Below are positions 1 through 29,901 of a DNA stretch of 29,901 nucleotides, in pieces. The stretch is from a virus, in IMG/VR virus record IMGVR_UViG_3300038312_000093, positions 1 to 29,901 of that record; one strand, 5' to 3'. The notes under the pieces were generated by a model. That model did no database searches. It saw only the letters and a program-made list of their open reading frames with translations, and was not told the DNA's origin. Each line of letters begins with the position of its first letter. Within the stretch, counting starts at the first letter, position 1. Made by a program: the position numbers and the translations under genes.

Positions 1-97
1 GTTCCGAACTGGCAACTTGACGTATCAAGCACATCATCGTTTGATGAAAGAGCATTGGCTCGGGCTGTCGCAACCGCCATGAGAGAGGTATACCAAG
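1..97. repeat. terminal overlap, copy 1 (identical to 29805-29901)
   Basis: Direct comparison of the first and last 97 bases shows identity. The overlap lies inside the tape measure ORF. Confidence 0.95.
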
Positions 98-177
98 AGC
101 AAACCTTAGAAAACGAAATGAACACCACGCAAAAGAAAATACGCAAAAGTGCATTCACAGAAGTAGAGGATTGGTAA
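1..177 (+). CDS. tape measure protein, C-terminal end (wrap-around continuation of the ORF that runs off the window at 29901)
   Basis: Frame 1 is open from base 1 to TAA at 175-177. Bases 1-97 duplicate 29805-29901 and keep the frame of the 27102 ORF (...VPNWQLDVSSTSSFDERALARAVATAMREVYQ then EQTLENEMNTTQKKIRKSAFTEVEDW*). Confidence 0.85.
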   Translation, partial: VPNWQLDVSSTSSFDERALARAVATAMREVYQEQTLENEMNTTQKKIRKSAFTEVEDW

Positions 178-178
178 T

Positions 179-2716
179 ATGCTTAAACCATTGAACGAAA
201 CCAAATTCAAGTTTTGGATTGTAGACCCAGTAGAGAGTATAAACCACGTTGAAAACCCACTTCCATGGACTTTAGAGGGATATGAAAAAGTATACTCAGG
301 CGGAAGTCTTGAAGTACGCACGGAACATATGCGCAATGGCGGTCCGTGCTTACGGGCTATTGATACAGACATCAAATACACAAAACCAATGACCGCACTT
401 GAAGCAGGCGAACAGTATGAGTTGCTTATTGACGCATATGCAGTAAAAGGCAGCATAATAGAATTAGCAATTTACGACCAAGCTAATAACCCGGTAACTT
501 CGAAAACTTACCATGTGGGTGGAAACTGGCAATGGCTAAGACTACCATTTATGGGAGTACCCGGAGCAACATTTTCGATAAGCCTATCAGACCAATGGGA
601 AACAGTTGACAACACGTTTTGGATTGATAGGTTATCAGTCCAAAAAGGTACTAACATGACTTGGTTCTGTGGATACGGTTACAGTGGCGGTACAAGTTTA
701 CACTTTCGTTGGGAAGGTGAGCCAATGAACAGCCGGTCAATCCACAACGGACAAGACCGCAGAGCCGGCAAAATGTATGACCTTGATGATTACATGGAAG
801 TTAAACGAGTGCTTGGTCTAGGCATGGGCGATTGGGAACAGCGCATGACACCAATTTTGACAGGTGGAGCGTTATATCAAGATATGATAGAACAACCAAG
901 ACCGTTCAGTATCGTTGGCGTAAACAAAGCCGGTAAAATGAAAGACCTCATGCTGAAGCGAAAGCAGCTTAGTTTACTTTTGCGTCCTGACGGAAATGAC
1001 CATAGTCCGATTAACCTTTTATTTCAAGCGGTAAATAAAGTGCATGGTTACCCCGAATCAGAGGAACTAACCATTGAATGTGTTTGCACCTCAGCCTTAA
1101 AAAACATGCCGGACGTTGATACTGTCGCAGATAGCACTTTAACGTTTATGAAGCCAGACCCCTATCTGTATGCAAATTATTATAATGGGTATAGGCAAGG
1201 TCAAGACATCGAAGTAAAATCAGATAACATTATTTTACGAAAAGCTAATGGCGAATGGAAAGGATTACCCGGACTGGACGGTCAAGTTTATGCAGTTGAT
1301 TTTGACAGTTCAGGTCGCATATGGGCTGGCGGTTCATTTACTGGAAAAGTCAAGATATGGAATGGAAAAGGATGGATAAGTCCACCCGGAGATACAAGAG
1401 TTCCTGACGATACAGTCTATGCTATAAAATGCCTACCAAATGGTAATGTTTACATAGGCGGCGCATTCGAAAAAATGGGAACATCACAATTTAATCGTGT
1501 GGCTCGTTACGTAAAAGATGAAACAACCGGAATTGGCACTTGGAGAATACTAGGACCATACACAAACCCGGGCGTTAAAGGTGCTACTGGCGGTCAAGGC
1601 TCGAATGTACATACTATCTTTGCTGATAGGCTTGGACATATTGTGTTAGGTGGTTCATTTACAGAAGCAAACGGAGAAACCTCGAGAGCCATTGTACGAT
1701 ACAACCCACATGACGGAACGTGGCAAACCTATGGCTCTGCTATACCAAGTGGTACTGTACATAGTGTTTGTGACGGTGGATTACCACACAGAATCGCACT
1801 TGCCGGTGATTTTAGTATAGGAAGTACCATAAATGACTTGGCGTTTTTGTTCACGGATAGCGGTAATGTAACGTCAATGGGAGATACTAGAACATATCCA
1901 AAAGATATGTTTGGCGTAAACCATATCACACAATTAGACGATTCTTCCTTGGCATATGTAGGCAGGTTTAGTTTTAGAGAGGGATACATAACCTTGTCCA
2001 TGGATGTCGGCAGGTATAAGGGCGCACGCCACATACCATTCTCAACCAATTTACAAACAGGGTCACTAGTTGGTGTGAATTTTATTCATCAGTTACCAAC
2101 TGGAGAAATTGATATTTTCACAAGTGTTTATCCATTTGAATACAATGGTGAAGATTTGGGTCAATTTATACGATTCAAAGGCGGAGTGTTTGAGCGACAC
2201 CCGGATGCAAATATACTGTCTGACAGTTTCAGCAATTTAAGAATTAACACCGCAGCGTATACGGTGTATGGCGACATAGTATATGCAGGCATGTGGAGTG
2301 GCGTTGTCAAAATTCCTGCACCACCAGACGTTATTCCTATGGTGTCCGAAGCGACCGCAGGAACGTATCCAATTATCAGAGCGTTTGGACCAAGACGATT
2401 GCGGTCTATTTACAACAAACGCACAGGAAAAACAATTCAATTCAGAGGTGCGCTAATTCCTGAAAAAGCATGGTTTGAAATGGTACTCAAACCAGATAAT
2501 GTGAGAGTTATGTTGGATTGGAAAAACCGTTTGGACTTAGTTAATGTAGGTTCAAGTCTGACCTCGTTCGTCCTAGAACCCGGTAGAAACGACATCATAG
2601 TTGACACCAAACCACACGAAGATGACCCGGTTATAGAGCCATTAGGAGATGTTTATATTCTATGGAACCCCAGATTTTGGGGAGTAGAGGGAGCGTTCCG
2701 AAATGATACGGTATGA
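179..2716 (+). CDS. distal-tail (Dit-position) protein with an N-terminal jelly-roll/CBM-like extension and an internal beta-propeller insertion
   Basis: An 845-aa ORF starts 2 nt after the tape measure stop, which is the canonical Dit position. The C-terminus (aa ~725-845, YPIIRAFGPRRL...FVLEPGRNDIIVDT) and aa ~160-330 look Dit-like. Residues ~355-710 carry 6-7 blades of the pattern V(Y/H)x(I/V)...G.(I/V)..GG.F....G......(I/V).RY. Residues 1-158 end in FWIDRLSV, typical of CBM-like beta-sandwiches. Confidence 0.6.
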   Translation: MLKPLNETKFKFWIVDPVESINHVENPLPWTLEGYEKVYSGGSLEVRTEHMRNGGPCLRAIDTDIKYTKPMTALEAGEQYELLIDAYAVKGSIIELAIYDQANNPVTSKTYHVGGNWQWLRLPFMGVPGATFSISLSDQWETVDNTFWIDRLSVQKGTNMTWFCGYGYSGGTSLHFRWEGEPMNSRSIHNGQDRRAGKMYDLDDYMEVKRVLGLGMGDWEQRMTPILTGGALYQDMIEQPRPFSIVGVNKAGKMKDLMLKRKQLSLLLRPDGNDHSPINLLFQAVNKVHGYPESEELTIECVCTSALKNMPDVDTVADSTLTFMKPDPYLYANYYNGYRQGQDIEVKSDNIILRKANGEWKGLPGLDGQVYAVDFDSSGRIWAGGSFTGKVKIWNGKGWISPPGDTRVPDDTVYAIKCLPNGNVYIGGAFEKMGTSQFNRVARYVKDETTGIGTWRILGPYTNPGVKGATGGQGSNVHTIFADRLGHIVLGGSFTEANGETSRAIVRYNPHDGTWQTYGSAIPSGTVHSVCDGGLPHRIALAGDFSIGSTINDLAFLFTDSGNVTSMGDTRTYPKDMFGVNHITQLDDSSLAYVGRFSFREGYITLSMDVGRYKGARHIPFSTNLQTGSLVGVNFIHQLPTGEIDIFTSVYPFEYNGEDLGQFIRFKGGVFERHPDANILSDSFSNLRINTAAYTVYGDIVYAGMWSGVVKIPAPPDVIPMVSEATAGTYPIIRAFGPRRLRSIYNKRTGKTIQFRGALIPEKAWFEMVLKPDNVRVMLDWKNRLDLVNVGSSLTSFVLEPGRNDIIVDTKPHEDDPVIEPLGDVYILWNPRFWGVEGAFRNDTV

Positions 2717-3800
2717 CCTTGACCGCTACTGGAGTGACGGTACTAGAATTGACATATTCGCAGCCGCTGAAAAGATACACGCCACAAGAGTTGTCAATGA
2801 TGTCGGCAGACTGACTTATAGCATTCCATTCAATGAAAGGTATTTAAATTCCTTAGAAAAGGGACAAATGATTGGGCTATGGCGAAATGACAGACACCAG
2901 TTCCAAACTTATTACACCTTATTAGATTGGCGTGCTACAACCGATTTAAGAGGTTTAAAAAAGATTGAAGTTTACGGAGAGTGTTTAAACAGGCTTTTAA
3001 AAAGTCGTATCGTGGCATACCCTGCAGGCAGTCCACAAGCAGATAAATATGGAAAACCGGACAACATCATAAAAGAAATTACCCGGGAAAACTTGGGAGC
3101 AGACGCACCAGAAGAAAGGCGTATTCCAAACCTCACAGTCGAACCAAATTATGATGAGGGAAGCAGAAGTATCAACAAAAGTTTTGCATGGCGAAACGCA
3201 CTAACTGTTTGCCAAGAAATCAGCGACATGTCACTCAAAGATGAAGTACCAATTTATTTTGACCTGTTTTCATATGATTTAATGAACCTACACTTTAGAA
3301 CGTGCGCTCACATGATTGGAGATGATAGACGCCCATTCACAGGAAACCCGATATTTATTGGTGAGCAATATGGCAACCTAAAAAACGCAACAACGGAATG
3401 GATTACAAGCGAAGAAGCAACCGTCATTTATGCAGGCGGTCAGGGCGAAGAAGCCGACCGTGTTATCAAAATTGCACAAGACTTAGACCGCATCGCATTA
3501 TCAGCACCCTACGGACGTATTGAGCGATTCAAAGACGCAAGAAATGACGAGAATGAGGACAACATTCAGAAGCAAGCAGAGGAAGCTTTGAACGAAGCAA
3601 AACCTTTTGTAAAAGTCAGAGGCACACTATCTGAAACAGCAGGTTCAAAATACGATGTGCATTATAATTGGGGTGATTTTGTCACCGTTGAAAGCTATGG
3701 CGTATCATTGGACTGCATGATAAAAGAAGTTGGGTTGACCTATGACGCAAATACAGGTATGGAAAGCATTGACGTAAAGTTTGAGGGAGTTGTAACATGA
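2703..3800 (+). CDS. tail hub / tail-associated protein (Tal N-terminal-like; resembles the Siphovirus Gp37-like family from memory)
   Basis: A 365-aa ORF overlaps the Dit-like stop by 14 nt, so it is the second gene after the tape measure. The C-terminal YNWGDFVTVESYGVSLDCMIKEVGLTYD resembles the conserved GD.VTV...I.EV end of Gp37-like tail proteins. Confidence 0.5.
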   Translation: MIRYDLDRYWSDGTRIDIFAAAEKIHATRVVNDVGRLTYSIPFNERYLNSLEKGQMIGLWRNDRHQFQTYYTLLDWRATTDLRGLKKIEVYGECLNRLLKSRIVAYPAGSPQADKYGKPDNIIKEITRENLGADAPEERRIPNLTVEPNYDEGSRSINKSFAWRNALTVCQEISDMSLKDEVPIYFDLFSYDLMNLHFRTCAHMIGDDRRPFTGNPIFIGEQYGNLKNATTEWITSEEATVIYAGGQGEEADRVIKIAQDLDRIALSAPYGRIERFKDARNDENEDNIQKQAEEALNEAKPFVKVRGTLSETAGSKYDVHYNWGDFVTVESYGVSLDCMIKEVGLTYDANTGMESIDVKFEGVVT

Positions 3801-4267
3801 ACCAAGAAATAGAAAATATCCTCAAACGCCTTGAACGTCTCGAAGCTAAAGAAACACCAACCGTCAAACCAGTAGACTTGTCCAAGTATTTAGTAGCAAA
3901 AGATTGGATTGCGTACACGCCAACTGTAACAGGGTGGTCTGAAACACCTTATGTGCAAGCAAAGTATTTATATTTAAGTAATTTACTGGTGATAAATTGT
4001 TACGTGCAAGGAACGTCAAACTCAACAACGACAAGAATCACACTTCCACCCGGATTTAAAGTAATAGCTGGCGTACAACAGTTTATAGGTCCGATAAGAG
4101 CAATGAATAATGGCACATATCTAACAAATGGCGGTATGTGGATATCATCGCAAAATTCGACATATATAGACTGTTACATAAATTACAATTTACAATCGTT
4201 TGCAGCAAGTGGCTCAAAACAAGTTCAGTTTGTAGCAGTTATAGGAGCATATGGCAACTTTGCATAG
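3797..4267 (+). CDS. putative receptor-binding / tail tip protein (N-terminal coiled coil plus beta-rich head)
   Basis: ATGA overlap with the upstream gene. The N-terminus (EIENILKRLERLEAKE) has heptad character and is followed by a ~110-aa S/T/N/G-rich beta-type domain. It is the last gene of the tail module, just before the lysis genes. Confidence 0.4.
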   Translation: MNQEIENILKRLERLEAKETPTVKPVDLSKYLVAKDWIAYTPTVTGWSETPYVQAKYLYLSNLLVINCYVQGTSNSTTTRITLPPGFKVIAGVQQFIGPIRAMNNGTYLTNGGMWISSQNSTYIDCYINYNLQSFAASGSKQVQFVAVIGAYGNFA

Positions 4268-4275
4268 GAGAAAAA

Positions 4276-5643
4276 ATGAAACCAATTATTGACATCAGTC
4301 ATCATCAAGTATCAAGCAAGATTGATTACGACCTACTAGCAAGCCAAGTAGAAGCGGTCATCATTCGAGCGTCTTACGCAACAGCAGTAGAACGTGAGTT
4401 TGAAAACCACTATCGAGAACTATCAAAACGTGGTGTGCCAATGGGCGTGTATCATTATATTGTTGAGTATAGGTCAGTTGAAACGCAAGTGGAAACATTC
4501 GCAAGTCGAGTAGCAGGAAAAGAGTTCAAACTTGGCTACTGGGCGGACGTTGAACTTGAACCAAACGCCACACCACTAACACGCCAGACCGTACACAAAT
4601 TTATGCAACAAACAGAAGCAAGATTGAATACCGAGTTAGGGATTTATACAAGCTATTACATGTGGACACAAATCATGGGCGGTGCATATTACACTAACCG
4701 AAAATTATGGGTTGCACATTACACCACAGGCAACGTGCCGATTTTACCACCCGGGTGGCAAGATTGGTGGCTATGGCAACACACGTCAAAGGGCAAGCTA
4801 CCGGGCTACAGTGGCGACCTAGACATGAACAAGTTCCGATACGGGAAAGAAGTGTTTGACGCATGGATTGACAGAGAGCCAGTAGAAGAACCCGAACCAG
4901 AACCAGAACCAGAATTGGTACTGTACTCACCAGTCCCGAAAGGAACTCGTATCACCCAAAGGTTTGGTATGAACCCTAGTTGGTATCCAACAGCCAAAGG
5001 TCATAACGGTATTGATTATGGCACTATGGTTGGAACACCTATCACCGCCATGCAAAGCGGAACAGTTGAAGTATCAAAAGAGCAAGTTGGTGGCTATGGC
5101 AGACATATTAGGATTAGACATGAGCATGGCGTATCCATTTACGGTCACCTATCAAGACGAGATGTACAAGTAGGCGATAAAGTCATTGCAAAGCAACGCA
5201 TTGGATTATCAGGCGGCAACCTTGAAGACCCTTACGCCGGTTTTAGTACCGGAGCGCACTTGCATGCAGAATACCGCCAAGATAAGCCAGTTGTACCACT
5301 TGTACCCGGAAGCTATGTTTACAATGCGATAGACCATTTACCGTTTATAAAAGAGGAAGAAGAAGAGGAGATACCCATGTTATATCAAGTTGAAGTAACA
5401 GTTTATGCCCTCAACATTCGAGCCGGAGTAGGAACACGTTATCCAATCATCCGAACGGTGTTGAAAGGTACAATCCTCAACGTTTACGCCGAAAGCCAAG
5501 AATGGCTGAAAGTTGGGGATAATCAATGGTGCAGTGGCGATAGCCGGTACGTGAAACGCCTAGCCAATCCACCCTGTGAACCATGCGACAAAGAAGAAAA
5601 ACTGAACAAACTTTGGGAAGCACACCCAGAATTGCATGAATAG
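4276..5643 (+). CDS. endolysin: GH25 muramidase + M23 peptidase + SH3b cell-wall-binding domain
   Basis: Start chosen at ATG 4276 behind GGAGAAAAA; the track start at 4138 overlaps the upstream gene. The N-terminus (MKPIIDISHHQ...IIRASY...GVYHY) is GH25-like. An EPEPEPEPE linker follows. The M23 motifs are HNGIDYG...GGYGRHIRIRHEHGVSIYGHL...GAHLHAEY. An EEEEEE linker precedes an SH3b-like tail (ALNIRAGVGTRYPIIRTVLKGTILNVY...EWLKV). Confidence 0.85.
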   Translation: MKPIIDISHHQVSSKIDYDLLASQVEAVIIRASYATAVEREFENHYRELSKRGVPMGVYHYIVEYRSVETQVETFASRVAGKEFKLGYWADVELEPNATPLTRQTVHKFMQQTEARLNTELGIYTSYYMWTQIMGGAYYTNRKLWVAHYTTGNVPILPPGWQDWWLWQHTSKGKLPGYSGDLDMNKFRYGKEVFDAWIDREPVEEPEPEPEPELVLYSPVPKGTRITQRFGMNPSWYPTAKGHNGIDYGTMVGTPITAMQSGTVEVSKEQVGGYGRHIRIRHEHGVSIYGHLSRRDVQVGDKVIAKQRIGLSGGNLEDPYAGFSTGAHLHAEYRQDKPVVPLVPGSYVYNAIDHLPFIKEEEEEEIPMLYQVEVTVYALNIRAGVGTRYPIIRTVLKGTILNVYAESQEWLKVGDNQWCSGDSRYVKRLANPPCEPCDKEEKLNKLWEAHPELHE

Positions 5644-6238
5644 GAGAAGCATGTACAGAGCAAACTGGCTAAGAAGCCAACGAATAAATTTTATGTGGGA
5701 CATAATAAAATCCGTTCCAGAACCAAAACGCATCCTAGTAACATCAGAAGAAGACATTGATGTTATTAACGTATTATCCACAAGATTACAAAATGTGGAG
5801 TACGAAATGCTAATCACTCACCCGGAGCAACAAAAAAACAAGGCAAAATCAAATTTTACACATGTACCCATATCAACAACCAAACGTTATGACATCATCG
5901 TGATTTTAGGCGGTTTTAACACGGACAATGACATGGAAAACAAAATCAAAACCGTAAGCAAACTACTTGCCAAGAATGGCATATTGTACTTCGAAGCCCC
6001 AAATCATTTAGCGTATTCGATCGGAGCATCCGGGTACAGGACAATTGCCGGAAACGGAACACAAAAAGGCTGGCACTTGACCCGAGTGGAATGGTCTGAC
6101 ATATTGCAAAAAACAGGACTAACGACTATCAGACAGTATAGCGGTCATGCTAGTGTTTGGCAGTTTGTATGGACACTCGAAAAAGAGAAAGAAACCAAAA
6201 AAGATGCTAAAATGGAGAAGTCAAAGAGCGAAAAGTAA
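5636..6238 (+). CDS. class I methyltransferase-fold protein with a degenerate SAM-binding loop (function unknown)
   Basis: RYDIIVILGGF and LLAKNGILYFEAPN resemble methyltransferase motifs II/III. The motif I position reads KRILVTSEED and has no glycines. The C-terminus is K/E-rich. An alternative start at ATG 5651 lies behind AGGAG. Confidence 0.4.
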   Translation: MNRRSMYRANWLRSQRINFMWDIIKSVPEPKRILVTSEEDIDVINVLSTRLQNVEYEMLITHPEQQKNKAKSNFTHVPISTTKRYDIIVILGGFNTDNDMENKIKTVSKLLAKNGILYFEAPNHLAYSIGASGYRTIAGNGTQKGWHLTRVEWSDILQKTGLTTIRQYSGHASVWQFVWTLEKEKETKKDAKMEKSKSEK

Positions 6239-6263
6239 TTCGGTTCAGCAGGAACATCCACGA

Positions 6264-6545
6264 ATGAAAAACGCCAAAATTATTTTAGAGCAAGCCAAGA
6301 AAGAAACCGATATTAGAGAGGCATTTAACTTGTTAGTCGACTTGCTAATATCAGAATTTGAACACGAAAGGGATAAAATGGAAGCCTATGACAAGTTACT
6401 ATTCGGGAACGGAGACCCGACAAAAAGTATCCTATCAAGACTTGACCGCCTTGAAACAAACTTGTCAAACGCAGTCAAAGTTTTGTATGCAGTCGGTGTC
6501 GCAATCCTAATTGAAATTGTGATGCGGATTATCAGATTGATTTAG
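6264..6545 (+). CDS. XhlA-like lysis-associated membrane protein (coiled coil plus C-terminal TM)
   Basis: 93 aa from the internal ATG; the track ORF from 6147 overlaps the upstream gene. It has SRLDRLETNLSN and a C-terminal hydrophobic helix (VLYAVGVAILIEIVMRIIRLI). It sits directly upstream of the holin. Confidence 0.45.
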   Translation: MKNAKIILEQAKKETDIREAFNLLVDLLISEFEHERDKMEAYDKLLFGNGDPTKSILSRLDRLETNLSNAVKVLYAVGVAILIEIVMRIIRLI

Positions 6546-6560
6546 AAAAAAGGAGAATAT

Positions 6561-6905
6561 ATGGCACAAGAAATTTTAGCGATTATCGCAGGACTAGCAG
6601 CACTTGGTACTATGATATCGCTTATCGTAAACGTACTGAAGTATTTTAAGGTAGTCAAAGACGGAGACGCAGAAAAATGGGTTCAGGGCTTAAACCTTGG
6701 AGCGTTCGTGATTGTAGCGATTGTCTATTTTTTGAACGTTGACCCAGATTGGGGAAAGATAAATGGCTACATCGAAGTTGCAGTAGTAGTCCTTGGTTAC
6801 CTCGTGCAAATTTTAGGTAGCAAGGTCGCCTACCCATTAATCAAGAACACCCCGGTCATTGGTTACAGCTACACCGAACAAAAAAAGAAAGAGCCAGTAG
6901 GATAG
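6561..6905 (+). CDS. holin (three predicted TM segments)
   Basis: RBS is AAAGGAG. The 114-aa protein has hydrophobic stretches at aa ~4-26, 42-58 and 68-87 and a charged C-terminus (EQKKKEPVG). It is in the lysis cassette. Confidence 0.6.
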   Translation: MAQEILAIIAGLAALGTMISLIVNVLKYFKVVKDGDAEKWVQGLNLGAFVIVAIVYFLNVDPDWGKINGYIEVAVVVLGYLVQILGSKVAYPLIKNTPVIGYSYTEQKKKEPVG

Positions 6906-6928
6906 TTACGGTTCACTTCCTTCGCCAA

Positions 6929-6968
6929 ACCGCCCGGACACCAACACCACCCGGGCGGTATTTTGTTG
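6929..6968 (+). terminator. rho-independent terminator closing the tail/lysis operon
   Basis: ACCGCCCGG (6929-6937) pairs with CCGGGCGGT (6951-6959) around the loop ACACCAACACCAC. ATTTTGTTG follows the stem. Confidence 0.8.
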
Positions 6969-6993
6969 CCAAAAACTGATAGGAAATTGCCCC

Positions 6994-7022
6994 TTGCGAA
7001 AATCAAAAGCACCCATTATAAT
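6994..7022 (+). promoter_or_regulatory. early promoter P1 (sigma70/sigmaA type)
   Basis: -35 is TTGCGA (6994-6999), the spacer is exactly 17 nt, and -10 is TATAAT (7017-7022). It sits in the only sizeable non-coding gap after a terminator. The conserved box GTGTAGTTCAA follows. Confidence 0.75.
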
Positions 7023-7069
7023 ATATGTGTAGTTCAACAAAACCAACAAAAGACAAGGAGATAAACAAA

Positions 7070-7576
7070 ATGAACACCAACATCAACAACACCCCGAACA
7101 CCCTCACCCCAGACATGATGAAGAAAGCCGGCGCAGTGGAAACAGCCCTACACCAAGCTAAAGCCAACCGCAAACCATATTCAGTTCTGTACAATCCAGA
7201 GTTTGACACTTATTACGTGGAGGCATGGTACCCCGGTCAATTCGAAGCGGCAAAAGAAAACTACTTCCTAACGGTATCAGACTCAGACGCAAGACAACTA
7301 TCAAATGACCCACTAGCCGGAAAGCTACCATTAGCGGACGGAGCGATCAAGATAGCAAGCGTCCCTCAGTTTTATCAAAGCCCCACTTGCATTTACTATA
7401 AGGGAGCACATTACGATTGGCGAAAGGTCAAAAGCCAAGTAGACGAAACCATACTCGCCACAGTGCACAAAGCATTACCCACTAGAAACCAAAACAACCT
7501 GCAATGCTTATTCGACTTATACGTTGGAGCTCACGCATTCGTTCACGGAGAAGAATTCGTCATCAAGCTCTGGTAA
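7070..7576 (+). CDS. hypothetical early protein (168 aa)
   Basis: ATG 7070 lies behind AAGGAGATAAACAAA. The track start at 7025 would lie within or just downstream of the promoter -10. No recognisable motif. Confidence 0.6.
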   Translation: MNTNINNTPNTLTPDMMKKAGAVETALHQAKANRKPYSVLYNPEFDTYYVEAWYPGQFEAAKENYFLTVSDSDARQLSNDPLAGKLPLADGAIKIASVPQFYQSPTCIYYKGAHYDWRKVKSQVDETILATVHKALPTRNQNNLQCLFDLYVGAHAFVHGEEFVIKLW

Positions 7577-7591
7577 ACCAAAATCAAAACA

Positions 7592-7615
7592 GAGTGGCAG
7601 GACTTCCTGCCACTC
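7592..7615 (+). promoter_or_regulatory. intergenic RNA stem-loop (10-bp stem, no U-tract)
   Basis: GAGTGGCAGG (7592-7601) pairs with CCTGCCACTC (7606-7615) around the loop ACTT. ACCAACAAAAG and the RBS follow. Confidence 0.6.
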
Positions 7616-7643
7616 ACCAACAAAAGACAAGGAGATAAACAAA

Positions 7644-8078
7644 ATGAACACCAACAAAGAAATCACAAGAGACCAACTAGAAAACGCAATCCGATACGTA
7701 GCAGATAATTCATACGAATTAGAGTTTGCACTATATACTATCAAGTATCTGAAAAGAGAAAGCGATATTTACCCGACCGCATACACCAGCCCGAAAAGCC
7801 AGTTAGATAGAATGAAAGGTGGAACATTATTATTCGTTATGAGTGATGATGAAAGAAATAAATACGAGAAGCATTTTAGCCAAGTTAGTAAGTCTTTTGG
7901 AAGCAGATTCGAAAACATGGTAAATAGCTTACGAAAAGTTTGGGGACAAGACGCACCAAGAAAGCTGATACCTAACTGGTCAGACGATAACCTAGAAACA
8001 CAAAACCAAGTATTAGGCGAATACTTGTTTGACCAATTCATCAAACGAGTTTATCAAGAATGTAAAGCAAAGAACTAA
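7644..8078 (+). CDS. hypothetical early protein (144 aa)
   Basis: ATG 7644 has the same 41-nt initiation region as the 7070 gene. No recognisable motif. Confidence 0.6.
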   Translation: MNTNKEITRDQLENAIRYVADNSYELEFALYTIKYLKRESDIYPTAYTSPKSQLDRMKGGTLLFVMSDDERNKYEKHFSQVSKSFGSRFENMVNSLRKVWGQDAPRKLIPNWSDDNLETQNQVLGEYLFDQFIKRVYQECKAKN

Positions 8079-8087
8079 CACAAGAAC

Positions 8088-8107
8088 GCCCGGGTGAAAA
8101 CCCGGGC
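8088..8107 (+). promoter_or_regulatory. intergenic GC-rich stem-loop (CCCGGG core)
   Basis: GCCCGGG (8088-8094) pairs with CCCGGGC (8101-8107) around the loop TGAAAA. ACACCAACACC and the RBS follow. Confidence 0.55.
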
Positions 8108-8132
8108 ACACCAACACCAAAGGAGAAACAAC

Positions 8133-8411
8133 ATGAAAGACAACACCAACCAACCAACAGAAAAAACCCTTGACGACGAGATTTTAGAGGACTTCGCAGA
8201 ACTAGAAGTAATATTAGGAGAGATGCTCCAAGAAATCTTTGACAAAGGCAAAGAGGTCATCAACAACTTCGACAATGCCGATATACCAACATTCGTGCAA
8301 ATGAAAGACGAACTAGCTGAAAGACTTGAAGAGTATTGCGGTGTCACCCTGTTTTATGCAACGATCAACAACATCATGAAAGAAGAAGATGAGGAGGAAA
8401 ACAAAGAGTAA
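8133..8411 (+). CDS. small highly acidic early protein (92 aa)
   Basis: ATG 8133 lies behind AAAGGAGAAACAAC. By my count it has about 27 D/E against 8 K/R. The C-terminus is KEEDEEENKE. Confidence 0.6.
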   Translation: MKDNTNQPTEKTLDDEILEDFAELEVILGEMLQEIFDKGKEVINNFDNADIPTFVQMKDELAERLEEYCGVTLFYATINNIMKEEDEEENKE

Positions 8412-8427
8412 AAAAAACAATTAAATA

Positions 8428-8460
8428 GACACGCCGGGAAATTAGAAAACCCGGCGTGTC
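8428..8460 (+). promoter_or_regulatory. intergenic stem-loop (11-bp stem, no U-tract)
   Basis: GACACGCCGGG (8428-8438) pairs with CCCGGCGTGTC (8450-8460) around an 11-nt loop. AAACCAACAAAC and the RBS follow. Confidence 0.6.
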
Positions 8461-8483
8461 AAACCAACAAACAGGAGAGTAAC

Positions 8484-9347
8484 ATGAATGACAGTATTGT
8501 AACACAAACAAAAAAACAAGGAGAAAACAACATGCAAACCCCAAACCTTACAAAAGCCCTAATAGGCTTCCAAAAAGCGGTAAAACCCGCAAAATTCGAC
8601 GCTAATAACCCATACTATAACAGCCGATATGCCAGTTTAGGCGAAATCATCAACACCGTCAAAAGCGAAGCCGGAAATCACGGATTGACATGGATACAGC
8701 TACCGATATCAGAGGGAGACCGAGTAGGCGTTAGAACAATCCTAATGCATGAAAGCGGAGAGCAAATTGAGGATAGCATTTTGGTACAGTTACCGCCAAC
8801 GTATGTAACCAACAGCAAAGGCATTGACGTACTACAAAACCAAATCCAAGAGACCGGTAAGTACATCACATATCTGAGACGTTACGCCCTTGCAAGCGTA
8901 TTCGGGTTATATGCAGAGGAAGATAATGACGGAAACCAAAGAGACGGGAACCCAAGACAACCAAAGCAAACCAGTAGCAACAGACAGCCCGCAAGCACGC
9001 AAACTCCAACCAAAAAAACTGAAAAACCAAAAATTGAAAGACCGTACAAACCAACTGACTTGAAAAAACTTTTGATGGAACACGCCCCAAAACTGGCATC
9101 AGCAACCGCCAGTCAACAAAAAGAGGTTGTGGCAGTATTATCTCAGTACGCCGGAGATGATGAAACAAGACACAAAGTACAAAACTACCTGTTTGGCGCA
9201 GAGTCTATCAAAGACGTAAACGGTCGCATCATTGCAGCAGCGCACAGGTGGTTAGACGCAGAATGGAACAGCCAAGAGAAAGTATACCTGTTACCAGACG
9301 TTCAAGCAGAGGAGCTATTCCTCGTGATTGAGGAAGCCACCAAATGA
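8484..9347 (+). CDS. erf: ERF-family single-strand annealing recombinase
   Basis: The pattern matches ERF proteins: LIGFQKAVKPAKFDANNPYYNSRYASLGEI...HESGE...QETGKYITYLRRYALASVFGLYAEEDNDGN. The C-terminal half is low-complexity. An alternative start at ATG 8532 also has an AAGGAG RBS. Confidence 0.8.
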   Translation: MNDSIVTQTKKQGENNMQTPNLTKALIGFQKAVKPAKFDANNPYYNSRYASLGEIINTVKSEAGNHGLTWIQLPISEGDRVGVRTILMHESGEQIEDSILVQLPPTYVTNSKGIDVLQNQIQETGKYITYLRRYALASVFGLYAEEDNDGNQRDGNPRQPKQTSSNRQPASTQTPTKKTEKPKIERPYKPTDLKKLLMEHAPKLASATASQQKEVVAVLSQYAGDDETRHKVQNYLFGAESIKDVNGRIIAAAHRWLDAEWNSQEKVYLLPDVQAEELFLVIEEATK

Positions 9348-10096
9348 CAGCAAAGCGGATAATCCGAGTTGCCAACCGTGAACAGTTTGTAGTCGTCCTG
9401 ACAAAGACAGCACAGGACGACACACTGTCATGGAAAGCAAGAGGAATATTAATTTACTTGCTATCGTTACCGGACAACTGGCAGATATACGTGAGCGACC
9501 TAATCAACAGAGCCCCGGATAAAGAAACATCAGTCCGGACTGGATTGAAAGAACTTGAAAAAGCCGGGTACCTAACCAAGCAAAGAACCAGAGACAGCAA
9601 AGGCAAAATAACAGGTACAGAGTGGATAATCCACGAGAAAGCAGAAGTCCAGCCATATGGTGAAAATCCACATGTGGAAAAACCACACGTGGAAAACCCA
9701 CATGTGGAAAATCAAGGACTAATTAATAAGAACTTAACTAAAGAAGTATCTGAAACTAAAAATAACTTAACAAAAGATACGCCCTCGCTTCGCTCAGGCG
9801 GTCACCGAGAAATGGTTCAAGCGATTGAAAACCTAACATTGTTGGACATGAAAATCAGAAGCAACGCCGGTCAAATAGTACGCCTTGCCAAAGAACTATT
9901 GACAGCCGGTTACACCCCGGAACACGTCACCCAGTTTGGCGAGCTATGGAAAACGGATTGGCGTTACAAGAAAAACCAAGCACCGCCGAGCCTAACAGTA
10001 TTACGTCAGGAAATTGGCAAAGTCAAAAACCACAAACCCAAACCCGCCAACGACCTAGAAGCATTCAGGAAATTGGCACGAGAACAGCAAAGCTAA
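9344..10096 (+). CDS. replication initiator / replisome organiser (winged-helix N-terminal domain, DnaD-like class)
   Basis: ATGA overlap with erf. The N-terminus (FVVVLTKTAQDDTLSWKARGILIYLLSLPDNWQIYVSDL...GLKELEKAGYL) is typical of phage replisome-organiser wHTH domains. It sits between erf and ssb and contains iteron-like repeats. Confidence 0.6.
   Translation: MTAKRIIRVANREQFVVVLTKTAQDDTLSWKARGILIYLLSLPDNWQIYVSDLINRAPDKETSVRTGLKELEKAGYLTKQRTRDSKGKITGTEWIIHEKAEVQPYGENPHVEKPHVENPHVENQGLINKNLTKEVSETKNNLTKDTPSLRSGGHREMVQAIENLTLLDMKIRSNAGQIVRLAKELLTAGYTPEHVTQFGELWKTDWRYKKNQAPPSLTVLRQEIGKVKNHKPKPANDLEAFRKLAREQQS
9662..9712. repeat. three and a half tandem 15-bp iteron-like repeats (candidate origin)
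   Basis: The copies are GAAAATCCACATGTG, GAAAAACCACACGTG, GAAAACCCACATGTG and a partial GAAAAT. Each carries a CCACATGTGG-type palindrome. An A+T-rich stretch (9715-9780) with two AACTTAAC copies follows. Confidence 0.6.
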
Positions 10097-10108
10097 GGAG
10101 AAAAAAAG

Positions 10109-10492
10109 ATGTATCACGAACTAACATTAATTGGAAGACTAGGGCGCGACCCGGAAGCACGTTACACAAAAGACATGCACGAATCCAGCAGTTTCAGCGT
10201 AGCGGTCAATTCGTATGGAGAAGATAATCCTGTCATATGGATAAACGTCACCGCATGGCGTGAAGCCGCCCAGTTCTGCAACAAGCATTTGAGAAAAGGT
10301 GACATGGTTTATATCGCCGGCACATTAAGAGCAGACAAGGAAACCGGCGCACCCCGAGTTTACTCCAAACGAGATGGCACGCCCGGCGCACAGTTCGAAA
10401 TCAACGCCCGGAACGTCATCGGCTTGGTATACGGACAGGAAAAAACACCCCAAAACCAAGAGGAACAGTGGGACGACGATATTCCATTCTAG
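10109..10492 (+). CDS. ssb: single-stranded DNA-binding protein
   Basis: The OB-fold N-terminus (LTLIGRLGRDPEARYT) is followed by a disordered Q/E-rich tail and the canonical acidic tip DDDIPF. RBS is AAGGAG. Confidence 0.9.
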   Translation: MYHELTLIGRLGRDPEARYTKDMHESSSFSVAVNSYGEDNPVIWINVTAWREAAQFCNKHLRKGDMVYIAGTLRADKETGAPRVYSKRDGTPGAQFEINARNVIGLVYGQEKTPQNQEEQWDDDIPF

Positions 10493-10549
10493 CAAGAACA
10501 GGAATTGGAATATACCCCAGAATTTTAGCTTAGATAAGGAGATAAGGAC

Positions 10550-10966
10550 ATGACAACACCAACAACAACCAAAGACCAAGAATTGGAAGAAATCTGCGTA
10601 GAATACTTCCGCCAGAACTTGCACATTGAATACTTAAACCATGAACGAGAAACCGCTATCAAGCTGGCGATTCCGAAAGAGATTCAAGAAACCATTGACA
10701 CCATTGATGCCACTTACGACCAGAAAATCAAAGACGAAATGGAGAAAATCAAACAGACGGAAAACAACATCAAAAACGCCGTTCTAGAACGCAAAGAAAC
10801 ATTCAAGATTAATGGTGTGACAGCGGTCTACAACAAAGGGCGTGTATCGTGGGACGACAAGTTCCTGAAAGGCGTTGCGGTCAAAATGCCGGTAATCCTA
10901 AAGGGACGGTCAGAGGGCAAGCCATACGTAAGTCTCAAAATTACAAAATTGGAGCAACCATGCTAG
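10550..10966 (+). CDS. hypothetical protein (138 aa, coiled-coil-rich)
   Basis: RBS is AAGGAGATAAGGAC. The N-terminal half is charged and helical. No confident family. Confidence 0.55.
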   Translation: MTTPTTTKDQELEEICVEYFRQNLHIEYLNHERETAIKLAIPKEIQETIDTIDATYDQKIKDEMEKIKQTENNIKNAVLERKETFKINGVTAVYNKGRVSWDDKFLKGVAVKMPVILKGRSEGKPYVSLKITKLEQPC

Positions 10967-11187
10967 TTTACAGCCCATTGGAACGTTTTATCGACAACGC
11001 CAATGACACGGTTCGTGACCAGTGTGAGTACTGGCTAAGCCTACTTGACCCGTTTTGGCAAGGTTATGCCAAGATGTTATTCGACAACTTAAAGGCAACC
11101 AAAATCAAAAACATGGGAGACGTGTCGTATGCAGAACTAGCATTAAAATTAGCATCCTACATGCAAGAAAAACAACTAGAAAACTAA
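10960..11187 (+). CDS. hypothetical protein (75 aa)
   Basis: ATG 10960 lies behind GGAG and overlaps the upstream stop (ATGCTAG). The track start at 10849 lies inside the upstream gene. Confidence 0.5.
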   Translation: MLVYSPLERFIDNANDTVRDQCEYWLSLLDPFWQGYAKMLFDNLKATKIKNMGDVSYAELALKLASYMQEKQLEN

Positions 11188-11196
11188 GATAATCAC

Positions 11197-11225
11197 GTCC
11201 GGGTGGTCACCAACGCCACCCGGAC
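11197..11225 (+). promoter_or_regulatory. intergenic GC-rich stem-loop
   Basis: GTCCGGGTGG (11197-11206) pairs with CCACCCGGAC (11216-11225) around the loop TCACCAACG. There is no U-tract. Confidence 0.6.
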
Positions 11226-11242
11226 AAGAAAGAGAGTAAAGA

Positions 11243-11824
11243 ATGTTTAAAGCAGATAATTTTAGACAAAGCCTTGAATTACCAAGCGTTACCGTATTGC
11301 CAGAAGAAAAGAAAGAAGCTGAAGCCGAGTACAAAAAATTATATAGTACTGAACCGGTACTCAACAACTTGACCGTGCACAAAAAAGAGGAAAGCCGATT
11401 CGCCGGTATCATTGGAGAATTAGTCTTCCAAAGGTTGTACCCGAAAGCAGGCAGAGTATCATTAATTGACCCCGGATGCCCATATGATTTTAAGTACATT
11501 TATGAGAAAGTAGACGTGAAATGCAAAGTAAGAACAAACGCACCAAAACTAGAATATGAAGGCAGTTTTTTTGCCTATCAATTAGATGAATTAAAACGCC
11601 TAGACGTGTTACTGTATTTTATGTCCACCACCAAAAAGTTTGACCGGGTATGGTTATGCGGTTACATGCCAACAGTTGGGTTTATGAATCATCCAAGATT
11701 GCAAGTATGGCAAGAGGGAGAAATAGACCAAAGCAACGGTAAGAAATACCACGCAAAAACGTACGGATTAGCATACGAACACATGTACCCTATAAACGTG
11801 AATAAGATACAAAAGTGGCTTTAG
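11243..11824 (+). CDS. putative PD-(D/E)xK-fold nuclease
   Basis: GIIGELVF ... PYDF ... EKVDVKCK has the spacing of an E / D / (D/E)xK restriction-endonuclease-like core. It is the last gene of the recombination/replication block. Confidence 0.45.
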   Translation: MFKADNFRQSLELPSVTVLPEEKKEAEAEYKKLYSTEPVLNNLTVHKKEESRFAGIIGELVFQRLYPKAGRVSLIDPGCPYDFKYIYEKVDVKCKVRTNAPKLEYEGSFFAYQLDELKRLDVLLYFMSTTKKFDRVWLCGYMPTVGFMNHPRLQVWQEGEIDQSNGKKYHAKTYGLAYEHMYPINVNKIQKWL

Positions 11825-11841
11825 AAAATTGGTCAGAAATT

Positions 11842-11856
11842 GGGTCAAATTGACCC
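11842..11856. promoter_or_regulatory. operator-like palindrome abutting the -35 of P2
   Basis: GGGTCAA-A-TTGACCC has perfect 7-bp arms and a 1-nt centre, too tight for an RNA hairpin. TTGGTCA and TTGACA half-site-like copies flank it. Confidence 0.4.
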
Positions 11857-11885
11857 TTGACAAAAATCTAGACACCCTTTATAAT
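11857..11885 (+). promoter_or_regulatory. promoter P2 (perfect sigma70 consensus)
   Basis: -35 is TTGACA (11857-11862), the spacer is exactly 17 nt, and -10 is TATAAT (11880-11885). The GTGTAGTTCAA box and A/C-rich leader match P1. Confidence 0.8.
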
Positions 11886-11933
11886 ACTAGTGTAGTTCAA
11901 AAACAACCAACAAAACCAAGGAGAAAAAACAAA

Positions 11934-12254
11934 ATGAACGCAAAGAAACAATACACCCAAGAAGTCATCAACAAAGTCAATGAATTAGGATACGAACTTA
12001 ATTCAGTCCAACCAGAGAACACTTGGTCACGTCAAGTTATCGCCTACTCGTTAGACCTAGACCGAGATATCACCGTTTATAGAAGCGTTGAAGAAACCAC
12101 AACACATGCACACTTAAGAGCCTATCAAAACATTGAAGAAGCCAAAGAAACTGCCAAAGCATATGAGAGAGCAATCGCAGCAGCGGAGTACATCCAAAGC
12201 ATTGATATGAACCAAATGCTAGAAGTTAACTGCAATCGCATTATTGAAAGATAA
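11934..12254 (+). CDS. hypothetical protein (106 aa)
   Basis: ATG 11934 lies behind AAGGAGAAAAAACAAA. The track start at 11829 would read through the promoter. Confidence 0.6.
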   Translation: MNAKKQYTQEVINKVNELGYELNSVQPENTWSRQVIAYSLDLDRDITVYRSVEETTTHAHLRAYQNIEEAKETAKAYERAIAAAEYIQSIDMNQMLEVNCNRIIER

Positions 12255-12286
12255 GAAACCAACACCAACAAACCAAAGGAGAAACC

Positions 12287-12772
12287 ATGAAAGCAACAAA
12301 ACAGGACACCAAAGCAAAGCAAAGCCTAATCAACGCAATCGCTAAAGCGGTCAAGATGACATACGAACAGTATAAAGACCATTCGGTCATTGCAAGGTCA
12401 TTCGGGAGCAGTACCTTTGACATCATCGAAAGCCATAGCGAACAACAGACCCAGAACCCAGACACCTACACCTGTACCGTAACAGAAGACGACGTTATTT
12501 ATTTTGCACAAGCAGTTGACGTTGATAACAGACAGGACATGTACTATGAAATCGCTGTCATCATTGCCAACAATCTGCACAAGTACAGAAAACCAGACAC
12601 GGTTGTCATCAATGGAAGAACCATTGATTGGGAAGTCGCATTACAGTACATGGACGATGAAATCAGAGAAGCAGTCGCAAGCTATGAGACTATCACCTCC
12701 AACCAAGAATTCGTAGACGAGTACGCCAAGCAACACTATTACGATTTCAAAGAGGTTTTTGAAATCAACTAA
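12287..12772 (+). CDS. hypothetical protein (161 aa)
   Basis: RBS is AAAGGAGAAACC. The C-terminal ALQYMDDEIREAV...NQEFVDEYAKQH resembles a motif I recall in small mobile-element proteins, but I cannot name a family. Confidence 0.6.
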   Translation: MKATKQDTKAKQSLINAIAKAVKMTYEQYKDHSVIARSFGSSTFDIIESHSEQQTQNPDTYTCTVTEDDVIYFAQAVDVDNRQDMYYEIAVIIANNLHKYRKPDTVVINGRTIDWEVALQYMDDEIREAVASYETITSNQEFVDEYAKQHYYDFKEVFEIN

Positions 12773-12788
12773 CACCAACGAACAGCAC

Positions 12789-12815
12789 CCCGGGCGGACA
12801 CCAACACCGCCCGGG
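12789..12815 (+). promoter_or_regulatory. intergenic GC-rich stem-loop (CCCGGG core)
   Basis: CCCGGGCGG (12789-12797) pairs with CCGCCCGGG (12807-12815) around the loop ACACCAACA. The RBS follows immediately. Confidence 0.65.
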
Positions 12816-12829
12816 AAAGGAGAAACAAC

Positions 12830-13432
12830 ATGAGCGAAGTAAACAAATGCCCAAGATGCGAAGAGGTAAGAGAATATCATTTTTTGAAAAGTAACCAAGA
12901 GTTATATTGCGATAAATGCTTGTCCTCGTTTGACCCTATGTACCAAGAAAACCGACTTGGCAAAGTAGCTGATATTTTACTTGAAATCGACATGTCCGGA
13001 ACATGCAGAGGAAACATCATCATGCCAAACCGATTAGAACAGGTCATCAAGCACCATGAAAACCTGTATCAGTCTATATCCATCGAACTGGACGAGCAGC
13101 GGCAAGAAATAACCGATTACAAAGAAAGAACCAAAGATAAGAAATTCGTTGACAACAAAAACATTTTATGCCCGGAATGTCTGAATTATGAATACCTGTA
13201 CGTTGGAGAAAGAGGTTGGTTCTATTGCGCCAAATGCGACCAAGATATTTTAGAAGATGACATGCTCACCGTTAGCAGGCACAATCCAATCTGCCACAGG
13301 TGCGGTAAAAACCTTACGACCGAAAGTTGGACGTATGCCCGGTGTGGTGAAGACCACAGAACAGGCATTGGCATTTGGTGTGCAGTCTGCAAGCAACCTG
13401 CTGAAATATATGATGATGACATTCCATTTTAG
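12830..13432 (+). CDS. triple zinc-ribbon protein ending in an SSB-type acidic tip (DDDIPF)
   Basis: The Cys pairs are C7xxC10...C27xxC30, C114xxC117...C133xxC136 and C155xxC158...C184xxC187. A charged helix lies between ribbons 1 and 2. The last six residues, DDDIPF, are identical to the phage SSB tail at 10475-10492. Confidence 0.7.
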   Translation: MSEVNKCPRCEEVREYHFLKSNQELYCDKCLSSFDPMYQENRLGKVADILLEIDMSGTCRGNIIMPNRLEQVIKHHENLYQSISIELDEQRQEITDYKERTKDKKFVDNKNILCPECLNYEYLYVGERGWFYCAKCDQDILEDDMLTVSRHNPICHRCGKNLTTESWTYARCGEDHRTGIGIWCAVCKQPAEIYDDDIPF

Positions 13433-13452
13433 GCGGAGCAAGGAAAAATCCA

Positions 13453-13620
13453 ATGAAAACACTAATTGACTTTGCAATCCTATACATTACATACATCGTG
13501 CCATTTATAGCGATTTTGACCCTGTTTTACTTCGTAGAACAAACGATAATAAAAAGGTCAAATAGAAATAAAGCAGACCGTTACCCGGTCATCAAAACAG
13601 TAAGGAGAAAATATGAGTAA
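13453..13620 (+). CDS. small membrane protein (55 aa; below the ORF-track cutoff)
   Basis: ATG 13453 lies behind AAGGAAAAATCC. The protein is MKTLIDFAILYITYIVPFIAILTLFYFV plus a basic tail. It fills an otherwise non-coding gap and overlaps the next start by 8 nt. Confidence 0.45.
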   Translation: MKTLIDFAILYITYIVPFIAILTLFYFVEQTIIKRSNRNKADRYPVIKTVRRKYE

Positions 13621-13855
13621 AGGAAAAGCCTATTTTAGCGTCCAACCGAAAAACGAATATTGGATGGCATCCGTCCAATTACGAGCAACCACCGGAATGA
13701 CAAAAGCAGATGTAGCCAGAGCAGCCGGAGTAAACATCAAAACGATTGACAAATTCGAAGCTAATGGAGCAGAAAGAATGGTTGTCGGAACGTTACGTAA
13801 AATCGTTGAAGCAATGGGATATGAATTAGTCCTAACAATCAAAGACAAGGAGTAG
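13613..13855 (+). CDS. XRE/Cro-family helix-turn-helix DNA-binding protein
   Basis: RBS is AAGGAGAAAAT. MTKADVARAAGVNIKTIDKFEANG is a typical HTH_3 helix-turn-helix. Confidence 0.7.
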   Translation: MSKGKAYFSVQPKNEYWMASVQLRATTGMTKADVARAAGVNIKTIDKFEANGAERMVVGTLRKIVEAMGYELVLTIKDKE

Positions 13856-13857
13856 AC

Positions 13858-14037
13858 ATGCACGAAGAATATTTTAAGCCATGCCCATTTTGTGGAAGCA
13901 AAGAAGTACTGAAACGCAAGGTAATGCTAAACGAACAAGTTGAATATATTACCGAGTGTCAAAAATGCTTTTGCGTTGTCCAAGGTTGGGGAGAGACCCG
14001 AGACGATGAACCTTGGAATCAAAGAGACAACGAATAA
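13858..14037 (+). CDS. Lar-family restriction alleviation protein (59 aa; below the ORF-track cutoff)
   Basis: MHEEYFKPCPFCGSKEV...CQKC...PWNQR matches the KPCPFCG / CxxC / WNxR layout I recall for E. coli Rac Lar. RBS is AAGGAG. Confidence 0.6.
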   Translation: MHEEYFKPCPFCGSKEVLKRKVMLNEQVEYITECQKCFCVVQGWGETRDDEPWNQRDNE

Positions 14038-14064
14038 AAAACCAACACCAACAGGAGAAACAAC

Positions 14065-14271
14065 ATGAAAAACCAAGACAACATTGTAGAAAAACTAATA
14101 GCCGGTCAACGAGCAGAGAAAGCCGAGGCGATGGTTGAGCGGATGATTGAGGCAGGCAATCGATTATACGAATTAGCAGAAGAGCTTGATGATTTGGTCG
14201 ATGAGTTTCGCGCCTATCCCGACTTAGTAAGTTGGCGCACGCTCGTTGCCGAGTGGAAGGAGAGGGAGTGA
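14065..14271 (+). CDS. hypothetical acidic helical protein (68 aa)
   Basis: RBS is AGGAGAAACAAC. The protein is E/A-rich. Confidence 0.55.
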   Translation: MKNQDNIVEKLIAGQRAEKAEAMVERMIEAGNRLYELAEELDDLVDEFRAYPDLVSWRTLVAEWKERE

Positions 14272-14750
14272 TGAGCTATTGCAGGTTTTCAAACGCGGAT
14301 GCTTATATTTATGAAGCCGAAGAGGGATTTACTTGTTGCGGTTGTCGTATTGCTGAAAGCGGAATGTTCGTCTGTGAAACAGAATTAGAAATGATTGAGC
14401 ATATCGCACAGCACCGTAAAGCAGGCCATTTTGTGCCTACATACGTAGATGATATGTTGCGCGATGAGGTTTCAGACTACATCGCCACCCTCGAAGCCGA
14501 AGTTGAGGCGTTGCGACCGTATCGGGATGGGTATGACCCGAAAGAGCGGTTGCCTGAAGTAAACAAATATGAGCCGGACACCTCGGTTAATGTTGACGCA
14601 TTAATCCTGACGGCCAGCGGTGTTGTTTTTTGGGGCACGCTATATTACCACTTCGGTAAAAAAGAATGGTTAGGGATTCGAGACAATATGGTAATCCTTC
14701 GCTGGTATCCAGAACTTCCGTATTCAGAAAGCGAGGTGAGAAATGAGTGA
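14271..14750 (+). CDS. hypothetical protein with a Cys/His N-terminal domain and a DUF551-like C-terminus
   Basis: ATG 14271 overlaps the upstream TGA (GTGATGA) and lies behind GGAGAGGGAG. The N-terminus is YCRF...CCGC...HIAQHRKAGHFVP. The C-terminus (ERLPE...ILRWYPELP) resembles DUF551. Confidence 0.55.
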   Translation: MSYCRFSNADAYIYEAEEGFTCCGCRIAESGMFVCETELEMIEHIAQHRKAGHFVPTYVDDMLRDEVSDYIATLEAEVEALRPYRDGYDPKERLPEVNKYEPDTSVNVDALILTASGVVFWGTLYYHFGKKEWLGIRDNMVILRWYPELPYSESEVRNE

Positions 14751-14961
14751 GATTAGCGAAAAGGCGAAAGAGCTTTTGGAGAGCACGGTTAAGAACGCTA
14801 TTGCGTACGGTCAAGAAAAAGGCAACCCTTTTGGGCTTGTAAGTACTTACGAGGCTATGTTCAGGCTTGATAAGAGTGAGCTTGAACACTACATCGCCAC
14901 CCTCGAAGCCGAAAACCGCGCGCTAAGACACTCACTGGAGTTGCGGGAGTGTGAGGAATGA
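14743..14961 (+). CDS. hypothetical protein (72 aa)
   Basis: It overlaps the upstream stop. It shares the YIATLEAE peptide and a 26-nt repeat with the upstream gene. Confidence 0.5.
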   Translation: MSEISEKAKELLESTVKNAIAYGQEKGNPFGLVSTYEAMFRLDKSELEHYIATLEAENRALRHSLELRECEE

Positions 14962-15311
14962 ACAAAAAAGAAACAGAAGAAAAAATAGTTAACCAGTTCG
15001 AAAAAACAGTCAACCAGTTTGATAATGCAGTTTATAACGAGCGTATCAACAGAGGAAAAAACGGGTACAGTTACCACATGGAAGAGTATTACAGAACTAG
15101 AGAAAAAATACTCCAAACAGGAAACATGTTATCAAAAACAATTGACTTGCTAGAAAAAACAAAGCAAAACCTAAGTAAGGCATTATTGACTTGTGAGTTA
15201 CTTGTTCCACACAGCGAAGCGTTTCAAACCTTACTCAAAAGACGCATTGGACAAATTGATGAACTCGTAAAAGAAGCCGGTCAAGAGTTTAACTATAATT
15301 GGAAACCATAG
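14958..15311 (+). CDS. hypothetical coiled-coil protein (117 aa)
   Basis: ATGA overlap with the upstream gene. The protein is K/E-rich and helical. Confidence 0.5.
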   Translation: MNKKETEEKIVNQFEKTVNQFDNAVYNERINRGKNGYSYHMEEYYRTREKILQTGNMLSKTIDLLEKTKQNLSKALLTCELLVPHSEAFQTLLKRRIGQIDELVKEAGQEFNYNWKP

Positions 15312-15321
15312 GAGAGAATAC

Positions 15322-15876
15322 ATGGAAAAGAGCTACGTTCTAGAACGCAACCAAACCACGATTAGACTAAAAATAGCTGATGAAATTTTAGACCGGTTCG
15401 TGTTATTGTTCGAAATTGCCAGAGATACACAATTCACAATCGGCGACTTGTTAGAGGAAGTTATCCAAGCACACAGCCCACTATTCAGCAAGCAACAGAT
15501 TGTAAATTACATTGCAGGACATTTAAGAGTATCACCCGGGACATTGTACGACTATCACCGTATCGCAATGTTATGGACACCAGACTGGAGAGCGCAATAT
15601 CAAAATCTTGACTGGACGTTTTACCGCATGATTGACCCAACAGACCCGGACGATATCGAGCTACTTGAAACCGCCATTGATGAGGGCTGGAACGTCACCA
15701 CGCTGAAAGAGGAAAAGTACCCTATCCTAAAATCAGCAGACAGCCTGTTAGGACGCATAATATCACTATGCCGAAAAGCAATTGAAGCAACAGACATTGA
15801 TGAATTTGACCGGAACGCAATTGTCAAATTCCTTGATGAAATAGAAACAACAGAGACAGGAGTAAACAATGAGTAA
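15322..15876 (+). CDS. hypothetical protein with a possible HTH segment (184 aa)
   Basis: RBS is GGAGAGAATAC. QIVNYIAGHLRVSPGTLYDYHRIA looks HTH-like. No confident family. Confidence 0.5.
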   Translation: MEKSYVLERNQTTIRLKIADEILDRFVLLFEIARDTQFTIGDLLEEVIQAHSPLFSKQQIVNYIAGHLRVSPGTLYDYHRIAMLWTPDWRAQYQNLDWTFYRMIDPTDPDDIELLETAIDEGWNVTTLKEEKYPILKSADSLLGRIISLCRKAIEATDIDEFDRNAIVKFLDEIETTETGVNNE

Positions 15877-16237
15877 ACAAGAAAACCCATGGATTGACGC
15901 AAGTAAAAAACCGTTATTCCAACTGAGCGAAGCAAGAGACACAAGAATCATCAACAACAATGGAGAACGTCAAAGAACAGAGGACATCATCATCCTGTAC
16001 TTATTCGTTGACGAGCTGAAACCCGGAGCATCAATTGATACAGTCATGTGGCGTTGGAGTCTTGGCGTTTATTATATTGACGAAATGAGGTATCGAAGCG
16101 ATGACGGAACTGAAATCAAACTTGAAAATAGTGTTTGGAAATGGAGCAAACCTAACATGCAACAACATCAAGTGTATATTACAGCGTATATGCTAGTTCC
16201 AGAAGTAGACGGTATTGATTGGGATTTTATACCATGA
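15869..16237 (+). CDS. hypothetical protein (122 aa)
   Basis: It overlaps the upstream stop. The N-terminal NPWIDASKKP is weakly DUF551-like. Confidence 0.5.
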   Translation: MSKQENPWIDASKKPLFQLSEARDTRIINNNGERQRTEDIIILYLFVDELKPGASIDTVMWRWSLGVYYIDEMRYRSDDGTEIKLENSVWKWSKPNMQQHQVYITAYMLVPEVDGIDWDFIP

Positions 16238-16461
16238 GAAAATTAGCGTTTTCAAACAGAGCAGAATTCAAGAATTGGCGGTCATACAATTGCGATAAAT
16301 GTAAGAAAGCATGGACACCAAAAAGCAAAGATTTTATAGGCGATTGCCAAATAGAATTCCTACTCGATACAAGTCAACGTATTACAGAAAAGCAAATCAA
16401 AATCACCAACATTGGAACACAGGAGCGTTGTTCGTTATTCGAAGCACGAACCGATGAGTAA
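16234..16461 (+). CDS. hypothetical protein (75 aa)
   Basis: ATG 16234 forms an ATGA overlap with the upstream stop. It contains a CDKC pair. Confidence 0.45.
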   Translation: MRKLAFSNRAEFKNWRSYNCDKCKKAWTPKSKDFIGDCQIEFLLDTSQRITEKQIKITNIGTQERCSLFEARTDE

Positions 16462-16471
16462 GTCGGTATAT

Positions 16472-16479
16472 GGTAGAAT
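16472..16479 (+). promoter_or_regulatory. possible extended -10 promoter (TGgTAGAAT)
   Basis: TGGTAGAAT lies in the 54-nt gap before the VRR-NUC gene. There is no convincing -35. Confidence 0.25.
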
Positions 16480-16515
16480 GTAAAAAGCAAGTCAAATGTT
16501 AGGAGAGAATATTTT

Positions 16516-16881
16516 GTGAGTGAACATAGCGAACAAGTAGCCCTATTCGAAGCATTACAAATCCATTCAAAGAAAGAGCCCATGTTACAGTGGGCTTTTG
16601 CCATTCCAAACGGATTTTATTCAACGCCGGCACAAAAAAGAAAGATGCGAAATGAAGGATTGAAACCCGGAGTATGGGATATATTCATACCAATACCGAC
16701 ACACCGTTACAACGGAATGTTTATTGAAATGAAATTCGGAAGAAATACACTCTCAACACCACAAATTGAATTTTACAAATTCGCCAAAGAACACTATTGC
16801 ATGGTAGTTGCATACACTTGGTTAGAAGCCTATAAAGCAATATGCGATTACCTTGAAATAGAGCCATATTTTGAAATGTAA
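16516..16881 (+). CDS. VRR-NUC domain nuclease
   Basis: GTG start 8 nt after AGGAGAG. SEQVALFEAL...AIPNG...GLKPGVWDIFIPIP...GMFIEMKFGRNTLSTPQIEF matches the E..V / PNG / G.PD / E.K...L...Q layout of VRR-NUC. Confidence 0.75.
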   Translation: MSEHSEQVALFEALQIHSKKEPMLQWAFAIPNGFYSTPAQKRKMRNEGLKPGVWDIFIPIPTHRYNGMFIEMKFGRNTLSTPQIEFYKFAKEHYCMVVAYTWLEAYKAICDYLEIEPYFEM

Positions 16882-16890
16882 GGAGAAAAC

Positions 16891-17409
16891 ATGAATATTC
16901 CGCAATGGCTTAAAAACATGGAAAGGTCAAAGCCACAATCCGAAGAACAGCTAATTGAATTAGCGATACAAATTGCGAAGCGAAATGTACAAAATAATAC
17001 AGGCGGTCCATTCGGAGCAGCAATTTACGATAAAAACAAAAAACTACTAAGCGTGGGAGCAAACCTTGTAATAAGAAACAACTGTTCGTTACTCCACGCA
17101 GAAGTTGTAGCAATTCTGCTGGCACAGAAAAAACTTAAGACATATGACCTAAGTGCGGTAGGTGCAGTTCTAGCAACATCAGCAGAGCCATGTATTATGT
17201 GCCAAGGAGCAATTTACTGGTCAGGAATAACAAAAGTTATTTATGCAGCTAGTACACAAGATGTCGAAAAGATAGGTTTTAAGGAAGGGAATAAATTACC
17301 AATCGAAAAGGCGTTGAAAAACATCAGCATTGTTCAACTAGCGCAAGAAAAAGCAATCCAAGAAAGCTTAAATATTTACAAAGGACCAATATACAATGCA
17401 GATATATGA
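16891..17409 (+). CDS. CDA-fold zinc deaminase, guanine-deaminase-like
   Basis: The motifs are HAE (aa 69-71), PCIMC (aa 100-104) and an N-terminal GGPFGAAIYDK. A C-terminal helical extension resembles B. subtilis GuaD more than dCMP deaminase or TadA. This is from recollection only. Confidence 0.7.
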   Translation: MNIPQWLKNMERSKPQSEEQLIELAIQIAKRNVQNNTGGPFGAAIYDKNKKLLSVGANLVIRNNCSLLHAEVVAILLAQKKLKTYDLSAVGAVLATSAEPCIMCQGAIYWSGITKVIYAASTQDVEKIGFKEGNKLPIEKALKNISIVQLAQEKAIQESLNIYKGPIYNADI

Positions 17410-17521
17410 AAATAGAATTATAGGGTCTAAAAAAGTAAAAATTGATGAAATTTTATTCAATCCACAAAACTGGCGCACACATCCACACTTTCAAGAAAAG
17501 GCATTAGAAAGGAAAAAACCC
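17396..17521 (+). pseudogene. remnant of a ParB-like nuclease-domain N-terminus, in frame with the downstream transporter
   Basis: KVKIDEILFNPQNWRTHPHFQEKAL matches the ParB-N pattern (I..L.pNP.N.R.H...Q...L). It then breaks off after ~40 aa into the transporter ORF. Confidence 0.5.
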
Positions 17522-18190
17522 ATGAAAAACAAAGAAAGAAACATAGTCCTTATAATTGTCACCTTAATCGGAATATACATTGCTTCGCAGGCGATAGCGG
17601 ACGTTGCAGCGACCCGAATGATTCAAATCGGAAAAATCGTATTACCCGGTGGCGTACTCATGTTCGCATTAACTTTCACTTTGCGAGACTTTATTCATAA
17701 GCGATTAGGTAAAAAATGGGCACGAGCAACAGTCATCATGGCAGCAGTAATGAATGTCTTCCAACTAGCGTACCTGTATTTTATCGGCAAGCTAGACGCG
17801 CCTGTATTTTATGGTTTCAATGAAGAATGGCGAAATATCTTTGCTATTGTCCCAGCTGTGTCAATCGCCAGTATTGTAGCTGAAGTATCCAGTCAGCTAA
17901 TTGATACCGAAGTGTATCAATTCATTATGGACAAATATCCAAAATTACCGCAGATATTCAGAGTATTAATATCAAACTTCATCGCCTTACCATTCGACTC
18001 GTTAATCTTTGCGTTACTCGGTTTTGTTATTTTGCCACAATTGTTTGGCAGTACAAGTTACACATTTATTGACGCAATAGCATTGACATCAGGACAGATT
18101 ATTTACAAAGCGATAGTGACCATTTTATCTGCTCCAGCCATTTATTTAATCAAAGACGAACAGATAAAGGTGTCCTTAATGACAGAATAG
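17522..18190 (+). CDS. yhhQ: VUT-family transporter, YhhQ-like (queuosine/7-deazaguanine precursor transporter)
   Basis: 222 aa from ATG 17522, with ~6 hydrophobic helices. By-eye collinearity with E. coli YhhQ: FALTFTLRDFIHKRLGKKWAR, SQLIDTEVYQF, ALPFDSLIFALLGF and IIYKAIVTILSAPAIY. Confidence 0.8.
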   Translation: MKNKERNIVLIIVTLIGIYIASQAIADVAATRMIQIGKIVLPGGVLMFALTFTLRDFIHKRLGKKWARATVIMAAVMNVFQLAYLYFIGKLDAPVFYGFNEEWRNIFAIVPAVSIASIVAEVSSQLIDTEVYQFIMDKYPKLPQIFRVLISNFIALPFDSLIFALLGFVILPQLFGSTSYTFIDAIALTSGQIIYKAIVTILSAPAIYLIKDEQIKVSLMTE

Positions 18191-18194
18191 TGGC

Positions 18195-18569
18195 ATGACA
18201 ACACCAAAAAAAGAGCGACGAAAGAAATACACCAACGCTGAAATCAAAAATGCGTTAATAAAAACGAATGGTTATATCACCTTAGCCGCTCGAATGTTAG
18301 GTTGCGAACCCAAAACCATTTATAGACGACTGGACAAAACGGAAGCATTAAGACAAACCCTCAAAGACATCAGAGAACAAGAACTTGATATCACGGAGCA
18401 GAAGCTACACCAAGCGATTTTGAACGGAGAGGCATGGGCTATCACCCTAAAGCTAAAAACACTTGGCAAAAGCCGTGGATATACAGAGCGAACAGAACTA
18501 ACAGGGCAAGGAAATAAGCCTATAACTTTTGTACTCCAACGCCATGAACCAGAACCAGAAGAAGATTGA
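18195..18569 (+). CDS. terS: terminase small subunit (N-terminal HTH)
   Basis: NGYITLAARMLGCEPKTIYRRL is HTH-like and a coiled region follows. It is immediately upstream of and overlapping terL. Confidence 0.65.
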   Translation: MTTPKKERRKKYTNAEIKNALIKTNGYITLAARMLGCEPKTIYRRLDKTEALRQTLKDIREQELDITEQKLHQAILNGEAWAITLKLKTLGKSRGYTERTELTGQGNKPITFVLQRHEPEPEED

Positions 18570-19701
18570 CCTATACCCAGCGCAATATGATTTTGTGGTT
18601 TGCGAAGATAACCTAACCGGTTTTGTTGCCGGTATCGGAGCAGGAAAAACGTATGCCGGAGCATTGAAATCCGCAATATACTCCAACCGTCCCGGGTTAG
18701 GAATGATAGTTGCCCCAACCTATGGCATGCTTAGGGACAGCACGCTTAGAACGTTCATGGATTTAGCCGGAGAAGCAATCGTTGACGAAGAACGGTCAAG
18801 TATGACATTATTCACCACAGGTGGCGGTGAAATCCTGTTACGGTCAGCAGACAACCCTGAAAAACTAAGAGGTCCAAACCTGAACTGGATATGGATTGAC
18901 GAGGGTGGACTAACAAAAGAACTCACATGGCAAATCTGCATTGGTCGTTTACGTGCCGGCGGTAAGTTTGGTCATCTTTGGGTCACCACCACACCCAAAG
19001 GCAAACGGAATTGGGTTTACAAAATATCAAAAGAAATGAAAGTATTCCGGGCAACAACTTTTGACAATCCGTTCACCTCACAAGCATGGCAACACCAGTT
19101 GACCCAATCCTACGTTGATGACTTCCTACGTCAAGAAGCGTACGGAGAATTCGTATCGTTCGAGGGTTTGATATACTCTCAATTCCAACCAGAACACATT
19201 GTCAGACGAGACCTGACACTGCTTGGAGAATTCGACCTTGGCGTTGATGAAGGTTACACCAACCCGGCGGTCATACTCAAAGTTTACAGTGACAATGACG
19301 GTGGCTACCACATTGCAGAGGAGTGGTATGAACGTGGCAAATTACAATCCGAACAAGTCGACAACGTAGTAAGAATGGCTGACAACCAAGACCCGGACAT
19401 CGGAGTAGATAGTTCAGCCAAAGGGCTAATCGCAGCCATTCGAAATGAGGGATTAAGAGCCAGAGGAGCGACTGGTCGTGTCTTACAGGGAATAAAAAAC
19501 ATTCAAGAGCTGCTGGCAAATGGTAAAATCACAGTAGACCCGTCTTGCGTAAGAACCATTGCCGAGTTTGAAAGCTACCAATGGAAACCCGGAACAGACG
19601 AGCCACAAAAAGAGAATGACCACGCTATGGACGCTTTAAGGTACGCTATCAACAAAAAGAAAGACAGCACACCACAAAAAGCACAGCAAAGGAGATACTA
19701 A
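18544..19701 (+). CDS. terL: terminase large subunit
   Basis: Walker A is GIGAGKT and Walker B is WIWIDEG. C-terminal nuclease-type acidic motifs are present (DEGYTNP, DHAMDALRY). The ATG at 18544 is preferred over the TTG at 18529; neither has a strong RBS. Confidence 0.85.
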   Translation: MNQNQKKIDLYPAQYDFVVCEDNLTGFVAGIGAGKTYAGALKSAIYSNRPGLGMIVAPTYGMLRDSTLRTFMDLAGEAIVDEERSSMTLFTTGGGEILLRSADNPEKLRGPNLNWIWIDEGGLTKELTWQICIGRLRAGGKFGHLWVTTTPKGKRNWVYKISKEMKVFRATTFDNPFTSQAWQHQLTQSYVDDFLRQEAYGEFVSFEGLIYSQFQPEHIVRRDLTLLGEFDLGVDEGYTNPAVILKVYSDNDGGYHIAEEWYERGKLQSEQVDNVVRMADNQDPDIGVDSSAKGLIAAIRNEGLRARGATGRVLQGIKNIQELLANGKITVDPSCVRTIAEFESYQWKPGTDEPQKENDHAMDALRYAINKKKDSTPQKAQQRRY

Positions 19702-19702
19702 A

Positions 19703-21016
19703 ATGAACCCAGACGTGAAATTATGTTTTGACCTAATCACCAAAAACGCCAGCGAAGCGAACTTGTACTTTAACTATTACAATGGCAAACACCAGCTAAC
19801 GTTTTCAAGCCAAAAAATGAGAGAGATATTCAAGACATCCGAATTGCAATTTACTCAAAACTGGTGCGCAGCAGTAATCGAAAGTACAGCGGACAGGTTG
19901 ACGTTGCAGGGTTGGGATAATCCAACAGAAGAACTTGACGACAGACTTGACACGTTTTACACCAACCGCAAGTTGCAAACACTAAGTCGCCAAGTCCACA
20001 AAGACGCAATCATCACCGGCAACGGATATGTTTTACTTGACATTGTGGACGGAGAGGTCATGCTATATCGCAATGACCCAAGAACAATCTGTGTCATTTA
20101 TTCTGAGGAACGACCTGATGAAAAACGAGTTGCAGCCAAACTATACAAAGTCGAAAACACCCGAAAATTAATCCTGTACTATCCAGACTATATCCAAATA
20201 TACGAAGCATCAGCTAGGAGCGAAAATACCGCTAATTTCAAGCTTACAGAGGAACTTAGAACGGACGGTATTCCACTTGTCCACTTTAGAGCTATGCCGG
20301 AGCTAAGAAACATCATTCCATTGCAAGACGCTATCAACAAGATTTACAGCGACATGATGGTGGTTAGTGAGTTCAATGCTTTCAGACAACGTTACATTGT
20401 TACCAACGCTGATATTTCAAGCCTTGAAGCAAGCCCTTCGACTATCATGCGAATACCAAGAGGGGAAACAGACGGAATGGAAAATACCCAAGTGGGCGAA
20501 TTCAGCGCAGCTGATATCGGACAATACCTTGACACTATCGACAAACTAACGAACGCAATCGCTATTATCAGCAGAACGCCAAAGTATTATTTTATGAGTA
20601 CAGGAGCGAACGTATCAGGTGAAACGCTTATGGTCATGGAAGCACCGCTAGTCAAAAAAATAAAGCAATTGCAAGAAAGCTTCGGTCAGTCATGGCTTGA
20701 CTTGGCACGTTTAGCAGTAGTCGATGATGTTGCAACAGTCGTAACTTGGGAACGTCCTGAAAGCACGCAACCATTATCAATCGCACAAGCGCAACAGGCG
20801 CAAGTCAGTATTGGTATTCCACTCGTTACCGTTTTACGCAAAGACGGTTGGAGCAAGGACGAAATCGACCAACTAAAGCAAGACCGTATCGAGGAACAAA
20901 AGTGGCGTTTTGACAGTTCAGAATTGGCATTACAGGCAGCTATGCTAAGGGAGCGTCAAGCCAACAACCCACTTGAACCAACCCTAACCCAAACTGAAAT
21001 TGGAGAAGCCGAATAA
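19703..21016 (+). CDS. portal protein (SPP1 gp6-like)
   Basis: 437 aa directly after terL. RBS is AAAGGAG. The N-terminal YYNGKHQL...FTQNWCAAVIES..DRL is typical of SPP1-type portals. Confidence 0.85.
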   Translation: MNPDVKLCFDLITKNASEANLYFNYYNGKHQLTFSSQKMREIFKTSELQFTQNWCAAVIESTADRLTLQGWDNPTEELDDRLDTFYTNRKLQTLSRQVHKDAIITGNGYVLLDIVDGEVMLYRNDPRTICVIYSEERPDEKRVAAKLYKVENTRKLILYYPDYIQIYEASARSENTANFKLTEELRTDGIPLVHFRAMPELRNIIPLQDAINKIYSDMMVVSEFNAFRQRYIVTNADISSLEASPSTIMRIPRGETDGMENTQVGEFSAADIGQYLDTIDKLTNAIAIISRTPKYYFMSTGANVSGETLMVMEAPLVKKIKQLQESFGQSWLDLARLAVVDDVATVVTWERPESTQPLSIAQAQQAQVSIGIPLVTVLRKDGWSKDEIDQLKQDRIEEQKWRFDSSELALQAAMLRERQANNPLEPTLTQTEIGEAE

Positions 21017-21018
21017 CC

Positions 21019-22149
21019 GTGGCAGAAGAACCAACAGTTGTAAGACTAGCAAGGCAATTTAAGGCAAATATTGAGCACGGAGAACGCCTTATAGTCCAAA
21101 GCATGGCTGATACCTATGTAAACACTTACGGACTGTTAAATGACACGATTTTACGCTTAGCGAAAGAGATAGAAAACTTACCAGCCAGCGTACAAGGAGA
21201 GTTGCGAGAGCAATGGATAAGAGAACTGCACTATTACCAACGCTTACAGGCATTGACAGCTGAACAAATACCGCAGTACTCACGCATTGCAGAAGATTAC
21301 ATCAAAAGAGAACAAGAAAAAGTGGTACTCCAAGGACTTGCTGACGCTGACACACTCATGCGATTTAGCATTGACCCATTAGGCAAGAACAGGTACACAC
21401 AATTACCAACAGAGCCATTAACATTTCTGAAAGGCGTATTAGGTCAAGAGCACGACCGCCACCCACTTGGCAAGTTACTAGACAGCATTGACGGAAACTT
21501 TGCGTCACACCTTGACAAAATCCTATTCAACGGGCTTGCAATCGGCAAACCAACAAGTATAGTTGCGCAAGAACTAATGAACGCATCATCAATGCCATTG
21601 TCAAGAGCGACAACCATTGCAAGAACGGAATACAACCGGGCGTATAGAATTAGCACAGCCGAACGTTATCGCCAAAGCCCTTGGGTAAAATCCTACAAAC
21701 GTATTGCCAGTAAGCAAGGAGCTTGCATGGCTTGTTTACTGCTTGACGGAACAGAATACCCTATCAATGTATTAGAAGACCACCCGAACGGAGCATGCGC
21801 AATGGTACCGGTTGTTACAGGCGCAACGCCACCAGAATGGGAGTATGGCAAGGACTATTTTGAAAAACTATCACCAGACGAACAACAAGAAAGAATGGGC
21901 AAATACTATTGGAAAGCATGGAAAGCCGGAGAGTTTGACCTAACCGACATCATTGGCAAACAGCATAGCCCAATATGGGGAAATAGTCCTAAAATCAAAG
22001 CACTAAGAACACTTGTACCGGACTGGCACAAGAAGTATTTTGAACTTCCACCAAAGAAACTAAAACCACCAACCGCACCACCTACACCAAAGGCAAGCCG
22101 GTCACCAAAAGAACACCAGAGGGCGACAGGAAAAATGCGTTATACCTAG
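21019..22149 (+). CDS. minor head / head morphogenesis protein (Mu F / SPP1 gp7 family)
   Basis: ARTEYNRAYR...SYKRIASKQGACMACLLLDGTEYP matches the MuF core. It follows the portal. The GTG start is uncertain. Confidence 0.8.
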   Translation: MAEEPTVVRLARQFKANIEHGERLIVQSMADTYVNTYGLLNDTILRLAKEIENLPASVQGELREQWIRELHYYQRLQALTAEQIPQYSRIAEDYIKREQEKVVLQGLADADTLMRFSIDPLGKNRYTQLPTEPLTFLKGVLGQEHDRHPLGKLLDSIDGNFASHLDKILFNGLAIGKPTSIVAQELMNASSMPLSRATTIARTEYNRAYRISTAERYRQSPWVKSYKRIASKQGACMACLLLDGTEYPINVLEDHPNGACAMVPVVTGATPPEWEYGKDYFEKLSPDEQQERMGKYYWKAWKAGEFDLTDIIGKQHSPIWGNSPKIKALRTLVPDWHKKYFELPPKKLKPPTAPPTPKASRSPKEHQRATGKMRYT

Positions 22150-22198
22150 AAGCCTGTAAAAGAATTGAAGAATGGAAAAGCAAAAATAACAAATAATA

Positions 22199-22207
22199 TG
22201 CTACAAT
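22199..22207 (+). promoter_or_regulatory. possible extended -10 promoter (TGcTACAAT) ahead of the scaffold and capsid genes
   Basis: TGCTACAAT lies 20 nt upstream of ATG 22227 in a 77-nt gap. There is no good -35. Confidence 0.3.
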
Positions 22208-22226
22208 AGAAAAGGAGATAGAAATC

Positions 22227-22781
22227 ATGAGCGATAAAGAAACAGACGCAAAAGAAGTTGAAACTAATCCAGAGGAAAAGGAAACGACTTCGCCAACATT
22301 CGGCACGTTCGCAGAGTTTTTGAACGCCCAAGACGAGAGTGTCCGGGCATTATACGAAAGCGAAACATCAGGACTAAAATCAGCACTTGACAAAGAACGA
22401 GAAAGCCGAAAGCAAGCCAACGAGATGATTAATAGTTTGCGTCCGTTAGTCGAAAAAGGTTCAGAAGCCGAGAAGCAACTGAACGAAACGTTATCCACCA
22501 TGGAGCAACTAAAAGCACAAGCTGAGCGAGATGCCAGACGTGCTAATTTTGCAGAGCAAGCAATTGCACCAGATGTCAATTGCATCAACATCAAAGCAGC
22601 GTTCGCACTAGCCAGCGCAGAAAATCTGTTCGATAAAGACGGTGTCCCAAATTGGACGGAGTTGAAAAAGCTCGCACCCGAACTGTTTGGCTCAAAAAGG
22701 AGCAACCATGCCGGAGCAGTCGGAGAACCAGTAGAACAAGGCATGAATCAACTAATCCGTGAAGCAGCCGGATTTAAGTAA
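22227..22781 (+). CDS. capsid scaffolding protein
   Basis: The 184-aa protein is acidic and helical (SALDKERESRKQANE...QLKAQAERDARRANF). It lies between the MuF and capsid genes. Confidence 0.75.
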   Translation: MSDKETDAKEVETNPEEKETTSPTFGTFAEFLNAQDESVRALYESETSGLKSALDKERESRKQANEMINSLRPLVEKGSEAEKQLNETLSTMEQLKAQAERDARRANFAEQAIAPDVNCINIKAAFALASAENLFDKDGVPNWTELKKLAPELFGSKRSNHAGAVGEPVEQGMNQLIREAAGFK

Positions 22782-22796
22782 AGAAAGGACACCGAA

Positions 22797-23762
22797 ATGA
22801 GTATAATCACCAAAGCCAACACCACCGCACTTGTACCAGAGGACGCAACTCGAGAAATCTTGAAGTCTGTACCTCAACAATCCCAAGTACTTGCACTTGC
22901 CACCAGACTTGCCAACATGTCAGCAGGTCAACGCAGAATTCCTGTAATGTCTGCTATGCCCCAAGCTTATTTTGTTGAGGGCGTTCCTAGTGCCGCTCCC
23001 AACAATACCGTTGGTTTTAAGAAAACCACCAAAGCCGCATGGGACAATGTCTATATCACCGCCGAAGAAATTGCCTGTATCGTACCAATTCCAATTAGCG
23101 TATTGGAAGATGCAGCCTATGATATCTGGGCTGAAATCCGTCCTTATATCGCACAGGCGTTTGGCATTGTCATTGATAATGCCATTTTGAACGGAACTGA
23201 CAAACCAGCAAGTTGGGCGGACGGTATCGTTACCCAAGCCAAAGCAGCCGGACACGAAATAGAACGTGGCACAACCGGCGCAGAACTATACCAAGCCCTA
23301 TTGGGTGAAACCGGCGTAATCAACATGGTTGAAAATACCGGCTCGTTACCAAATGCGGTACTTGCGTCCACAAAAATGCGTGGCGTAATCCGTGGCGCAG
23401 TTGACACCCAAGGTCAACCCCTGTTCCGTGCCACCGCACAAGAAAGCCAACCGTACGTTATTGACGGACTACCAGTCCACTTTGACAAAACCAAGGTACT
23501 AACCGACCTTGCAGTTGTAGGCGACTGGAGCAAACTTGTATACGCTATCCGCACGGACATGACTTACAAAGTCTTGACTGAAGCAGTCATCCAAGACCCT
23601 GCCACGAGCGAAATTATCTACAACCTTGCACAGCAGGACATGGTTGCCTTACGTTGTTACATGCGCATGGGTTGGGCATTGCCAAATCCTGTAAACATTG
23701 CCGGCAACGGTGTACCGTTTGCAGTACTCACGCCCGTAGCAGAAGACGAATCAGGCGAATAG
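22797..23762 (+). CDS. major capsid protein (HK97 fold)
   Basis: 321 aa following the scaffold gene. A stem-loop lies downstream. The sequence character matches HK97-family capsids. Confidence 0.8.
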   Translation: MSIITKANTTALVPEDATREILKSVPQQSQVLALATRLANMSAGQRRIPVMSAMPQAYFVEGVPSAAPNNTVGFKKTTKAAWDNVYITAEEIACIVPIPISVLEDAAYDIWAEIRPYIAQAFGIVIDNAILNGTDKPASWADGIVTQAKAAGHEIERGTTGAELYQALLGETGVINMVENTGSLPNAVLASTKMRGVIRGAVDTQGQPLFRATAQESQPYVIDGLPVHFDKTKVLTDLAVVGDWSKLVYAIRTDMTYKVLTEAVIQDPATSEIIYNLAQQDMVALRCYMRMGWALPNPVNIAGNGVPFAVLTPVAEDESGE

Positions 23763-23790
23763 CCAGTAAGCCAACGCTCTTTGACGAAAA

Positions 23791-23814
23791 CAGGACGGTG
23801 TAAAAGCCGTCCTG
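23791..23814 (+). promoter_or_regulatory. stem-loop after the capsid gene (partial terminator or RNA stabiliser)
   Basis: CAGGACGG (23791-23798) pairs with CCGTCCTG (23807-23814) around the loop TGTAAAAG. There is no U-tract. Confidence 0.55.
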
Positions 23815-23829
23815 AAAAGAGAGGACACC

Positions 23830-24264
23830 ATGACCATTACCGACTTAACAATCGACTTAATTGAGCAAGTGCGGAGAATGGTTGCAGAGCCAAACTCCAA
23901 CATTTACACCAACGAAATTGTTGAGAAAATCATCAAAAGAAACGCTGTCAACGATAGCGATAACCGTACGCCAGACAACCCGGCATGGACACCAACCTAT
24001 GACCTGAATGCCGCAGCATCAGACATATGGGAAGAAAAAGCCGGAGCAGTAGCGGACGAAATTGATTTTAATGCGGACGGTGGCTCATTCCAGAGAAGCC
24101 AAAAATTCACCATGTACATGCGCCAAGCAGCTAGATACCGGTCAAAATCCATTGCCAAAGCATCAAACATGAAACTTGAAGCAATGCGAAACGTAAACCA
24201 TCTTGGTTGGGAAGATATACCGTACAAAGATTGGATTGACGAAAGAAATGAAAATCTGGTCTGA
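23830..24264 (+). CDS. head-tail connector (gp6-like position)
   Basis: It is the first gene after the capsid gene. The N-terminus (LTIDLIEQVRRMVAEP) is typical of connector/adaptor proteins. Confidence 0.45.
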   Translation: MTITDLTIDLIEQVRRMVAEPNSNIYTNEIVEKIIKRNAVNDSDNRTPDNPAWTPTYDLNAAASDIWEEKAGAVADEIDFNADGGSFQRSQKFTMYMRQAARYRSKSIAKASNMKLEAMRNVNHLGWEDIPYKDWIDERNENLV

Positions 24265-24625
24265 ACTTGAAAAACAAAAAATGCGCCATGAAGCAGAACA
24301 ACACATGTCAGACAGGTGCATTATTCAAGACCGAGTTTACTCCACCAACCAGCTTGGCGAAGATACATCAACATGGATTGACCGTGATAAAGAAACAATC
24401 TGCGGTTTCGAAGCCAAACACGGAACGGAACAATTCGGAGACCAAATCCTAACCACTTGGGAAGCTATCCTAAGGCTACCTGTAAACACCGCCCTAACCC
24501 AAGAAAACAAGGTAAAAATCACCGTACACCGTGGAGACCCTACCAATACCACCTATGAGATAGTAAGCCCTATAACCATAGGAATTTCTGCCTTACAGGC
24601 GAAACTAAAAAGAGTAGAGGACTAA
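24248..24625 (+). CDS. head closure / head-tail joining protein
   Basis: ATG 24248 overlaps the upstream gene. 125 aa, with a sequence pattern and position matching the SPP1 gp16 / HK97 gp9 class. Confidence 0.5.
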   Translation: MKIWSELEKQKMRHEAEQHMSDRCIIQDRVYSTNQLGEDTSTWIDRDKETICGFEAKHGTEQFGDQILTTWEAILRLPVNTALTQENKVKITVHRGDPTNTTYEIVSPITIGISALQAKLKRVED

Positions 24626-24626
24626 C

Positions 24627-25067
24627 ATGGCTATCACCGTTGAGTTTGATACAACCCAAGTAAAAGCAGCACTAAAGCGACTTGACGATGCAGTTAGAGG
24701 TGAAGCAGCAAAACAAGCCTTACAAACCGGAGCACATGTCATTGAAGCCAAAGCAAAGGTAAACCTATCAGGACACGGACTGCACAAAACCGGTAGACTA
24801 ATCAACAGCGTAGAAGTGTTTAACGTTACTCCAAAACAAGCATTAGTAGGCAGTCGTGGTGTCATTTACGCACCTGTACACGAGTTTGGAACGGTCATTC
24901 GTCCAAAGAGAGCCAAGGTACTATCATGGATTGGACAGGACGGCGTTCGTAGGTTCGCAAAAATGGTTCGTATACCGGCACGTCCGTGGCTAAGACCAGC
25001 AGCTGAAGAGAGCAAAGCTGAAATAGCAAACGTCATGGCAATGGTTATCAGGAGCTTTTTGAAATGA
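24627..25067 (+). CDS. HK97 gp10-family tail component
   Basis: TGRLINSV...IYAPVHEFGT...PARPWLRPA matches the gp10 family signature. Confidence 0.7.
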   Translation: MAITVEFDTTQVKAALKRLDDAVRGEAAKQALQTGAHVIEAKAKVNLSGHGLHKTGRLINSVEVFNVTPKQALVGSRGVIYAPVHEFGTVIRPKRAKVLSWIGQDGVRRFAKMVRIPARPWLRPAAEESKAEIANVMAMVIRSFLK

Positions 25068-25462
25068 CAGAACCTATCGAGCAAAGTATCAGAACTCACC
25101 TAATCACCCACCCGGAAGTATTCGCCCTTGTAGGCGATAGAGTATATCCGGGTTACAAGCACCAAGGCGTTGAAAGTCCTTGCATACTGTATCAAAGAGT
25201 AAGCACAGAACGAGCATTGACCCACGACCAAAAACCAAGCGGACTAACGACAGCACGTATTCAGTTTGACGTTTTAAGCGACACCCTTGACCAAGCCCTA
25301 GCCATTGCAGATGTTATGCGAATTGCACTTGTTGGCTATCGTGGAGACCTAGGTGAAAACTACGCCCAAATCATTTTGCCAGCGTTAGAAATGCACGGAG
25401 ATAGAGAAGAAACAACCGCTCGTGTTATTATTGATTACAGCATCAGTTTTACAGAGGAGTAA
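25064..25462 (+). CDS. tail completion / tail terminator protein (DUF3168-like)
   Basis: ATGA overlap with the upstream gene. GDRVYPGY...PCILYQRVS...RIQFDV is DUF3168-like. It lies immediately before the tail tube genes. Confidence 0.6.
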   Translation: MTEPIEQSIRTHLITHPEVFALVGDRVYPGYKHQGVESPCILYQRVSTERALTHDQKPSGLTTARIQFDVLSDTLDQALAIADVMRIALVGYRGDLGENYAQIILPALEMHGDREETTARVIIDYSISFTEE

Positions 25463-25468
25463 AGAAAG

Positions 25469-25978
25469 ATGACAAAGTTTGCAGCAACCGGCACCGGCTT
25501 ATGGTGCGACAACATTGAACTAGCGCAAGTATCAAATATTACAGGACCAAACCTGTCCGTTGACATGGTTGATGTCAGCACCCATGACGGAAACAATTGG
25601 GAAGAATTCGTACCAACCATTTTGCGAACAGGCACAGTAACACTTGACCTGTTGTATGACCCAAGCAACGCAACACACGTTGAAGCGTTAAGAAAACTAG
25701 TTGACCGAGAAAAGAAAACGTATGAATTGCGATTCCCAGATACCGCCAGAAGCAAATGGATTTTTGATGCTTTTGTATCCGGGTTTACTCCAACCGCACC
25801 AGTAGCAGGAGTATTGACAGCTAGTGTTACATTCAAACCAACCGGAGAGCCAACCCTAAAGGGAAACTACCCGGCAAAAAGCGGTTCAGCTACTGAAACA
25901 ACTAGAACAGAACCCAAAACAACTATAACCAAAGCGACACCAAAAGTCGCCACAGACAAAGAAGAAACTAAGGAGTAA
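25469..25978 (+). CDS. major tail (tube) protein, paralog 1, with a T/K-rich C-terminal extension
   Basis: The position is canonical for a tail tube gene. It shares MTK(F/Y)AATGT..., SVDMVDVS.HDG.NWEEFV.TILR.G and GFTPTAPVAGVLTASVT.KPTG with the next ORF. Confidence 0.8.
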   Translation: MTKFAATGTGLWCDNIELAQVSNITGPNLSVDMVDVSTHDGNNWEEFVPTILRTGTVTLDLLYDPSNATHVEALRKLVDREKKTYELRFPDTARSKWIFDAFVSGFTPTAPVAGVLTASVTFKPTGEPTLKGNYPAKSGSATETTRTEPKTTITKATPKVATDKEETKE

Positions 25979-25981
25979 GAA

Positions 25982-26413
25982 ATGACAAAATATGCAGCAA
26001 CTGGAACAAAGCTCACCCGGGGAGCATATCCGGGCACAGAACTAGCACAAGCGACCAACATTAGCGGACCGAACATCAGCGTTGATATGGTTGACGTATC
26101 AGAGCATGACGGTGGTAATTGGGAAGAATTCGTTGCCACCATTTTACGGTCTGGCAACATTACCGTTGACATCATTTATGACCCAGATGAAGAAACACAC
26201 ACAAACGCAACCGAGGGTTTAATGCACGACCTTGTAAACCGCACCAAAAGCGTATGGAATTTAGTACTTCCAACCACGCCAGTAAGGTATTTTAGTTTTG
26301 AAGCGTATGTGGCTGGTTTTACTCCAACCGCACCAGTAGCCGGTGTCCTAACCGCTAGTGTAACGCTTAAACCAACCGGCGCAATAACACCACCCTTGAC
26401 CACCACACCCTAA
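25982..26413 (+). CDS. major tail (tube) protein, paralog 2
   Basis: Clear paralog of 25469-25978 with the same motifs. It has its own AAGGAG RBS. Confidence 0.75.
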   Translation: MTKYAATGTKLTRGAYPGTELAQATNISGPNISVDMVDVSEHDGGNWEEFVATILRSGNITVDIIYDPDEETHTNATEGLMHDLVNRTKSVWNLVLPTTPVRYFSFEAYVAGFTPTAPVAGVLTASVTLKPTGAITPPLTTTP

Positions 26414-26422
26414 GGAGAAAAA

Positions 26423-26776
26423 ATGCTAACACGTGAACAAATCCTAGCAGTACAAGATATCACCCAAGAAACCGTTGAAGTACCAGAATGGGGCGGTTCG
26501 GTATACGTCCGTGGTATGACCGGTACAGAACGAGACGCTTTTGAACAAAAAATACTTGTACAAAAAGGCAAGAAACGAGAAGCCAATATGGACATGTTCC
26601 GAGCAAAACTTATAGCTTATTCTGTCTGTGACGAAAAAGGCGAGCTACTGTTTGCTGAAGAAGATATCGAAGCGTTAGGTAAGAAGTCAGCAAGTGCCTT
26701 ACAGCGCATTTTTGACGTAGCCATGCGTTTAAGTGGATTATCACCAGATGACGCAGAGGAACTGACAAAAAACTAA
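26423..26776 (+). CDS. tail assembly chaperone (G-like)
   Basis: 117 aa, located between the tube and tape measure genes. It ends in the slippery site A-AAA-AAC. Confidence 0.8.
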   Translation: MLTREQILAVQDITQETVEVPEWGGSVYVRGMTGTERDAFEQKILVQKGKKREANMDMFRAKLIAYSVCDEKGELLFAEEDIEALGKKSASALQRIFDVAMRLSGLSPDDAEELTKN

Positions 26777-26812
26777 GAGAGGGCAGTCGGAGATTTTACT
26801 TCCGACTTGCCC
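26767..26812 (+). promoter_or_regulatory. -1 programmed ribosomal frameshift signal
   Basis: The heptamer A AAA AAC (26767-26773) is in the zero frame aca-AAA-AAC-taa. A 7-nt spacer follows, then the hairpin GGGCAGTCGGA / TCCGAC(T)TGCCC (26781-26812), with 11 bp and one bulge. The -1 frame is open from 26761 to 27105. Confidence 0.8.
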
Positions 26813-27105
26813 TTAAACTCGGCATGACAGTAACAGAACTATTATCAAGAATATCAAGCCGAGAATTGACAGAATGGATGTCTTTTTTTGAATTAGAACC
26901 GTGGGGCACAGAGACCGAACTGCTCGGACACGCTATCACCAGCGCAACCATAGCCAACGTGAACCGGGACACCAAGAAAAGACCTAACCCATTCACAGCA
27001 AATGATTTTATACCAGAATTCGACCGGTACAAAGCAACTGAGAACCAAGCCCTAAAAATCCGTCAAATCAACGCCATGTTTGGCGGAAAGGAGATAAGCG
27101 AATGA
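26773..27105 (+). CDS. -1 frame extension of the tail assembly chaperone (T-like part of the G-T fusion, predicted ~227 aa)
   Basis: The -1 frame reads LREGSRRFYFRLALKLGMTVTELL... into track ORF 26824-27105. The ATG at 26824 has no RBS. The stop overlaps the tape measure start (ATGA). Confidence 0.7.
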   Translation, partial: LREGSRRFYFRLALKLGMTVTELLSRISSRELTEWMSFFELEPWGTETELLGHAITSATIANVNRDTKKRPNPFTANDFIPEFDRYKATENQALKIRQINAMFGGKEISE

Positions 27106-29901
27106 GTACAATTGCAGATTTAGCGGTAAAGCTAGGACTTGACTCTAGTGGTTTTAGTAAAGGCGTTGGACAAGCGCAAGGTGATTTATCCAAACTTGAA
27201 CAATCAGTCAACAAAGTTCGTGAAGCCGGTAAGAAAATATCAGACGTTGGCAAAGCTATTTCTATTGGCGTTACTGCACCTGTTACCGCCGCAAGTATCG
27301 CACTTTTGAAGTTTGGTTCAGACGCTCAAAAATCACTCCAAATTGAAAAAGCATTTAATGATATTGCGTCCTCAGCCGGACGAATGGGAAGAGAAGTTTT
27401 GGCAGGACTGAAAATGTCAAGCCAAGGACTAATCACCAACACCGAATTAATGAAATCGTTTAACCTTGCTGCCAACCTAGTCAGCAAGGATTTTGCACTT
27501 AAGCTACCAGAAGCCATGAAATACCTTGGCAAAGTATCAGCTGCAACCGGTCAAGACATGAGTTATCTATTGGATAGTCTTGTCAAAGGTGTTGGTAGAT
27601 TATCGCCAATGATTTTAGACAACCTAGCGGTGCAAGTAAGCCTAACAGACGCTTATGATAAATACGCTAAAAGCATTGGCAAAACAGCAGACGAACTAAC
27701 CAAAGCAGAACAACAAACCGCAGTCATGAATGAAACCATGCGCCTATTAAAACGCAACACCGCAAGCATGGGAGATGAATTCGGTACAACCGGCGACAAA
27801 ATCAAAACCGCAATGGGTAACGCAAAAGACGCAATTGGAAAACAACTTGCCCCAGCACTAAAAGACGCAGGAGAAAGAATCATTCCGCTTGTCAATCGTT
27901 TTGCTGAATTATTCAAAGAGGGCAACTCACTGCACCCGGTTATTACAGTGCTTGGAGACACTGTCAACAAACTAATAGGACACGCAGAAAACCTTGTAAA
28001 CTGGCTAAGCCAACTTAACCCACAAGTGGTAGAGAATACAGTCAAATTTACCCTGTTCTTAGCTGTCCTAGGACCAACCTTGCTAATTGTTGGAAAACTT
28101 ACAAAAGCGTTTTCTGGATTTATGTCCGTATTCGGGAAAATAGGAACATTATTCAAGAACACAATTATTGCGTTTGAGGGTGGCAACCTTGTATTAGCAT
28201 CGACAGGGTTAGCCGCCAAAGGCGCAGCAACCGGCGTCAAAACCCTATCTGTATCGCTTAGCAAATTAGCCATGTTCGGCGGTTGGGGATTATTAGTAGG
28301 CGGTGCAATCGCACTCGGAAAATGGCAAAAAGAGCTTGAAAACACTAGTAACACCGTTGCAGATAGCATGAGAGATATTGACGGTGTTTTAATCAAAAGC
28401 GGACAAAGCTTTGATGATTGGCGTGAAAGTGTCAACAACGCATTAAAAGACATAGAGCTTCCAAAAGGACTTACAGAATGGGATATGCAAGTTGCATTTA
28501 TCAAAACCCAAATGGAAGACCTTGTAAAAGCAGGCGTAATCACCGCAGACGAAATGGAAAGCCTATACTGGCGCATGCGTAACCCCGGTTCAGGTGGTGG
28601 CATGGCAGTTATGAACTACGTCCACGGTTTGGTAGAGGGATATGAAACCCTAAAGGAAACCATGTGGAGTGTTGTTCCGGCAATGAAAGCGTATGATGAC
28701 GCTATCGACTACCAAGAGGGTTTAGTCGGTGTTGGACGGACAGCAGAAGAATTAGAAAAAGTTCGTGACAACGCAGAGGAAGCCACAAGCGCAGCCGCAG
28801 AACTAGCCGCGGAATTACAATCATTTACCGTTCAAGTAGATGACGTTACAAGCCTAACAAAAAACTTCGGGAGTATCGTTTCTTTAGCGGAAAGCTACAC
28901 CACAGAACTTGAAAATATTGCAAAGGCGCAAGAGCGAATTAAAGAGCTAGAACCGTTCGAAGATACCGGCGGACGGATTGACGGTGTTTGGATGTCAGCA
29001 GCGAAAGTCAAAGAAGAGCTGGAAAACTTGCGTGGTGAAGTATCAAAGAGCGAAGAAGCCATGCAACGTATGGCAGACCAAATGACCTTAAACATGCTAC
29101 AAGCTACTATTGCAATCGGTGGCGTCACACAGGCAGAAGCAGAAGCATATTTCAAGATGGCAGTTGATATGGGCGTCATCAGTCAAGATGCAGCAGATAA
29201 AGCAATGGAAGCCTATGGCAATGCAGTAGACACTATCAATGACTATGTAGTAGAAACAAAAACCGGCATAGTAGAAGCAAGCGCAGAACAGTACTGGCGT
29301 GTTATCCGAGACATTGAAAGTCAACAGTTTCAGGACAAAATCGCTGAATTTATTGCAGAGGCAGAACAATTCGATGAGACTTGGACAGCCAGAGACGCCT
29401 TAGAATTCGGGCAAAAAGTTGCTGATACATTATTAGAAACCGGTCAGTTTGGAGAGGATTTCAGCGCAATTGACGCATTAGAATTCCTTGGAAAAACCAT
29501 TCCAGTTGAATTGAAAAACGCCGCAATCGCACAAGACAATTTGGACAAATTCCAAAACTTCGAGTTTATTCCAAAATGGATAGACTTCGTACTTGGCGAT
29601 ACATCAGAAGTCGAGGGATACAATCCACCAACCCGAACCGGAACTGTAAATTATCAGCTAGGCAATACTCCAACTTGGAATCCACCGTCTTACGGTCCGA
29701 CACTAACACCAAGAGCAACAGGCGGTAGAGCAATTGCAGACAGCGTATACCTTGTAGGCGAAAGAGGTCCAGAACTATTTATTCCGGACGTGTCCGGAAA
29801 CGTTGTTCCGAACTGGCAACTTGACGTATCAAGCACATCATCGTTTGATGAAAGAGCATTGGCTCGGGCTGTCGCAACCGCCATGAGAGAGGTATACCAA
29901 G
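27102..29901 (+). CDS. tail tape measure protein (N-terminal 933 codons; continues at 1-177, about 959 aa in total)
   Basis: I translated the frame from ATG 27102 to the window end and found no stop. It has an N-terminal helical region, a central hydrophobic/G-rich segment (LFLAVLGPTLLIVGKL...GGWGLLVGGAIALG) and a conserved C-terminal YLVGERGPELFIP. It is missing from the track only because it has no stop inside the window. Confidence 0.9.
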   Translation, partial: MSTIADLAVKLGLDSSGFSKGVGQAQGDLSKLEQSVNKVREAGKKISDVGKAISIGVTAPVTAASIALLKFGSDAQKSLQIEKAFNDIASSAGRMGREVLAGLKMSSQGLITNTELMKSFNLAANLVSKDFALKLPEAMKYLGKVSAATGQDMSYLLDSLVKGVGRLSPMILDNLAVQVSLTDAYDKYAKSIGKTADELTKAEQQTAVMNETMRLLKRNTASMGDEFGTTGDKIKTAMGNAKDAIGKQLAPALKDAGERIIPLVNRFAELFKEGNSLHPVITVLGDTVNKLIGHAENLVNWLSQLNPQVVENTVKFTLFLAVLGPTLLIVGKLTKAFSGFMSVFGKIGTLFKNTIIAFEGGNLVLASTGLAAKGAATGVKTLSVSLSKLAMFGGWGLLVGGAIALGKWQKELENTSNTVADSMRDIDGVLIKSGQSFDDWRESVNNALKDIELPKGLTEWDMQVAFIKTQMEDLVKAGVITADEMESLYWRMRNPGSGGGMAVMNYVHGLVEGYETLKETMWSVVPAMKAYDDAIDYQEGLVGVGRTAEELEKVRDNAEEATSAAAELAAELQSFTVQVDDVTSLTKNFGSIVSLAESYTTELENIAKAQERIKELEPFEDTGGRIDGVWMSAAKVKEELENLRGEVSKSEEAMQRMADQMTLNMLQATIAIGGVTQAEAEAYFKMAVDMGVISQDAADKAMEAYGNAVDTINDYVVETKTGIVEASAEQYWRVIRDIESQQFQDKIAEFIAEAEQFDETWTARDALEFGQKVADTLLETGQFGEDFSAIDALEFLGKTIPVELKNAAIAQDNLDKFQNFEFIPKWIDFVLGDTSEVEGYNPPTRTGTVNYQLGNTPTWNPPSYGPTLTPRATGGRAIADSVYLVGERGPELFIPDVSGNVVPNWQLDVSSTSSFDERALARAVATAMREVYQ
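29805..29901. repeat. terminal overlap, copy 2 (identical to 1-97)
   Basis: Direct comparison with bases 1-97. Confidence 0.95.

Follow-up and report, generated by a model that had tools for sequence, protein, structure and literature searches.

A phage protein with three predicted zinc ribbons carries the C-terminal peptide of SSB

Genome maintenance in bacteria centers on one docking peptide, the C-terminal tip of SSB (SSB-Ct), which is also a drug target. Pockets that receive it, at once basic and hydrophobic, are present on chi, PriA, RecQ, RecJ, ExoI, RecG, RecO, and DnaG, and single-strand-annealing proteins (SSAPs) of the Redbeta/RecT type also recognize SSB C-terminal tails. Some phage inhibitors work by short-linear-motif mimicry, among them proteins of Staphylococcus phages directed at the beta clamp. 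For SSB, the hexapeptide alone suffices to bind many partners, and SSB-Ct mimetics inhibit those partners (PMC5872125, PMC10018359, PMC10143822). In phage T7, the gp4 helicase-primase and the gp2.5 SSB share acidic C-terminal tails that dock on the polymerase (PMC12593628). SSB-like C-termini also occur on proteins other than canonical SSBs, namely the non-OB proteins of the DUF669/N4 type and DdrB, all of which bind ssDNA and stand in for SSB; the SSB function of DUF669 was inferred from its acidic SSB-like tail, in viruses without other known SSBs (PMC4889955), and the tail of DdrB has been reported to be dispensable (PMC3834827).

Here we analyze a 29,901-nucleotide stretch of viral DNA (IMG/VR record IMGVR_UViG_3300038312_000093, hereafter the window) in which a zinc-ribbon protein and the cognate SSB have the same extreme C-terminal peptide, DDDIPF, in one genome. 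The arrangement recalls T7, in that one phage places the same kind of acidic docking tail on two different proteins, so that both can address the same partner surface. It differs from T7, where the tails address the phage's own polymerase and one of the two carriers is an enzyme, in that the tip is the bacterial SSB-Ct, the window has no recognizable phage polymerase, and no enzymatic domain accompanies the tip on the second carrier.

Architecture of an orphan zinc-ribbon protein

The gene for the zinc-ribbon protein lies on the plus strand at 12830..13432, with an ATG start, a stop codon at 13430..13432, and a Shine-Dalgarno GGAG at 12819..12822, 7 nt 5' of the ATG; it is a called gene and is kept in loci L001-L008. 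The sequence-only reading had described a 200-residue ORF with three CxxC...CxxC modules ending in DDDIPF, and all 12 cysteines could indeed be located (C7/C10 with C27/C30, C114/C117 with C133/C136, and C155/C158 with C184/C187). Each of the three modules has the two CxxC knuckles, 15-25 residues apart, of a zinc ribbon, and all 12 module cysteines are invariant across the three known alleles, as are C59, H75, and H76; an extra cysteine, C172, is variable.

Zinc ribbon 1 (12848..12919, plus strand) gives weak Pfam matches only, DZR_2 and Zn_ribbon_IS1595 aligning to residues 6-40 with scores below the Pfam cut-offs. The segment that follows (residues 36-101; 12935..13132, plus strand) is predicted by AF2 to form a helical hairpin or coiled-coil, with helices at residues 36-56 and 66-101 and a pLDDT of 74-84 at residues 41-90. 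This is the only stretch of the protein that is modeled confidently; the overall model is poor (pLDDT 52) because the alignment, with just three alleles, is too shallow. Zinc ribbon 2 (13169..13237, plus strand) is strongly acidic (net charge -6), and residues 109-143, which include it, align to the N-terminal zinc ribbon of TFIIB (1pft, E = 0.004), which may lend independent support to the predicted zinc-ribbon reading. Zinc ribbon 3 (13292..13390, plus strand) is the best-conserved module in the comparison with P0002 (76%) and has a diverged replacement in L008. A Foldseek search of the AF2 model against the PDB returned nothing at E <= 0.001, and weaker matches were disregarded.

The protein as a whole is acidic (net charge -8 to -12, pI 5.0-5.8) and slightly basic only in zinc ribbon 3, and neither Pfam nor PHROG reveals an enzymatic domain. 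Both features would suit a role in protein binding or mimicry better than one in DNA binding. They also bear on whether the protein could be a non-canonical SSB, with zinc ribbons that bind ssDNA and an acidic tail in its ordinary SSB role. Zinc ribbons as a class can bind nucleic acids, the C-terminal ribbons of topoisomerase I being an example, and T4 gp32 contains zinc; moreover, an acidic SSB-like tail was the basis for assigning SSB function to DUF669 (PMC4889955). However, the net charge of -8 to -12 disfavors ssDNA binding, this genome, unlike those of the DUF669 viruses (PMC4889955), already has a gene for a canonical SSB, whose tip is the same, and the protein matches neither PF00436 nor any SSB PHROG, including PHROG 44, at E <= 0.1 and 0.01, respectively, in a run in which the phage SSB scored 2e-19. 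The zinc-ribbon protein thus shares an SSB-like C-terminus with the DUF669/N4-type proteins and DdrB but, in contrast to them, is acidic and occurs alongside a canonical SSB, and it differs from bacterial SSB in having no OB fold, no long disordered linker, and no recognizable tetramerization core, in probably not binding ssDNA, and in carrying its tip just 7 residues from the last zinc ligand. We therefore disfavor this reading and regard it as quite unlikely.

Homologs were sought by word-indexed searches, exhaustive phmmer, and scans of IMG/VR and GTDB, which together yielded three alleles only, all within a single small set of siphovirus contigs of about 30 kb; among 1.84 billion representatives, there is one further cluster at 50% identity. 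The sequence-only reading had pointed to no described phage family with this architecture, and none emerged here: the protein belongs to no Pfam, PHROG, or PADLOC family, has no tblastn match in GenBank phages, and has no match in GTDB genomes. A megablast search of positions 9000-15000 against GenBank phages also returned nothing. Membership of the DksA/TraR, Ogr/Delta, or Lar families was considered and rejected, no such Pfam profile matching at E <= 0.1. By these sequence searches, the protein is an orphan. ORF 12830..13432 encodes a real, conserved, acidic protein with three predicted zinc ribbons, a predicted helical hairpin, and a free SSB-Ct peptide end.

The shared tip and its other carriers

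The zinc-ribbon protein ends in ...PAEIYDDDIPF, the tip (D195-F200; 13412..13429, plus strand) beginning 7 residues past the last zinc ligand. The phage SSB, an OB-fold protein encoded at 10109..10492 on the plus strand (PF00436, E = 2e-19), ends in ...EEQWDDDIPF, with its tip at 10472..10489, in line with the earlier claim that the two proteins share this end. The zinc-ribbon protein has the acidic C-terminus with a final [IL]PF that characterizes SSB, and apart from these two genes, an acidic [IL]PF end was found on no ORF of the window or its relatives. Its likeness to E. coli SSB (...MDFDDDIPF) extends beyond the identical terminal hexapeptide and free C-terminal Phe to the acidic or aromatic residues that precede them (EIY vs DF). 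At the DNA level, the zinc-ribbon ORF encodes the tip as GATGATGACATTCCATTTTAG and the SSB gene as GACGACGATATTCCATTCTAG, with four synonymous differences over 18 nt; a recent DNA duplication is therefore ruled out, and the match is one of peptides, as had been proposed.

A degenerate pattern for DDDIPF followed by a stop codon occurs exactly twice in the window and in none of 100 dinucleotide-preserving shuffles, which excludes chance. Conservation among the three alleles points the same way: the tip is 6/6 conserved, whereas conservation is 29-57% in the 7-residue linker before it and 52-89% over the whole protein, so that the tail is kept while its flanks diverge. The tip is unchanged both in the allele that is 52% identical overall and in L008, in which zinc ribbon 3 was replaced, a mosaic swap of the tip-proximal module that resembles diversification at a host-contact surface. 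Across the same genomes, the tip of the SSB drifts (DDDIPF, GDDIPF, GDNIPF). The check proposed earlier, whether homologs lose the tip, thus turns out in favor of the sequence-only reading, the tip being steadier than that of the cognate SSB, and comparison of the alleles shows selection keeping the one more tightly than the other. These results bear on whether the tip could be without function, either a coincidence or the remnant of an ancient domain shuffle that involved an SSB gene. The family is tiny, the tip DNA differs among the three alleles by a single synonymous change, which leaves a weak codon-level signal of selection, and DdrB was reported to do without its SSB-like tail (PMC3834827); against this, two C-termini are very unlikely to share a hexapeptide by chance, as the shuffles illustrate, and the tip has outlived both the divergence of its linker and the module swap in L008. 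We consider such an origin highly improbable.

To place the tip in a wider context, we sampled IMG/VR for ORFs with a DDDIPF end, 114 of which make up the census. Canonical SSBs account for 35 of the 114, and about half of the ORFs are neither canonical nor PHROG-annotated SSBs. The non-SSB carriers include five SF2 helicases, a DnaB_C helicase, a sliding clamp (processivity factor), an ERF protein, a TIR protein, and many proteins without a known function, and the sample as a whole falls into at least 38 unrelated sequence clusters; of 120 loci sampled, none carried two exact tips. In addition, the DNA helicase of the cultured Pseudomonas phage NP1 (AND74894.1) ends in ...ADLDDDIPF. The rarity of tip carriers outside the OB fold that the sequence-only reading implied was therefore overstated, and that reading as a whole is partly supported. 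We found no literature on the DDDIPF end of the NP1 helicase, nor on natural non-SSB carriers or mimics of SSB-Ct in phages. The number of unrelated clusters, together with the NP1 helicase, suggests that tail sharing of the kind seen in T7 is a general, uncatalogued viral strategy, an outcome that may outweigh the single zinc-ribbon gene in importance.

Like the zinc-ribbon protein, the NP1 helicase is a phage protein that bears the exact SSB-Ct tip without being an SSB. It and the replication and recombination proteins of the census differ from the zinc-ribbon protein in being enzymes (SF2 or DnaB helicases, a clamp, an ERF protein). In NP1, moreover, a candidate DUF669-like SSB (one ORF translated in the stretch examined) has no tip, whereas in the window, the SSB and the zinc-ribbon protein both carry it.

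The kinds of proteins that carry the tip elsewhere lean toward a role as a recruiter. The zinc ribbons could attach to the DnaD-like initiator, the origin, or ERF as a component of the phage, or else to a particular DNA structure, while the tip brings in a host SSB-interacting protein such as PriA, DnaG, or the chi-psi arm of the clamp loader and so aids replisome assembly or fork restart. Such an adaptor would be in keeping with the census, in which every carrier of known function is a replication or recombination protein (the SF2 and DnaB_C helicases, the processivity factor, and ERF), with NP1 as a cultured example, and with the polymerase-docking tails of T7 gp4 and gp2.5 (PMC12593628). 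However, a protein this acidic is predicted to be a poor DNA binder, and ssDNA already receives the tip through the SSB encoded alongside it.

Gene content and neighborhood

The replication and recombination genes of the window are those for a DnaD-like initiator (9344..10096), the SSB, and the ERF single-strand-annealing protein (8484..9347; PF04404, E = 2e-21) only; Pfam and PHROG searches found no helicase, primase, or polymerase. A phage so equipped might well need an adaptor to host enzymes, and the zinc-ribbon gene lies 2.3 kb downstream of the SSB gene on the same strand; yet a strong promoter separates it from the replication module, and it stands among anti-defense-like genes. On balance, the adaptor is a possibility that we rate as doubtful in itself, while still a close rival of the decoy described below.

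The presence of ERF also raises the possibility that the partner of the tip is a phage protein, with ERF as the best candidate and with the zinc-ribbon protein regulating or localizing phage recombination. The C-terminal domain of Redbeta binds the SSB C-terminal peptide (PMC6393309), and the portability of RecET is guided by matching of SSB-Ct (PMC13490951). In the census, however, an ERF protein (L029) itself carries the tip, so that such tips point to a partner other than an SSAP, and we hold an ERF partner to be unlikely.

The promoter in question is a consensus sigma-70-type element (TTGACA-17-TATAAT, 12/12; 11857..11885, plus strand), preceded by the palindrome GGGTCAAATTGACCC; its -10 element and the block AAATTGACCCTTG are invariant in L001, L002, L005, and L008. 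It probably drives the gene string that includes the zinc-ribbon gene. Directly upstream of the latter, in an order that is syntenic in all relatives, lies a gene for an acidic 161-residue protein with a C-terminal AcrIC5 (anti-CRISPR) domain (12287..12772, plus strand; PF22147, E = 1.3e-14, 54.5 bits, the cut-off being 27), and a search with this AcrIC5-like neighbor found no carriers beyond the same phage group. Just 5' of the ribosome-binding site of the zinc-ribbon gene is a GC-rich hairpin with a 9-bp stem and the loop ACACCAACA (12789..12815, plus strand). The intergenic region that contains it is 96% conserved among relatives, one stem pair varying between C-G, T-A, and T.G, and the intergenic hairpins match no Rfam family. 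Farther along the same string come a gene for an 80-residue XRE/Cro-type HTH protein (13613..13855, plus strand; HTH_26, E = 1.7e-5, above the Pfam cut-off, with matches to PHROG transcriptional regulator families) and, downstream of the zinc-ribbon gene at 13858..14037, a Lar-like zinc-protein gene recognized by a profile match.

The string resembles acr-aca operons in its order of strong promoter with palindrome, Acr-domain gene, small orphan genes, and then an HTH gene. It differs from them in that the HTH protein matches no known Aca family (no Aca2 match, and only weak PADLOC matches), and the likeness is one of gene context. The zinc-ribbon gene adjoins a gene of a known Acr family, membership of a common transcription unit following from the inferred shared promoter, and the zinc-ribbon protein itself has no similarity to any listed anti-defense protein.

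As to the host, the portal is less than 32% identical to actinophage portals, the endolysin shows 29% identity to a gene in a cyanobacterial MAG and about 32% to lysins of Firmicutes phages, and the SSB is about 30% identical to the SSBs of Paenibacillus and E. coli phages. There are no tRNA genes in the window.

A possible selective competitor at the SSB hub

By virtue of its tip, the zinc-ribbon protein can probably plug into the DNA-maintenance partners of SSB. The acidic charge and the anti-defense-like neighborhood lean toward a decoy, and the reading that we prefer, tentatively and at less than even confidence, is that the protein is a selective competitor for the SSB-tail pockets of host enzymes. 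It would be made early, from the strong conserved promoter of an anti-defense-like gene string, and its tip, as SSB biology leads one to expect, would insert into the basic, hydrophobic SSB-Ct pocket of an SSB-interacting protein. Zinc ribbon 3 may add contacts that give selectivity for one partner; we infer this selectivity because the module lies 7 residues before the tip and is the best conserved, yet has been exchanged as a block in one allele. The decoy would thereby fill the SSB-tail pocket of a single host protein that depends on SSB, be it a nuclease, a helicase, or a sensor, and would keep it off SSB-coated phage ssDNA, for instance ERF recombination intermediates, while recruitment of the partners that the phage needs would still fall to its own SSB.

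The proposed logic is that of the beta-clamp inhibitors and the synthetic SSB-Ct mimetics (PMC10143822), in which the docking peptide of a hub is displayed so as to fill the pocket of a partner; for the zinc-ribbon protein, inhibition is a proposal. We found no natural SSB-Ct-mimicking inhibitor in the searchable literature. Several considerations weigh against a decoy: a general one would interfere with the phage's own SSB too, census carriers of known function presumably use the tip for recruitment rather than inhibition, and, by analogy with DdrB, an SSB-like tail can be dispensable (PMC3834827). Because E. coli SSB ends in the same tip, the decoy and the adaptor ideas alike are open to testing in E. 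coli without the natural host.

A natural non-SSB protein that displays the exact tip is in any case a ready-made probe of the SSB hub. If it is a recruiter, it would show how a minimal phage that lacks a helicase, a primase, and a polymerase connects to the replisome of its host. If it is an inhibitor, it would represent a new class of phage counter-measure, based on mimicry of a linear motif of SSB, and a template for inhibitors directed at SSB-Ct. It is conceivable, although we would not call it probable, that the protein is the first natural SSB-Ct-mimicking inhibitor, an acidic zinc-ribbon protein that mimics ssDNA coated with SSB and shuts down a single SSB-dependent nuclease, helicase, or immune sensor of the host, and that it marks the edge of a wider phenomenon, for which we found no description, in which SSB-Ct is a portable tag by which dozens of unrelated phage families (helicases, clamps, recombinases, TIR proteins, and many orphans) may plug into, or jam, the host SSB hub.

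A zinc-ribbon protein with the C-terminal tip of SSB

The zinc-ribbon gene (12830..13432, + strand) starts 7 nt after a GGAG ribosome-binding site and encodes a 200-residue protein with three CxxC...CxxC modules (C7/C10-C27/C30, C114/C117-C133/C136, and C155/C158-C184/C187), the third of which is followed after 7 residues by the C-terminal tip (...PAEIYDDDIPF). The phage SSB (10109..10492; PF00436, E 2e-19; PHROG 44) has the same tip (...EEQWDDDIPF), and a DDDIPF-like tail was found on no further ORF of the window or its relatives. The sequence-only reading had noted the three modules and both tips and had placed their match at the peptide level, as the codons indeed indicate: the tips are encoded by GATGATGACATTCCATTT (zinc-ribbon ORF) and GACGACGATATTCCATTC (SSB), with synonymous differences at four positions, which rules out a recent DNA duplication, and the window has two occurrences of the DDDIPF-stop pattern, as against 0 of 100 shuffles, which rules out chance.

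Modules 1 and 2, as read from the sequence, have a CP.C-x16-[LF]YC.KC pattern in common. Pfam returns sub-threshold zinc-ribbon matches at residues 6-40 and nothing else, and neither PHROGs nor PADLOC gives a match. A two-homolog profile aligns over residues 109-143 with the N-terminal zinc ribbon of TFIIB (1pft; E = 0.004), supporting the assignment of module 2 as a zinc ribbon. The AlphaFold2 model, built on an alignment of two sequences, is poor (pLDDT 52) and confident only in a helical hairpin (residues 36-101); Foldseek with this model yielded nothing meaningful. The protein is acidic in every allele (net charge -8 to -12, pI 5.0-5.8), with a charge of -6 on zinc ribbon 2, and zinc ribbon 3 alone is neutral to slightly basic.

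A word-indexed search of 5.8 billion clusters returned an identical protein (P0001) and a 197-residue homolog with 52% identity (P0002), which was also the sole match when phmmer was run exhaustively against 1.84 billion representatives. IMG/VR contributed a further identical copy (contig L007) and a third allele (contig L008), and no homologs were found in GenBank phages or GTDB genomes. Every copy comes from one group of siphovirus-like contigs, roughly 30-33 kb long and with the same gene order. Homologs without the tip, which the sequence-only reading had named as refuting its proposal, did not appear: the tip is identical at 6/6 positions across all alleles, and the preceding 7-residue linker is 29-57% identical. 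Compared with P0002, the window protein shows 33% identity in the helical region and 76% in zinc ribbon 3, the best-conserved module; in L008, residues 1-150 are essentially those of the window protein, and the stretch between C158 and the tip has undergone heavy replacement (CHRCGQKKTVEHWSDDRHGDDRLLSVWCAVCKDEALRS-DDDIPF), with cysteines and tip retained. Because SSB tips drift in these same genomes (WDDDIPF in the window and relative L001, WGDDIPF in L008, WGDNIPF in relatives L005 and L007), the tip of the zinc-ribbon protein is constrained at least as strongly as that of SSB. The SSB-like tail of DdrB is dispensable (PMC3834827), which calls for caution in reading function from such tails; that the tip studied here is vestigial strikes us as very improbable.

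The tip among phage proteins

As the recognised SSB-Ct motif, DDDIPF binds at least 17 partners (PMC5872125, PMC10018359). A scan of IMG/VR for the DDDIPF-stop pattern listed at least 120 loci (L009-L128), nearly all of them real C-termini, since only about 10 chance matches are estimated over the whole collection. Among the matches listed, 114 ORFs of at least 60 residues fell into 38 sequence clusters once tails were stripped, and comprised 35 PF00436 SSBs, about 17 more from other SSB families by PHROG annotation of clusters, 5 SF2 helicases (PHROG 16; ResIII/DEAD/Helicase_C), a DnaB_C fragment, an ERF with a zinc ribbon (L029), a DNA polymerase processivity factor homologous to sliding clamps (L085, PHROG 947), a CAP12/Pycsar-type TIR protein (L039), and about 50 proteins without annotated function (DUF669-like, Pam3 gp34-like, 75-residue helical proteins of PHROG 1811, and others), in fractions that are rough, the census being a convenience sample. 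The non-SSB carriers that the sequence-only reading had proposed to look for are thus present, from helicases to orphans. In the cultured Pseudomonas phage NP1, an annotated DNA helicase (AND74894.1; KX129925.1 36601..38376; L130:2989-4764) ends ...SYADLDDDIPF, and the one neighbouring ORF that was translated, DUF669-like by eye, has a C-terminus without the tip. The sequence data show the SSB-Ct tip to be widespread on non-SSB phage proteins; its pairing on SSB and a second protein, as in the window, is uncommon, because none of the 120 sampled loci carries two exact tips.

We found no published account of SSB-Ct on phage non-SSB proteins and none of a natural inhibitor mimicking SSB-Ct, in a literature coverage that is incomplete, so that these absences are weak evidence.

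Genomic setting

The window is essentially one whole small phage genome. Its structural, packaging, and lysis genes include a Sipho_Gp37-like tail gene (taken from gene calls on relative L005), a GH25 + M23 + SH3 endolysin, terminase, an SPP1-type portal, and a MuF-like gene; no integrase was recognised. The replication and recombination module comprises ERF (8484..9347), a DnaD/HTH_36-type initiator (9344..10096, +), SSB, and a weak Gam-like ORF, and no helicase, primase, or polymerase genes were found in the window. About residues 107-121 of the initiator form a tandem PHVE(N/K) repeat (ENPHVEKPHVENPHVEN), also present in L008, whose coding DNA may coincide with iterons of the origin. A 193-residue orphan (11243..11824, +) without Pfam or PHROG match has, by eye only, a PD-(D/E)xK-like motif (...PYDF...EKVDVKCK...) and may be a nuclease partner of the ERF/SSB module. 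Before the terminase lie genes for a dCMP deaminase and Vut_1, a YhhQ-like queuosine-precursor transporter (16891..17409 and 17396..18190); L001 (9995..11492) has QueC in addition, and these genes hint that phages of the group modify their DNA with 7-deazaguanines. The only two minus-strand ORFs of size (27653..28603, 316 residues; 28895..29179, 94 residues) match nothing in Pfam or PHROGs.

The zinc-ribbon gene belongs to a co-directional string behind a promoter (11857..11885, +) that matches the sigma-70 consensus at 12/12 positions (TTGACA-17-TATAAT) and whose -35 element is overlapped by the palindrome GGGTCAAATTGACCC. Promoter and palindrome are kept in all relatives, with the -10 element and an adjacent block invariant even in divergent ones, and the whole (11843..11885, +) is probably an operator-controlled early promoter. 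In order, the string encodes a 106-residue orphan, a 161-residue acidic protein with a C-terminal AcrIC5 anti-CRISPR domain (12287..12772, +; PF22147, 54.5 bits against a cut-off of 27), the zinc-ribbon protein behind a conserved hairpin, a 55-residue hydrophobic ORF, an 80-residue XRE-type HTH protein (13613..13855), which is a candidate autoregulator of the promoter, and a Lar-like zinc protein. A paralogous acidic protein with a C-terminal AcrIC5 domain (7025..7576, +) scores 23 bits, below the cut-off; the N-terminal parts of both paralogs belong to no family, and their homologs are confined to this phage group. AcrIC5 itself is acidic and, by prediction, blocks Cas8c at its PAM site (bioRxiv 10.1101/2025.06.06.658234). 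In layout the string is reminiscent of acr-aca anti-defence operons, but the 80-residue HTH shows no match among known Aca families.

Four copies of the loop motif G[GC]NCACCAACRCC are present in the window (6936..6948, 8106..8118, 11196..11224, and 12789..12815, all +) against 0.26 expected. At two verified sites (11196..11224 and 12789..12815) it forms the loop of a GC-rich hairpin directly 5' of a ribosome-binding site, with unlike stems. The intergenic stretch around the hairpin before the zinc-ribbon gene is 96% identical across relatives, against merely 52-66% for the flanking proteins, and one stem pair occurs as C-G, T-A, and T.G. Rfam holds no family for this hairpin, which may serve in RNA processing or stability, or as a recombination site at a module boundary. 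Mosaicism is strong: relatives L001 and L002 have identical zinc-ribbon proteins (P0002) and AcrIC5-like neighbours 66% and 94% identical to that of the window, with the hairpin and intergenic block at the boundary.

Possible roles of the tip

Going by what is established for SSB, the zinc-ribbon protein would dock through its tip into SSB-Ct pockets. We tentatively favour, as a possibility, that the protein is a selective competitor or decoy, because it is acidic and has no enzymatic or DNA-binding signature, its gene string is anti-defence-like, the tip-proximal module is exchanged as a block, and recruitment is already supplied by SSB. A recruiting adaptor is a close and only slightly less probable rival; it would suit a phage without helicase, primase, or polymerase of its own, the tip carriers of known function among the matches listed are all replication or recombination proteins, and a decoy without discrimination would harm the phage's own SSB too. 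Among recombination proteins, Redbeta has a C-terminal domain to which the SSB tail binds (PMC6393309), and the portability of RecET is guided by matching of SSB-Ct (PMC13490951); that the partner of the tip is the phage ERF is improbable. DUF669 proteins have been argued from their acidic tails to be SSBs, in viruses without other known SSBs (PMC4889955), and for the zinc-ribbon protein, whose genome also encodes a canonical SSB, the role of a non-canonical SSB seems a little more improbable still.

The observations of the sequence-only reading stand, and its interpretation finds partial support. It knew of no phage family with this architecture, and the architecture is indeed new, outside every described family; in principle the protein is a variation on SSB-Ct docking and tail sharing, both already known, the latter from T7, where acidic C-terminal tails are used by both gp4 and gp2.5 (PMC12593628). 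E. coli SSB has an identical tip, so that the key experiments are already feasible.

Follow-up and report, generated by a model that had tools for sequence, protein, structure and literature searches.

Intact guanine deaminase and YhhQ-type transporter genes as the probable remnant of a phage 7-deazaguanine module

Phages that replace guanine in their DNA with 7-deazaguanines, such as 9g and CAjan, combine the transglycosylase DpdA with either preQ0 synthesis or YhhQ-mediated salvage (Hutinet et al. 2019 PMC6884629; Kot et al. 2020 PMC7544227; Cui et al. 2023 PMC10516641). The locus described here raises the question of what a YhhQ-type importer and a neighboring deaminase are doing in a phage genome that has neither DpdA nor preQ0 synthesis genes. 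Analysis of the whole 29,901-nt stretch (hereinafter the window) and its relatives suggests that the pair is probably what remains of a 7-deazaguanine module after deletion of dpdA, and that the deaminase of the intact module would act as a guanine sink.

Gene content of the locus

The window carries a 97-bp terminal overlap, which makes it a circular assembly, complete at 29,804 bp. The two genes lie in a variable cassette bordered by a nuclease-like gene and by terminase genes (Table 1). The left border gene matches phrog_824 (E 3.8e-28) and scores slightly below the Pfam VRR_NUC cutoff (E 5.7e-5, 23.6 bits against 23.8), and also precedes the cassette in two sibling phages, L001 and L002. 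All window ORFs of at least 250 aa are assigned to tail, lysis, replication or packaging, and a PHROGs search of the ten remaining small ORFs returned no annotation. A 316-aa minus-strand ORF (27653-28603) was considered as an integrase or DpdA and rejected, as it has no family match and sits within a plus-strand frame of ~940 codons, which crosses the closing point of the circular genome and probably encodes the tape-measure protein. Among 50,697 deposited phage records, neither megablast with window positions 15000-20000 nor tblastn with the transporter gave a match; by this sequence comparison, the phage is without a cultured relative. As to the host, the endolysin gave just a 29%-identical GH25 match, in a cyanobacterial MAG, and a DpdA-carrying sibling comes from a "fermentation metagenome"; these clues support no host assignment.

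Table 1 Features of the cassette and its borders in the window
Feature	Position	Strand	Basis
VRR-NUC-like nuclease gene	16516..16881	+	Left border of variable cassette, conserved in all three genome variants
Predicted guanine deaminase gene (cytidine-deaminase fold, NE0047 type, 172 aa), intact	16891..17409	+	Pfam, structure matches, residues
ParB-like (DpdB-like) gene stub, first 37 codons	17396..17506	+	100% identical to L001 ParB-like residues 1-37 (tblastn)
Predicted in-frame fusion ORF, 264 aa (ParB stub, 5-residue linker, YhhQ)	17396..18190	+	Created by the deletion; gene calls in L003 include this 264-aa product
Deletion junction	17506..17507	.	blastn break points and junction sequences against L001
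Ribosome-binding region of transporter gene, GAAAGGAAAAAACCC before ATG	17507..17521	+	Sequence same as upstream of yhhQ in L001 and L002
Vut_1/YhhQ-family queuosine-precursor transporter gene (222 aa), intact	17522..18190	+	Pfam, NCBIfam
HTH_8 small-terminase-like gene and large terminase gene	18195..19701	+	Conserved right border of cassette

An earlier note had read the first gene as guanine-deaminase-like from its HAE and PCxxC motifs, a GGPFGAAI segment and a C-terminal extension, and profile, sequence and fold comparisons bear this out. The product matches the Pfam fold profile dCMP_cyt_deam_1 (E 2.7e-21, 75.8 bits, cutoff 25), and among proteins of solved structure its sequence matches NE0047, the Nitrosomonas europaea guanine deaminase, best (2g84, E 3.2e-28), followed by the B. 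subtilis guanine deaminase (1wkq, E 6.3e-18). By contrast, TadA proteins reach just E 1e-7 to 1e-8, 20 orders of magnitude worse than NE0047. In the AlphaFold model (pLDDT 92.8, with the last ~20 residues modelled less confidently), the top 12 PDB matches are all NE0047 chains, with TM scores of 0.85-0.89 and an rmsd of 1.5 Å over 165-172 residues. The zinc site comprises H69-A70-E71 and P100-C101...C104, and the C-terminal extension contains the invariant tyrosine (Tyr168). Residues F41, N58, H69/E71, C101/C104, F130 and E132 align to F48, N66, H/E79, the zinc cysteines, F141 and E143 of NE0047, in which the roles of the second proton-shuttle glutamate E143 and of Asn66, Phe48 and Phe141 have been described (PMC9081823); E132, N58, F41 and F130 are invariant among 58 relatives.

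At ~36% identity, the phage enzyme shares with NE0047 the zinc ligands, both proton-shuttle glutamates, the O6-binding asparagine, both stacking phenylalanines and a C-terminal segment with the conserved tyrosine. It differs in length (172 aa, compared with ~190 aa for NE0047 chains), and at position 131 it has a lysine where at least 90% of relatives have an aspartate (GFKEG, not GFDEG). Identity as a dCMP deaminase or ComEB (19.4 bits against a threshold of 219), against which the earlier note had also argued, and identity as the tRNA adenosine deaminase TadA (50.1 bits against 150) were both rejected. On the combined evidence of sequence and model, the product is a predicted NE0047-type guanine deaminase in which all catalytic residues are kept.

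The assignment of the second gene to the YhhQ type, made by eye in the earlier note, was confirmed by profile search: the product exceeds the cutoffs of Pfam Vut_1 (PF02592; E 7.6e-24, 85.2 bits against 27.2) and of the NCBIfam equivalog TIGR00697, "queuosine precursor transporter" (60.6 bits against 50.95), and a Kyte-Doolittle scan, which is a crude method, marks six or seven hydrophobic segments over its 222 residues. The protein is 97-98% identical to the transporters of DpdA-carrying siblings. Its closest relatives occur in phages with ParB-like and DpdA-like genes, and the closest homologs outside the lineage adjoin terminase genes on the upstream side. Some phages carry three Vut_1 paralogs in tandem, which suggests that the substrates of the family have diversified.

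The junction between the two genes and the missing transglycosylase

The closest sibling phage, L001, has flanking DNA ~97-99% identical to that of the window and contains four genes in the order deaminase (7834-8352), ParB-like (8339-9070), DpdA-like (9067-9912) and YhhQ (10001-10669), in a cassette with overlapping stop and start codons and a full-length ParB-like protein of 243 aa. The second sibling, L002, has ParB-like, DpdA-like, SAM methyltransferase and YhhQ genes and no deaminase. The transporter, which the earlier note had called an orphan, is not one in its lineage, since the ParB-like and DpdA-like genes of the siblings lie exactly between deaminase and transporter.

Compared with L001, the window lacks 1,534 bp (L001 8450-9983), comprising codons 38-243 of the ParB-like gene, all of the dpdA-like gene and the leftover 3' end of a methyltransferase gene. 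Identity to L001 by blastn is 98.6% up to base 17506 and 96.9% from base 17505, and the junction, GGCATTA/GAAAGG, has 1-2 bp of microhomology. The ParB-like stub, whose first 14 nt (ATG included) are shared with the 3' end of the deaminase gene, indicates that the 1,534-bp loss was most likely a deletion. The ParB remnant reported earlier is thus real, all 37 of its residues being identical to L001, but it appears to be the scar of this deletion, not the mark of separate acquisition of its two neighbors as had been proposed. The window and L001 also differ at other mosaic sites, and L001 is not the literal parent. The two deaminase genes differ by one codon; across the variants, there are too few synonymous and non-synonymous changes to judge selection since the deletion. 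Intact deaminase and transporter genes in a deletion strain would also be predicted by a DpdA-independent function.

Mosaicism is concentrated in the cassette region, of which at least three variants exist, and a misassembly could here have removed 1.5 kb from a real genome that contains dpdA. Such an artefact is extremely improbable here. The identical junction is present in two further assemblies, L003 and L004, contigs of circular-genome size that come from two different assemblers (SPAdes, 29,859 bp, coverage 169; MEGAHIT, 29,923 bp) and match the window at 100% identity in the overlap. The reading frame stays open across the junction, and the window closes on itself through its terminal overlap.

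The absence of DpdA/TGT and of preQ0 synthesis genes, noted earlier from the ORFs, holds in dedicated searches of the window. The best tblastn hit with both sibling DpdA-like proteins has an E value of 0.17, and a six-frame scan with custom HMMs for two DpdA subfamilies, QueC, QueD, QueE and FolE gave noise alone (E at least 0.02; for DpdA at least 0.65).

The sibling DpdA-like proteins are short (275-281 aa) and are recognized by none of the Pfam (TGT), NCBIfam and PADLOC models, although both match phrog_887, "queuine tRNA-ribosyltransferase" (E 3.6e-21 and 3e-26). As a sequence search against PDB chains gave no match, folds were compared. The top PDB match of the AlphaFold model (pLDDT 88) is the archaeosine tRNA-guanine transglycosylase 1j2b (E 2.5e-4); several of its hits in a set of viral models are phage "queuine tRNA-ribosyltransferases", and a weaker hit (rank 32, E 3.7e-3) is a protein from Cellulophaga phage phiST, for which a DpdA3 has been described (PMC10516641). 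The invariant residues are D62-S63-G64, D119, H198 and D217, of which D62, D119, H198 and D217 parallel Asp95, Asp130, His181 and Asp256 of Salmonella DpdA (PMC10164549). The gene in L001 and L002 is best described as a putative DpdA-like DNA-guanine transglycosylase gene.

Of 81 viral loci of this DpdA-like family, 73 have a ParB-like gene immediately upstream, and QueE-like and QueD-like genes are present in 66 and 55, respectively. The ParB-like protein falls under the 26.3-bit cutoff of Pfam ParB_N (18.6-22.8 bits) and matches phrog_620, a ParB-like family (3e-18); in PADLOC it matches MTase_II alone, with no DpdB match.

By itself, the window genome would no longer be able to insert 7-deazaguanines into its own DNA. 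Its DNA might still be modified if a transglycosylase were supplied in trans, either by the host (a DpdA or TGT of bacterial origin), as the earlier note had considered, or by siblings that carry DpdA and infect the same cell, and public data do hold DpdA-carrying and DpdA-lacking variants of one phage. No tRNA TGT is known to act on DNA. Bacterial dpd systems exist (PMC10164549), but deletion of dpdA in phage CAjan abolished modification (PMC7544227), and we regard supply in trans as highly improbable.

A possible but unlikely reading is that the two genes are auxiliary metabolic genes independent of DpdA, with the transporter feeding tRNA queuosine precursors and the deaminase acting on the purine pool, so that the variant is functional as it stands. 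Both ORFs are intact and the deletion variant was assembled at 169x coverage, as this reading predicts; intactness may, however, merely mark a recent deletion, given the single codon that separates the deaminase gene from that of L001. The closest phage relatives of both genes adjoin DpdA, and neither a tRNA-directed role nor the manipulation of host pools considered in the earlier note finds positive evidence. The deaminase and transporter of the window appear instead to be intact leftovers of the module, either decaying or kept for some side benefit.

Guanine deaminases beside DpdA in other phages

The deaminase gene recurs next to DpdA well beyond this lineage. Of 80 deaminase-bearing viral contigs, 37 contain a DpdA-like ORF on the same strand no more than 8 kb away, and Vut_1 is found in 20, in what is a pattern-limited sample of viral contigs; after dereplication at 70% deaminase identity, the link is present in 20 of 41 clusters. 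The usual gene order is DpdA, QueC, deaminase, QueD, QueE, FolE, the deaminase often lying between queC and queD. A forward search started from a second DpdA subfamily, in which 36 of 80 loci carry the deaminase; for this search a tighter alignment was used, a 14-sequence alignment of gut-phage DpdA proteins being too diverse. Two guanine-deaminase subfamilies, one NE0047-like and the other B. subtilis GuaD-like, have been recruited, the linked enzymes occur across many unrelated uncultured phages, and all 53 linked enzymes examined keep the full guanine-deaminase residue set, including the C-terminal tyrosine. About half of the phage deaminase clusters have no DpdA or Vut_1 within 8 kb, and most loci of the first DpdA family have no deaminase, suggesting that the enzyme is an optional accessory and not a core part.

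These neighborhoods strongly support a functional tie between the deaminase and 7-deazaguanine metabolism. The earlier note had drawn this link through the adjacent transporter; the link itself stands, but it runs via DpdA rather than via the transporter alone. A tblastn search with two deaminase types against the 50,697 deposited phage records yielded only weak matches, most of them in records that lack annotation, and no match annotated next to DpdA. No mention of a link between guanine deaminase and DpdA was found in the searched 7-deazaguanine literature, and the word "deaminase" does not occur in PMC6884629 or PMC10516641. A guanine deaminase is part of no described version of the phage 7-deazaguanine system.

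What would a guanine deaminase contribute? The ancestral arrangement, kept in L001, has four tightly coupled genes between the VRR-NUC and terminase genes, for the guanine deaminase, the ParB-like protein, the DpdA-like transglycosylase and the YhhQ-type importer, in that order. Based on gene neighborhood and enzyme chemistry, we propose that in the intact module YhhQ would bring in a 7-deazaguanine base (preQ0- or preQ1-like), and DpdA with its ParB-like partner would swap guanine in phage DNA for the imported base, releasing free guanine. Salmonella DpdA/DpdB catalyzes the exchange of [14C]guanine into DNA (PMC10164549), that is, guanine is itself a substrate. The deaminase would turn the freed guanine into xanthine, which could not be re-inserted because it has no 2-amino group, the feature that TGT-type enzymes read. 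With the competing substrate and product gone, the exchange would be drawn forward. In the window strain, the whole of dpdA and the greater part of the ParB-like gene were lost with the 1,534-bp deletion. It is not obvious that a deaminase is needed, since cells already clear guanine via phosphoribosyltransferases.

The deaminase might instead strip the 2-amino group from a 7-deazapurine (preQ0, preQ1, CDG or 7-deazaguanine), free or in DNA, yielding a 7-deazaxanthine-type modification or converting a salvaged precursor, much as the earlier note had suggested for a base brought in by the transporter. The gene does adjoin the transporter and lies inside preQ0 synthesis clusters, NE0047 takes 8-azaguanine, a ring-modified guanine (PMC9081823), and the list of phage 7-deazaguanine derivatives is still growing (PMC10516641). 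The complete guanine-specific active site of all 53 linked enzymes nevertheless disfavors this proposal, as does the reportedly strong intolerance of NE0047 to changes in the guanine scaffold (PMC9081823). In addition, the invariant aspartate of TGT-type enzymes reads the 2-amino/N1 edge (PMC10164549), which should make a deaminated base hard for DpdA to use, and no deaminated 7-deazapurine was found in the searched literature. We consider action on a 7-deazapurine decidedly unlikely, and it is very doubtful that deaminases of DpdA clusters act on a 7-deazaguanine base or on DNA to give an undescribed modification such as 7-deazaxanthine derivatives. If they did, they would point to an undescribed modified base, and the deaminase-transporter pair of the window would make up one half of a route to it.

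The guanine-sink role has wider consequences if correct. Levels of 7-deazaguanine modification range from <0.1% to complete replacement of G, depending on the system, and clearance of DpdA-released guanine could help account for this variation; it would also offer a simple lever to raise 7-deazaguanine incorporation in engineered DNA. Published parts lists were built from cultured phages, and the guanine deaminase, though recurrent in phage 7-deazaguanine clusters, is missing from them.

Comparison with known systems

The earlier note had taken a genuine DpdA homolog as the sign of a known system type. By that criterion, the lineage falls within a known type, DpdA with YhhQ salvage (PMC6884629, PMC7544227), and the window represents a degenerate form of it. 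L001, L002 and a further sibling, L257, combine a DpdA-like gene with a source of 7-deazaguanine base, whereas the window has lost the defining enzyme of phage 7-deazaguanine systems and kept the transporter alone; the window is a remnant and not a member. The pairing of deaminase and transporter is, on this account, a deletion remnant, and it shows that loss of the DNA-modification enzyme does not keep a phage lineage from being assembled at high coverage.

Like CAjan, the siblings have a DpdA-like transglycosylase gene adjoining a YhhQ-type transporter gene, and as in the 76 phages that Hutinet et al. (PMC6884629) class as "DpdA-only", preQ0 synthesis genes are absent from them. Compared with E. 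coli YhhQ and the other COG1738 (Vut_1) importers of preQ0/preQ1, the window protein passes the Pfam and NCBIfam equivalog thresholds and is similar to YhhQ in length and in its approximately six membrane segments, but belongs to a phage-borne clade with at most 61% identity to anything outside the lineage, and its substrate assignment is putative. The phage deaminase differs in context from its cellular counterparts: it lies in a DNA-modification cassette, whereas the two cellular homologs examined lie among unrelated housekeeping genes.

With the Dpd system of Salmonella Montevideo, the phage loci share a TGT-fold transglycosylase and a ParB-superfamily protein encoded directly upstream (PMC10164549), a pairing noted earlier for mycobacteriophage CRB2 (PMC6392294). 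The bacterial ParB-like protein DpdB is an ATPase required for the exchange (PMC10164549); the phage ParB-like protein, at ~245 aa, is closer to the ParB domain of ParB-methyltransferase fusions (phrog_498, PADLOC MTase_II) than to DpdB. Unlike the bacterial Dpd system, the phage loci contain neither DpdC nor the DpdD-K restriction components.

Gene content of the window and identity of the deaminase and transporter

The two ends of the window are identical over 97 bp (bases 1-97 and 29805-29901), so the assembly is circular and complete at 29,804 bp. All convincing genes lie on the plus strand, accompanied by many small ORFs without assigned function. A plus-strand frame of ~940 codons, which runs from near 27102 through the window end (29901) into bases 1-20, is probably the tape-measure gene; the ORF tool omits it because it crosses the window ends, and minus-strand ORFs inside it (e.g. 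27653-28603) were rejected as spurious. Elsewhere, a domain matching the Pfam AcrIC5 anti-CRISPR family ends ORF 12287-12772 (E 1.3e-14, above cutoff), with a second match at the end of ORF 7025-7576 (E 8.7e-5, below cutoff). The 200-aa ORF at 5636-6238, directly 3′ of the endolysin gene, is borderline for Methyltransf_23 (26.8 bits vs cutoff 27) and found no match in a PHROG search.

Main features of the window and the basis of the two central assignments
Feature	Position	Strand	Basis
Tail genes and GH25/M23/SH3 endolysin	179-5643	+	
ERF recombinase, replication initiator, SSB	8484-10492	+	
VRR-NUC-like nuclease	16516-16881	+	
Predicted guanine deaminase ORF	16891-17409	+	Pfam, structure matches, conserved residues
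Vut_1/YhhQ transporter ORF	17522-18190	+	Pfam and NCBIfam thresholds passed
HTH_8 small-terminase-like gene, large terminase, portal, MuF-like protein, capsid, tail genes	after transporter	+	

The deaminase ORF matches Pfam dCMP_cyt_deam_1 (E 2.7e-21). In a PDB sequence search, the Nitrosomonas europaea guanine deaminase NE0047 comes first (E 3.2e-28), followed by B. subtilis GuaD (6.3e-18), and TadA proteins reach only ~1e-7; a TadA or ComEB identity was rejected, as the curated models score far under threshold. Residues F41, N58, E71, F130 and E132 align with NE0047 F48, N66, E79, F141 and E143, the hallmarks of guanine deaminases being stacking residues, an O6-binding Asn and two proton shuttles (PMC9081823). 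All 58 of 58 relatives keep these equivalents together with a C-terminal Tyr. Superposing the AlphaFold model (pLDDT 92.8) on chains of NE0047 gives TM values of 0.85-0.89. Sequence and model thus clearly point to a guanine deaminase within the dCMP_cyt_deam_1 superfamily, in line with the earlier note. The neighboring ORF, with about six hydrophobic segments, scores above threshold for Pfam Vut_1 and for the NCBIfam equivalog family of queuosine precursor transporters, which bears out its reading as a YhhQ-type protein of ~6 TM.

Probable loss of a ParB-like and DpdA-like gene pair

Pfam, tblastn searches using the proteins of siblings and a six-frame HMM scan (models made from phage clusters) found no DpdA/TGT, FolE, QueC, QueD or QueE in the window, as had been stated from the bare sequence. 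One rival reading has a transglycosylase supplied in trans. The siblings point to a loss: two DpdA-carrying IMG/VR contigs, L001 and L002, hold a transporter 97-98% identical to that of the window. L001 carries, in this order, VRR-NUC, a deaminase of 172 aa (one residue apart from the window's), ParB-like (243 aa), DpdA-like (281 aa) and transporter, with stop/start overlaps at the deaminase/ParB-like and ParB-like/DpdA-like junctions. Identity between the window and L001 is 98.6% as far as base 17506 and 96.9% onward from base 17505; the alignment skips L001 8450-9983, and the junction (GGCATTA|GAAAGG) shows 1-2 bases of microhomology. The 37 codons at window 17396-17506 match the first codons of the L001 ParB-like gene exactly, and the deletion joins them in frame to the transporter as a 264-aa ORF. 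The ParB remnant, previously taken as a hint of separate acquisition, is therefore a deletion scar. The gene identifications of the earlier note stand; its interpretation holds in part, the orphan system giving way to a remnant of a known one.

An assembly artefact is unlikely, as the deletion form was independently recovered in a SPAdes contig (29,859 bp, coverage 169) and a MEGAHIT contig (29,923 bp), both 100% identical to the window in the overlap. DpdA-carrying contigs derive from a 'fermentation metagenome' (SRR1562000) and an IMG sample. We consider it very probable that the deaminase-transporter pair is a deletion remnant.

In L002 the order is VRR-NUC, ParB-like (245 aa), DpdA-like (275 aa), class-I SAM methyltransferase (274 aa) and transporter, and the deaminase is absent. 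Since the last ~66 nt of an L002-type methyltransferase gene survive in L001, a cassette of the deaminase with different ParB-like and DpdA-like genes likely displaced an L002-like cassette, after which the window's strain likely lost the ParB-like/DpdA-like pair. The L002 methyltransferase itself (9162-9986; Methyltransf_23, E 6.4e-14), whose gene is flanked by the DpdA-like gene and yhhQ, falls outside the DUF3109-type DpdM family and so could make a different methylated 7-deazaguanine. The early region is likewise a patchwork between the window and L001: at a second mosaic site, a 285-aa ORF that weakly matches Lar_restr_allev occupies L001 5680-6256, and window 14109-15313 has several small ORFs.

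The 281- and 275-aa sibling proteins are unrecognised by Pfam, NCBIfam and PADLOC, and a PDB sequence search found no match. Both match phrog_887 'queuine tRNA-ribosyltransferase' (E 3.6e-21 for L001, 3e-26 for L002), and the structural model (56 homologs, pLDDT 88) folds as a TIM barrel, with archaeosine tRNA-guanine transglycosylase leading its PDB matches. Among viral models it matches several phage 'queuine tRNA-ribosyltransferases'; a weaker match (rank 32, E 3.7e-3) is to a protein from Cellulophaga phage phiST, for which DpdA3 has been described (PMC10516641). The invariant D62-S63-G64, D119, H198 and D217 mirror Asp95, Asp130, His181 and Asp256 of Salmonella DpdA (PMC10164549). Of 81 viral loci of the family, 73 have a ParB-like gene immediately upstream, 66 have QueE-like genes nearby and 55 have QueD-like genes; bacterial DpdA requires DpdB, a ParB-superfamily partner (PMC10164549), and such a partner adjoining phage dpdA was noted earlier (PMC6392294). 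Judged by sequence, predicted fold and gene neighbors, the gene lost from the window encodes a transglycosylase of the DpdA type. Outside the lineage, the transporter likewise has its closest homologs in phages, located 3′ of ParB-like and DpdA-like genes and directly upstream of terminase genes, in one case with QueC.

Deaminase genes near dpdA in other viruses

Among deaminase homologs on long contigs, the nearest one outside the lineage (P0123, 44% identity) belongs to an unrelated phage with the gene row ParB-like, DpdA-like (phrog_887, E 5.5e-39), Vut_1, Vut_1, cupin, Vut_1, deaminase. A deaminase alignment used as query against IMG/VR recovered 80 loci; 37 carry a DpdA-like ORF on the same strand no more than 8 kb away and 20 carry a Vut_1 ORF. 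The link is seen in 20 of 41 deaminase clusters (70% identity). Many 45-70 kb contigs hold DNA polymerase, DpdA, QueC, deaminase, QueD, QueE and FolE in order, sometimes adding Vut_1 or a small phosphoribosyltransferase-like gene; a separate check confirmed the family assignments. Conversely, a deaminase accompanies 36/80 loci (12/32 clusters) of a second DpdA subfamily. Only hundreds of DpdA loci were found among 2.9 million viral contigs, so chance adjacency is expected in far fewer than one case per 80, a rough figure given the pattern-limited searches. The two cellular homologs inspected lie among unrelated housekeeping genes. Gut-type enzymes are of the GuaD type (1wkq, E 6.7e-34) and those of the window and P0123 of the NE0047 type, so recruitment took place independently in two guanine-deaminase subfamilies. 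These neighborhoods argue that the deaminase belongs with DpdA.

L006 (4692-7961; also L007 and L008), from an unrelated phage, has three Vut_1 paralogs (255, 248 and 213 aa) and Cupin_2 in a row between a 447-aa DpdA-like gene and a guanine-deaminase-like gene; the three paralogs suggest import of several different bases. In L085 (7938-10186), whose DpdA is of the window-type family, a 194-aa deaminase resembling GuaD is encoded ~750 bp downstream of dpdA; L085 and L006 are two further lineages, outside the gut-type clusters, with a deaminase near dpdA. L103 (2784-4631) and ~10 near-identical loci have tandem DpdA-like genes (307 and 303 aa) with a deaminase ~3.4 kb downstream. In several gut-type DpdA clusters, a ~130-aa phosphoribosyltransferase-like protein (Pfam Pribosyltran, 22.7 bits, below cutoff) adjoins the deaminase (L094 8494-8880, L121, L104, L139, L140) and may serve in salvage of xanthine, guanine or some 7-deazapurine base.

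Possible role and relation to known systems

Beyond the observed gene content, deletion and neighborhood statistics, we infer a role in guanine removal. Transglycosylases of the TGT type, DpdA among them, set guanine free, and DpdA/DpdB can also exchange guanine into DNA (PMC10164549). In a phage swapping a sizeable share of G, released guanine would be both product and competitor for the covalent enzyme-DNA intermediate. Converting it to xanthine would strip the 2-amino group read by the transglycosylase and pull exchange toward the 7-deazaguanine product, which should count most when precursor is scarce, as in YhhQ salvage. In L001 the deaminase, ParB-like and dpdA genes are tightly coupled, consistent with a joint task. 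One rival holds that the substrates are 7-deazapurines; every hallmark motif is kept in 53/53 distinct linked deaminases. Another takes deaminase and transporter as independent metabolic genes. We give guanine removal slightly less than an even chance, and regard its combination with the deletion remnant as moderately probable.

Neither PMC6884629 nor PMC10516641 contains the word 'deaminase', and a literature search, covering part of the journals so that an earlier description is possible, found no paper joining guanine deaminase, preQ0 and phage. Searching 50,697 deposited phage records, many unannotated, revealed no such deaminase adjoining DpdA, which would explain why deposited-genome surveys missed it. 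Guanine deaminase thus appears to be a recurrent, so far undescribed accessory of phage 7-deazaguanine DNA modification, and exposing it makes the locus worthwhile as a lead. For the window alone the finding is ordinary: the sibling DpdA-like and YhhQ genes make the lineage a DpdA-plus-YhhQ salvage phage, a type already described (PMC6884629; PMC7544227), of which the window represents a degenerate copy.
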